This document shows positions 1-64,000 of a stretch of 64,000 nt of DNA, one piece after another. The notes under the pieces are model-generated. The model did not search any database and was not told the origin of the DNA. It saw nothing but the letters and a program-made list of their open reading frames with translations. How positions within the stretch are numbered: position 1 is the stretch's first letter; each line of letters opens with the position of its first letter. Both the position numbers and the translations under genes were made by a program. The stretch comes from Antechinus flavipes (lineage: Eukaryota). The DNA is taken from positions 2,108,001 to 2,172,000 of the forward strand of contig NC_067401.1 in NCBI RefSeq assembly GCF_016432865.1. Direction: 5' to 3'.

Positions 1-390
1 CGCTGCATTATCTCGGCTCCGGGGAAGGCCCGGCTCCGGGGAAGGCACTGCATTATCTCGGCTCCGAGGAAGGCGCTGCATCCCAGCTCCGGGGAAGGCG
101 CTGCATTATCTCGGCTCCGGGGAAGGCCCGGCTCCGGGGAAGGCACTGCATTATCTCGGCTCCGAGGAAGGCGCTGCATCCCAGCTCCGGGGAAGGCGCT
201 GCATCCCGGCTCCGGGGAAGGTGCTGCATCCCGGCTCCTGGCTCAGCGCTGCATCCCGGCTCCTGGCTTGGTGCTGCATCATCCTGGCTCCGGGGGAAGG
301 CCCGGCTCCGGGGAAGGCACTGCATTATCTCGGCTCCGGGGAAGGCGCTGCTGCATCCTGGCTCCGGGGAGGTGCTGCATCCCGGCTCCC
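1..390. repeat. GC-rich minisatellite (about 17-29-bp monomers, 98-bp higher-order unit)
   Basis: Core gctgcat(tat)c(c/t)cggctccggggaaggc; block 1-98 is repeated at 99-196. Confidence 0.9.
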
Positions 391-1219
391 GGGCTGTCTG
401 AGGCCGTCCGAGCTTCCCCAGGGGAGGCCCCTTCCGTTTTGGCCAAGTCTTCCAGGGTCCGGCCCAGAGCTGCCCGTGACCCCCAGGAAACCAATGGAAA
501 TCCATTCCCTCAGGACGGGAGTGACCCTGGGTAATGGCTCCTGACGAAGGATCCCGGCTCTCCTTGATAAACTGTTTTGGGGTTGACTTGCAGTGCGTCC
601 GAGTGGCTGGTCAGGCCCACAGGAGCCCCCGTTCTCCACCCTCGGAGCAGGCGCAGGACACCCATCACACAGATACATTCGCTCTTGAACAGTGCGACCT
701 ACGGGTTCTGGGGGCGTCTCGTCCAGGGCCCCTCTTCCTCGGCGGAACCAGGTTACCCTCGGCCCGAGGGGCTGCCAGACGGGCCGGACTCCACCTTGGG
801 GCCTTGCCCACCGAGCGCAGGCAGGGCCCGCTTTGCCACAAGTAGCTGCCTCTGCCCGGGGGGGTATATTTGTAGCAGGTCAAATCCTCTGGGTGGACCC
901 CAGAAATGGAAGCATGAAGGCTCCTTCCCATTGGGAAAGGGAGGCTACGGGGACACGCAGCTGCCACTGTTCTCAGGCCGCTGACGGTCATGGAGGCTCG
1001 GCCTCCTCTCCGAGCCCGTGGGACGAGCCTGCCCCCCAAGGGAAGGCCGGCCGGGCTCCCGGAAGGCTGACTCCCTTCGGTCGGGTTCCCCAGCACCCAG
1101 AAGTTGCTCCCGAAACGCTGAGGGAAGGTGTCTCACCCAGACTTTGTCTGACTTGTGAAAAGTCGCCCTGAATAAAGCCCACACTCGGGCCTGCTTACCG
1201 GCGTGGGGGACCAGGGGGC

Positions 1220-1265
1220 TCACAAGCCTGGGGGCAGACCCGGGAGGGCTCCACTGGAGGCTACC
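1220..1265 (-). CDS. Candidate alternative terminal coding exon of C21orf58 (T)VASSGALPGLPPGL*
   Basis: Donor AC|gtgagt at 1447 and acceptor cttctctccttgaag ending 1266 give an in-frame 14-aa extension plus stop; no expression evidence. Confidence 0.4.
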
Positions 1266-1443
1266 CTTCAAGGAGAGAAGGTGTCAGGGGCTGGCTCTGC
1301 CTCCCCACCCCACCCCCCGCCATCCTAGCCCCTTTGGCGCTCCTGAACTGGACCAGCCTGGACCAGCCAGCCCGAGAGCCCCCTTCCTCCTCCCCACAAG
1401 GAGCCCGAGCCTGAGGGGGCCGGGGGGCTCCCAGAGTCGGCAC

Positions 1444-12510
<11,067 letters not shown>

Positions 12511-13019
12511 GGCAGCCGGGGCCGGGCTTCGGTGTGTGCAGACGGGCTCCTTGGGAGCGAGCCGGCCCCTGCAGCTGGATCGCGTCCGGTGCCCGGCCCA
12601 GAGAGGGGCTGCAGGCTGACCGCAGAGGCCCGGTCCCCTCGGCCGCTCGCAGCTGCCCGGCTCGCTCTGTTGCCCGGGGGGTTGCTGGGGAGCCGGCCTC
12701 CCTGAGGGTGCCCGTGGGCCTGCCCTGAGGTTGCTAGGATCCCGGGGCGGGAGCTCCAGGAGGCCGGGCCGTTACTATGTCTTTACCTGTAAACAAGCTT
12801 CTGCCCGGGCGTGTCACCCGGAGAGGCCCCAGATCCCTGCAAAATGACAGCTCGTCCCGGCTGGCGCGGACGGGGGCCGCGGCCTAGTCGGGTCTAAGGA
12901 AAAGGGGCCACGGTGGGGGGGGGGGCACCACGTGCCGGAAACTTGAGCAAAGGTTTTCTTTATTCCTCTTTGTTCCTCCGACCCCCCCTTGCAGATCAGC
13001 CAGAGCAGAGCCCAGTGTG

Positions 13020-13125
13020 CACGGGGGGCACCTACTGCATGCACTGGGGGGCACCTACTGAGGGCACTGGGGGGCACCTACTGAGGGCACTGGGGGGCAC
13101 CTATTGCATGCACTGGGGGTACCTA
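13020..13125. repeat. About 23-bp tandem repeat actggggggcacctact...
   Basis: 4-5 copies. Confidence 0.7.
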
Positions 13126-13375
13126 CCGTGTGCACCAGGGACAACTACTGTGCGCTTGTGGCCGGTCGAATCCCTCTGTAAACAGTGATGGACAGAGTGA
13201 GCCCGGGAGACATTTAGCCCTTAACCCATGGGGGAGATCCCAGCCTCCTCGGCCACAAGAGTATCCCTGGGAGACACAAGGGCCCTGCTGATGCCTTCAG
13301 CCAAGGGCCACACCCCCCTAGGGGCCCCCCTCAGGCCTTTCCAGCTCCCATGTGCTCCCTGGTGGCAGCTGCACA

Positions 13376-13500
13376 CCTAGAGTCCCAGCCTGAGAGCTGG
13401 GGAGGTTCTAGAGTGCTGCCTCCTTATTCTGGGGGGGGGGAGGTTCTAGAGTGCAGCCTCCTCATCCTGGGGGAGGTTCTAGAGTGCAGCCTCCCCATTC
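13376..13500. repeat. About 33-bp tandem repeat ctagagtgcagcctcc...ggggaggtt
   Basis: 3-4 diverged copies next to the gap. Confidence 0.6.
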
Positions 13501-13638
13501 TTGGTGGGGGGGGGCGGGGGAGACCTTGGCCAAGATCACATCAGCACAGCTTCATTTTATGGAGAAATGTATAGGACCAGGAGTTTGTGGTTCAAGTGAT
13601 TCTGTGGCTCAGCCGTCCCACGAGTCTAGGAAGTCCTC

Positions 13639-13936
13639 NNNNNNNNNNNNNNNNNNNNNNNNNNNNNNNNNNNNNNNNNNNNNNNNNNNNNNNNNNNNNN
13701 NNNNNNNNNNNNNNNNNNNNNNNNNNNNNNNNNNNNNNNNNNNNNNNNNNNNNNNNNNNNNNNNNNNNNNNNNNNNNNNNNNNNNNNNNNNNNNNNNNNN
13801 NNNNNNNNNNNNNNNNNNNNNNNNNNNNNNNNNNNNNNNNNNNNNNNNNNNNNNNNNNNNNNNNNNNNNNNNNNNNNNNNNNNNNNNNNNNNNNNNNNNN
13901 NNNNNNNNNNNNNNNNNNNNNNNNNNNNNNNNNNNN
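13639..13936. other. Assembly gap (298 N)
   Basis: Run of N. Confidence 0.99.
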
Positions 13937-15002
13937 CCGTGTGCAGTCACTGAGAGAGCCGCCAACAACCTTCTCCCAAATCTCTTTCCTGAAGCACGTG
14001 GGATCCGGGCCCCTCACTCAGTCACCGTAGCAGGGTTAGGGATGTGCCCTGTCCTGGCTCACAGGATCCCCTCCCTCCCCGCCCCCCCAGGGGCTTTCCT
14101 CAGGGCCCACTCTTGGCCTTGCTTGAGGCTCCATCCTTCGGGCCTGGCTGGCCCAAGCCTTTGTATCCGGCCTGGGCCCCCGCGCCCGAGCCTGCTCCCT
14201 TCCTGAGGCCTCAAAGACCGCTGGCTCCGGCCCAGCCGCAGCCCAGCTCAGCACTAGGCGCGCGGTCAGCCCGCACCGATTAGGCGCCCACTATGTGCCG
14301 GGTATAGGAGGTGCGCAGAAAGGCACAGGCCCCGCCCTCCAGGCACCACACCACGTACTGTGCACAATCTAGAGATAAAATCATCCCAGGGAATTAAGGG
14401 CTGGGAGGCTTCCTGGAGGAGGAGGCTCCCAGGGGTTTGGGAGAATAAATGGAGTCCCCTTAGTAAATCGCTTTGCACCAAGGGAAGCTGTTGTTATTCT
14501 TAACGCAGAGATTTTCCTGGTCTTTCAGCCAGGGGAGGTGGGCTCTCCTCTGGGGTCTGCGGGTTATGGCAGCAGGGGCCGGAGAGAGGAGGAGGAGCAG
14601 AAGGAGGGGGAGGAGGAGGAGGAGCAGGAGGAAGAGGGGGGGAAGGAAGAGAGGGAGGCGTGGGAGGAGGAGCAGGAGGAGGGGGCCCTGAGCTGTGCGC
14701 ATCTCGCATCTAGTTTCGGAACCTCCTTTCCCCAGCTCAGGACGAGTGTAGGGACAGAAGCCAGAAGGAGGAGAAAGGGTTTCAGGAGCTCAGCAGTGGA
14801 AACTGGCCCAGCCCCGTGCTGAGGTTCAATGCCATGGGCCTAGACTGCCTGCAGGAGGAGGAAGGGAGGTGTGCTCCCAAGTAAGGTAGAAGAGAACACC
14901 CAGAAGGACTTGAAGGACCCTCCCCTCCCCCCTCCTTCCCACACTGACTGGGTGGGACAAACAATTCATGAAAGCCACATCCCACAGGATTGTTCTCTCA
15001 GC

Positions 15003-15180
15003 CTGGAGGAGCCCGGGAGGAGGAGTCCTGGGGAGGAGCCCTGGAGGAGGAGTGCTGGGGAGGAGCCCTGGAGGAGGAGTGCTGGGGAGGAGCCCTGGAG
15101 GAGGAGTGCTGGGGAGGAGCCCGGGAGGAGGAGTGCTGGGGAGGAGCCCTGGAGGAGGAGTGCTGGGGAGGAGCCCGGGG
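15003..15180. repeat. 27-bp tandem repeat, about 6.5 copies
   Basis: ggaggagccc(t/g)ggaggaggagtgctgg; gives the EEPWRRSAG periodic ORF. Confidence 0.9.
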
Positions 15181-16664
15181 TAGCGGAGCCTGCTTTCCCA
15201 AGCAAACATCTGTCCTGTTTGCTTTCCATGAGTCATGGGGGTGCTTCTGGGTACAAATCAGGCCTCAGACTCCAATGAGCTATCGAGGTAGCGGGTCCAC
15301 TTTCCCGGTTCCAGACCGCCAAAGCGACGGGGCATGGGGGAACCCCCAAAGCCTTCTGGGGTCCGGCCAGTGTCCACCAGTCATCAGGGATGGTGGGCTT
15401 CCGATCGAGGGGCCGGGAGAGCCGGCAGAGTCCTGAGAGGCGAGCTAACAATCGTAACGGGTGGAGTTCACAACAGAGCAGGGGAAGATGCCCTAAAAGT
15501 GTGGCAAGTGGGGGGCTCCGGGGCCAGCCCTACAGGACAGTTCAGGGTCCTCGGGGTGTTAGCTGGGGTGATGCCAGCAGACGAGTTAGTTAAAAGCTGG
15601 GGAGCGTCACGAGCAGAGCTCAGGGAGCAGCAAGGTTCCAGATAATTCAGGCGCTCCCTCGGGACTCAGTTTCCTCATCTGCAAATGAGCCGGAGCAAGA
15701 AATGGCCAACCGCCTGGGACAGCCTAAAAACACAACACGCGGATGCAAATGAGCCGGAAGCCAGAAGTATCTGATCAACCCCGAGATCCCGGCTGCTCAG
15801 CTGGAAACGAGTCTGGCAGAAGGAGGGGAGAGATCCCGGCAGGGGCGCAGCCAGGTTCAGAGGGGGTGGGGAAAGAGTTTATCAATAAATGAAAATGCAG
15901 AGAACATTACGTTTTTAAAAATAGCCTTTTGTTTCCAAGTTTCATGCATGGGTAATTTTACAGCATTGACAATGGCCGAACCTTCGTTCCAATTTTTCTT
16001 CCCCCCCCCCCGCCCCCTCCCCCAGCTGGCAGGATGACCAGAAAGGGAGCGTTGCCCCTGCCTTCTGCTGCCATGGGAAGGGTCCTCCAGGGAGGGTTAT
16101 ATTGCTGGAGGACCTGAGGCAAGACAGAGATTAGGTTTTTAATATTTGAATAGTGGAGAATTTGGGCAGGCCATCGAACGGGTCTCATGTCCAAAGATGG
16201 CCGACCCCTAGTCCGCTGAATGGGACTCTCCAAGCATCCAGGGATTTTCATAGGGCTCCAGTTAGCGGGAAAACAAAGGCAAGGGGGGAGAACATTGGGT
16301 CAGTCATAATTTCAGGAAGGACATAAATTCTGATAAGAAGGTCTAGAGGCAGAAAGTCTGGGACCAACAGGACCGCGACACTGCCCGGGCATCTGAGATA
16401 AGCCGGCGGGGGTTTTTCTGGAACATTCCAGGGAGTGACCAGAGCTTAATGGGGTAAGGAAAGGGGGGGTGGCCATAATATTTAAGGTATAGCATAATAA
16501 TTCAGGGAAACTGAGGCAGAGAAACTGAAGATTACAGGGTCATAGAAGATAAAGCTTTTCAGAAATAAAACCAATTCAGCTAAAATTAGAAGCCCATGAG
16601 TGGAAAACGTTTCCATATTGTATGCCTCAGTTTGTATTACTACACAAGAGGGGCTCAGGGCCTT

Positions 16665-17000
16665 TATTTATTATTATTATTATTATTATTTAATAACTTT
16701 TTATTGCTAGAACCCAGGCCAGGGTAATTTTTTACAGCATTATCCCTTGCATTCACTGCTCAGGGCCTTTCACAGCACTAGGGCGGCTCCAAGGGCTAGG
16801 TGCCATTCGGACCTGCCTCCTAATTTCAGATGAGGAAACTGAAGGATCCAGGGACCCCCAGAAAACAGACTCAAGCACTTTTTCTTTATTATTCTATCTT
16901 TTTATTGCCAGAACATGTGCAGGGAATTTTTCAGCACTGACCCTTGCAAAACCTTCTGTTCTAACTTTCCCCTCCTTCCCTCTCCCCCTCCCCCCATGGA
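16665..17000 (-). mobile_element. Short marsupial L1 3'-end stubs
   Basis: taataactttttattgctagaacccaggccagggtaattttttacagcattatcccttgc matches the L1 3' end at 40093-40155. Confidence 0.65.
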
Positions 17001-17339
17001 GGTAGACCAATACTTGTTAAACATGTTAAAGTATGTTAAACACAATTCAGATCGCCGGGGCCTCAGTTTCCCCTTCTACCAAAGGAGGGTCAGCCTCTGA
17101 GCGCTGGTTCCCCACCCCCCACCCCGTAGCCTCGGACCAGTTCCTGCCCCTGGGCCTCAGTTTCTCAGTTTGCCCCTCGTGACCCGGGCCCACCACGGGT
17201 CCCCAGGGCAGCGGGGAAGAGTGGGGGAGGTTCTTGATCTCTGCCCCGCCCCTAGCCCCACCCCGTCTCGCTCGGTCCTTCCCCGGGTTTCCCGGGTTTC
17301 GGACTCTACACCCGCTCCCAGTCACAGCCCCGAGGTCTG

Positions 17340-17830
17340 GACCGCCGCCTCCGTCCTTTTCCCGCCCGCGCCTCTGATTGGACAACGCGTACCATCGGCG
17401 TGAGGCGGGCCCTTTGAAATTGGCCAAACAGAACGCGCGGCTTGGTCGTCGTCCGTAGCTTATTGGCCGATTCTTTCATGTGGCGGGCGGAGCTCGGACT
17501 GCGCGGAAAAAGGGAGCCCTAGAGGGCGAGGCAAGCTTTCCTGTCAATCAGAGCTCTGCTCCGGCGGTTGGCTGGGCGAGGTCGGGCTTCCAGGAGAAGA
17601 GCGACCCGTTCAAGCCTGTGATTGGCACGGTAGACCCGAACGGCGTTCCCTTGTTGGCCAGTGGAGACATCCATCTGTGGAGACGCCGATGGGCGTGGGC
17701 GAGAAGGCGAGAGAGCGAAAGACGCCGCCGGAGCTCAGGAGGGCGCGGCGAAGGCAGGGGCGGGACCACGCTGCCTCCCACCCCCTCACTCCCGGTCAGT
17801 TACGGGGGCGGGGCTCAAAGGGGGCGGGGC
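17340..17830 (+). promoter_or_regulatory. PCNT CpG-island promoter with E2F, CDE/CHR, NF-Y and GC boxes
   Basis: TTTCCCGC 17358-17365; ATTGG at 17377, 17419, 17462 and 17621; GGCGG 17404-17408, 4-nt spacer, TTTGAA 17413-17418; GGGGCGGGGC 17821-17830; high CpG density about 17200-18450. Confidence 0.8.
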
Positions 17831-17909
17831 GGCTGTGTCAATACGGCGGCTGAGGCGGCGGCTGAGGGTCGCGACTGCCCCGGAGCCCCGCGCGCATCCT
17901 CGCCGGACC

Positions 17910-17966
17910 ATGGAGGCCGTCGAGAGAGACGAGCGGCGGCGCAAGGTGGAGGCCGGCCGGGCAAAG
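17910..17966 (+). CDS. PCNT: PCNT exon 1
   Basis: gaccATGG Kozak; donor AAG|gtaggg. Confidence 0.95.
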
Positions 17967-20900
17967 GTAGGGCCGACTCCTACCTCCGCGTGGGACCCCC
18001 GCGCGCCAAGCCCGGGAGTGGGAGGCCGAGGGGCCCGAGGAGGGGAGAGAAAGTTGCGGTTCCGAGAGAGCGGGCGGGTGCGGCCCGGCTTGGGGCCCGG
18101 TAGCTTGGCAGAGCCCGATCCCTGCCGGGGGCCGCGCCTCTCCCGCGGTCTCGCCCGGAATTCTCCACCTTCTGGCCGCCGCCATCTTGAATCCGCCGCT
18201 CTTTCCTAAGCACCGCCCCCTGCTTGCCTGCCAATAAACGTGGGGCGGAGGCGGGATCAGGCCTGCTTCGCGAGCCCCCCCCCCCCTCCGCCCTCCGGGG
18301 CTTTGACCGTGACCACCGAGTCTCTCGGTCCTCCGACATACTAGAATGGTCCCGGAAGTGCAGTAGTCCGGCCGGAAGCCAACAGCATGTATTTCCTGCT
18401 GCTCTTGGGGCGCGCCCTCGGGGCTGTGGGTAGGGTTTGGGGCGGGATTGAGGAGGGGGCGTGTGCTAGGAGGGCATCCAGAGCTGGGGCCGGAGGTTTT
18501 TTCCTGAAAGCCCCACCCCGGAACCGAGAGTGACCTTTAAGGTCTTGGTGTTCTTCCTCATTGTACAGAGGGAGAAATTGAGGCCAGCCTGAGAGGGCCA
18601 GGGGTCTCCTGGTTGTCGACCTCCCAAGCCAACTGTTGCAGCCCCTCCCTTTAACAAGTGGGGAAACTGAGGCCTGGCCACAAAAACTCAGTGCTTGGTG
18701 CAGTCGTCATGGCCCAATGTCCATCTAACTGCTTGGACAGATGAGGAAATTGAGGCTGCTTGAGCAGGCAGGGACCTCGCGGGCCAGCTCCTCGAGCCCC
18801 ATCCTTTAGAGAGGTGGGCCAGTGGTCTGCCTCTGTTCCCCACCAGGCCTGGGGAGGCCAGACCTCCCCCTCCAGGAAGGGGATGCGTCCCTGAGCCTGT
18901 AAAATGAGGCAGCCGCCCCAGGTGACCAGCAGTCATGTGCTGGAGCAGGACAGTCATCCCTCCTAAGGTCTGGCCTGTGGGGCAGGCCCTGGAGGAGGGG
19001 GAATCGTGCCAGCCACCCGGGGGCTCTGCCAGGCGCTGGAAGGACACTCTCGTGGGCACGTCTGATTGGCTTGGGCAGCTGTCATTAGCAGATGGCTTAG
19101 TCAATAGAGGGGGAAACTGAACTCCCCCCCCCCCCCCCTGTTGCTCCTCACAACCCGACGAATCTGCCTACCTCCTGGTCGGGGAGCCTTGATTTTCGTC
19201 TGGGCGGTCCTAGGCACCAGGATGGGGAGGGAGGTGCTGAACCAAGTCACCTCTCAGAGCTGAGCCTGCTTCCCAAAAGAAAGGAGAGTCGGCCATTGAG
19301 AGTCAGTCCCGATGACTCTTCGAAAGAGCCGTGTGTAAGTCGTGTCCATAAAGCTTCTGATACTGTACTTTAGATCGGAAAAACCAGAGCTGGCATTAAA
19401 GAGCAGTTTTCCCCGAGATGACCTTGGCTCTCGTGCTTTTGAAATATTAATGGAAAATTCTGGCTCGATGCAAGCAGTGTAGTTTAAAAGACTAATTGAC
19501 TCTCAGCTCAAGAAGCTAAGGAGAGATGGGTTGTGATGGGTGACATTATTTGGAGGTCCCTGGTGCTTTGTGAGCTGTGATAGGTCAGAAAATAGAACAT
19601 CTGGTTTCTCAAAGAAAGAGGAAATTGACCTAACTTAATTAATTTTCTGCTATTTCGGTACCCGTCTCTCAGAATCTGTGGCGAGGAAATTTACTCTAGA
19701 TTTTCTGATGCGGGGGGCAAGATAACAAAAGGGAAAGATTGGCCTCTCGCTTCATTTCTGTTCCCGCTGAAGTTAACTGCCACTTGATAAGTTCCTGCAA
19801 GTGACCAAGTCTGGCAGGCTGTTCCGTCTGCTCTTTGTATAAGGAAATTAGGAAGGACCCTAATAAACCGGGGACTCGGATGTCATTTTTGTTTATATTC
19901 GAGGCTGCCAAGCCATCACCGGCTGTGTGATGGGTTCGGTCAGGGCTGTCGCCTTGCTCGGCTACCTGGGGCAGAACAAGCCTCAGTGGTGAGGGGCTCC
20001 AGGCGTGTGTTTATGGACAGTCATATTCAGATACTCCATGTCTTCTTCCCCGGGTGTGGTAACTTTGTGGTCTTGTTATTTTTTTCTCACTTATCTCTGC
20101 CTCTACTATTTCTTAACTTTCTTGTGTAGCTTGCTCAGTTCCGACAAAGAAAGACAAAAAGCGACAGTACGGGTCCGAAGAAAAAGGCGTCGAAGAGGAA
20201 GAACGCGACTGTCCATGCGGCTGTCGAGGAGAAGGAGAAGGAGTGTGCGGTAGCGAGCCCGGGTGGCGAGCTCCCTTCGGACCTGGAACAGAGTATGGAC
20301 AACGGGGCGGGCGGCGACGCTGCAGAGTGGGTAAGCGGAGCCCCGGAGGCCACGTGGAGCGGTTTGTGGAGTGTGGCCTGTGGCTGTTTGTTTGCTTTGC
20401 TTGATGATTTGTCGTGACAGTGCCTCCGTCGTACCTCACTAACCTCTCCGTGTTTGGTCTGTTTTTGGCTGCCGTAAGTGGGAGGATGGGTTTCTTGTTT
20501 CCAAAAGGTGAGTGGTGCTCTCTTTTCCCTGATGTTTTGTACCTCGTGACATGATCATTTTGAGAAACTCTTAGGCCTAGTTGTTGGGTACATGTTTGAG
20601 AGCATTAACTGGCCCCGCACGGTTGGGTTTCCTCCTAATTCCAATGAAGAACTCCCCAGTTGTCTTTCCCTCTTCCGCTTCCCCTTTATTTTGCTGCCCT
20701 TAATGTGAGTAGGGACCGGTGACCGATCCCATGGGGCTTCAGTGGCCTGACTTCTTCCCCGGGGCGAGGGTGAGCAGCTTCACAGCAGAAGCTCTGCGGG
20801 AGGAAGAGGAGGGGAGAAAGAGGAGGAAGAGTTTTGTCTTGCTTCGTTCAAGATGCTAAGCAGAAGAGAGAAAAGGGGATGATGTCAGTCAGTTGTGTGG

Positions 20901-23900
20901 AGGAAATGTGGCAGGAGTAACTGCTTTGGGGAATTCCTGGTTAAGGGTTCCGCCTCAGCTAATGGAGGCCAAGCTTCTTGGCCCTGGGCTTCATGCTGGC
21001 GCCTCTGTGGGCTGCAGGGCTTCCCTTAAGGCGTGGGGAACGGGACTGCTCAGCTCAAATCTTACAAAGAGAAGCCTTTGAATTTTCCCCCTTTTTTTTG
21101 CTGAGGCAGTTGGGGTTAAATGACTTGCCAGCTCACACAGCTAGGAAGTGTTAAGTGTCTGAGGCCAGATTTGAACTCAGATCTTCTTGATTTCAGGGCC
21201 AGTGCTCTGTCCACTGCGCCCCCTAGCTGCCCTGAATTTTTCCTTTTTAAAAACAATCGGGAATGGGAACTAGACTGAATTTATTCCAAAGGAAAACAAG
21301 AAAACCTCTAAATGCAGAACTGTTGATAGCATCCCGAAATGAAAATGGCCACTTATCACTGCAGTCTTCTGGGCCTGTATATTGATGGCAGTTTCCTTAA
21401 TTTCAGCTATTTTGAATGGTCACTTTTCCTTTTATTTGCAGGGACTTGCAAGTAGTAGATGCGGAATAAATATTTGTGGGTTGATTTTATCTCCAACCAG
21501 TTTCCCTGCCGCCCATCCCTGATACATGAACATTTTATTCTCTTCCTTTGGGAAATTCAGGCAAGCAGCTCGCATGGGCAGTGGGAAAGTGGAGCTGTGA
21601 GTGGCACAAAGTGCCGTCCTGTCCCCGTGCCGGCGACTGGCAGAGGACGTATCCCGCCCCGCCGCCGTACCTGCTGCCGCTGCCATTTCTCTTTAGGGAG
21701 CAGCTGGAGATGTCATTGACTCTACTTTCTCCTTAACCCTCTTTATCCCTTAATTGATAAGGCTGAGAGGGAGCTTTGTCAGTGACAAACTCTACCCCCA
21801 AAAAGTTCCCAAAAGGCTGAGAGGAGGAATATTGAAAATTCTCTTTACATGTTATTGAAAAAAGGCAAAATATTATTAAGCCAGGAAAGGAAAAGATTTC
21901 ATCCTCAGAAGCTGCTGCAGAATTGCAGTGGACTTTCCTTCTAGACCTTGCAAGCAATGAATGGAAGGTTTCCTCTGGGCTGCCTTCCCTCTGCTAAAAT
22001 TCGCCCCTCGTACAAGGTTGCCCCTGTGCTTTCTGCAGAATTAGTTCTAAAGCCATCCTTGCTTCGCCGTTTGGCCGGGAACCCGCCAACGCCGGCCTGG
22101 GGGTCTCGGCGCTGTCCCCGCCGGCTCTTTCGAGGTGCTCGATGCGACGTGAGCTGGTGGCCAGTGTGTGTGAAACGCTGGTGTCTTTCTCTGTACAGGA
22201 CAGCGGGTCTTTCTTGGGCGTAGATCCCAGCGTGCCTGAAGTCCCGAAGACTCGGGGGGAGATGAAGGTGCTGGAAGAGAAGCCCGAGGGCAAGCAGGAC
22301 GACGCTGACCTGCCGAGTCAGCAGGCGGCCGAGTTTCCGCCGTGGCTGGCCTGGTGCTCGGAGGCCTCCCAGCTGCAGCAGGTAGGAGCCCGTCGCCCTG
22401 CAGAAGAGCCCAAGGGAGGGCGGGGGAGGGGGGGGAGGAGGGGGAGCACCTTCCCGGGACTCTTGGAGAGGCTGCGTCAGGTCTGTGATATTGGAGGAAA
22501 GAGAGGGCTCTGCTGAGGGTGGGAGGGTCCGAGGGCATGCAGGAGGCCCCGGGCGGTGGGAGCCAGCCTTGGTCTTGATGCCAGTCCTGTGGCTCTGGTC
22601 GGGGAAGGGCGCTGTGAGCTTTGGGAGGGGACGGGTCCTTCGTATAGCCTTTCACACTGGGATCGGGATGAATTTCTTTTGAGTAGTTGGCTTGTTTTGT
22701 TGAATGTAAGCTCCAGGAGGCCCAGGGCCGTCTTGCTTTGGCATTCGTAGCCCCAGTGCTTGGCATAGAACGTGTGTTTAGACATTTCATCTGTGGATTT
22801 CTTCATTGTGTTTGGCTGCTGTTGACAACAGCCTTTTCTTAGTGTAGAATAAGCGAAGGTCAGTGATGGGCCAGAAGCATGTTAGGCTGGTTCAGGCTTC
22901 ACCTGAGTGGCCGCTTCTTACAGTTTTCTGTCTTTGAGGATGCAGGCCGTGTGGGCCGGCGGCCTCAGTCGGGAGCGAATTTGGGATTCCCGCTTTCTGT
23001 TTCTGCGTCTCCCCTGCTGGCTCCTGAAGGGCAAACAATGCACCTTGGTTTTTGTTGGTTTTTCTTTTTTTCAAATAATAGCTTTTTTACTTTTCAAAAC
23101 ACGTGCAAAGATAGTTTTCACTCTTGCAAACCCTCCCCCTCCCTTAGACAGCAAGTGATCCAATATAGGTTAAACAATTCTTCTCTATATATTTACACGA
23201 TTATCGTACCTCACGAGAAAAATCAGATCAAAAAGGTGAAAACGCCACGTTGGGCTCCCCACTCGGTCCCCCCAGTCTCTCTCCATCACAAGTCTTTTGG
23301 AACTGGCCTGAATCAGCTCATTGTTGAGAAGAGCCACGTGCATCAGAACTGATCATCGTATAGTCTCGTTGTTGCCGTGTGCCATGATCTCCTGGTTCGG
23401 CTCATTTCCCTCAGCATCAGTTCCTGTCAGTCTCTCCGGCCTCTCTGAAATCCTTCTGATCATTTCTTACGGAACAATAATATTCCACAACACTCGTATA
23501 CTACAATTTATTCAGCCATTCTCCATGATGGGCTCTACTCAGGTTCCAGTTTCTGGCCACTACAAAGAGACCTGCCACAAATGTTTTTGCACGTGTGGGT
23601 CTTTTTTCCTCCTTTAAGATCTCTTTGGGATACAGGCTCAGTAGGAACACTGCTGGCTCAGAGGGCATGCACAGTTTGATCCAGTTTGCTCTTCACAATG
23701 GCTGGATGTATTCACAGTTCCACCAACAATGCATCAGAGTCCCAGTTTTCCCACATCCCCTCCAGCATTCAGCATTATCTTTTTCTGTCATCTTAGCCAG
23801 TCTGAGAGGCGTGCAGCGGTGCCTCAGAATTGCCTTAATTTAGAATGCATTTTGTTCTGGGGGTTATAGCAGGGGGCCCAGCTTAGCCATAGAGTAAATA

Positions 23901-26900
23901 CCTCAGTCATGGCAACTTGGGGAAACTGTCTCCTGATGACCCTCATGAGGAAGGAAAAAAATAGTCCCTGACACCATGGGGAGCGGCCATGGAGGTAGTG
24001 GTTGTTTGCTCTTCTTGAAGAGGACCGTGACGAGAGGGAGGGGAATTGGATTTAAGTGAGGGGGGCTGGGCAAAGTCACTGGTTTCCCCTCCAGAGCCGC
24101 CTGGGTCCAGTGGCCAGGTAGAGATCAAGCCGACGGGATGGCTTTGATTGCCACGGGAGAACTTGGCCTCTTTAAGCGAAGGTCTTCAGCAGTTTGGCTG
24201 AGCTTGTACCCCCTCCCCTCCCAGTCTCCAGCATCTGCTGAAGGGAATTGTTAAGGAAAGCACGTGGAATTCCCCCTGGGGGACCCATGGAGTGTCCGGA
24301 AGAGCTGGCCACCTCGTCACACTGTGACATGGGAAATCGTGCGGTAGAAGGAAGCTAAGCTCCCTCAAAAAAAAGCAGAGCAAAGCCCCCAAAACTCAGG
24401 GGCTGGAGGAGGCGGAAAGATGCTTCAGGCCTGCCTCTGTGGCTCCTGACCAGCCGCCCTGCCTCTGGATGCTGTTGCCGGGGGGACAGTCTCATGGCTG
24501 CCTCTTGCAAACTGAGGGACAGGAGGAGGAGAAGGGGCTTCCCAGCATTCCTGCTCCTCGGGGCATTTAGAAAGGCTTAAAATAGAACCTTTCTGGGCGC
24601 TTTAATCAATTAATTCACAAAGCCAGCATCCTAATAAAAGCACGGTCATTTGGCCATCTCTCTTAGACCAAAGGCAGTCATGGTACAGGGCTCGTGTGCC
24701 AGCCTTGGGCAGGCTTCGCTAAGAATTTTCCCCACCCGAGCCCGAAGCTGACCACGACGGCTTCCCCACCTGGTGCCTCTGAATCACAGAGTCCAGTGTC
24801 GTCATCCGTAGTGTCCTTCAAAGAGACTGAGCCTTGAAAATCAGGTCTGAAGAGGGCGACCTCCCCAAATCGTTGGTTATCATAATCATTTCTCTCCCTG
24901 TCACTGCCCCTCAAAGGATGGCAGAGCAGAAAGGGAAAGTGAGGAAGGAGAAAGCCAGGGAGGCTTTGCCGTGGGCTGGAGGGAGGCAGTTGGCGTCCGA
25001 AGGCAGGTGAGAGGAGCTTTGTGGGTCGCTCAGCGGGTGAGGCTGCCTTCTGAGGCGGGCGTCAGGCTCTCCCCGTGAGGGTTCCCTCCCTTGTTCCTAG
25101 AGCTCAGCCTGCCATGGCGGCTCCTACTATGCACAGATCCTGTTCACAATGGCTGCCTTTGCTGATAATTCTGAGGAGTGCCCAGTCTAATGAGGGTGGC
25201 AGCCAGGGCAGGGGAGCAGCAGGGGTACCTGCTCATGGTGGGTAGCGTCCGAAGGAAGTATTTCGCAGCTTCAGGGGAGAAGGATCGGGGCCCTCCTGGA
25301 GAGGAGCCTGAGGAGGCCGCACAGGGAGGGAGGCCGCGGCTGGGGAGGCGTCTCGTAGTTGGGCTCGAGGCGGTGAACAGCCGAGCTGTCTCTGAGGGTG
25401 GAGGGTGGTCTGTGGAGTGAGCCAGGGTTCAGGGGCAGGGGGTGAGGAGGATGATTGCCGGGTGGTGAGCCTGAGGCTGTGGGTGGATATCCTCCATGTG
25501 TGGTGTTCTGTGGGGAAAGAGACTATCTCTGAATATCCTTCGTCTCCTTGGTCAGAGACAAGGAATGGTGGCCAGGGCCTGAAACCCTCGCTGGAGCTCT
25601 CTGGGACCCTGGCAGATGCCAAGATTGCAGCTCTGGAGCTGGGAAGGACCCTCGTCCTTCGCCCGGAGAAGCAGCCCCCTTCTTTGCCCCGCTCTGATTG
25701 GCTTCCCCTCCCCCTGCACAGTCTGAAAAGGACACCCTGGGAAAAGGGGCTCGGTGGCCTCTGGGGACAGCCTTCTCGTGCTTCCAGGAGCGGTTCCTTC
25801 CAGGCTTTTCCCTGCCCTTGGGTGCGGACCCCCACCTCTTGGGGCTGGATGAGAGTCCTTTACTCTAGACCTGTGGCTCGGGCCTGCGTGGTCTGACAGG
25901 GCGGGGGAGGTCTCAGTCCATGGTCAGTGCCGGCTCCGTGGGGAGCCGAGAGAGGGTCGCTGGGGCCCTGGGCTGCCCAGTGGGCCGGCTGGCATTGCTG
26001 CTCCAGTCATTGCAGGGTCAGATCTTTGAAGAGACCTCAGGGAACTGGTTCGCTGCTGACTCACTGCCCGCACCTGAGCATGGAAGGGGAGAGAGGGGCT
26101 GCCCAGAGATGCCCCGGGTCAGGCGGTTGGGGAAACTGAGGCCCAAGGGGGAAGTGGCAAATGGCTGCAGGCGCACAGGGGGCGGGTAATTCTTCCGGTG
26201 GCCCTTGGCCTTCTCTGAAATGATGCGGCCGGAGGAGACTGAGCCGCTGGCCCTGGGGCAGGGATCGGTGGGCTCTGGCCTGGCCCTGCCTTCATTTTTC
26301 ATGTCAATCCCGGGGATCCCTTGATGCTTCGCTGGTATTAGAAGTTAGAAGCGTGTTTGTGGGCTCCGGAAGGATGGAAGGGCCCAGGCCCATCCAGACG
26401 AATATGGCTAGCAGAGCCCGAGGCCTTGGAGGAGGCCGTCTTGGCAGATTGTGGCCCTGCAGGGCCTAAGTGCGGGCTGGGTGGCTGAGACCCGGCCCAG
26501 CCTTGAAGGGGGGAGGCTCGGAGGCCTTGTCTCTGACCGGGGGGCCTCCCACGAGGCTCCTGCTACTGCTGGCGGGCAGAGCTCTGAAGCGCACCCCTGT
26601 GGTCTGAACATGGAGGAGGCTCAACCGTGTATCGCCCCGAGGGGGCCTTTTCTCCCCCCTGAAAGCTCTCTGTTACGCATTGGCCCCTTGGTAGGAATTA
26701 GCGATGGCAGTCCGGGAAAGAGACAAAATCATTGTCCGGCTGAGCAGTAACCTTCAGCAGGCGAGGCAGAGTCACCAGCATGTCCAGCAGGAGGCGCTGC
26801 TCCTGGCCACTCAGATGCATCATTTGCAACATCAGTTACAAGAGGTAATTTGCCGTGGAAGAACATTTTGGATTTTTTTTTTCTGAGGCGATTGGGGTTA

Positions 26901-29900
26901 AGTGACTTGCTCAGAGTCACACAGACAGGAAATGTTAAGTGTCTGAGGCCAGATTTGAACTCGGGTCCTTCTGACTTCAGGGCTGGTACCGTCTCCACTG
27001 CACCACCCAGCTGCCCTAACATTTTGATTTTTAAGAAAAAACTTTTTTATAGAGGTCGGCTCTTTTCCTTTGGAAAAAAAGTTTTGGTTTGCAGCTTCCT
27101 GCACTCACTGCCGCGGCCCAGCCTTCCTCGGCCCACATGGGGTAGGGGCAGACTCCAACGGGAGGCCTGCTGCGTGACGTCATGTGGACTAAGGTCAGGC
27201 TGTAGCCCTCTAAGGGTTATGGGGCACGCAGCAAATACCCTCTGCCCTCTGAGTAACCCTGTGAGGTAAGGCTACAGTTATCCTAGCTTAGTGGGAGGAG
27301 GTTTCCCTTCCTGTGCTGTCGACACAAGGCTTTGTTTCTTCAGGTGCTTTAAGGTCCCTCTCTGCCCCTCCTCCCTGTTCCCTTCCACTTGTTTGTTCTC
27401 CCTTTCCCTTTGGGGTTTGGCTCACTAGTTCCTTTTTCTGTCCTGCTTTTATCTGGCATACGATTCTCCCCCTTTTTTTCTTCCTAGTAACTCTGACCCG
27501 AATTCTTCCTCCTCTCCCCTTTAACTAGTTCTGTTCATCATGTGGCTCACATGACTCAGAAATCACTACTTCACAGAGGAGGAAGCTGAGGCAGGTGGAA
27601 GTGAAGCGACTTGCCCAGAGTCGTGTAGCTAGTAAGTGTCTGAGGCTGGGTTTGTTCTGACGTCCTTTCCTTCTCACTCCTCACTTTGAATCATTTCGTA
27701 TAAATATAAAAAAAAAAAATGACAATCCTATACTAAAACTTGTTCATCTGTTCCCTGATCTCTGGAAATCCCCTTGATGTCCACTTCTTAGTCCCTCCCA
27801 AAAGATCTGCTCTAGATATTTTTGTGCATATAGATCCTTTTCCTTTTCCTTTTCCATTTTTTTTAAACATATGAATGGAAAGTTCTGCAACTTTTCCTTT
27901 GAACTTTTACTCGTGGTTTTGGTGGATCACAAGGTACGCACAAGTTTGTTGTTCTTTGGGTGTAGTTGCAGCTTTTTCTCCAGATGGTTGGACTAGTTCA
28001 CAACTTCACACAGTGCATTAGTGTCCCGGTTTCCCCACATCCTTCCCAGTTTCCTTTTTTGGTCATCTTCACCAATCTAATAGGTGTGGATGCTTTCATT
28101 TGCATTGTGTTCATTAGTTGGCAGCCTTTTCCAAAAAGGATTTCTCTTCTTTCCTTTCTGTCTCCTCGTTCTCTGACTCAGGACCCTTAGTTCTGTGTTG
28201 TCCTCACATTACAGAGTCCTGGTTACAGAGTCCTTCATCTCCTCAGGGTTGGACTCTTTATTCATAGGGGCCTGAACTTGTTTTCGGGATTTCCTTCTAT
28301 TGTTACTATTTTTCCTCTTGCTCTATCTGCTTATTTTCAAGTTCTGAGATGTTTTCTTTCCGAGACCTTGGTGCTTTCAGGGATTTTCACCTCATTTTCC
28401 CTTATTGTTCACTTTCTGACTCTGCCCCCTGTTCTGTGGTTTCCTTGGAAGCTGGATCTCAGTCCTCAGCCTTGCCCCACACTGGGCCGCTCCTAGCAGC
28501 CCAGCCCAGGCCCTTTCCCCAGCTGACTTCTAGATAGTCAGAAATGACCCCGCCGTGGTGAGTGCTGCACAGCCTCCTGTGCGCGGGCCTGTCCGGCTCC
28601 CACCATTCTTCGTTCTCTGGCCCAGCAGCAGCTGTTTGGAGAGGGGCCGTGCCGGCCGCTGACGTTACATGGGCCGTCCGCGGCAGCACTGTTTGTCTGT
28701 CAGGGCCCGAGCAGACTAGACTCCCTTGGTTCGGGGCACGGGGTAGAAGGGGAAGACGGGAAGATGATATCCTAGAGTTGGAGACGGCCGAAATGGATTC
28801 CTTTCTGGTGCGTGATTTCTGTTTTGGAGAGATTTGAGAGCTACAGGAATTGGAGAAAACATCTGGTCCTACATCTTGTTGCTCATGTAACCCAGAAATC
28901 ACTATTTTACAGAGGAGGAAGCTGAGGCAGGCCCAAGTGAAATGACTTGTTCAGAGTCATATAGTTAGTAAGTGTCTGAGGCTGGGTATGTTCTGAGGTC
29001 CTCCTGGTCCTAGGCCTTGCGCTCTGTCCTGGGCCTCCCGGCTGCCTCAGCACTCTTGTTAAATGCTTATTCTGTACCAGGTTATACGTTAAGTGGAGAG
29101 CAAGAAGTGTTTTCCCCTGCAGAGAGTCTGGGAAAGCTAGAGGGTGAGTCTCCACGTGAAGGGCTTTGAATGCCAAACCAAAGATGTGAGATGGATGGTA
29201 GATCCTAGGCCTTGGGCACTGATGACTGACTGGAGTAGAGTCAGGGCGAGAGAAGGACCCAGGACGAGGCTGGCAGGGAGGCCCGAGCTTATCCGAAGGG
29301 GCCTTAGAAGAAACCTGGCAGAGGGTAAGGGGGCGTGGGGCTGAGGGCTGAAGCTTGGCTTTGAGGCCTAGAGGGGGATGGTGAGCACAGTTCTCAGCAG
29401 CTGTGGGTTTGGGCTCCCAGGTAGGAGCTCTCTGAGTGTTGGCCAGGAGTGCAGGAGCAGAGCTTTTATTGGGAGGAATTAGCCAGCCTGCAGCTTGGGG
29501 CACGTGATGTCCCTGGGCCCGGAGAGACCAGGAAGAAGCAGTCAGAGCCGTGGCAGGAGGGTTATCCAGCAGGGGAAGGCGGTCCCTCATCCACTCTCAG
29601 GGTCTGCCGGACTGGACGGCCGAGCCAGGAGCGGCTGCGGGGAGGGTCTCGTTGGCACAGAGGGCTGGACGCAAGAGGAGGAGAGGCCCCTGGGCCGGGG
29701 AGTTTTTTCCAGAAGCCGCTCCCACTCACTGCTGTGTGACCCTGGTCACAGCCCTCCCCTCCCTGGCCCCTTCCAGGCCCAAATTGAGAATCCTGAAGAT
29801 TCTGAGGAACAAATGGGGGTGAAGCGGAGGGAGCAAACAACGGGAGCGTGGTCCCGAATTGAGTTGGATGAAATGGACATCTTGAGGCTGCTAGGAGCCA

Positions 29901-32900
29901 CCGGGGGTAGCGTGTTGAGGGGTGGGATGGGAAGGCCCTGGCCTCAGACACTTCTGCTTCCGGTTCCTCATCCCTAAAGTGGTTGCGGTGTCAGCACCTA
30001 CCTCTTAGGGTCATTGGGAAGATTAAAGGAGCCAGAACGTGCTGAAGCTCTGGCCGGCCTGAAAGAGCTGTGGGGGTATTCAAGGCAAGGTGGGATGGCC
30101 AGGTGTTGGGCCTCAGACATCCAATATGGCCCGGATGGGATGGTCACAGAGACCTTTCCCACTCTGTCTGGGACTCTCAGAGCAGGAAGGGCGTGAGGGA
30201 TCCAAGGGAGTGGTGGAAGAGCAGTGAGGTGATCTGAGGGATCAAGAGGGGGCTTTCATTGCAAGGACCTTAGCCTCCTCTAAGGGAGAGGGGAAGCCTT
30301 TGAGAATGGGGGAGGATGGGAAGGGTGAGGACCACATCCTGATCGGGACTCACCGCTGGGTAGAGCAAGCACTCTCTCTGCCTTTACACAGTTTGCTCTG
30401 ATGTGTGAGGAGCTATTGGGGATGGGGGAGAAGGCAGGCACCCCGGTAGCTTCCTTCTTTGGAGAGTTCACCGGCCAATCACTTGGTGTTTAGAATAGTG
30501 AGCTTCTGAGGAGCAAGATGCCGGCCAAAGGAGGCCCGTTACAGCCCCGGCCCCTGGCAGCAGCCTCTCTGCAGTGCCCGCCGGAGCCGAGCGCTCCCCT
30601 GCAAGGTCCATTCCACAGCACTCCCCTGCAGCTCCAGTACCACAGGGCCCAGGATTTGGAGACACAGATAGCAGCGAATCAGCAGGTGAGGAAGGTTGGA
30701 GGCTCCCTCAGGGGCCTTGGCTGGAGCAGCCCCTCTTGTTCGAAGAGGCTCTTTTCTGTGGGGAATCAAAGAGCTAGAGCGGCCCTCGTGACTGTACAGG
30801 GTTCAGTTGGGACTCTGCAGGACCCGCTAGGCCTCATGTCCTACAGGTGCTGGCTGCCTGACCTCACCCTGCTGAGGCCTTCCCTTCTCTGGCTTAGCAG
30901 ACGCCCATCCCATGCTGATGGAAGGTGGGGGGGATGGTGTGTCCTCCCTGAGAGGTCACTGGAGTGACTACATCACAGGTCCAATGGTCCCCAGCCGGCT
31001 CTCCCTAGTCACTCTGGTTCTGTTGGAGCAGAGTTACCCCATGTAGATTAGAGAACCAATTCCTTGTTTGTGTTCCAATTAGAATTTTATTCTCCCAGGG
31101 CCTTCTTAGTGCTTAATAATTGGCTAAAGTGCTTTGTTTCCAGAAAGGGACAGTAAATTCTTTTGTATTCAAACAAGGGAATTGTCTCTGCAGACTTGGG
31201 AAATCTCCAATTAGGAATTGTCCCCCTTGTGACTAATTGGAAGGAAAAGGCCTTATCTATACCAAGGTCTGATCAGAATTTGCCTGGAGTCATTTGGAAA
31301 TCATTGACTCTGGTTTTCCTTAACTTCTCCATCATCCTACATAATTTGAGACAATTTTGTGGTGATGTTGGAACTTTTTTGCTACTAAAAATTAACTTTC
31401 TAAACAAAAAAGGCCCCGGTGGGTCTAGCCTGTGCTGACTTATATTTAAGTTAACATTAAGTCCGGTGAAATAATAACTGATTGTTTTTAATTAATGTGC
31501 AAATTAGCATGGCGAGTTTTCTTCTTAGTTGATATGTAACATTTTATTTTTAAGAATGTCAAAGATAAAGAGAAAATTTCTGCCGAGATGGAAGAACATT
31601 TGAAAAGTGCCGTTGAGGAGCTGTCATGGGTGGTCAGAGAGGAAGAAGGGCTGAGCAGCAGCGTGCGAGACCCTTTACATCTTGTCCACGAGGCCGTAGT
31701 TTCACCAGAGCAAGGTGTTTCAGTGAAAGATGCAGAAGTCAGACTGTTAAACCAGGAAAAGCGAGAGTGTGTTGAGGAGTCCCAAGAACATCCCCTAAAG
31801 GAGGTTTCTGAGCTGCCTCAGGATCCGAAGCGGGAGCCTGGGCTGGGGATCACTGAGGTGAAACGGGCTTGTGCAGACATCGTGGATGGGACATACAGGA
31901 AAGCAGGTGGGCCCACAAGAGCGGGAACCCTTCCACTTAGAGGCCCGAGAGACAGGGAGCCACAGAGCCTCAGTGGAGTTAATGCCAATTTAAACGATCA
32001 ACTCCGTGAGTTGGATCTTCATCAAAATGGCTCGTGTGCAACACCAGAGAGCCAGACGGCAGCTTTTCAGGAGGAAGGAGATGAGACTGAGTGGGTGGAG
32101 GAAGCTGTGCTGGAGGATCTTAAAAGGAAGTTTTCACCTGCAGAGAAACACTTGGAGAAAGCTTGGGACTCCGAGGGTGATGAGCAAAATGGGGGTGAGG
32201 AAATGCAAAAACTCAGCTCCCGTGTGCAAGGAGTGAATGGGGAGCTGCTCCAAGAATCTGAAAAGAGCAGAAACCTCCAGCTGGAGGATGTCGGGGAAAT
32301 CACTTCCCGTGAGCAGGAGAGAGCCTTGCAAGGTGCCTTTGGTGCCCAGAAAGCTGAACCGGAGAGGCTGCGTAGTAAGGTAGGCCTTCAGTCGGGAGAG
32401 CCTCCCTGCCATGAGTTGGAATATCAAAATGTTCTCAAAAGGTTCAGTTTGGAATCTGAAGAAAACCGATGTTTAAAATTTGACATGAGTGAGGAGGACG
32501 AAACGATTGAAGATGGCCCCCTTGGTGGGGAAGCGCCAGTGGAGGGAGTGATGTTAGAGGTAGTCACTGGTGACTTGATGGAAAAGTACCTGGTCTGCAG
32601 CGAACAAGATCATTTGAGTGTCTCTGAGACACCCGAGTATTTTGACATAGAAACTGCTTTTCAGAGTAAATCCGAGAGAGGGAGTCTGGGCTTCGTATCA
32701 GACGAGCTAATCATCGGCTTTGATGAAAAAATGGATTCCGGTGACTTGTCAGAAGGATTGTTTGCTGACCCGGTGACAGACGTGCAGTACGGCAGGGGCT
32801 TCTCTCGTGGAGACTTATGGGAGTTGATGGACAAAGATAAGGTTTACTTGGGAGAGCGGTGTGGGAAGTTAAATCAGCTACCTATAGAAAAGAAGATGGC

Positions 32901-35900
32901 CCTCAAGAATTTCTCTCAGGAGATTGAAAAGGCTGAGGAGACATGGTGGGAGGGGGGCCACAGCCTCCCAATCGAACTGAACCAGGAGGGGGAAAGCTCA
33001 TTTTCTTGTGCTGAGATTGTGCCAAGGCTGGAGGAAGAAGCTGAAAATCCAACGGGAGCTGTGGCTGCAGCTGGCGGCGTCCCACATTCACAAGGCCCAT
33101 CTTCAGCGTCTGCTCAGGGTCTTCTCTGGCCTGGGATGGTCGAGATCTGCCCTGTGGAAGTGGAGAGGGGAGCAGGAGAGAGGACTTCCGACTCGGCGCA
33201 TCTGCACAGTCAGGAGGAGGACAGGCTGCAGGGCCAGCTGGATGCCCACCAAGGCAGAAGCCAAAGATCTGCCGGGCGCCTGGGTCAGAAAACCACTCTA
33301 GAGGAGGCTCTGCTGCAGGAGGTGGAGACCCTGAAGGCCGAGATCGCTACTAAGGAAAGTCTGTTTACCCAAATTGTCAAAGAAAAAAATAATTTGGAAA
33401 AAATGTTTTCTAAAGATAGAGAAAATCTTGAGGAAAACATATTCGAACTGACTGAGAAAATTAAATGCTTGGAAAAAGAACAGCGGTGTGAAAAAATAGA
33501 ATTAGTGGGACGGTCTAAATTGGCTCCTTCAGAGGGTCAGAAACCTGATGCTGAAATAGAGGCAGAAGACTCAGATATCATGCAAGCAGAGAATAACCCG
33601 ATTCCACCAATGGTTTCCTTGAAAAATGCTCTAGCAGACCCCCCGTGGCGGCCGCAGGGGGAAGCACAGAAAGCTGCTTGGGCTCTGGAGGACGTCTGGT
33701 CGGAGCTGAGCAGCCGCTATGAGAAGCAGATGACTCAGTTGAAGCATCAGCAGGAGGCCGAGAGGGCCCAGCTGAAGCGGGAGCACCAGAAAGAGGTAGG
33801 CTGGTGGGGCGCCGAGGGCATCCGTATTTTCCTAGGTGCTCCGGGTGGAGCTTTTGAACAGAGCCCTCTCCTTGTCCTTCATCTTATTTCTAGGTGGAGG
33901 CCATGAGTGAACAGATGAAGGAAGAGCTGGGCAAGCGGCAGCACAAGTGGGACGAAGAGCGGAAAGAACAGATTGGCATGATTAAGCAGGTATTCCCGTG
34001 ACCGGCGCGGTCCTTCCTCTTGTCCGGGAGCCGTCCTCCGGTGGCCACGCCGGCCTGGCCGCCTCGCAGGCGCAGAATGAGGGGCTGAGGACCCTGCCCC
34101 AGTCTGTGAAAAGCTCCTAACGGCTTTGGTTCAAAACAAATGGCTATCGTAGCGTTGGGTTTTACGTCACCTAGATTTCATTCCTTTGTCAGAGAGCTAG
34201 TCCATAGGACAAAGACTTTTTTTTAAGAAAGGAAGAAAGGGGAAGGGAAGAAAGCATTAGCCACGGGCTTTTAAGGATCTGGGTCTAGAGATAGCGTTCC
34301 CCCTTGAGGCTCTGGCCTCTGCGCGGGAGTAGGTCTCACAGCCCTTCCGCTCAGCCCACCTTGTTCTTTGTAGTTTCAGACATTCACTTCTGACTGTTTG
34401 TGTTTTATTCTCCTTGTCGTATGTCTTTCGTCCTTCTGGTTGTCCTGCCATCCCTCTGCTCTCTCGCTGCTGTCTTCCGGACTTCCCTCAGTCTCTCCGT
34501 GCTTCTTTGCCTTGTCAGAGTCACCCTTTCTCGGAGCACAGCAATATCCACTCACAGTAAGGCTCTGGGGAGTTTAGCCATTCCTCAAACAACGGGCATC
34601 TACTTTGGTTCCGGTTCCGCACAAGACAGAGCGGCAATCACGATAAAGCAAAGCTACCATTTTGGGGAATGAAAGGAAGAGCTTCTGCCCAAATCGAATG
34701 AATGAATCTGGGATAAGGAGGGAGACAGATGATGGGAAAAGATTCTGTGTCACGGTTGTCTGAGGCCTTTGGTATCCAGCATATGTTGGGTATCCAAGAT
34801 ATCTCTATCTGTATGTGTATCTATCTGTACCTATATCTCTCTAGCCAGCAAATGTGTGTTTGTGCTCGTGTGCATTTGTGACCCCAGTTAAAACAAGCCC
34901 GATACTCCCCCTGAAAATTGGCTATGGTAACGAGATGGGAGTGGTCATTGTTGGGAGGGGTCCGGAAGCCTGATAAGCTGAGGCTTGTCTGAGCGGTGAG
35001 GTAGAGGAACTGTTTTGGAGAGCTGTTTATATTGTGCAAATGAGCCAGAGATTGTACTTAGGAGGCACATGCCCCAAGGGCTTGGAGAAGAGGGACGTCC
35101 CCATGGATGTCTGATATGGGCAGACTTTTTCTGGGGGCCAATAATGTTGCCATTCACTGGGCACTTTTTTGATCCCCAATGGGATTTTCACGGCCGATCG
35201 GACGGGAGGGAGGGATTGTTTCAGTGTTGGTCAGTCTGGACTTGGACAGATCGCAGCCAGCTAAGGATGAGGTGGTTAGGCCGGGATTCTTCCTTTCGCT
35301 TGGGATGCGTGGCCTCGCCCATCCCTCAGTGTTGCCTTTCCTCATCATTATTTTCTGCTTCTGGATGTGCGGCTTTATTGTGGCGCAGCCAGTGAAGCTT
35401 CTGTGATGATTCTTGTTGTCAAAAGAGGGTTGCTCAGTCCAGCGTCCACTGATTGTGCTCAGCTTGGGCTCTGGCTGACTTGATTTTGGAGGAAATTTTT
35501 TTTTCCTGAATTGGGGTCGATACTGACAATTGGATTTCTCTCTCCTGTGTTGAGCCTTTTCCATTTCCCCCGCTTTCCCTTCCCAAGCTTTTCCGATATC
35601 AGGTGCTTTTGAAGTCGTGGGAGAGGAAGTGGGGAGCTCCGGCGCCCGGTCATGGAGTCTTCTTGTCTGTCTTGTTGTAGACCTGTGGTTGGGGGCTGAG
35701 GGCAGACTTTGGATGCCAAGGGGTCCCATGGCCTTCCTCCATCCAGTGAGGAGGCCGGCCTGACGCATGCCGCGGCTCGTGGCCAGCCCCGAATCTGTGA
35801 GCCCACAGTGACCGGTGTCATGCCCAGGGCTGGCCAAGGATGAACTCTCTCCTTCCATACTTGGACCCAGGCCTTTCTTAAAAAATTTGATTTGCTCCTT

Positions 35901-38900
35901 TTTTTCTTGGTCACGGCCAGATTCTAGGTGTTCTTTAAGCACATTAGCGTGCATGCTTGTGGACTTTGTGGAGTTTGTAGCTTCCCTTTTTTCGAATCGT
36001 CTCTGTCCGGTTTCAGAGGCGGCGTTCCCCAGCGGACCACATATATTGGATTTGCTATTAAAGCTTTGGCGGCCTCTCAGGGCCAGGCTCTGGACTGGCG
36101 GAAACAGTCTTCGCTCGTGGGAAGTGACGGCCTCTGTCCCTTCTTTGCTGAAACCGGGCATTCACAATGATCGCTTTTCTCTCTCAAGATTCACGAGCGA
36201 GAACGTGATCGGGAGATTGCGGAGCTGGTCCGTAAGCATCAAGAGGAGCTGAAGCAGCTCCGGGAGGGACTTCAGAGCAAGCACCAGCAAGCGATGAAGG
36301 AGCTTCAGCAGCAGCTGGAAGCCTTCCATGAAACAGAGATGCAGCAAGCCCAGCTCCAGGCACAGGTAGGCTTGGGCCCGGCCCACACCGCGGGTCCTGG
36401 GCAGGGCGCTGTCCCCTTAGCCAGGGGTTCTGGAGGTTCCCTTACCTGCAGGCTTTCTTTGAGGGCCTATCCCTGAACAAGACTCCCCTGTGCCCCCCAC
36501 GCGACACGTCTGCCTCGAGCTTTCCTTCAGAACCCCACCTTGCAGAGCTCGGCCTTCCCCCTCTGAAGAAGCTCTCATGGGTGTCTTTGTGATTTTTCTG
36601 CCCACAAGCCCACAAAAAATCTTGGGGGTCGCTCAGTCTTCTGGTCTGATCCCCTTTACCCCATGGGGTTCCTGGCTTCCTTCAGGACATGGCCTGGCCG
36701 GCTGAGCCTCCCCCCTCTTCCGGGGGTGTCTCCTCCCAGTCTGTTTGGACCCCCTTCAGAGTGTGTGTGTTAATATGGGGGGGAAGGGATGTGTGCACGT
36801 TGGCTTCTGGCCCCTGGTGCTCAGCCTGGCACCCAGGGTGTTTCTGCTCAGTCAAGAGCCCCATGCCCTGGACAAGCCAGCCTTCTCCTCTGCCACGTCC
36901 TCCCCTTTGCAATGGCCGGCTCCCACTGAGGCTGAGCCTGCTTCTTGCTTCTTGCCCAAGGTCTTTCTCTCCAGCTCTTCCTCTGCTCTCCCCTTCTTCC
37001 TTGACCTTCATCCTCTCCTGCCTCCTCACCAGGTGGCCAGACCATTTTGGCTTCAGCCTCGGCCTCTGGCCTTTCAGTGAGGGGCGCACCTTAAATTCTG
37101 GACAAACCGGCTGCTCTGACCCTGCCGTCCGAGCTGCTCTCGAGCCTTCTCCGGCAGCACCCTGGAGAGCAGCTGCTTTCCTCAGGGAGTTTCATCCAGA
37201 GCCTTAAACGCAGCAGGAACTTGTCCTTCATGAGACCCTCAGGCCGTGGGACAGCATGGCCCAGAACTGGCTGGTGTGGAGGCCTGAGGAGGAGGAGGCT
37301 CTGGAAGGGGGTGGGGGGAAGCAAGAGAGATAGAAGTGCCCTGAGCCCGGAGAGGTCTGCTAAGGAGGCCGCTTCAAAGCAGGGACCACGGGGGGCCGAC
37401 CTGATCACATCCCCTGGCCAACGTTCCTGGGGAAATCGGGCAGGTGCTCCGGGAAGTGCTGCTTGCCCAGTCATTTGGCCCAAGCTGAGGAAGGGCCTGC
37501 TCCCCTGTGCCTGGCCTTGAGCGAGGCTCTTGTGGGGTGAGTCATTCTCTCATGAGGAGGGCCGGCCGAGAGAATGTTGGAAGGTGGAAAGGAAGGCGAG
37601 CCCGAGAAGGTGTCCAGAAAGGGGAGGCCGCAGGTCACAAAGGAGCCCATTAATGAGGCTGCTGCTGAGAAGTGGGAGAGCTGCAAAGAGGCGACCTGCA
37701 GGGGGCCTGGCCCTCGGCCCCCCGGGATCCCCCGCTGCAGCCACACGCAGGACCATCCGGCACTGGCAGGATCTGTGTTGGCCAATGCCTCTTTTCTGCT
37801 GCTTGTAGACCCTGCACAGCCTGGAGCTGGAGGCTCTGCGCCTGAGCCTGAGCAACATGCACACGGCCCAGCTCGAGCTGACCCAGGCGAACCTGCGCAA
37901 GGAGAAGGAGACGGCCCTGGTGGAGCTCCGGGAGATGCTCAATGACAAGCGGGCGCAGGAGGTAGCCCTCGTCCAGAGCCGCCAGCAGTTTGAGCTGGAG
38001 CACATCAAGGAGCAGCACCGCAAGGAAAAGGAGGACATGGCCTTGGAGCACCAGCAGGAGCTAGGTATGGGCTCCCGTCCCCGCCCTGGAGGTGCCAGGG
38101 AACCCCCTGCTGCTCTTCTCTGCCCCCAGGGGCCCTTGCCAGCATTCGTGGGTGGCTTCCTTCCTCGGGACTCCCAGGACTGGGGTGTGTTCACTGTGGG
38201 TAGCCAACAGTTTGTTATCCATTTGCTGTTCCCTTCTAAAAGGGAGAGGCCCTGGCTAGACCTCGAAGCCCTGGATCCTGGGTTCCATATCCCAGGAGGA
38301 CCCTCTTGGCGCCTTCCCGGTTCCTTCTGGGCCTGACTCCTCGAGGAGCCGGCCATGTTGTGGCCTTCTGTCTGCCTTCTCATGCAGAGCAAGGGCGACG
38401 GCTGGGATCTCCTTTGGAGGCTCCCTTTGTTCTCTGTCTTTGTGCCCAGGCTGAAGTTGCCCAAGAATGGGCATAGTGGGGGCTTCTTCCTCCAATGTGG
38501 AGAGACCACCATGGCGTCATGCTAGTGTTCTCAGTGTTGCCCATCCCTCGGTTTTAGCATCTGGTCTGAATTTACCATTCGGAGTCCCCGTCCTGCCCCG
38601 TGGGACCAGCAGGACCAGCGCCTGTCCACTGTCCGCGTACTTGGAGACGCTCCCGCGGCCAAATCCCTTCCTCTGAACTCCGGGCCCGGCCCTCCCGGCA
38701 GCCCCCTTCCTTTTCCCCCCAAAGGCCGAGGGCAGGACAGAGTCTGCCGTGTGAGGCCGCGTTGTGTTCAGAGTGGCTTCTCTCTTATTTCAGCTGCCTT
38801 GGAGAAAAAACTGGAACTAGAAGTGGAGGCTCACAGCCAGACATTGGAGGTAGCCCCAGCTGCCTTTTTTGTCTTTGTTGGGGAGGGGGTACAGCACTGG

Positions 38901-41099
38901 GACCCCGAAACCTGCCTTGGGCTCCCCTGCACACACGCAGGAGCGGCAGACTTGGATGCATTTCTTTCCCTCTCCGTCAAATGGGAATTGCCGTAGGCTT
39001 GAGCCCCCCGTGTGGGGACGGTGGGGTGAGATGGGTCAAACCCTTGGCCACCTGGGAGGTGTCTGTGAGTCCCCTACTTTCCCCGGGCCTGCCTGCTGCC
39101 TAGGTCCTCCAGAGGGACCTGTGATCTGTGCTTGATGTTTTTCCAGACGCTCAAGGGAGACTGGGACTCAGAGAAGGGCTCATGCTTAAGAAGGCTCGAG
39201 GAAGAGCTGGCCCAAAAGCACCGGGCAGAGATGGAGAGCGTGCGCGAGGCCCTGAGGGCCCAGTTGGCCGAGCAGAAGGTGGAGCTGGAGAAGATGGCCC
39301 ACGACAAGGCCCAGGCTGAAGGTGGGGCTCCGCAGGGGGCAAGGCGTCGTGGTCCGGTCCCCTGGGCCTGAACCCTTTAGGACCCGTATCTGCAGGGGGG
39401 CGCCCCGATGGAGAGAGCCCGGCCACAAAGGCCCGCGCTCCTGCCCCGGCTGTGGTACCCTGGGCGAGGCCTTCAGCCTCCGGCTGCCTCCATTGCCTCT
39501 CCTGCAATGGAGAGAGTAATGACAGCCGCCTCCCTGGGTCCTTGGGCGGATCCAGTGCCTCATTCTCCCCTTCTCTTCCCTTTCCCTCTGAAAATGAAAT
39601 CGAAAGTGTGATTCTAAGCTTAAATCCCCTTTCCTTTTTATCTTTTAAAATACTAGACCTCATCTCGATGAGAATGTAAATGCCATTTCAGTGTCATTTC
39701 TTCCCTGGATGGGAGGGAGGGAGCCGCTTTCCTGTCTCTGCTCCTGGAGGAGGGTCCGTGGCTCCCCTGGGAAGGCTCTCTTGTCCGGGCCCAATGGGGC
39801 GGCGGGTTCGGGCGGCCGGCTGCGGCCGAGCCCTATGGGGCCAGGCTTGGGGAATGACCTCCCCTTTGGCCTCTTCTCCTGCAGCTGCTCTCAGCAGCCT
39901 TCAGGCCCAGCACCGGGCGGCCATGCAGGACCTTCGCCAGGAGCTCCAGCTTCAGCGTGACCAGTATTTAGAAGACATGGATCTGAAAGTCCGAGAGAAG
40001 CAGCAGGAGGTGGGTGCTGCACGGGGCTTTCAGTCCGGCCTCCCCAGCGGGGAGAGAACCTGGAGTCTCTTTATTTTATTTTTTTTTTTTTAAATAACTT
40101 TCTATTGACAGAACCCATGCCAGGGTAATTTTTTACAACATTATCCCTTGCACTCACTTCTGTTCTGACTTTTCCCCTCCCTCCCTCCACCCCCTCCCCC
40201 AGATGGCAAGCAGTCCTTTACATGTTGAATAGGTTACAGTATATCCTGGATGCAATATATGTGTGCAGAACCGAACAGTTTTCTTGTTGCACAGGGAGAA
40301 TTGGATTCAGAAGGTACAAATAACCCGGGAAGAAAAACAAAAATGTAAATAGTTCACATTCGTTTCCCAGAGTTCTTTCTTTGGGTGCAGCTGCTTTTGT
40401 CCATCATTTATCCATTGAAACTCAGTTAGGTCTCTTTATCGAAGAGATCCACTTCCATCAGAATACATCTTCATACAGTATCGTTGTTGAGGTATAAAAT
40501 GATCTCCTGGTTCTGCTCATTTCACTCAGCATCAGTTCATGTAAGTCTCGCCAGTCCTCTCTGTATTCATCCTGCTGGTCATTTCTTACAGAACAATAAT
40601 ATTCCATAACGTTCATATACCACAGTTTACCCAGCCATTCTCCAATGGATGGGCATCCTTTCATTTTCCAACTTCCGGCCACTACAAACAGGGCCGCCAC
40701 AAACATTTTGGCACATACAGGTCCCTTTCCCTTCTTTAGTATCTCTTTGGGGTATAAGCCCAATAGAAACACTGCTGGATCAAAGGGGATGCACAGTTTG
40801 TTAACTTTTTGGGCATAGTCCTGGAGCCTCTTTGGAACACAGCCTGTCCTGGGGGGGGCCTTTGTTTTGCTGGGGAAGGCTGGCTTCTGGTGTGGGATCA
40901 GCAACTGCTCTGTCCCGTTTCCTCAGATTGGGGTTCGGGCCCTTCTTAGGCCAGGGACTGGCTCCCCATCCTTCAACGTTGATCCTGAGGCTCTCACGGG
41001 ATGTCCACACTGGCCGCCTTCCCAGTTTCTGATACTTGGTGTCAATATTTGTCATCATAGCAGCTGACGTGTGTATGTGGGGTGTGTGAGTGTGAGTAA

Positions 41100-41133
<34 letters not shown>

Positions 41134-44100
41134 TGCTGTGCACTCCGGGCCCCAGCGCCTCCTTTCCTCCCCACTGAGGTCCCTAGCGTGGCCCCTGTTT
41201 TTGTAGTTGAGGAAGCTCCTGAGCAGAGAGGGCCTGGGTCTTGCCTGCCAGGCCCTCGCGCACCCCCCCTCCCTCCCCCCACTGTGCCCTCACGCCCAGA
41301 CTGCCCGGCCCTCTGGGCCGCTCGCCCGCATCCTGGAGTCGGAGGCGCCGACAATGTGCCAAACGCTTTCCTTCTCCGCAGCTGGACACGCTCCAGGCCT
41401 CCTACGAAGAGCTGCAGGCGCAGTCCCGCGAGGAGATCCAGCAGCTCTGGTCTCAGCTAGACTCCACGCGAGCAAATCGGCAGGAGCTGAACGGTGAGTC
41501 CGGGAGCAGTTGTAGCCGCGGCCTCCCTGGGCCGGCCACCGTGATGGGGCCGACCGTCCTTCCCTTCTGGGGAAATGGTGGGATGGTTGAGGGGATTCCC
41601 AGGAGAGGCAATGCCCTCCATCGATGCAAGTCACCTCTTCCTCTGTAGCTCCTAGAACAGGTATGTTATGGGCCCAGGGTCACACAGTCAGGAAGTGTGG
41701 CCTTTAGCCCGGCTCTCTGCTCGCTGCCTGAGCCTCCAGGCTAGAGGGTGGCAGAGAGCTTGGGGAAGGAAGGTTTTTCATGTGAGGAAAATAAGGCAGA
41801 CTGAGTGAAGTGACTTGGTTAGGATCACCCAGCTAGGAAGTGTCTGAGGCTGGATTGGAACTCAGCACTGTCTCTAGGCCTAGCACTCTCCCCTGTAACC
41901 CCGAGCTGACGGCATCGCCAAGGGAAGTTTTATGGGGAGAAGAGAGAAGGGGGCTCAGGACAGAGCCTTGAGGGACCCTTGAGATTAACAAGGGTAGCCC
42001 TAGAGGAAGCCGCCCCTTCCTCAGACTGAGCATGATCCCCTTGGCAAGGAAGGGATCTTCCAGAAATGGGGACAGAACAGAGAACAGAGCAGGAGATCCT
42101 GAGAAGCAACAGGGCGGCCTGTGGGGGGACCCCAGAGAAAAGAGGGGCATGGGAAGGCCCCAGGCTGAGTTGGGAAGCAGCAGAGCGGGCCTTGGCCCAT
42201 TTCCCAGCATCCATCAGCTGCGGGCCGATGCCCTTGTCCTGAGACTGCAGCCGCGGAGGGGGGTCGGGGGGAGCCGGTCCCAGGGCGACCTTGGCGCGCT
42301 TGGGCTTGGCGGTGCCGGCCTCCCGTCGCCCTCTCCTCCTCATCCTGACTCACATGCTGCACCGCGTCGGGGGGCTGCCGGGCCTGCACTTCTCACTCCC
42401 GCTGATGGGAGGTGTTTGGCGTTGCAGAGCTCAGGGAGCAGCTTCTGGCCCGAGCGTCCCACGTGGAGCAGCTCGAGCACCTCAAGCACGACTTCGAGCG
42501 GCGGCAGCAGCAGAGGCGCAGCGAGCACGAGCGCGAGCTGGAGCAGCTGCGCCTTTACTTCGAGCAGAAGCTGCGGGCCGCCGAAGACAGCTACCGAGAA
42601 GACCTCCACCTGCTGCACCAGCGGCTGCAGGAGGTCAGGGAGGACTCCTTCCTCGACTCTGCCGACGTCAGGTAAAGGAGGCGGCCCGGCCTCCCGGGAG
42701 AAGGGGTGCCAGCAGATCACTCCTGCGCCTGAGCCCAGCCGGACACCCCTGTTTCGAGGGGGCGGTGGGAAGGGGCCTCGGGCCTCCCTTTTCCTCCGAT
42801 TTTCCTCTTGCCAGTAGCCCTAGAGGAAGCCGCCCCTTCCTCAGACTGAGCATGATCCCCTTGGCAAGGAAGGAATCTTCCAGAAATGGGGAGGAGGGAG
42901 GAGACCTCTGCCTTCCTTCTCTTCTTCCCCGGGAGATGGTCCGGGAGCTTCAGCCCTCTCTCTCCTTTGTGGCAGTTGGTCCGTCGAGTTCATGGAAGAC
43001 ACGGCTGATGTGGAAAGAAAAGCCCATTTGGAGCAGCTGATGCTTCAGCTAGAGCAGCACAAGGTGAGCCCCGGCCTGGAAGTGGCCTCTGACCGCGTGC
43101 ATGGCCCGGGGACTGGGGGGAGGGGCCTTGGGGCTTGGGAGCCATGGGCTGCTACTTAGCTCAGGACCTTCTCCTTCACGGGGAGGGGGGGGCGAGGCTT
43201 TGACCTTGGGAGGGGGGTCACAAGCTTGTGGTTAACATGGCTGGCCCTGGCCGGGGCCCTGTGGGGTGAAGGGGTGTCGGGTCAGCAGGAGCAGGGCCTT
43301 TCCCATTCCTCCTCACACCTGGCAGCAGGGTGGAGGGGGGCGGCCTGTTTCACTGTTGTCTGTACCTCCACCCAGTGTGGCCACGGGGGAGAGATCTCCC
43401 TCTTTTTCTAACACATTCCCCCCAATTCCATGGAAACAACTTTAGGTGTTTTCTTTCCGGGTCTGGAGTAGCGGGTTCTAGGGATTCCTCCCCTTTCCCA
43501 GAGGGGAATCATGTCATGGAGGGTGTGCACGGGCGGGCGTGGCAGAAAATGCCAACAGAAAAGCCAAAGGACAAAGCTTGGGTCTGTGCGACAGCACTGA
43601 GCTCCCCCCCTCCTCTTCCCCCCCCCCCCCCCCACAAGCCCAGGAGTCCTTTGGGACTGTGATGGAGGCTTAGTAATCGGTGCTTTGGGGGAGCTGGTGT
43701 CGGGAGGACGAGCTCAAACCCAGTCTTAGACTTTTACTGGCTGTGACCCTGGGCCAGTCACTTGCCACCATCTGCCCATTTGCTCCTCTGTAGAGAGGGG
43801 CAATAGCACCCGCCTTCTCCCAGACTTGTGCTCTCTAGGGCTGCCTGCTTGTCATTATCGATTTCTTGAGTCAGATGAGGGAGCCCTCCCCCAAAGTGCC
43901 CCTGACCGCCCCTGCTGGCTCTCTGTGCGGTCCTGGGCACCTGCCTGCCCCCGAGGAGCGGCCTGCGGTGGCCCTCCCCCCAGGGCGTGTGGACGCCGAA
44001 GGAGCTGCCGGCCCAAGGCTCAGATCGGCTGGGTGCGGGGCTCAGGCAGCCATACTCCACTGGGCTTGGAGAGAGCTGGGAGGGGAGCGAGAGAGACCCC

Positions 44101-47100
44101 GAGACCGGGAGCACCTCGTCTGTCTCGGAGCGCTGGGAATTCGGGTTGGGGCTCCGCTCCGTCCGGAGTTCGAGGCTGGGCCTGGGCCCTCTGCACTAAA
44201 GGGAAATTGTGCGGGCTCCAGCGGGCAATGGCGAGTGTCCTGGCTGCGCCCCGGAGTCGGGAGGGATGAGATCGAAGCAAGTTGGCTCCTGGCCCTGCCG
44301 CTGCCGGGGGATCGGGGAAGCCCTGAAGGATCCCCCACGCGGGCCCCGGGCAGACACAGCCCTGCCCCCAGAGCTTCCAGCCTCCATGCATTGGTGCAGG
44401 GTGGGCGAGGGGGACGGGGCCCAGGGAAGGTTTGCCCTAGGCTATCGTGCCTTTGTCCCCGCCAGGAGGGCATTGCCCATTTGAAACTACAGCTTGAAGA
44501 GAAGCACAAGGAGGAACTGGATGAGCTAAAGGCGTCTCTGGAAGCTCATCATAAGCAAGAGTCCCTGGAGGAGATGCAGAGGGAGAAGCGCCAGCACGAC
44601 CTCGACCTTGAAGAGCTGCGCACCCGCCTCACGGAGGAGCACAGGAAAGGTACCCCTGGGCCCCTGCCTCTGGGCCATTGCCTTTGACTCTTGCCTCCGG
44701 GCCCCTGCCTCTGCCTCCTGCCTCCGGGGCCCTGCCTCCAGCAGCTCTCTGATGGAGAGAGTTGTCACTAGTTGGGCCGCAGGAGCCGGTCACTGCTGTC
44801 ACTGATTTTCAGCCAGACTTTTAGAGAAGCCAGGGTGCCCCAAAGGAGAAGAGGGTGCAAAGGACTGTGGCTCCTGGGCCAGGGCTGTCCCGAAGAACGG
44901 TAGGAGAGTCTCGGCTCTCTTGGAAAACTCCTCAGGTGGTGTCGAGGCCCCCCCGGGCTCAGTTTGGTGCAGTCTGTTCCAGTCTGGCCCACCCCGTCCC
45001 ATCACATTTGGCCTGATTGGTCACGGCCTAGTGTGGTCCAGTCCCGTCCGGTCTGCTCTGATTGAGTTCAGTCCAGTCCACCGCAGTGCAGTCCGGCAAG
45101 TTGGCACTGAGCCGGATGCACGTCGGGCCTCGTGTTAGCCGGGCAGAGAAAGCTTTCCTATGAGGTCCTTGACCTCAGCGAGCTGACATGTCCCTGGGGG
45201 AGGAGGGGAGAGGGAGGGGTCTGGGAGATGATGTGCACCCTCAGAAGTATTGGCCAGGATGGGTTTGGTTAGAGGGAACAAATGATGGAGGCTATCAGGG
45301 AGGACTTCCTGGAGGAGGGAAAGGGGACTCCCCAGAGGGTCCATGAAGGAGTGGGGTGCAGGGGATTATGGTCCCGCAGCCCCACTTGGGGTCCCCCTGA
45401 GCTGGCGCAACGTCCTGGGCGTCGTGCAGGTCCCTGCACGGCCCAGCCACCACCTCCTGTCCTTGGTTTCCTGCAGAGATGATCAAGATGAGACTGCAGT
45501 GCGCGCAGGACGCTGCCCGTCAGGTGGAAACCGAGGTGGCGCAGAGGCTCTCGCTGGCCTTGGAAGATGATCACAAGGCCAGAGTGGCCCAGCTGCAGTC
45601 CCAGGAGGGGCGGGTTTCACAGCTCACCGAAGAAGTCGACCTTGCTCGGAAAGAAAATGCGGAACTGCGGGAGAAGCTGCAGCAGGAGGTCGCTCTGAAG
45701 GAGGAGGCGGAGAAAGTGGGTCTTGGTGCCGGCCCGGTGGGTGAGGGGAGGCCTGCCTTCTGTGGCGTCCAGTCCTGCCCAGATGGCCCCAGCTTTTTGG
45801 CTAGCTCCTCCCCTTCCAGACTGAGCTTGCATTCCTGTAAGAATGCTCGCTCCTTTCTTTCTGTTAAAATACTGCTAGCTTTTTATTTGTCGAGATACGC
45901 GCAGAGATAGTTTGCACCAACCATCTTTGCAAAACCTTGGCTTCGATTTTTCTCCCTCCCCGTCCCCTGGACAGCAAGTAATCCAGTACAGGTCACACAT
46001 GGCCACTTCTCTGTACGTATTCCCGCAATTCCCACTCTGCAGAAGGGAAAAAATGAAAAAACAAAATGCCCACAAACAAGAACAAAAGGGGAAAATCCGA
46101 GGTTATGCTCCACGCTCGGTCCCCACTCAGTCCCCACAGTTCCCGCTCGGTCCCCACGGTCCCCTTTCTGCGGGCAGGGGGCTCCGCCCATCACGGGTCT
46201 GTTGGAACTGGCCTGAGTCGGCTCGTGGTTGAAAAGAGCCGCGTCCGTCAGAGTTGATCGTCACGTATCCTTGTTGATGGGCACGATGTTCTCTTGACAA
46301 CCCCGCCTCCTTTTCAAAAAATCTGTTGTTGTCTTCTGCCATCTTTTCGTGGAGTTGATTTTTTGGTACCCGGGCAAGACTTGCCGTTTGTACAAAAGCC
46401 TATTAAATTTTATCTCATCGAGTCAGCCCATGCTTCAGGCCGTCCAGATCCTTTGGGACCCTGACTGGCAACCAGGGTGCTTGCTCTTCCTATTTTTTTG
46501 TCTCCTACCAGTTGGAGGAGCAGCCCTGCCAGTGCCTTTCCCCAAGCCAAGGGGAAGAGCCTTAAAAGGCCTCTGGGCGGAGGGCACGCTCTCTCCACTA
46601 CTTTACTGGCATCTTCCGGTTCGGTCCAGGAGCCACAAATGCTTGATGCTCCCTTTCTGGGGATGAGGTTCTTAATTGGGTCGCTCTTCCCAGAACTAAG
46701 AGGCGCCAGAGATGGCTGGGGCCCACGGGCAGACTGGCAGGCTCCAGGCCAGAGGGGGAATCTGGAACCTTGACCTTTAAAAAGGTTCAAGAGACGTAGT
46801 TTCTAGGTCATGTCATCATTAATAAGGCCAGCAGGTTATTCATAAAGCGATGGTCATTTGGCCAAAGACCTCTGATGGTGGTAGGGTCACAGTTCATATA
46901 TCCTTTAAAGAGGAGATGTTCCTGAGAGGTGGCGGTCAAGTTGGATTACTCAACACCATGACAGGTGTGGGCAAAAATAAAGGGAAGTCCCGAAGTACAT
47001 GACTTGGTCAGTCTAGGTCAGAGACATTAATTTCCGTCTCGATAATGGTGAGGATCTCCCTTTCCTCTGGCCGACCTGAGCGTTGCCTTTACAGTGAGCA

Positions 47101-50100
47101 GATGTAGACCCGGTAGCCCCGAGTTAGAATTTCTTTCCTCTGATTAGATCTTGGCCCGACTGAGAGCTTTCCTACACTGGTTGCTTTCTGGATGAGGAAG
47201 AAGAAAAGGGGAAAAGCTTGATTCCAATAGCAATTATCAGTTATTAAATAGAAGAGAAGAATCCTAATTTCTCACAAATGTGGGCCCCCAGAATTCTTTG
47301 CTAACAGGTTTGATCCTTCTCGTTGCAGAAGAGCTGTCGTCTCGTTGAAGACCACCAGAAAGAGATAAAGAAGCTAAGAGAAGAAATTCAGCAGCTGATC
47401 CAAAGGAACAAGGACAAAGAAGATGAATGGCAAGTCCAGCGTGGGGATCTCAGCAGGAGAGCCGAAGAGCGACTGGCCGCACTGGCCCTCGAGCTGAACG
47501 GCAAGGCCGAGCGGGAGCAGCGGGCCCTGAGAGAGGCGGCGGAGCTCCGTGTGGTGGAGATGGAGCGGCTCCGAGACCGGCAGGCGGCCGACATCATGAG
47601 GTTGGAGCAGTCCCTGAGGCAGCGGGAGGAGAGCCGGGCCCAAGAGGAGGCTGCCTGGCAAGAGCGGGCAGCTCGGGACCTGGAGGCGGCCAAGGCCCAG
47701 ATGGCCGAAGAGTTGGAGGCGGCCACGCGTAGCCTTCGGGAGGACTGTGCCTTGGAGCTGCAGACAAGCCGAGCAAGGTTGGTGACTGAGGCCCAGGGGC
47801 TTGCTTGGGTACCAAGAGGCCCTTAACCTTGTTTCCGGGCCTCTTCTGCATAGCAAATGGTCTGACGGTCCTTTTGTCTCACGTATCCGATAATTAGCTC
47901 ACAACCCTTGCCCTCTGCTGGTCTGCCGGTCATGGGGGCCAACCCTTTTCAATGCCCAAACAAGTTATACTTTTTTAAGACCAGGGCGCCGGGATTTGGG
48001 CATCAGGGCTCTCTTCCTCAGTGCAGATAGCAGGCACCTTGTCTTCCTCTGATCTGGGAAGGTTGCTGTGCCCCTCTAGAGATGAATCTCTGAGGAGAGA
48101 CCCAAACCTCTAGCAGCATGGGCTGAGCCTGCCTCAGCCCAAACCCAGCTGGCAGAGCCTTGGCAAATGCAAGGCACTTTTGTCAGAGGGCGTATTTTAA
48201 AAAAAAATGCCAATAACTTCTTATTTTTCAAAATACGTACAGAGAGTTTTCAGCATTCACCTTCACATAACCTTGTGTTCCCAATTTTTCTCCCTTCCCT
48301 CCTCCCCTAGATAGCAAGTAATCTTATATAGGTTAAACATATATAGTTCTTCTATACATATTTCCACATTTATCATGCTACATAAGAAAAATCAGATAAA
48401 AAGGGAAAAAAAGAGAAAGAAGGAAAAAAAGCAAACAACAACAACAAAGGTGAGACTATTATGTTATGATCCACATTCAGTTCCCACAGTCCTCTCTGGG
48501 TGTGGATGGCTCTCCATCACAAGTAGGTTGGAATTGGCCTGAATCACCTCATAGTTCATCTGATCATTGTGTAATCTTGTTGCCAGGTACAATGTTCTCT
48601 TTGTTCCACTCGCTTCACTCAGCATCAATTCATGTGAGTCTCTCCAGGTCTTCCTGAAATCATCCTGCCGATTGTTTCTTACAGATCGATAACATTCATA
48701 TGCCACAGTTTATTCAGTCATTCTCCAATTGATGGGCACTCACTCAGTTTCCAGTTCCTCGCTACTACAAGAAGGGCTGCCACAAACCTTTTTGCCCGTG
48801 TGGGTCCCTTTTCCTCCTTTAAGATCTCTCTGGGATACAGGCTCAGTAGGGACACAACTGGATCAAAGGGTATGCAGAGTTTGCTAGCCATTTGGATATA
48901 GTCCCATATCGTTCTCCAGAATGGTTGGATCAGTTCCCAGCTCCACCAACAACGTATTAGAGTTCCAATTTTCCCACGTTTCCTCCAACATTTATCATTA
49001 TCTTTTCCTGTCATCTTAGCCAGTCTGAGAGGTGTTAGCGGTACCACAGAGTTAAGATGCAAATCTTATGAATATTGATTTAGGGCATTTTTTCATTATA
49101 AGTATAGATGCTTTTATTTCTTCATCTGAAAATTGTTCACATCCTTTCACCATTTATCAGTTGGAGAGTTACTTGTCCTTCTTAAAAATGAGTTGGTTCT
49201 CTTTGTTTTAGAAACGAAGCCTCTATCATAAACCTTGGATGTAAAAAGTTTTTCCCAGTTTCCTAATCTTGGCTGCATTGGTTTTGTTTGTTCAAGAACT
49301 TTTTAATATAATCAGAATTATCCATTTTGCGTTTCGTCATGTTCCCTAGTTCCTTTTTGACTGTGAATTCCTTCCTCCTCCAGAGATCTGAGAGGTAGTT
49401 TGGTCCTTGTTCTCCTAATTTGCTTATACCATCACCCTTTATGTCTAAATCATGGCCCCATCTCAACCTTATCTTAATATAGGGGTGTTAGGTGTGGGTC
49501 AGTGCCTCGTTTCTGCCATGCTAGCTTCCAATTTCCCCAGCAATTTTTATCAAATAATGAGTTCTTATTCCAAAAGCTGGAGTCTTTGGGTTTTTCAAAC
49601 ACTAGATTATTATCGTTGTTGACTATTTTGTGAACCTAATCTATTCCCCCAAGCCACTACTCTCTTACAAGTGGTTTTGATGACCGCCGTTTTATCCTAA
49701 ATCTGGTATTTTAGGTCTGGTACGGCTAGGCCATCTTTATTTGCATTTTTTTTTTTTCATCGATTCCCTCAATTCTTGATCTTTTCTTCCAGCTGAATTT
49801 TAGGATTTTTTTCTAGCTTTATAAAGCAATTAATTTCTTGGCAGTTTGATTGGCATGGCACTGAAGAAGTAGGTTAATTTCAATAGAATTGTCCTTTTTA
49901 TTACATTGGCTCTGATGAGCATTTTTAAGGATCTTCTCTGCCTGGAGGAGTTGATGTCACACGCCTGCTTGTGTTGCTGGGTATGGTTGTTGGTTCATAA
50001 GAAATGGGAAGTTGTAGAAGGGAGATAGATCAAAAAGAGAGCGTCTTGTTTTATGAAGTACCCTGAAGTTTGGAGAATGCGTTACAAATCTCTCGTGAGA

Positions 50101-53100
50101 TTCTCATTGTGACTGTGGGAGGGATGGGCTGTTATTATCCCCATTCGACAGATGAGGCAGATAGGTGAAGTATCACCGGTAAGCGTTTGAGGCGTCCCGA
50201 CTTGGGGTCCAGCTTCTTTTTCACTGCACGCCAACTGCTTCCATGATCAGGAAGGGCCTCCTGGAAAAGGCGGCATTTAAGAGCATTTCAGGTGATATAA
50301 GGAGAGACCCAGCAGGGGCCCAGGTGGCAGAGGGCGTGCTGAGGAACAGAGTTCGGCTGAATTGTCGTGAGCATCAAGGAGAGCAAAGTATAGCGAGTCT
50401 GCAGAGCTCGGTGGGGAGCTGGCGTTGAAGGCCTTGAAATGCTAAACACAGGGTTTTATGTTTGATCTGAGAGTCATCGCACTCCATTGTTGTATGACCC
50501 GAGCATGTCCGGGTTTGAAGAAAATCCCTTTGGCAACTTTGTGGACCACGAACTAGCCTAGAGGGAGCCTTAAAGCCGACAGACCCATGGGGCAGTGTTT
50601 GGGGGCCACCATACTTCTGGCTTCCCAAAGAATAACATACTGACTTCTTGTTAGCGTTGTTCCGTGTTGTAGCGCATTTTTATTTATCCAAGCATTCCCA
50701 ATCACTCTGGGAGCAGGTTTCTTGGGGAGGTTTTCCGGAGGCAGCTTTAGTTTCAGTTGAAAGTAATAATCACCTCAAATGCAGCCAAGTGTTAAAAGTT
50801 CAGATCTTTTATTGCTTCCTCCAAAGTAGCCCGGTTAGTTTTCTTGGTGGCCTGTCTCTCTGCTTGGTTCCAAGAGCTCCCTCTGGCTATCTGCTAAATT
50901 AGGCCACTGACTTATCACTTTGTAAGGATTCCAACAACATTAGCTTCGGGTTCCGTCTTGCCAGGGGTTCTGTTGGTCTGTGCCAGTGGGGGACCCCTGA
51001 ACTCGGAGCGGCACAGGGTTGACAGGGTGCCAAGAAGGGCTGGCTCCACAGGTGTGGAGGAGGAGCCTGTGGCCCCGACAAGGTTTGGGGCAGGTTGTTC
51101 TGGGGCGTAAGGGACAACGAGTCAGTGGCACTGAGGTTGGGAACCTGGATCCCTGGAAGGAAGATGACACCCTGGGTAGGATGAAAGTTCTGTGGAGATA
51201 GTCAGGTGGTTTGTCTGAGAGAGAGAACCAGAAGGAAGGCAGGCAGGAGGCAGGCAGGCTGCGGTGGGCAGGGCCGATTGTGTTAGAGACGGGAAGGAAG
51301 CTTAGTGTAGGATTTACCAAAAGTTGGGATGCAGAATCCCCAGAGGAGAAGGGGCAGCAGGGTGTGAGAGTTTGTTCTCCTGGGCGAAGGAAGCAGTGGT
51401 TCCACGTCCCTGGGAGGTAGTCTGGGTGTCGGAAGTACCTGCCCCGCAGCTGACATTGGCAGCCCACGGGTTGCAGAGGGTGGCGGTTCTTCCTTTGCTT
51501 TTTCACACGAGTTCTGTCCTTTCTCTGGCCAACTTGTCAGCCACCCGCCTGCTGCTGTCCCTGTGCTGGGCTCCACCAGCTGAGGCTGCAGTTCTGGGAG
51601 AGCTGGTACAGTGGACGGAGCCCTGGGCTTGGAATCGGGAAGGCCTGAGTTCCGATATGGCCTCGGCCCCTGGATCTGCCTGGCTCCGTGTCCCCGATTG
51701 CAAGGCAGTTCCTTCCTTCAAGGTTGTGAGGATCAGACAAAATTATATTTGGAAGGTATTTAGTTTAACGTGGTGCCTGGAGCGTAGTAGGCTCTTAGTA
51801 AAGCCCTGGGCCCGTTCCCGTCCCTACCCAAGCCTCCTCAAGGAGCTTGGTAGCAGAGTGGGGTAGAATTGAGTGAGGGCTGACACTTCCTCCGTTCAGT
51901 GAAGTCCTGAAACTTCAGCTTCTTCAAACCTTTCGGACTTGGTGGTTTGTGGCCGCTTGCTCTGAAATGTTCCCAGAGAATGGCCTCCGCGTGTGACCTT
52001 CGAGGTGCCTTAAAGGCAGGTCAGCAACTAGAGGCGGCCCTGGGGCTTAGAGGCAGCATTTGGGCCAGGTCAAGGCCACTGCTTGGGGTTCCAGGCCCAG
52101 ATCCTGGACACAGCCAATCCCCTCAGGAGTTCCCACCTACTTAGGACGCCCCATTTATAGTGTTTGTGCCCTTTATGTTTTATTTAGATTCTTGGAAGAG
52201 CAGAAAGAAATGACTCAGAAATTCACAGAGAAACAAGATGCTCTCTTCAGGGAACTGCAGGAGAAGCATGCTGGTGAACTCCAGCTGCAGAAGCAGCAGA
52301 CCGAGTCCCTGACCACTGAGCTGCAGACCCAGCACCGGGGGGAGATGGACGCCCTCAGGACTTCCTTACAGAGCCAACACCAGACACAGCTGGATGCCCG
52401 GGTCGCTAAGCTGCAGACCCAGCACCAGGAGGAGATGGATGCCCTCAGGGTTTCTCTACAGAGCCAACACCAGACACAGCTGGAAGCCAGAGTGGCCGAC
52501 CTGCAGAGCCAGCACCAGGGAGAGATGGACGCCCTCAGGACTTCCTTACAGAGCCTACACCGGACACAGCTGGATGCCCAGGTTGCTAAGCTGCAGACCC
52601 AGCACCAGGAGGAGATGGATGCCCTTAGGACTTCCTTACAGAGCCAACACCGGGCACAGCTGGAAGCCAGAGTGGCCGACCTGCAGAGCCAGCACCAGGG
52701 AGAGATGGACGCCCTCAGGACTTCCTTACAGAGCCAACACCGGGCACAGCTGGAAGCCAGAGTGGCTGACCTGCAGAGCCAGCACCAGGGAGAGATGGAC
52801 GCCCTTAGGACTTCCTTACAGAGCCAACACCAGACACAGCTGGATGCTCAGGTCGCTAAGCTGCAGACCCAGCACCGGGAGGAGATGGATGCCCTCAGGA
52901 CTTCCTTACAGAGCCAACACCGGGCACAGCTGGAAGCCAGAGTGGCCGACCTGCAGACCCAGCATGTTGCAGAAATGAGCCACCTGGAAGCCAAGCACTT
53001 GTCAAATCTGGATTCTTTGGAGTCTGGTTACCTGGCTGAGATTCAGACCATGCAGGAAGAGCACAGCCACGCTCTGGAAGGGCTCCGGGTGAGGCTCGAG

Positions 53101-56100
53101 GAGCAGCTGCAGGCGAAGGAAGCTGAGCACAAGGCGGGCCTGGCGCAGGAGACCGAGAAGCACCAGCGAGAGCTGCAGCAGGCCCAGGAAAGCCTCAGAA
53201 TTGAGATGACCACTAATCATATTGAAAAACTGAAATCACTGGCCACGGAGCTACAAGATGCACATCAGGTAAGTGCTGTGGGCCCAGCAGGCTCGGGTCT
53301 CGGGCCACCTTGCCCACCTGTGGAATGGCTCACCGGATATGGGTCAGAGCAGCGCAGGGAACTGGTGGGCACACATTGGTTATGTCAGCCTGGCCTTGCT
53401 TAGTGTAAACTTTTTGTAAGGAGAAAGTGATTTAATTTTATCACATCAAACTGGGCAAATAATTACTTGTTGGCCTGAAAAATCAGTGCACTGGGTTTGA
53501 GGTCCGAGCTGCCCATTCTCGAAGAGAGATCAGATTCAAAAGCAGAAACTGCGTCCGGGCGTTAGACAAAATTGTGAAGGCTGCAAAGTCCCGGAGCTCC
53601 TGCCCTGCTTCTGTTATCCTGTTCAACTCAGTTAATGGTTCAACATTTTATAAATCCCCTCGAGTCCATGCTTGTATCCTTCCTCAGGGTGCCCTTTGAC
53701 CCACTCTTCAGCCTCAGCCCCGGGTGGGGCTGGTGTTGCTTTGAATTGCTGGAAAGAGAAGCTATTGGTAAGAAGTGGGATTCTTCTCGTGTCCTCCAAA
53801 TCCCCCGGGCAGGCTGGTGTCTTGTTGCTAGGATGAAATGTCCCAGCAGACGGTTGAGAGCTTTACTCTCCTTGACTACGGCCTCCTGGGAGATGCTCGA
53901 CCACATCCCCTTTCCTAACAGGGTCCCGACAAGCATGCATGTGAGTCTGGGCTCGAGGCCCGGACAAGTGAGCTCCTTCTCTCGGGAACAGATAGCTGTA
54001 ATTCTGACGGGGGTAGTGGGAGCGCCACGATGCGGGTCGGGTCACCGATGAGCTCCCGTGAGCTCACTTAGTCTACAATGAAATTGGCTGCCAGTTTAAA
54101 GGCAAGCAAACCAGGAAGTCCTTATTCTGGAGGAAAAAGACAAAACAGGTGAAAGGAGAAGGAGCTGGAAAAACTATTTCTTTCATGAATATTAGCTAGA
54201 AAACAGCCTTAAATCTTTTCTTTGTTGGGGAGTCAGCTCTGGTCCTTGGTCAGGGCTCCACTCTCCAGAACTCTGGCCGGCATAAGGACGGGGCTCTTTC
54301 CAATGGTCCCTCTTGTAGGAGGACCTGCAGATGGCCCTTCACAACCAGAGGTGTTTGCTGGAGGAAGAAAATCACAAGGCTCTGGACAGATTGGGCGAAG
54401 AGGCCCTCCGCATGGAGGAGCAGCACCGAGGGGCCCTTCAGGAACTCAAGGACATCCACGTGGCCGAGCTCGAGAAGCAGAAGGCCAAGGCTGGCCAGCA
54501 GCTCCAAGAAGAGCTGGGCAGACTGAGGGCCCAGCACCAGCGGGAGCGAGAGGTGAGCCTTGGGGAGGGGTGGGCCGAGAGCCCTTGGACCTGCAAGGGG
54601 CTCATCTCTTCCCCCATCTGGCCCGCTCTGCGGGTCAGTGATTTGCTCATCTGGAGATGTTCCAAGCTGCAGAGTCTCTGAAGCATGGTGCTGCTGCTGC
54701 GCCAGCCTTAGAGAGGGCCCTGTTCCTGGGGGAGGGAGGTGAGCGGGCAGGCCTTAGAGACGGGGTGGCTGGCAGGGATGCCCAGGAGTGCTTGAGGGAA
54801 CATTCTAGACCTCTAGCTGGGCTCAGCTTCTTCTTGACCTGGGCCATGGCCCAAGCCTCCGCCTTCAGCACACTCTTGGCCCTTCCTCGAAGGTGTGTCT
54901 GGAGCTGTCCCACATAAGCTGGGGCCTTTTTAAAGCCGTCCTCGAGCTGCCTTACTTGGTTCTGGGCCCTCTCAGCTTTTTTTGCCTATAAAAGTGAGGA
55001 AATTGGCGGCCGTAGCTCTTTCAGCTTGAATCTCGTCTTTTAGATCGTTCAGCCTTTGGGAATTAGTGACACGGGAGTGTCATGGGGCTGACCCAGACAT
55101 ATTTAAATGTGCATTTAGGGTTAAATGTGTGTGCGGTCCTGCTGGATTTTCTTGCGCAGGGGCGCCTTTCTCTTTATGTCTTAGATCTTGTTCACCAAAC
55201 AGTAGTTGACACTTCTGCTCTAATTCTCAATTTCCAAGGGTGTTCCATTGCTCAGCATGTCATTTTCTAAGAAGTCTAATTGTGGCTCATTTTTGCCGTG
55301 AACACTTGGAGACTGGGCAGGAAAGGCAAGGTGGCCTCTGGGTCTTTTTCGCCTTTTGTTACTATTTTAGCGAATCTTGTCGAGAATCCTGTTGCTATTT
55401 TGATCAGAATTTTATTGAATCCTTTCCTTTTCCTTGCATCTCTTTCTTTTTCATCTCTTTGATTTTTCTGTGACCTTCATTTCAGATAGAATTCCTCCCC
55501 TCTCTCCCTACCCTTGATGAGCCATCCTGGATAACAGAATAAGAGGGAATAAGAACCATTTCAAAAAGGGCATCAGAATGGTAGAGCCCGGCTCGATCTG
55601 GGCACTGCTCTTTCCACCGACACTGGCTGGACGGCCCCCACTTCTGGCATGGCTGCCCTCAATCGTGCCAGCTTCTCTGAAGCCTGACCGCATTCCCCTC
55701 GTTTCAGGAGCTGTGGCTCTCAAGGCTTTCTAGGAATCTTGGTGGGGATGGAGAGTGAGGGAAGGTCTCCAGTCTCCATCTTTGGGTTTCATCCCCATTT
55801 CCTGGTTCTCACTTGGGAAAATGGGTTTATCTATAGATTTCCCAGCACATCCCTGAAGTGCTCCCTCTGGCCTGCTCCTCCTTCCTCTCTTTTACCTCCA
55901 TTCCCTCCAGCCTACTAACAGGCCCGGATCAGGCCCATCCTGAAGAAACCTTTACTTGCCGCCTCTGTCCCTACTTACTTTGGCCTGCGATCTCTCCTGC
56001 CCTTTGAGCCAAATTCCTCTCAGAGCCCGTCTCCAGCAACCCTCCATTCGCTCTCATGCCCTTCTTGGCCCCTCACGGGGCCCACCCGGCCCTCTCCGCA

Positions 56101-59100
56101 GCGACCAGGGCTCTCTTAGTCCTCCTCCTCCTGGATATTCTCCCCCCGTTCCTGGTTCTCCTCCTCCTGTCTGGCTGCTCCTGGACTGGATCCTTTTCAG
56201 TCTCACCTTCTATCCCAGGGGTCCCTTAGGCTCTGCCTGGGCCCTCTGCTCTTCTTCCTCTCTGCTGCCTCCCAGGGATCTCCTCAGCTCCTGGGGATTG
56301 CATGCCCATCTCCGTGCAGTCTCTCTCCCTTCCAGTCCTTCCTCCATCCAGTCGCCCGGGTCCCACCATGTCACTCCCATCTCAGTAAATGTCAGTGGTT
56401 CCCTGTTGCCTCCAGGAGCAAGTTCAAGATGCTCTTTACCATTCAGAGCCCCTCACCATCTACCCCTTCTTCCCTTTCCAGTCTTCCAGCCCTGTCCTTG
56501 CCAGTCCGTACACTTGGCTCCCGGCTTCCAGGGTGTGCCGTCCGACCCCTCCTAAGTCTGATCCTTTCTCTGCTCATCGTTCCTCTTTATCCTTTACAGA
56601 GTTTGTTTTGCCCGTATTTGTGTGTTGCCCCCTCCCCCTTCATTAGATCGTGAGCTTCCCGAGGAACAGAGCAGGCCCTGTTTCCAGATCCTGGAAGAAA
56701 CCATAAGGTGCCTTCAGGGCTCTGTGCTGAGGGCTAGGGAGGAGACGAGGTCAGTCAGGCCCGATCCCGGACGTCCGTCCTTCTGGCGGCTCTGGGTGTG
56801 TTTCCCTGTTTATTAGACGCACTCCTTCCTCCCAGTGCCCGGGGGTAAGAGACCAGACCATCTCCGGGTGAGAGCCGATCTGAGAACATAGCAGAAAGCA
56901 TTTGAGCTTTGTCCTGGTTTGAGAAAATAAGGACATTTCCTCCCTCCTCGTCTTTTTATGAACATTTTTGATCTTGGCATTGTGGGAACATTCTTTGCAT
57001 GTGACTGTTGTGTTTGATCTGTCTGAAAGCTGCCTGTTGGTATCTTTTGACCCTTTATCAGTTGGAGAATGTTCTTTTTACACATTTGGTTGAGAAACGT
57101 GTCCTCCATCAGAAAAACTTGTAAAATGGTTTTCTCCGTTGCCTGCTTTCCTTTCCCTTTGGCTGCATTGCTTTTGTTTGGGCACAAACTCGAGGTGGGC
57201 ATAGACCTCGTGACCGGCACCTTCCGCTTGCTCTTGCAGGAAGATGCCCGAGCGGCGTCTGCGATGCAGGAAGATGCCGAAGCGGCCCGACTGCAGCAGG
57301 AGCTGCTCTTTCAACAGGAGATGGCACTGCTCAAGGGGCAGGCCCAGGTCCTGGAGCAGCAGGTGGCCCAGCTGAAGGTAGGAGCTGCTCTGTTTCCTTG
57401 GTGTGGGTTCTGGCAGGCACACAGTACGTGTGGGTGGGCTTTGAGGATGCCCCCCCTCTCCCCCAGCGGTGGGTATCTGGGAGCATTTTTTTAAGCACGC
57501 CAGCTGCCGTCCGGTAACTGTGTTCTGCTTCTCGGCTCTGCTCTCTGCGGTCTCCCGTGTGAGCAGACGCAAGGTCTCTGATTTTAGGGGGCTCCTCTTG
57601 GAGCTGATCTCTGAGGAGATGGGGGGCTCGAACTTGCCTGGCAGCTGCCTTCCCTATTGTGCAGATCAGATACTCTGGCGAGTTCCTAGTCAGACCATCT
57701 CGGGGCTGACTAGTAAATTTGGTGCTGTCAGACAGAAGCAGGAAACCAAGTCAGTGGGAAGGTTTGCCCCCTCTTCCCCTCCCCCGCCCCGGGCTGCCAG
57801 GTGCTCGGCCCTGCCTCCCCGAGGCGCTCAGAGAGTGGCAGGAAGCGGGCGAAGCCCACTGGTGGCCGACCTGACCTTGGGGGTCCTTGTGTGCAGGACA
57901 AGCTGGAGATGGAGAAGCGGGCTGCCGAAGAGCAGGCCGAGGAGTTGGTGGCCTTGGAGAGGGAGAAGGCTCAGGGCGTCTGCCAGAGGGAGAAGGAGGC
58001 GCTGACCTCGCAGCTGCAGGAGCAGAGCAGCCTCATCCTCCAGGTATGCACGCTGAGCGCTGGCCGGGGGCCACCATGGGGCGGCACCAGGATTCCTTCA
58101 TTGATTCAGGCAGTCATTGGCGCTCGGTGACGGCGGGCTTCTAAGCGACATGTGGGTGGCAAGATGCCAGCCAGTGGGGGGGGGGGGGAGATCAGGAAGG
58201 CTTCCTTCCTGTAGATGGCGGCAAGAGAAGGGATTTGGGGAGGGACGGCATGTCGGGCATGGGGTACAGCCCGGACAGAAGCAGAGAAATGGCAGAGGGA
58301 GGCTTGTGTGTGAGGAGCAGAGAAGCCAGTCTGGCCAGATCGCAGCAGTTTCACCACGCGGTTCCCTCAGCGGTGCTTGCCAGGCCACAGGATCCTGCCT
58401 GGGACGCCGTGAGGGTCTCCGAAGCCCTTTGCCCACTTCAAGCTCTGCCCATGGCATCTTTCTGTCTGGCTGTTTGTCGGTTGCTGCTTCCACCTGCCAG
58501 AAGCTCCTTGGCTTTGGCTCGGCCCGAATCACTTATCCTGGAGGGAGCCGTGGCCATATGGGGAGCAACTGGCAGCTGTTTCCGGCTTCTACTGGGGTCA
58601 GGGTTCTGGAGATGGGGGTTCGGCAGTGGAGCCTGGCCTGGGCGGCCCTTCTGGGCCATGGTGCTCCTGAAGGCAGGGCCTCCTCCACTCGTCACCCAGA
58701 GGGGCAGGAGGCCCACGGCTCCCGAGTGCTTTGTGTTCTCATTTAAGCCTGTGTGCTAAGGGCCAGATCAGGAGCGATGTCCTCGTGTGGGCATTGGACT
58801 CTTCAGCCCCTCTGCGTCTGGGTCTCCTCACGCTAGGTGACCTGGATTTGGCCCCTCGCTTTCATCCGCTTGCTCCTCTGGACCTTCTGTCCTGCCCCCC
58901 CAGTGCATCCTCCATTAACACTAAAGAGATTTTCTTAAAGTGCAGGTCTAGCCGATCATGTCACTCTATCCTCATTTCAGTGGCTCCCTGTCACCTCCAG
59001 GAGCAAATCCCAGACGTTATGTTTTGCATTCTGAGCCCATTAACACTCCCCACTTTTCCATTCTTCTGCCTTAAGCCCGGCCCCAGTGCTGTTGTTAGGG

Positions 59101-60866
59101 CCTTCCCTCCAGGCCGGGCTGCCTCTAGCTTGTCCTGCCCACTAGACTGAGCGCCTTGAGAGCAAGGACTTTTTGGTTTGCTTTTCTTTGTGTCCCCAGC
59201 ATTTGGCACAGTATCTGGCACATAGTAGGAGCTATCAGGGGCTGCAGTGAATAGAGGGCCTAGAACCAGAAAGATCGAAGGTCAAGTCTGGCCTTAGACC
59301 CAAGACAAGTCACTTAACTGCTACTTGCCTCAGTTTCCTCATCTTATCCAATCCAGGGTTGTTGTGATGCTCCGGTGAGATAACTGGCACGTAGTAGGCA
59401 CTCTGAATGTTAGCCATTAGATACTATCGCCTGACCGGTGGGGTCTCAAGCACCACTCGACACGTACAAGATGTTTTGTGCTGAGCGTTCAGTAGTAAGC
59501 AGCCCCATCCACTGCCTTTTTTTACTAGGTTTATTAGGGATAATAACCAGCAACTGAGACACCGGCTGTTGCTTTGTTGTCTTCTGTAATTGCAAGTGAT
59601 AGATTTCGGCCTTGTGATTTAGGTGAGACTTGGTCAACACAAGCACCAGATGTATTTGAAGAGACTTTGCTAACATAATCGGTGAAGTGCCCGGGAAACG
59701 GCCTGCCCGCGGAGCCTGCGAGGGCACCTGGACTTTCTGTTGAAATAGTTTGCTTTGAAAGTCAGCGTTCCGGCCTAAAGGACCAGGCTTCCCAATAGCA
59801 GCAGCACCCGGTCAGAGTTGTCGGGCATTTCCCTGATCACGCTTTTCTTTTTCATTGGTGTCTGTGGAAATGACATATGAGAGGCTAGGCCCAACAGTGA
59901 TCTGAAGTCTGAAGACCTGGGTTCAAAATCTTTGTGAGCTCCAGCCTAGAACTGGCAGACATGTCTCCTTGGGTGGAAATTGAGGGCCTGGGCCCGATGA
60001 TTTCTGCTATCCCAACTGGAGATCAATCCCAGTCCTAAAAGCTGTTCTTTCGTAAATCCCTCCACATCCAGCCCTCTGTTACACTTCTGGGGCATGTGTG
60101 TGCGTGTATTTTAAAAGCATTCAACAGATTTGTTTGTGGAACTGCTGGTTGTTGTTTGCTGGGTGCCTTCCCCACTGTCTGGTGAGCTCCATGAGAGCAG
60201 GGGATGGTCTTGTCTTTTTTTTGTATCCCCTGTGCACAGGGCCTAGCACAAACTAAATGCTTGTTGACTACATTTTCACGGTACTTCCTAGTCTGAGGAG
60301 GTTCCAAAGGGTGATGACATTAAATGGTTGTGAATGAAGTCCTTTTGCCTTCAAAACTGCCAATTTTTTTTCACCCCAATTATTTTTACTGAGGACCAAG
60401 CTTCCTTGGAAGAAAGTCCCAAGTCCAGCCAATTATTTGGAAATTCCAGAACTGGAGCTTTGTGCGTTTCTGAGTCAGGGCTGCTTTACCCAAATGCCAG
60501 TAATCATAACTCCCCAGTTCTCTTCATTGGGCTTTCTTGGAGCAGCTTTGAGAGGTAAATGGTAGAAGCCATATTATATCCAGGTGCTGCCCTAGGGTGG
60601 TTTTTCCCAGTGATGATGTAGGAAACTGGATCCTGTGATTCGACTCTCCCCACATGGTACACACCCACGCTCCTGTCTCCCTCCAAAGTCCCCAAGTCTT
60701 GACTGACTTGTTCTAGCTAGTGTAGGGAAATGTTTCAACCGTTGCCACCACTTTGATTTTTTCAAGGTCTTTATGGACCAAAGAGATTTGGGGGTTTTAA
60801 TTCTATTCCCCATAAAATGTTGGGTTTAGTAACTTTGTTCCTGACAGAGAGAGAGAGAGAGAGAGA

Positions 60867-60922
<56 letters not shown>

Positions 60923-61330
60923 ATTTGGGGTAGAGTTAGCTGTTAATTTATTTTGACTTAATGAGTGACACCTGAAGGAGTTTGAAGCCATCAGAAAAGC
61001 AGGGGTTGGGTGAGGGCCGCCTTCTTCGCTGACCATGGTGCTGAAAGGCAGACCTTGCAGCTGGAGCAGTGCAGCTTGGGTCTTTGTTCAGACCATTTCA
61101 GGACAGTGTCCAGGAAGTATCTTTCCATATTTCACTGATGGCTCATTGAGTGTTGTTTTTGTTTCTCCTTCCTAACAGTTAAAAGAAAAAGTCTCATCCT
61201 TAAATAATGAAGTAGCAGAGAGTCACAGAGAGCTGGAGAAGCTTCAGGCACTGCGTGAACGGGAGCATGAGGAAGAGACGAACCTGTTATCTCTGCTGCA
61301 GTCTGACATGAGCCATACCCAGCAGGAAAG
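17910..61330 (+). CDS. PCNT: Pericentrin, 5' portion: 23 coding exons, 6977 nt; incomplete at the 3' end
   Basis: N-terminus MEAVERDERRRKVEAGRAK|LAQFRQRKTK, plus LELEALRLSLSNMHTAQLELTQANL and ELEQLRLYFEQKL, match recalled PCNT. Exon sizes 256/56/175/112/147/152 equal recalled human exons 5/6/7/9/16/17. All junctions are GT-AG and phase-compatible. Confidence 0.96.
18345..18380 (+). promoter_or_regulatory. Tandem ETS/GABPA-type sites in PCNT intron 1
   Basis: CCGGAAGT and CCGGAAGC about 20 bp apart within the CpG island. Confidence 0.4.
20130..20330 (+). CDS. PCNT: PCNT exon 2 (LAQFRQRKTK...DAAEW)
   Basis: acceptor ctttcttgtgtag; donor TGG|gtaagc; 201 nt. Confidence 0.95.
21092..21232 (-). 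mobile_element. WSINE1-like tRNA-derived SINE with TSD
   Basis: gggcagctagg...gagttcaaatctggcctcagacacttaacacttcctagctgtgtg...poly(A); flanks tgaatttt(t)cc on both sides. Confidence 0.85.
22199..22381 (+). CDS. PCNT: PCNT exon 3 (DSGSFLGVDP...SQLQQ)
   Basis: acceptor tctttctctgtacag; donor CAG|gtagga; 183 nt; phase 0. Confidence 0.85.
23060..23845 (-). mobile_element. L1 3' fragment (ORF2 end plus 3'UTR)
   Basis: Colinear with the L1 copies at 40073-40819 and 48190-49915. Confidence 0.85.
23995..24185. mobile_element. Marsupial RTE/RTE-SINE-like fragment
   Basis: gttgtttg...gaagaggacc...gaattggatttaagtgaggg...gggtccagtggc resembles a recalled common marsupial repeat; family name uncertain. 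Confidence 0.4.
26695..26844 (+). CDS. PCNT: PCNT exon 4, AKAP9-like coiled coil (ELAMAVRERDKIIVRLSSNLQQAR...HQLQE)
   Basis: acceptor ccccttggtag; donor GAG|gtaatt; 150 nt; resembles recalled AKAP9 AIKQRDGIITQLTANLQQAR. Confidence 0.85.
26876..27017 (-). mobile_element. WSINE1-like SINE with TSD
   Basis: A box tggtgcagtgg and B box gagttcaaatc; TSD aacattttg(g)atttt at 26862-26875 and 27018-27031; TT/AAAA target. Confidence 0.88.
27555..27665. mobile_element. MIR/MAR1-type CORE SINE fragment
   Basis: acagaggaggaagctgaggcag...gacttgcccagagtc...agtaagtgtctgaggctggg. Confidence 0.7.
28895..29000. mobile_element. MIR/MAR1-type CORE SINE fragment
   Basis: Closely similar to 27555-27665. Confidence 0.7.
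30494..30685 (+). CDS. PCNT: PCNT exon 5 (NSELLRSK...AQDLETQIAANQQ)
   Basis: acceptor ggtgtttag; donor CAG|gtgagg; 192 nt open, phase 0. Confidence 0.78.
31555..33795 (+). CDS. PCNT: PCNT giant exon 6 (2241 nt, 747 aa, acidic, ending in coiled coil)
   Basis: Uninterrupted ORF; acceptor attttatttttaag; donor GAG|gtaggc; phase 0 at both ends. Confidence 0.88.
33894..33989 (+). CDS. PCNT: PCNT exon 7 (VEAMSEQMKEEL...GMIKQ)
   Basis: acceptor cttatttctag; donor CAG|gtattc; 96 nt after a 98-nt intron. Confidence 0.88.
36189..36365 (+). CDS. PCNT: PCNT exon 8 (IHERERDREIAEL...QLQAQ)
   Basis: acceptor ttttctctctcaag; donor CAG|gtaggc; 177 nt. Confidence 0.9.
37809..38064 (+). CDS. PCNT: PCNT exon 9 (equivalent to human exon 5)
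   Basis: 256 nt; TLHSLELEALRLSLSNMHTAQLELTQANL; donor G|gtatgg. Confidence 0.95.
38794..38849 (+). CDS. PCNT: PCNT exon 10
   Basis: 56 nt; acceptor ctcttatttcag; phase 1 to 0. Confidence 0.88.
39147..39321 (+). CDS. PCNT: PCNT exon 11 (TLKGDWDSEK...KAQAE)
   Basis: 175 nt; acceptor tttttccag; donor G|gtgggg. Confidence 0.92.
39885..40009 (+). CDS. PCNT: PCNT exon 12
   Basis: 125 nt; acceptor tcttctcctgcag; donor GAG|gtgggt. Confidence 0.9.
40073..40819 (-). mobile_element. 5'-truncated L1 insertion with poly(A) and a 14-bp TSD
   Basis: ORF2 C-terminus CIPFDPAVFLLGLYPKE...EWLGKLWYMNVMEYY; T-run 40073-40091; TSD cctggag(t/c)ctcttt at 40059-40072 and 40820-40833. Confidence 0.93.
41101..41132. 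repeat. (TG)n microsatellite
   Basis: Seen directly. Confidence 0.95.
41382..41493 (+). CDS. PCNT: PCNT exon 13 (LDTLQASYEELQAQSREEIQQLWSQLDS)
   Basis: 112 nt; donor G|gtgagt. Confidence 0.94.
41900..42170 (-). mobile_element. L2 remnant
   Basis: gagaagagagaagggggctcaggacagagccttgagggaccc, a typical antisense L2 segment. Confidence 0.55.
42428..42671 (+). CDS. PCNT: PCNT exon 14 (ELREQLLARASHVE...DSADV)
   Basis: 244 nt; ELEQLRLYFEQKL motif; donor AG|gtaaag; phase 1 to 2. Confidence 0.94.
42976..43063 (+). CDS. PCNT: PCNT exon 15
   Basis: 88 nt; acceptor ctcctttgtggcag; donor AAG|gtgagc; phase 2 to 0. Confidence 0.85.
44466..44649 (+). CDS. PCNT: PCNT exon 16 (EGIAHLKLQLEEKH...EHRK)
   Basis: 184 nt; acceptor tttgtccccgccag; donor G|gtaccc. 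Confidence 0.85.
45477..45715 (+). CDS. PCNT: PCNT exon 17
   Basis: 239 nt; acceptor ggtttcctgcag; donor AAA|gtgggt; phase 1 to 0. Confidence 0.88.
45860..46290 (-). mobile_element. L1 3'UTR remnant, GC-shifted
   Basis: Colinear with 23060-23360. Confidence 0.75.
47329..47777 (+). CDS. PCNT: PCNT exon 18 (KSCRLVEDHQKE...EDCALELQTSRA)
   Basis: 449 nt; donor AG|gttggt; EDCAL motif as in human. Confidence 0.92.
48190..49915 (-). mobile_element. L1 3' fragment with degenerate ORF2
   Basis: TPLRLAKM...KCWR...GTLIRCWW...CIPFDP...CPSIGE and RWGHDLDIKGD peptides. Confidence 0.9.
52188..53268 (+). CDS. PCNT: PCNT exon 19 (1081 nt; contains the 90-bp coding repeat)
   Basis: acceptor gttttatttag; FLEEQKEMTQKF...KHLSNLDSLESGYL; donor CAG|gtaagt. 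Confidence 0.95.
52321..52964 (+). repeat. Coding 90-bp tandem repeat, 7 full copies plus a partial copy
   Basis: ctgcaga(c/g)ccagcacc starts at 52321, 52411, 52501, 52591, 52681, 52771, 52861 and 52951. Confidence 0.97.
54319..54552 (+). CDS. PCNT: PCNT exon 20 (EDLQMALHNQR...QRERE)
   Basis: 234 nt; acceptor ccctcttgtag; donor GAG|gtgagc; coiled-coil composition. Confidence 0.85.
55950..56700 (+). mobile_element. L2 remnant
   Basis: Pyrimidine-rich L2-like body ending in cattagatcgtgagcttcccgagg. Confidence 0.5.
56940..57170 (-). mobile_element. Degenerate L1 remnant
   Basis: tttatcagttggaga shared with the L1 at about 49155. Confidence 0.45.
57240..57377 (+). CDS. PCNT: PCNT exon 21 (EDARAASAMQ...VAQLK)
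   Basis: 138 nt; acceptor cttgctcttgcag; donor AAG|gtagga. Confidence 0.82.
57897..58043 (+). CDS. PCNT: PCNT exon 22 (DKLEMEK...REKEALTSQLQEQSSLILQ)
   Basis: 147 nt; donor CAG|gtatgc. Confidence 0.9.
58880..59400 (+). mobile_element. L2 3' end followed by a MIR fragment
   Basis: actagactgagcgccttgagagcaaggac...ggcacatagtagg, then caagtcacttaac...gcctcagtttcctcatc. Confidence 0.7.
60846..60918. repeat. Compound (AG)n(GT)n microsatellite
   Basis: Seen directly. Confidence 0.95.
61179..61330 (+). CDS. PCNT: PCNT exon 23 (LKEKVSSLNNE...NLLSLLQSDM)
   Basis: 152 nt; acceptor ctccttcctaacag; donor AG|gtaagt. Confidence 0.93.
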
Positions 61331-61594
61331 GTAAGTATTTCTGTGTCAGGCAGTGTAGGAGGTCGTCCAAGACTTACCCCTGTCAGTTTTGAGGCCCGTT
61401 ACAGAAAAGACTGAAGCTTTTGATGGAGCTGGTGGGAATTCTAGGCTTTCTAGCCATTGTTCTACTTCTGTCTTTAGTTTGGACGCTAAATGGATCGTGG
61501 TTCACACATTAAATAAAGAGTGAAAAGGACTGATGGTCCTTTTTTTCCAAGAAGCTTATTTTTGAAATAGGGCGTCGTTGTTTGCACATTGGCT

Positions 61595-61705
61595 GTCCCA
61601 TCAGATTGTAAGCTCCTCGAGGGCAGGGACCGTTCTCTGCTCTTTGTATTCCTAGTGCTTTTCAGAGGACCTGGCACGGCTGAGTTGCTTATTAAATGTT
61701 GACAG
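61595..61705 (+). mobile_element. L2 3' tail
   Basis: agattgtaagctcctcgagggcagggacc...gcttattaaatgttga; a similar tail lies at 60170-60280. Confidence 0.65.
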
Positions 61706-64000
61706 AGGACGGAACTGCTCATTTCTACAGAGAAACAGACAGCAGACCCTTGTTCTAAGATTAGACATAAGAGCTGAAAGCTAGGTCAATGCGGATGGTC
61801 TGTAACACGTGATTGGAGCGGTGGAGGCTTCACAGAACATGGCCTCTTGTGAACCTTCCCTTGCTCTCCTTATCGCTGAGTTCCCCCCCGCCTCACATCT
61901 CGCACCTTTTGACACCATCATTCTCTCTGTTCTTTTCTCCGTCCAGGGGTCACGGTCATCATCTTTGTGTCCATTAGCTCTTCTCCTTGCTCTCTTCTTA
62001 TCCCCCAGGGGTCAGCCCAATTTGTCACTCTGATCATGGGGGAACCTGGAGAGTCAATGGGGCCCAGAAGAAGGAAAAAGTGGTGCATTTTCTCTCTGAC
62101 ATTGGCAGTGGGAGATTCCGCCCCCAAGGAAATTACCTCCCCTCTTGGAGCTTCATTTGGCTCTTCTATAAAATGGAGATAACGTTGCCTCAATTACTTA
62201 GCTCCTAAGCTTATAGGAAAAGCAGAAAAGCCTCCCTGTTCTAGACCTTTGGTGATCATTCCACAGCTTCAAGGGCTGGGAGGATGACACTGGACTTTTT
62301 AAATGAATATCCCAGAATGCCACTCTTCAGACATGTGCTCCAGACCCAGTGAGACTTTTTCCTGCCACACAACAGGCGGGGAGTCCCTGACTCACCCTTT
62401 AAAGGAGATGTTTTAACAATGATAAACATGGCTCCTGTGAAATGATTTCACAAGCTGCAGCTGTCCAGACTTTTTAAGGCCTCCCATAGCCTCTCTCTGC
62501 CGTTTGCCCCAAGTGGTGCGGCACTCAGAGAGCCCGGAATCAGCCCGCCTGCTACGGTGCCAGCCGAACCAGAAGGCAGAGCTGCCAGCGGCCTGCAGAG
62601 ACAACAGACTGCCCAGACCAACCCTTCTAAAATCTCTGGCTGTTCAGAGAATGGCTCTCCCCAGTTCGATAAGAGTGAGAGCTTAGAGGCCAGGGTGATG
62701 CCCAGGGCCCGTGTCTCAAGTCAGCTTTGACCTTTTAGTGACTGCCCAGGGGTGACAAGGAAGGAGGATCGCGGATGATATTGCTCAGAGGGTGATATTC
62801 TCTAGTGCCCCCTGGCAGACTGGGTGGGTTGTGAGGTTCCTTCTGGACAGACCTCCATCTCTGGGCAGGAATAGATGCCATCAGCCTCGGAGGCCCCGGC
62901 TTGGTGGCCCTGGCTTGGTGGCCAGTGTCCTTGGAATACTCCGTGGCACTGTTCCTAGCAACCTTCAGGGTTCCACGAGCAGAAGCCAGGGTGTCACAGA
63001 AGCCCCTGGGAATGGCACTCGGGAGATGCTGAAAGCAGTGCCCAGAGCTAGCCTCTTGCCCCGTTCGTGTTCTCATTCCCCACAGTAAACTTGGTGGATG
63101 TAAGTGAACCGTGCTAGGAAGTCTGTTGTCTCTGCAGGCCGTTGGTAGCTCTGCCTTCTGGCTCGGCTGACTCCGGCCTCTCTGAGTGCCAGCTGGGAGA
63201 CTGGCCCTTGGGGCAGCCACAGGGAGAGGCTGTTCGCCACGGCTGGGCCGTCGTCTGGAAGAAGCCACGGCTTTTAGAGAACGTGCTCTGAAGTTGGGAT
63301 GTGGCTTTGTCTTGCCCGATGTGTGACCGCGAAGCCAGGGCCTGATGTGGGGGGCCCCAAGGCCCCTTGTGGAGCTTATGTGCATTTTAGGGCTCTTGTT
63401 TGTTGGTGTCTCGTTGCTTTGGTTTGGGTATCTCATGAAGACGTGAGATATTTTAGCTTCCCTGCAATAACGACGTCACTAAAGGAGATCGGTTTGTTGT
63501 GTTCGATGCACGTCCTCTGTAGAGTGTTAGGGATCTCAAGGTTTCCTCTGTTTCCAGTTGTCAGGGCCTCACTTGATTTTTCTGAGATTCCTCATCATTG
63601 TCGAAAGCTTTCATGGAGGAAATAGAATGTGGCCTGGGCTGGGAAGCTTGAAGACAAAGAGCGATTTGGAAATCCCCTACTCTCCTTGCCTGTGCCTTTA
63701 GCTGACAGCCATTACTGGCCTGCCCGTCTCCATGCAGGGGCTGGTGTTCTCAGGCCTCCCAGGTTAGGAGGAGAGGGAGGTCTGCCCAGGAGAAGATGTC
63801 ACCCGTTCCTGAGCCCCGAGCCCTCCTCTCTTTCTAGTCCTTCTTTCCCATGTGGCATCTCCTTCCATCCTCTGTCCTCGTTTTGTCATCTGCTCGCTTT
63901 GTGGTGTCGGCATTGGACAGGAGGGCCAGGAGTGTCTTGTACCTCAGAGAGCCCATCTGGGAGAACCGATTAAGGGCTAGAGGCCCAAGAAACCGTCGAA

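What the first reader, a model, noticed from the sequence alone, without database searches (positions are those of the whole stretch)
22199..36365. Marsupial pericentrin keeps an AKAP9-like N-terminal block of about 1000 aa, including a 2241-nt exon
Seen: six phase-0 exons (183, 150, 192, 2241, 96 and 177 nt; 3039 nt) lie between exon 2 and the human exon-5 equivalent, where human has only about 450 nt (recalled). Exon 4 ELAMAVRERDKIIVRLSSNLQQAR followed by NSELLRS parallels recalled AKAP9 EFEAAIKQRDGIITQLTANLQQAR...ASETLRN, and AKAP9 also has a giant exon of about 2.4 kb shortly after. Known: PCNT and AKAP9 are PACT-domain paralogs, and the AKAP9 N-terminus mediates GM130/Golgi and gamma-TuRC association. 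Inference: ancestral architecture lost in eutherians, possibly giving marsupial PCNT Golgi-targeting or extra scaffold functions.
Basis: partly seen in the sequence, partly recalled or inferred. Interest (0 to 1): 0.72.

Follow-up and report, generated by a model that had tools for sequence, protein, structure and literature searches.

The report
Ancestral AKAP9-like block in marsupial pericentrin
The six extra exons are real, spliced pericentrin exons: the worn-down marsupial copy of an ancient N-terminal module shared exon for exon with the sister gene AKAP9, already annotated in other marsupials, reptiles, birds and a sturgeon, and probably lost in placentals.

Summary
All six phase-0 exons (183, 150, 192, 2241, 96 and 177 nt) sit at the stated places with AG/GT borders. 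RNA-type contigs join exon 5 to 6, 6 to 7 and 7 to 8 at exactly those borders.

The gene is pericentrin (PCNT) of a dasyurid-like marsupial. Its exons are 88-98% identical to the Sarcophilus protein.

The block is not a marsupial speciality. RefSeq PCNT models of nine marsupials, many turtles, crocodilians and two birds carry it. A sturgeon PCNT gene has the same exon plan (150 / 165 / 2217 nt).

The AKAP9 likeness is real:
- The recalled AKAP9 motif is exact.
- A profile-profile comparison aligns the first ~600 residues collinearly (E 1e-37).
- Two fish AKAP9 genes have exons of 156 / 198 / 2805-2868 nt at the matching positions and in the same phase.

In the window's own sequence, only exon 4 is still recognisably AKAP9-like. 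Exons 3 and 5 and most of the giant exon are rich in proline and glycine and predicted disordered.

Loss in placentals could not be tested directly, because no placental PCNT sequence was obtained. Golgi targeting is untested and looks doubtful for marsupials.

The exons were already annotated; the evolutionary reading is a modest novelty.

The parts
17910..17966 (+). PCNT exon 1 coding part (MEAVERDERRRKVEAGRAK), donor GT directly after ..GRAK
   Evidence: The exon ends at the same place as fish AKAP9 exon 1 (..AGKAK|gt). It lies inside the AKAP9-like N-terminal motif.
20130..20330 (+). PCNT exon 2 (LAQFRQRKTKSD...), 201 nt
   Evidence: AG acceptor and GTAAGC donor. It is homologous to AKAP9 exon 2 (LA(Q/E)(F/Y)RQRK).
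22199..22381 (+). e3, 183 nt, phase 0; Pro/Gly-rich (18%)
   Evidence: (90% identity to Sarcophilus). In the profile-profile alignment it lines up with the stretch that AKAP9 exon 5 encodes in fish. Its 3' end is seen joined to e5 in an X21 contig.
26695..26844 (+). e4, 150 nt, phase 0; 50-residue helix-type segment free of Pro and Gly, carrying the RDxII..L..NLQQAR motif; cassette exon
   Evidence: Its best match in all 17 AKAP9 proteins lies at residues ~160-245 (42-48% identity, 38-43 bits; next best at most 29 bits). It scores 29.7 bits against an AKAP9 N-terminal HMM, E 8e-7 at Z 1e5. The same 150-nt exon exists in sturgeon PCNT. AKAP9 exon 6 is 156 nt. e4 is skipped in an X21 contig.
30494..30685 (+). 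e5, 192 nt, phase 0; Pro-rich in dasyurids
   Evidence: An RNA-type contig joins 30685 to 31555. It is the positional equivalent of AKAP9 exon 7 (198 nt; LQ+AGETLRN..). It is shorter in wallaby, possum and bilby (37 aa) and in sauropsids and sturgeon (~55 aa).
31555..33795 (+). e6, giant exon of 2241 nt (747 codons)
   Evidence: It aligns end to end with the PCNT giant exon of marsupials (46-88% identity), turtles, crocodilians and birds (25-28% identity, E 1e-48 to 1e-74). The sturgeon giant exon (2217 nt) is ~25% identical to it in alignment A1. Contigs of X21 and X22 cover it with spliced ends.
31555..32460 (+). 5' part of e6 (aa 1-302), orthologous to the part of the PCNT giant exon that is homologous to AKAP9 residues ~316-770
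   Evidence: Giant-exon HMM against AKAP9: HMM positions 7-344 match AKAP9 316-680 (tetrapods) or 509-770 (fish), E 4e-14 to 2e-5; reversed controls gave 0 hits. The hhalign alignment ends at ..SLESE. The window's own sequence here gives no AKAP9 hit by itself.
32572..32604 (+). DLMEKYLVCSE: short motif conserved in all PCNT giant exons, absent from AKAP9
   Evidence: One search finds it in every PCNT from sturgeon to marsupials and in none of 17 AKAP9 proteins. K344, Y345 and L346 are invariant. It lies in a region of low predicted confidence.
33211..33795 (+). 3' part of e6 (aa ~553-747): conserved long helix or coiled coil
   Evidence: AlphaFold predicts helices 553-655 and 698-746 with pLDDT 82-94. 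This is the part most conserved against sauropsids. P0004 matched here in the exhaustive search.
33894..33989 (+). e7, 96 nt, phase 0
   Evidence: GT..AG joints to e6 (X21, X22) and to e8 (X22).
36189..36365 (+). e8, 177 nt, phase 0 (IHERERDREIAEL...)
   Evidence: 97% identity to Sarcophilus and 54-61% to sauropsids. It is kept even in the short turtle and turkey isoforms. A joint from e7 is seen in X22.
37809..38064 (+). Next exon (TLHSLELEALRLSLSN...), where the strongly conserved PCNT rod begins
   Evidence: 88% identity to wallaby. Weak collinear AKAP9 similarity resumes downstream of this exon.

Best explanation
The six exons are genuine coding exons of pericentrin in a dasyurid-like marsupial. 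They are spliced into mRNA.

Origin. They are the marsupial copy of an old N-terminal module that PCNT shares with its paralogue AKAP9. PCNT e3 / e4 / e5 / giant e6 correspond to AKAP9 exons 5 / 6 / 7 / giant 8, and all junctions checked are phase 0. The module therefore predates the PCNT-AKAP9 split. It is retained in sturgeon, turtles, crocodilians, birds and marsupials. It is very probably deleted in placentals; that last step is inferred, not shown here.

State in marsupials. The module is eroded. Four parts are still helical and conserved:
- e4, a 50-residue helix that matches the start of AKAP450's first coiled coil. That coiled coil (aa 159-463) is the GM130-binding and dimerising AK1B domain.
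- The last ~200 residues of e6.
- e7.
- e8.
Exons e3 and e5 and about 550 residues of e6 are acidic, rich in Pro and Gly, and predicted disordered. One invariant short motif (..LMEKYLV..) is embedded in that stretch.

Most likely mode of action (inferred). The block is a long flexible acidic spacer between the conserved N-terminal tip (exons 1-2) and the PCNT rod. It carries a few docking or dimerising elements. Its content is tuned by alternative splicing: e4 is a cassette exon, and relatives have predicted isoforms that skip e5 or e6+e7.

Retained Golgi (GM130) targeting is possible but less likely in marsupials than in sauropsids, which keep the whole coiled coil.
For: Real exons and splicing.

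Orthology across vertebrates:
- nine marsupials including koala, turtles, crocodilians, kiwi and cuckoo cover 93-99% of wallaby residues 100-1120.
- the giant exon aligns end to end with the sauropsid one.
- the sturgeon gene has exons of 150 / 165 / 2217 nt.

AKAP9 paralogy:
- the only non-PCNT hits to crocodilian e4+e5 among 627 candidates are 17 AKAP9 proteins.
- e4 has a single best site in every AKAP9, and the recalled motif is exact in P0073.
- a PCNT N-terminal HMM gives one collinear domain, positions 5-609 = AKAP9 2-672, 165 bits. Reversed AKAP9 gives 0 hits.
- an HMM of the giant exon alone matches AKAP9 at ~316-680, E down to 4e-14.
- hhalign probability 99.95%, E 1.2e-37, 576 aligned columns.
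- fish AKAP9 exons are 48 / 264-273 / 48 / 57-60 / 150 / 156 / 198 / 2805-2868 nt. Exons 6 and 7 each start with NNNCAG, so a second AG 6 nt further in would give 150 and 192 nt.

Erosion in marsupials:
- only exons 1-2 and e4 of marsupial PCNT hit an AKAP9 HMM, while turtle PCNT hits in three collinear domains (125 bits).
- Pro+Gly is 10-20% in the window, against 0-5% in the turtle giant exon and 2% in AKAP9 159-1029.
- 456 of 747 residues of e6 have pLDDT below 50, with confident helices at 1-30, 420-466, 580-650 and 710-747.

Splicing variants: e3 joined to e5; isoforms without e5; short isoforms without e6+e7.

AK1B function: PMC3105543.
Against: - No placental or monotreme PCNT sequence was obtained, so the timing and the reality of the loss rest on indirect evidence. 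That evidence is the absence of such hits in a word-seeded search, published length (human 3336 aa, 47 exons; PMC8457697) and my own memory of the human and mouse N-termini.
- The window's giant exon shows no AKAP9 similarity on its own. The link runs through orthology to the sauropsid and sturgeon exon.
- HMM E-values used an arbitrary Z of 1e5, and coiled-coil composition inflates such scores. Reversed-sequence controls and collinearity argue against an artefact.
- The 192 = 198-6 match for e5 is probably coincidence, because other PCNT lineages have e5 of about 111-165 nt.
- The RNA evidence is from assembled contigs of two small runs whose library type is not on record. Inclusion levels are unknown.
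- The proposed function is inference only.
Confidence: 0.85

Rival explanations
1. The block is a clade-specific insertion into the pericentrin N-terminus, a marsupial or lineage novelty, as the published 169-orthologue alignment describes N-terminal differences.
For: [quoted passage not shown] The exhaustive HMMER search with e6 returned only four representatives.
Against: The same exons occur in turtles, crocodilians, birds and sturgeon. They are paralogous to AKAP9 exons 5-8, with matching intron positions and phases. The thin result probably reflects clustering at 50% identity: one search listed no turtle protein, although one search found turtle long isoforms at 336 bits.
Confidence: 0.03
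2. Nothing was lost in placentals. Equivalent exons exist there but are unannotated, alternatively spliced or too diverged to be found by the searches used.
For: No placental sequence was examined. Word-seeded searches miss diverged relatives: one search missed even marsupial PCNT. Predicted short isoforms that skip e6+e7 exist in turtles, turkey and marsupials, so a short form is not proof of gene-level loss.
Against: One search found turtle short isoforms through e4 and e8 alone (E 1e-29) but not one of the many placental PCNT entries. Human PCNT is 3336 aa, against about 4100-4800 aa for the long marsupial and sauropsid models listed. From memory, human and mouse PCNT run from exon 2 almost directly into LELEALRLSLSN.
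Confidence: 0.1
3. The marsupial block still works as in AKAP450: e3-e5 and the start of e6 form a dimeric coiled coil that binds GM130 and takes part of the pericentrin pool to the cis-Golgi.
For: e4 aligns with the start of AKAP450's first coiled coil. Together with e5 and the 5' part of e6 it lines up with much of AK1B (aa 159-463), which binds GM130, targets the Golgi and dimerises. e4 is 66-98% identical among marsupials that carry it and 56-62% identical to turtle and crocodilian e4.
Against: Only 50 of the ~305 AK1B-equivalent residues remain helix-type in the window. e3 and e5 have 18-20% Pro+Gly, and e6 residues 33-163 are predicted disordered. e4 itself is skipped in some transcripts. 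Which AK1B residues contact GM130 is not known to me.
Confidence: 0.12
4. The block is a tolerated relic. It stays in frame only because it lies upstream of essential pericentrin sequence, and its residues have no specific role.
For: These are the least conserved exons of the gene: 54-64% identity to wallaby, against 61-90% for the later exons. Much of the block is predicted disordered. Predicted isoforms of relatives skip parts of it.
Against: There are invariant islands (KYL motif, e4, e6 C-terminal helix, e8) conserved from sturgeon to marsupials. The length of about 740-830 residues is kept in all lineages (input).
Confidence: 0.2
5. The AKAP9 similarity is a coiled-coil composition artefact.
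For: Both proteins are long Glu/Gln/Leu/Lys-rich coiled coils. BLAST without composition correction gives many secondary hits.
Against: Each AKAP9 has one dominant, collinear hit. Reversed AKAP9 sequences give no hits. AKAP9 is the only non-PCNT family returned among 627 candidates. Intron positions and phases match.
Confidence: 0.03

Closest known systems
Annotated long pericentrin isoforms of other marsupials (e.g. Sarcophilus harrisii isoform 5, P0012; Sminthopsis crassicaudata X3, P0013; Notamacropus eugenii X15, P0001)
   Same: The same six exons in the same order. Identity to Sarcophilus is 88-98%, including the 64-residue form of e5.
   Different: A different species. Wallaby, possum and bilby use a shorter e5 (37 aa). 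The sequence is otherwise orthologous, so the exon set itself is not new.
Sauropsid and sturgeon pericentrin long isoforms (turtles P0023/P0024/P0028, crocodilians P0039/P0040, kiwi P0046, cuckoo P0050, Acipenser P0062)
   Same: e4, e5, giant exon and e8 are all present. The giant exon aligns end to end. The sturgeon gene has exons of 150 / 165 / 2217 nt in phase 0.
   Different: Their block is an almost uninterrupted coiled coil (Pro+Gly 0-5%) and is clearly AKAP9-like over about 580 residues. The marsupial block has 10-20% Pro+Gly and is mostly predicted disordered.
AKAP9 / AKAP450 / CG-NAP N-terminus (AK1, aa 1-1029; AK1B, aa 159-463, the GM130-binding Golgi-targeting coiled coil; Hurtado et al. 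2011, PMC3105543)
   Same: Paralogous N-terminal tip, e4 motif (RDxIIxxLxxNLQQAR), following exon and giant exon. The intron positions and phase are the same to within 2 codons. Profile-profile E is 1e-37 over 576 columns.
   Different: It is a different gene: the window's downstream exons are PCNT. Only the first ~40% of the giant exon is homologous. The KYLV motif is specific to PCNT. GM130 binding of any PCNT block is untested. The marsupial coiled coil is broken.
Human pericentrin / kendrin (3336 aa, 47 exons; PMC8457697)
   Same: Exons 1-2 and everything from LELEALRLSLSN onward correspond. This comparison rests on memory and on the wallaby alignment, not on a human sequence from a tool.
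   Different: The human protein is about 800-1450 residues shorter than the long marsupial and sauropsid models seen here. As far as I recall it lacks e4-e8, but this was not verified with a tool-supplied sequence.

Membership tests
Pericentrin (PCNT) orthologue | Exons collinear with and most similar to annotated PCNT, not AKAP9 | tested here: met
   Wallaby PCNT P0001 residues 21-2270 map collinearly on window 20133-61331. The exons are 88-98% identical to Sarcophilus PCNT. AKAP9 similarity is limited to 42-48% identity over e4.
Pericentrin (PCNT) orthologue | C-terminal PACT centrosome-targeting domain (PF10495) | not testable with these tools
   The window ends at about residue 2270 of 4318 of the wallaby protein. 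The orthologue P0012 has PACT at 4360-4438.
AKAP9-type N-terminal module (paralogous exons 1-8) | Specific sequence match of e4 to the AKAP9 motif EFEAAIKQRDGIITQLTANLQQAR | tested here: met
   Single best site in all 17 AKAP9 proteins, 38-43 bits. 29.7 bits against an AKAP9 HMM, with reversed controls negative. AKAP9 is the only other family found with crocodilian e4+e5.
AKAP9-type N-terminal module (paralogous exons 1-8) | Collinear homology extending beyond e4 into the giant exon | tested here: met
   Met at the level of the PCNT family profile: HMM 5-609 = AKAP9 2-672, giant-exon HMM 7-344 = AKAP9 316-680, hhalign E 1.2e-37.
AKAP9-type N-terminal module (paralogous exons 1-8) | The window's own e3, e5, e6 and e7 detectably AKAP9-like on their own | tested here: not met
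   No hit for e3, e5, e6 or e7 against the AKAP9 N-terminal HMM. e8 scored 7.8 bits, E 3.
AKAP9-type N-terminal module (paralogous exons 1-8) | Shared exon-intron plan (positions and phase) | tested here: met
   Fish AKAP9 (L002, L003): 150 / 156 / 198 / 2805-2868 nt, phase 0. The acceptors of exons 6 and 7 are followed by a second AG at +6. PCNT window: 183 / 150 / 192 / 2241 nt. Sturgeon PCNT: 150 / 165 / 2217 nt. Exon 1 ends after ..AK in both genes. Tetrapod AKAP9 genes were not examined.
AKAP450 AK1B-type Golgi-targeting domain | Continuous ~300-residue dimeric coiled coil | tested here: not met
   In the window the longest stretches free of Pro and Gly are 13 residues (e3), 50 (e4), 20 (e5) and at most 31 in the first 600 residues of e6, against 154 in monkey AKAP9 159-463. 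e6 residues 33-163 have pLDDT below 50.
AKAP450 AK1B-type Golgi-targeting domain | Binds GM130 and localises to the cis-Golgi | not testable with these tools
   This needs cell biology. Only the AKAP450 data are available (PMC3105543).
Ancestral block lost in placentals | Present in outgroups of mammals | tested here: met
   Turtles, crocodilians, birds and sturgeon.
Ancestral block lost in placentals | Absent from placental (and state known in monotreme) PCNT | tested here: inconclusive
   No placental or monotreme hit, although turtle short isoforms were found through e4 and e8 alone. No such sequence could be fetched for a direct test. Published human length is 3336 aa.

The most novel reading that the evidence does not exclude
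The PCNT/AKAP9 ancestor carried an N-terminal GM130-binding, Golgi-targeting coiled coil followed by a giant exon, and non-placental pericentrins still use it. On this reading pericentrin of fish, sauropsids and, in weakened form, marsupials would sit partly on the cis-Golgi. The purely centrosomal placental pericentrin would be a derived, truncated state. Marsupials would show the intermediate, eroding stage. The invariant ..LMEKYLV.. motif would be an unrecognised pericentrin-specific docking site that placentals also gave up.
Probability: 0.12. Interest if true: 0.7.

Novelty: new member of a known kind. Interest (0 to 1): 0.4.

Why it matters
Almost all pericentrin cell biology is done on human and mouse proteins. 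If those are N-terminally truncated derivatives, part of the ancestral function is invisible in the standard models. That part would be whatever is shared with AKAP450's Golgi-binding AK1 region.

The exon-for-exon correspondence with AKAP9 extends the known PCNT-AKAP9 relationship from the C-terminal PACT domain to the N-terminal ~600 residues.

It also gives concrete constructs to test in chicken, zebrafish or marsupial cells: e4, e3 to the 5' part of e6, and the KYLV motif.

For annotation, it shows that these exons are ordinary and expected in marsupial genomes.

Tried and rejected
- Pfam scans of the exon products and of the N-terminal 1400 residues of three PCNT proteins found nothing. 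The local Pfam copy lacks PF27598 (AKAP9_coil_N) and PF27603. I therefore could not place the precomputed AKAP9_coil_N hits listed for some PCNT proteins.
- The PDB sequence search gave only chance hits.
- The exhaustive HMMER search with e6 returned four representatives and no AKAP9. This is uninformative about absence, because long isoforms are hidden behind 50% cluster representatives.
- The word-seeded search with Sarcophilus e4 found only marsupials. Repeating it with gharial e4+e5 brought in AKAP9.
- Gene look-ups failed for AKAP9 proteins P0070, P0072 and P0064, which are not the longest products. The turtle PCNT P0032 gene is too long to be served.
- A search of the supplement of PMC8349556 for species names was blank. 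A literature search for the size of AKAP9 exon 8 found nothing useful.
- I considered and rejected four ideas: that the gene is AKAP9, that e6 is a chance ORF, that the 192-nt length of e5 is ancestral, and that the AKAP9 match is compositional.
Each exon was searched by reference, and natural full-length proteins of relatives served as proxies.

Full report
**What is in the sequence**

Between 22199 and 36365 the + strand holds six open, phase-0 exons with AG acceptors and GT donors:
- e3 22199-22381 (183 nt)
- e4 26695-26844 (150 nt)
- e5 30494-30685 (192 nt)
- e6 31555-33795 (2241 nt)
- e7 33894-33989 (96 nt)
- e8 36189-36365 (177 nt)

A 747-codon open frame has a chance probability of about 3e-16.

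Upstream lie exon 1 (CDS 17910-17966, MEAVERDERRRKVEAGRAK|gt) and exon 2 (20130-20330). Downstream, the exon TLHSLELEALRLSLSN... starts at 37809.

Each was analysed by reference, and natural full-length proteins of relatives served as proxies.

**Which gene it is**

An exhaustive HMMER search with the e6 product found four representatives. One is tammar wallaby 'pericentrin isoform X15' (P0001, 4318 aa), which matches all 747 residues at positions 263-1026.

P0001 maps collinearly on the window from 20133 to 61331, covering its residues 21-2270. Every one of the six exons is present in RefSeq PCNT models:
- Sarcophilus: 88-98% identity
- Sminthopsis: 75-94% identity
- Wallaby, brushtail possum, Dromiciops, bilby and opossum (e4 was not found in the Dromiciops model), and koala

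So the window is PCNT of a dasyurid-like marsupial, and the exon set is already annotated in relatives.

**Are the exons in mRNA?**

Contigs of four public runs were laid on 30440-36420.
- X19 and X20 cover exons and introns evenly and are genomic DNA. X19 is identical to the window and is probably its source.
- X21 (same organism) covers only the exons.
- X22 (about 99% identical) covers the exons deeply and the introns only thinly.

The RNA-type runs carry GT..AG joints at exactly the predicted borders: 30685>31555 (X22), 33795>33894 (X21 and X22) and 33989>36189 (X22).

At the e5 acceptor, the X21 contig continues upstream with the last 27 nt of e3, so e4 is skipped there. In X22 the consensus of two loose ends is explained at 30 of 30 positions by a mix of the e3-end and e4-end letters. 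Both forms therefore seem to exist, which makes e4 a cassette exon.

Koala models also lack e4. Some sauropsid models lack e5. Short turtle, turkey and marsupial models lack e6+e7.

The library types of X21 and X22 are not on record. Contigs do not give inclusion levels.

**The block is old, not a marsupial speciality**

Wallaby residues 100-1120 find PCNT of eleven turtle genera, three crocodilians, kiwi and cuckoo, at 27-34% identity with 93-99% coverage for the long isoforms.

The window's giant exon aligns end to end with theirs, with E from 1e-48 to 1e-74. e4 is 56-62% identical to turtle and crocodilian e4.

A sturgeon protein (P0062, with a PACT domain) also carries e4, e5 and the giant exon. 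Its gene (L004) has exons of 150, 165 and 2217 nt, all phase 0.

The published remark that the pericentrin N-terminus shows 'clade-specific insertions' (PMC8349556) is therefore better read as retention versus loss.

**Is the block AKAP9-like?**

Yes, for roughly its first half.
- With gharial e4+e5 as the query, the only non-PCNT hits among 627 candidates were 17 AKAP9 proteins from fishes, geckos and a monkey.
- The window's e4 has one dominant match in every AKAP9, at residues ~160-245. Identity is 42-48% and the score 38-43 bits, against at most 29 bits for the next best site.
- A PCNT N-terminal HMM (13 marsupial and sauropsid proteins plus sturgeon) matches AKAP9 in one collinear domain, positions 5-609 to AKAP9 2-672, at 165 bits. 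Reversed AKAP9 gave no hit.
- An HMM of the giant exon alone matches AKAP9 at 316-680 in tetrapods and 509-770 in fishes. This covers HMM positions 7-344 of 822, with E from 4e-14 to 2e-5 at Z 1e5.
- hhalign of the two N-terminal alignments gives probability 99.95% and E 1.2e-37 over 576 columns. The alignment ends at ..SLESE, residue 302 of the window's e6.
- Weak collinear similarity resumes downstream of the block.

The remaining ~450 residues of e6, together with e7 and e8, have no detectable AKAP9 counterpart.

**Gene structure agrees**

Two fish AKAP9 genes (L002, L003) have exons of 48, 264-273, 48, 57-60, 150, 156, 198 and then 2805-2868 nt. The junctions around exons 5-8 are phase 0.
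- Exon 6 encodes LQ+DFEAALKQRD...QFQQ.
- Exon 7 encodes LQ+AGETLRN....
- Both begin with NNNCAG, so a second AG lies 6 nt further in. Without those 6 nt they measure 150 and 192 nt.

PCNT e4 is 150 nt both in the window and in sturgeon. The 192-nt match with the window's e5 is probably coincidence, because e5 is 165 nt in sturgeon and shorter in other marsupials.

Exon 1 ends after ..AG(K/R)AK in both genes.

**The marsupial copy is eroded**

Against an AKAP9 N-terminal HMM:
- Turtle PCNT scores 125 bits in three collinear domains.
- Marsupial PCNT scores only through exons 1-2 and e4.
- The window's e4 alone scores 29.7 bits, E 8e-7.
- The window's e3, e5, e6 and e7 score nothing.

Composition tells the same story:

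| Segment | Pro+Gly |
|---|---|
| Window e3 | 18% |
| Window e4 | 0% |
| Window e5 | 20% |
| Window e6, first 600 residues | 10-16% |
| Turtle giant exon | 0-5% |
| AKAP9 159-1029 | 2% |

AlphaFold2 on e6 with a 16-sequence alignment gives a mean pLDDT of 50, and 456 of 747 residues fall below 50. Confident helices appear only at about 1-30, 420-466, 580-650 and 710-747.

One short motif inside the disordered part, (D/E)(I/L)(L/M)xKYL(V/A)(S/C)(T/S), is conserved in every PCNT from sturgeon to marsupials and is absent from AKAP9.

**Function**

AKAP450 residues 159-463 (AK1B) are its first coiled coil. This fragment binds GM130, targets the Golgi and dimerises. AK1 (residues 1-1029) also binds p150glued and microtubules (PMC3105543).

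PCNT e3, e4, e5 and the start of e6 align with this region. A Golgi link for non-placental pericentrin is therefore a fair hypothesis.

In marsupials, however, only the 50 residues of e4 remain of that coiled coil, and e4 is optional. I consider a flexible acidic spacer with a few docking or dimerising elements more likely. All of this is inference.

**Loss in placentals**

This could not be tested directly. The indirect support is:
- One search recovered turtle short isoforms through e4 and e8 alone, but no placental entry.
- Human PCNT has 3336 residues and 47 exons (PMC8457697), against about 4100-4800 residues for the long models seen here.
- From memory, human and mouse PCNT pass from exon 2 almost directly to LELEALRLSLSN.

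**Verdict**

The block is ancestral and AKAP9-paralogous. The loss in placentals is unverified. The functional idea is untested and weakened for marsupials.
- The exons themselves are known from annotation. The exon-for-exon PCNT-AKAP9 N-terminal paralogy, and the reading of placental pericentrin as the truncated form, are modestly new as far as my literature searches show.

Noticed in passing
window 32572-32604 (e6 aa 340-350): DLMEKYLVCSE: a short motif with invariant K-Y-L. It is conserved in the giant exon of every PCNT seen, from sturgeon to marsupials, and absent from 17 AKAP9 proteins. It sits in predicted disorder and is a candidate docking motif of unknown partner.
   Followed up: partly
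window 26695-26844 (e4) and junction 22381>30494: e4 behaves as a cassette exon. One RNA-type contig (X21) joins e3 directly to e5. The X22 loose ends look like a mix of the e3>e5 and e4>e5 forms. Koala PCNT models also lack e4.
   Followed up: partly
L004 (Acipenser sinensis contig VSKV01000297.1), exons at 4639-4788, 6219-6383, 6629-8845: A sturgeon protein labelled 'UNVERIFIED_CONTAM hypothetical protein' is a pericentrin with the e4 / e5 / giant-exon plan (150 / 165 / 2217 nt). Its model starts inside the e3 equivalent and looks N-terminally truncated.
   Followed up: partly
L002 8240-8395 and 8474-8671; L003 11984-12139 and 12357-12554: Fish AKAP9 exons 6 and 7 both begin with NNNCAG (encoding Leu-Gln). 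A second AG 6 nt downstream of the annotated acceptor would give exactly the PCNT exon start. This could reflect acceptor sliding or tandem acceptors.
   Followed up: no
Sequencing-run output for window 31555-33795: Eighteen runs of 'organism A', including metatranscriptomes, each hold exactly 0.19 of the sampled words of the giant exon. The cause could be a relative's conserved part or a shared contaminant.
   Followed up: no
window 35154-36161 (- strand), intron between e7 and e8: The 335-codon antisense ORF noted by the scan lies in this intron. X22 has only thin cover there (depth about 3, contig 35414-35985), like the other introns, and X21 has none. There is no sign of a separate abundant transcript in these runs.
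   Followed up: partly
window 2400-3600 and 8900-9800; N run 13639-13936: The GC-rich region upstream of PCNT has long tandem repeats that read open in several frames on both strands (e.g. [15 protein letters not shown] units). It also contains a 298-nt assembly gap, which was left untouched.
   Followed up: no
P0004 / L001 (Logan SRR30607950 contig, 5108 nt): An 825-residue single-exon ORF is a pericentrin giant exon. It most resembles the kiwi sequence around the KYLV motif, so it is probably avian. The organism was not identified.
   Followed up: no

What the first reader, a model, noticed from the sequence alone, without database searches (positions are those of the whole stretch)
52321..52964. 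Lineage-specific 7x30-aa coding repeat with His-containing pentadecad periodicity
Seen: seven 90-bp units such as LQTQHQEEMDALRTS-LQSQHQTQLEARVAD, each made of two 15-aa halves beginning LQ(T/S)QH. Core L/H/M/L/V residues are spaced 4-4-3-4 or 4-4-4-3. Unit ends alternate DA(R/Q)VAK and EARVAD (order A B A B B A B), implying a 180-bp dimer intermediate. The exon is 1081 nt versus about 556 nt in human (recalled), which has one unit. Known: 15/4 periodicity favours right-handed rather than canonical left-handed coiled coils. Inference: about 180 extra helical residues (about 27 nm at 0.15 nm per residue) could lengthen the radial PCM scaffold, with regular His layers that may be pH- or metal-sensitive; probably a coding VNTR.
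Basis: partly seen in the sequence, partly recalled or inferred. Interest (0 to 1): 0.72.

Follow-up and report, generated by a model that had tools for sequence, protein, structure and literature searches.

The report
Expanded 15-residue helix repeat in pericentrin
A coding exon of the centrosome scaffold gene pericentrin in a small marsupial (Antechinus flavipes) carries seven in-frame copies of a 30-residue helical unit that placental mammals, birds, reptiles and the platypus have only once; the unit is an ancient, histidine-marked 15-residue pattern that frogs and some fishes have also multiplied on their own.

Summary
Window 52321-52950 is seven head-to-tail 90-bp units (80-98% identical) inside a 1081-nt exon (52188-53268, + strand). 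Its translation is identical to RefSeq Antechinus flavipes pericentrin isoforms.

It is not species-specific. Other Australian and Chilean marsupials have 5-9 units, while brushtail possum and Gracilinanus have one. Monodelphis multiplied only the second 15-residue half. All 122 placental, bird, reptile, platypus and Gracilinanus proteins checked keep one fixed-length copy.

The 15-residue pattern is ancestral, not created by the repeat. Amniotes have five in-register 15-mers (L1, H5, hydrophobic 9 and 12/13) before the conserved HLSNLDSLES motif. Marsupials amplified the third and fourth. In single-copy species this block already has a hydrophobic period of 3.74 residues and almost no heptad signal. 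His at position 5 is kept in 35 of 36 distinct sequences for three of the five 15-mers.

Frogs (31 copies in Discoglossus) and elopomorph fishes expanded the same block independently. AlphaFold2 predicts continuous helix.

Verdict: a real, undescribed but ordinary kind of coding repeat expansion, with a moderately interesting structural twist.

The parts
52188..53268 (+). Pericentrin coding exon, 1081 nt. It starts with the third base of a split Arg codon, and 360 full codons run from 52189.
   Evidence: AG at 52186-7 and GT at 53269-70. Only one frame is open. The translation is found exactly in A. flavipes pericentrin-like isoforms X3, X9 and X10. Junctions to the flanking exons match the RefSeq protein.
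52255..52320 (+). Ancestral 15-mers 1 and 2 of the block (LQEKH...SLTTE). Dasyurids have 22 residues here where other marsupials have 30.
   Evidence: Register comparison across species.
52321..52950 (+). Seven tandem 90-bp units, each encoding two 15-residue halves (210 residues in all). This is an amplification of ancestral 15-mers 3 and 4.
   Evidence: TRF result. Units and identity matrix. Variable sites and pN/pS of about 0.3. Two unit types in the shifted phase.
52321..52410 (+). Unit 1 (tail DARVAK, type A).
52411..52500 (+). Unit 2 (tail EARVAD, type B).
52501..52590 (+). Unit 3 (tail DAQVAK, type A).
52591..52680 (+). Unit 4 (type B).
52681..52770 (+). Unit 5 (type B).
52771..52860 (+). 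Unit 6 (type A).
52861..52950 (+). Unit 7 (type B; 98% identical to unit 4).
52951..52995 (+). Ancestral fifth 15-mer (LQTQHVAEMSHLEAK), single copy in all species. TRF counts its first 14 nt as the 0.2 extra copy.
52996..53025 (+). Conserved anchor HLSNLDSLES, used to put all orthologues in register.
52402..52581 (+). 180-nt interval (two units) missing from RefSeq isoform X5. It is the only GT...AG placement within a 50-nt window of equivalent deletion positions.
47758..47777 (+). End of the upstream pericentrin exon (...LQTSRA + AG), which supplies the first two bases of the split codon.
54319..54354 (+). Start of the next pericentrin exon (EDLQMALHNQRC...), after AG at 54317-8.

Best explanation
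The array is an in-frame minisatellite-type amplification inside a constitutive exon of pericentrin (PCNT) of Antechinus flavipes.

Shown:
- All amniote pericentrins have, just before the conserved HLSNLDSLES motif, five consecutive in-register 15-residue units. Each has Leu at 1, His at 5 (Gln in unit 4 of most species), a hydrophobic residue at 9 and Leu/Val at 12/13.
- In Australidelphian marsupials the pair of units 3+4 (30 residues, 90 bp) was copied head to tail. Copy number then drifted to between 1 and 9 in different lineages, and Antechinus has 7.
- Every expansion keeps multiples of 15 residues, so the register with the flanking ancestral units is never broken.

Inferred:
- The copies arose by unequal recombination or replication slippage between units.
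- The array is translated as one continuous alpha-helix. It extends a local non-heptad (15/4 = 3.75 residues per turn) coiled-coil segment from 75 to about 247 residues, adding up to about 27 nm of rod and 12 more His positions.
- By coiled-coil theory such a segment would be right-handed or nearly straight.
- The most likely consequence is a tolerated change in the rod length and valency of this scaffold protein, not a new activity.
For: Gene and species:
- The best match in 1.84 billion proteins is tammar wallaby pericentrin (E 1e-115), and the other hits are named pericentrin.
- The exon translation is 100% identical to A. flavipes isoforms X3, X9 and X10.

Repeat structure:
- TRF result and unit matrix.
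- Two unit types are 91-98% identical within a type and 82-86% between types.

Selection:
- The frame is intact in 8 marsupial species that carry arrays.
- Synonymous differences exceed non-synonymous ones in nearly all unit pairs, with pN/pS of about 0.3.

Phylogenetic distribution:
- Copy numbers range from 1 to 9.
- 122 proteins have a fixed 94 or 98 residues to the anchor: placentals, birds, reptiles, platypus and the opossum Gracilinanus.

Ancestral pentadecad:
- Five in-register 15-mers are seen in turtle, platypus, Gracilinanus and Trichosurus; elephant shows four in register.
- In 36 distinct single-copy blocks the hydrophobic period peaks at 3.74, with power 1.22 at 3.75 against 0.06 at 3.5 (shuffles give 0.19).
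- In turtle pericentrin this block is the top 3.75-periodic window of 304, while the whole protein favours 3.5.
- His at position 5 is kept in 35/36 blocks for units 2, 3 and 5.
- A His-His lag of 15 is the strongest autocorrelation in elephant, turtle and duck pericentrin, with z of 3.8-5.1.

Helix: AlphaFold2 from a single sequence gives helix over 2-168 and 173-359, with mean pLDDT 77.

Theory: periodicity above 3.63 gives right-handed twist, and 15/4 is the pentadecad (PMC8016460).

Independent expansions of the same block occur in frogs and elopomorph fishes.
Against: - No read-level check of the copy number was possible.
- No oligomer model or experimental structure exists: the PDB search gave no hit, and the AlphaFold2 monomer folds back on itself at 169-172, which says nothing about supercoil handedness.
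- The putative core is thin, with three bulky hydrophobics plus His per 15 residues.
- Position 9 of the first half is Thr in koala and Dromiciops.
- With Ala included, or on the Kyte-Doolittle scale, the 3.75 peak is not dominant in the array.
- In a perfect 15-residue repeat, 3.75 is the only harmonic near helical pitch, so the array alone cannot prove it. The single-copy orthologues carry that argument.
- The 36 blocks are homologous, not independent.
Confidence: 0.8

Rival explanations
1. The array matters as a Gln-rich, multivalent interaction or condensation module, not as a rigid rod. Extra copies would add binding valency to the part of pericentrin that drives phase separation or partner recruitment, and the conserved His and Gln positions would face a partner, not a coiled-coil core.
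For: - The array is 21% Gln with few Lys.
- It lies at the N-terminal edge of the conserved middle region. In human PCNT, residues 854-1960 of that region drive condensation and recruit PCM clients (PMC8349556). The elephant unit is at 836-880.
- Many non-core positions (Q2, Q4, D10, R13, S15) are as invariant as the putative core.
- The hydrophobic seam is sparse.
Against: - Invariance of the non-core positions may only reflect recent duplication.
- The strict 15-residue register and the 3.74 hydrophobic period conserved for over 300 million years argue for a structural helix-helix seam.
- No partner is known for this segment.
Confidence: 0.25
2. The array is selectively neutral length variation, a coding VNTR tolerated in a long rod protein, and has no functional consequence. 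Copy number simply drifts.
For: - Copy number ranges from 1 to 9 among marsupials with no evident pattern, and Trichosurus and Gracilinanus have 1.
- Sarcophilus models differ, 7 against 6.
- A. flavipes isoform X5 lacks exactly two units, and the deletion endpoints lie in a 50-nt stretch shared by units. That is what unequal crossover would produce.
- 180 residues is only about 4% of a protein of roughly 4500 residues.
Against: - pN/pS of about 0.3 between units and no frame-breaking change in any species show that the sequence of each unit is constrained once present.
- Four independent vertebrate lineages expanded this block and not others, which hints at more than chance.
Confidence: 0.35
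3. Part of the array is removed from some transcripts as an intron within the exon (52402-52581, GT...AG), so the repeat provides regulated isoform length.
For: RefSeq isoform X5 lacks exactly this 60-residue stretch, and a GT-AG placement exists.
Against: - The donor (CGG|GTCGCT) and acceptor (no pyrimidine tract) are weak.
- Any 180-nt deletion allele, or a reverse-transcriptase template switch between units, would be aligned as this same GT-AG gap, because 50 positions are equivalent.
Confidence: 0.1
4. The seven-copy count is an assembly artefact, from mis-expansion or collapse of a repeat.
For: - No reads could be laid.
- The older Sarcophilus models have one copy fewer than the newer one, in a stretch of three units that are identical at the protein level.
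Against: - All seven Antechinus units differ from each other at the DNA level (2-20% divergence), and the 630-bp array is within a single long read.
- Eight marsupial species, annotated from separate genome assemblies, show arrays of similar structure.
Confidence: 0.07

Closest known systems
Pericentrin (PCNT/kendrin) of placental mammals, birds and reptiles
   Same: Same gene and same exon. The flanks are the same: exon start FLEE..., the anchor HLSNLDSLES and the exon end ...LQDAHQ. The same five-unit 15-residue His block is present.
   Different: These species have one copy of units 3+4, where Antechinus has seven. The exon is 360 codons here against 188 in elephant.
Pentadecad (15/4) right-handed coiled-coil segments, such as the stalks of the trimeric autotransporters YadA and SadA (PMC8016460)
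   Same: A 15-residue sequence period with hydrophobic positions spaced 4-4-3-4, giving 3.75 residues per turn.
   Different: Those are bacterial trimers with solved structures. Here the oligomeric state and handedness are unknown, a conserved His occupies one seam position, and the protein is a vertebrate centrosome scaffold. This is a resemblance in sequence periodicity only.
Coding minisatellites (VNTRs) in repeat-bearing structural proteins
   Same: Head-to-tail in-frame units of tens of base pairs. Two interspersed variant types are present, edge units are more conserved than inner ones, and copy number differs between related species.
   Different: Within-species polymorphism, the defining property of a VNTR, could not be tested here.
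Independent expansions of the same block in anuran and elopomorph-fish pericentrins
   Same: Same position relative to the ...LDSLES/...MDTLES anchor and the same L-x3-H-x2-E 15-mer.
   Different: The amplified unit is a single 15-mer: 31 in-register copies in Discoglossus and a long array in Rhinophrynus too. Albula and Aldrovandia each have roughly eight. In Australidelphian marsupials the unit is a 30-residue pair.

Membership tests
Pericentrin (PCNT) orthologue | Sequence identity with annotated pericentrin over the exon | tested here: met
   The exon translation is found exactly in A. flavipes pericentrin-like isoforms X3, X9 and X10. The best hit in the whole library is tammar pericentrin, E 1e-115.
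Pericentrin (PCNT) orthologue | C-terminal PACT centrosome-targeting domain in the same protein | tested here: met
   PF10495 matches residues 4360-4438 of Sarcophilus pericentrin and is precomputed for the A. flavipes isoforms. The domain lies outside this window.
Pericentrin (PCNT) orthologue | Conserved exon boundaries and anchor motif | tested here: met
   The junctions ...LQTSRAR|FLEE and ...LQDAHQ|EDLQ match the RefSeq protein. HLSNLDSLE is present in 147 pericentrins.
Coding minisatellite / VNTR | Tandem head-to-tail units, in frame | tested here: met
Coding minisatellite / VNTR | Copy number differs between related species | tested here: met
   1 to 9 units in ten marsupials.
Coding minisatellite / VNTR | Copy number polymorphic within a species | not testable with these tools
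There are only hints: isoform X5 lacks two units, and Sarcophilus models have 7 against 6.
Pentadecad (15/4) coiled coil | Hydrophobic periodicity near 3.75 and not 3.5 | tested here: met
   In the array, power is 5.5 at 3.75 against 0.02 at 3.5 for bulky hydrophobics. In 36 single-copy orthologue blocks the peak is 3.74, with power 1.22 against 0.06.
Pentadecad (15/4) coiled coil | Alpha-helical conformation | tested here: met
   The AlphaFold2 single-sequence model is helical over 2-168 and 173-359, with pLDDT 77. This is a prediction only.
Pentadecad (15/4) coiled coil | Oligomeric helix bundle with right-handed supercoil | not testable with these tools
   No multimer prediction and no model coordinates are available, and there is no homologue in the PDB.
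Canonical heptad coiled coil | Hydrophobic periodicity of 3.5 | tested here: not met
   Power at 3.5 is about 0.02-0.06, below the shuffled level of 0.19.
Single alpha-helix (SAH) domain | Glu/Lys/Arg-rich composition with i to i+4 salt bridges | tested here: not met
   Composition is Lys 1.4%, Glu 6.7%, Arg 8.6% and Gln 21%.

The most novel reading that the evidence does not exclude
Vertebrate pericentrin contains an ancient, conserved right-handed (15/4) coiled-coil segment with a ladder of His residues at one seam position. This segment would act as an adjustable spacer or ruler that marsupials, frogs and elopomorph fishes lengthened independently, by about 170 to 450 residues. The His ladder would make its pairing sensitive to pH or metal ions. 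Natural copy-number variants would then give a direct test of whether pericentrin rod length sets PCM dimensions.
Probability: 0.12. Interest if true: 0.7.

Novelty: new member of a known kind. Interest (0 to 1): 0.42.

Why it matters
Pericentrin is thought to span the interphase PCM radially, with its C-terminus at the centriole wall. Whether its length sets PCM size is hard to test with engineered deletions.

Marsupials (1 to 9 units), frogs and some fishes provide natural in-register length variants of one defined helical segment.

The comparison also identifies a short pericentrin block that has kept a non-heptad 3.74-residue period and a His at a fixed position across amniotes. My literature searches found no paper describing it. 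One paper notes only unspecified clade-specific insertions (PMC8349556).

From my own knowledge, not tested here: PtK cells, a standard mitosis model, come from a marsupial, so the question can be approached experimentally.

On present evidence the array itself is an ordinary repeat expansion with no demonstrated function.

Tried and rejected
- Pfam on the exon and on the large upstream exon gave nothing above threshold. PF27598, listed for orthologues, is AKAP9_coil_N and is absent from the local Pfam copy.
- The PDB sequence search gave no hit.
- DNA of other marsupial PCNT genes could not be fetched. The Sarcophilus product is not on record and the Trichosurus gene is over 100 kb. Orthology of units and dating at the DNA level were therefore not done.
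Exons were handled one by one by reference and compared with database proteins.
- No human sequence was used.
- Position entropies over 96 marsupial 15-mers were computed but rejected as evidence of selection, because the copies are recent duplicates.
- A mobile element or dispersed satellite was rejected: the unit occurs only inside this exon.
- SAH domain and canonical heptad coil were rejected.
- Fold search on the monomer hairpin model was judged uninformative and not run.
- Whether the paralogue AKAP9 has the same five-unit block was not tested. No AKAP9 sequence came up among the 131 hits.
Full report
**1. What is in the sequence**

- Tandem Repeats Finder reports a 90-bp period, 7.2 copies, at 52316-52964. 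Matches are 86% and the score is 951. There is a weak 45-bp sub-period (60% matches) and a 270-bp super-period.
- The array lies in a 1081-nt exon, 52188-53268 on the + strand. AG sits at 52186-7 and GT at 53269-70. Only the frame starting at 52189 is open.
- Cutting from 52321 gives seven 90-bp units. Each encodes two 15-residue halves that begin LQ(T/S)QH.
- The tails are DA(R/Q)VAK in units 1, 3 and 6 and EARVAD in units 2, 4, 5 and 7.
- Units are 80-98% identical and no two are the same.
- The unit is found nowhere else in the window.

**2. Gene and species**

- A full-library protein search with the exon translation gave tammar wallaby pericentrin as best hit (E 1e-115). Pericentrins of a frog, colugo, elephant, platypus, a sparrow and a turtle followed.
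- I used the costly search because the exon is a piece of a protein of roughly 4500 residues, which the length-limited word search cannot reach. The claim also rests on absence of the array in relatives.
- The 360-residue translation occurs exactly in RefSeq Antechinus flavipes 'pericentrin-like' isoforms X3, X9 and X10. The window is therefore A. flavipes PCNT.
- The splice junctions to the exon ending at 47777 and the exon starting at 54319 reproduce the RefSeq protein.

**3. Distribution**

A word search seeded from the tammar protein returned many full-length pericentrins. I placed them in register on the conserved anchor HLSNLDSLE.

| Species | 30-residue units |
|---|---|
| Antechinus | 7 |
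| Sarcophilus | 7 (6 in older UniProt models) |
| Sminthopsis | 9 |
| Macrotis | 6 |
| Notamacropus | 6 |
| Phascolarctos | 5 |
| Dromiciops | 5, plus two recombinant 15-residue halves |
| Trichosurus | 1 |
| Gracilinanus | 1 |
| Monodelphis | about ten copies of the second 15-residue half only |

- Of 147 pericentrins with both anchors, 122 have a fixed distance from exon start to anchor. Placentals have 94 residues; birds, reptiles, platypus and the opossum Gracilinanus have 98. Apart from the bonefish Albula (146 residues), only marsupials are longer.
It is shared and variable within Australidelphia, not species-specific.
- Frogs carry very long arrays of a single 15-mer at the same place. 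Discoglossus has 31 in-register copies, and Rhinophrynus has a long array as well.
- The elopomorph fishes Albula and Aldrovandia each have roughly eight copies.
- The different unit structure in each group points to independent expansions.

**4. The pentadecad is ancestral**

- In turtle, platypus, Gracilinanus and Trichosurus, the 75 residues before the anchor form five in-register 15-mers. Elephant shows four in register, because placentals are 4 residues shorter here.
- The pattern is L at position 1, H at 5, E at 8, I/L/M at 9 and L at 12 (V at 13 in the fourth unit).
- Marsupials amplified the third and fourth 15-mers.
- In 36 distinct single-copy blocks the hydrophobic period peaks at 3.74 residues, and the interquartile range is also 3.74. 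Mean power is 1.22 at 3.75 against 0.06 at 3.5, and shuffles give 0.19.
- In turtle pericentrin this block is the strongest 3.75-periodic window of 304, while the protein as a whole favours 3.5.
- His at position 5 is kept in 35 of 36 blocks for units 2, 3 and 5. Unit 4 is Gln in 24 and His in 9.
- A His-His spacing of 15 is the top autocorrelation lag over the whole pericentrin of elephant, turtle and duck (z 3.8-5.1). It is weaker in platypus and absent in donkey (Equus asinus).
- Similar short 15-mer blocks occur elsewhere in the protein, for example elephant 121-180 and 488-548.
It is an old local property of pericentrin and not a by-product of the expansion. That matters because in a perfect 15-residue repeat, 3.75 is the only harmonic near helical pitch.
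- Periodicities above 3.63 imply right-handed twist, and 15/4 is the pentadecad (PMC8016460).

**5. Internal history of the array**

Shifting the phase by one half (tail plus next head) splits the six internal units cleanly.
- Alpha units are 91-93% alike and beta units 94-98% alike. Alpha against beta is 82-86%. The order is alpha beta alpha beta beta alpha.
- Self-identity is 0.85 at lag 90, 0.90 at lag 180 and 0.91 at lag 270. A 180-bp dimer step fits the first four units but is not the only possible route.
- Between units, synonymous differences exceed non-synonymous ones (pN/pS about 0.3). Between-type pS is 0.15-0.5 and within-type pS is 0.05-0.26.
- The two types are therefore probably older than the last duplications, and each unit's sequence is under purifying selection. 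Counts are small, about 20 synonymous sites per pair.
- D-type and E-type tails occur in all three dasyurids, and a DAQVAK tail also occurs in Macrotis. This suggests the split predates the dasyurid radiation.

**6. Structure**

- AlphaFold2 from the single sequence predicts helix over residues 2-168 and 173-359 (mean pLDDT 77). It folds back at 169-172, as is usual for a lone coiled-coil chain.
- This excludes 'disordered' as far as a prediction can, but it says nothing about oligomer state or handedness.
- No relative has a solved structure, and Pfam finds nothing in the exon.
- The composition (Gln 21%, Lys 1.4%) does not fit a single-alpha-helix domain.
- There are weak points. The seam is thin. 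Position 9 of the first half is Thr in koala and Dromiciops. With Ala included, or on the Kyte-Doolittle scale, the 3.75 peak is not dominant in the array.

**7. VNTR question**

- Two hints exist. RefSeq isoform X5 of A. flavipes lacks exactly two units (60 residues). Fifty deletion positions are equivalent because units 2 and 4 share their first bases, and one of them (52402-52581) is GT...AG.
- That pattern fits a 5-unit allele, a template switch during cDNA synthesis, or a weak intra-exon intron. The data cannot separate these.
- Sarcophilus models have 7 or 6 units. The difference lies in a run of three units identical at the protein level, where a short-read assembly could collapse a copy.

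**8. Function**

- *Shown:* the array is coding, in frame, constrained, in register with an ancient non-heptad block, and variable among lineages.
- *Inferred:* it extends a helical rod by 180 residues relative to single-unit species (172 net relative to elephant). As a straight helix that is about 27 nm.
- *Not supported by any test here:* an effect on PCM radius, or pH or metal sensing by the His ladder.
The array is therefore a small part of the length difference.
- The segment sits at the N-terminal border of the conserved middle region, which in human PCNT (854-1960) drives condensation (PMC8349556). A valency or interaction role is a live alternative.

**9. Novelty**

- Searches for pericentrin together with pentadecad gave 0 papers. 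A search combining pericentrin with tandem repeat, copy number and coiled-coil gave nothing relevant.
- One paper notes only unspecified 'clade-specific insertions' in the N-terminal part.
- The array is already present in predicted RefSeq proteins.
- It is a new member of a known kind: an in-frame minisatellite expansion of a coiled-coil repeat.
- The added point is that the amplified module is a conserved 15/4 His block, and that at least four vertebrate lineages expanded it independently.

**10. Limits**

- No human sequence was used.
- No N stretch was involved.
- Other marsupial DNA could not be fetched.

Noticed in passing
P0026 (platypus golgin B1 / giantin), residues 362-467: Another long coiled-coil protein carries tandem 15-residue units of the same form (LEQKH/LEQEH ... 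LEARVS) with His at position 5. It may be convergent, or a more general motif of long Golgi and centrosome rods.
   Followed up: no
P0024 (moray eel Gymnothorax javanicus, 735 aa), residues about 590-700: A different 15-mer block is expanded to about seven copies. It is the one matching elephant 136-165 (...HALELEALRLS), so more than one His-15-mer block of this protein family is prone to amplification.
   Followed up: partly
window 52255-52320: The three dasyurids have 22 residues where other marsupials have 30, an 8-residue loss in ancestral 15-mers 1-2. This is the only place where the 15-residue register is broken near the array.
   Followed up: partly
P0179 (Monodelphis pericentrin), just before the last 15-mer: One 11-residue piece (LQDRHRAQVAV) sits among 15-mers. 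Rhinophrynus similarly intersperses 14-residue pieces among its 15-mers.
   Followed up: no
window 8918-9782, 2542-3408, 11223-11617, 15005-15176, 1-393: Several other GC-rich minisatellites lie upstream of the first PCNT exons noted by this scan (from about 22 kb). Periods are 21/42, 24/133, 20/61, 27 and 25/98 bp. They create long spurious ORFs on both strands.
   Followed up: no
   Followed up: no
window 40458-40904 (-) and 48718-49062 (-): These ORFs have the look of LINE-1 ORF2 C-terminal fragments (...CIPFDP...LYPKEILK...) inside PCNT introns. I recognised them from memory and ran no search.
   Followed up: no
window 52394-52978 (+), second frame: A 194-codon ORF overlaps the array in another frame. 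It is a by-product of a stop-free repeat and not evidence of a second gene.
   Followed up: partly
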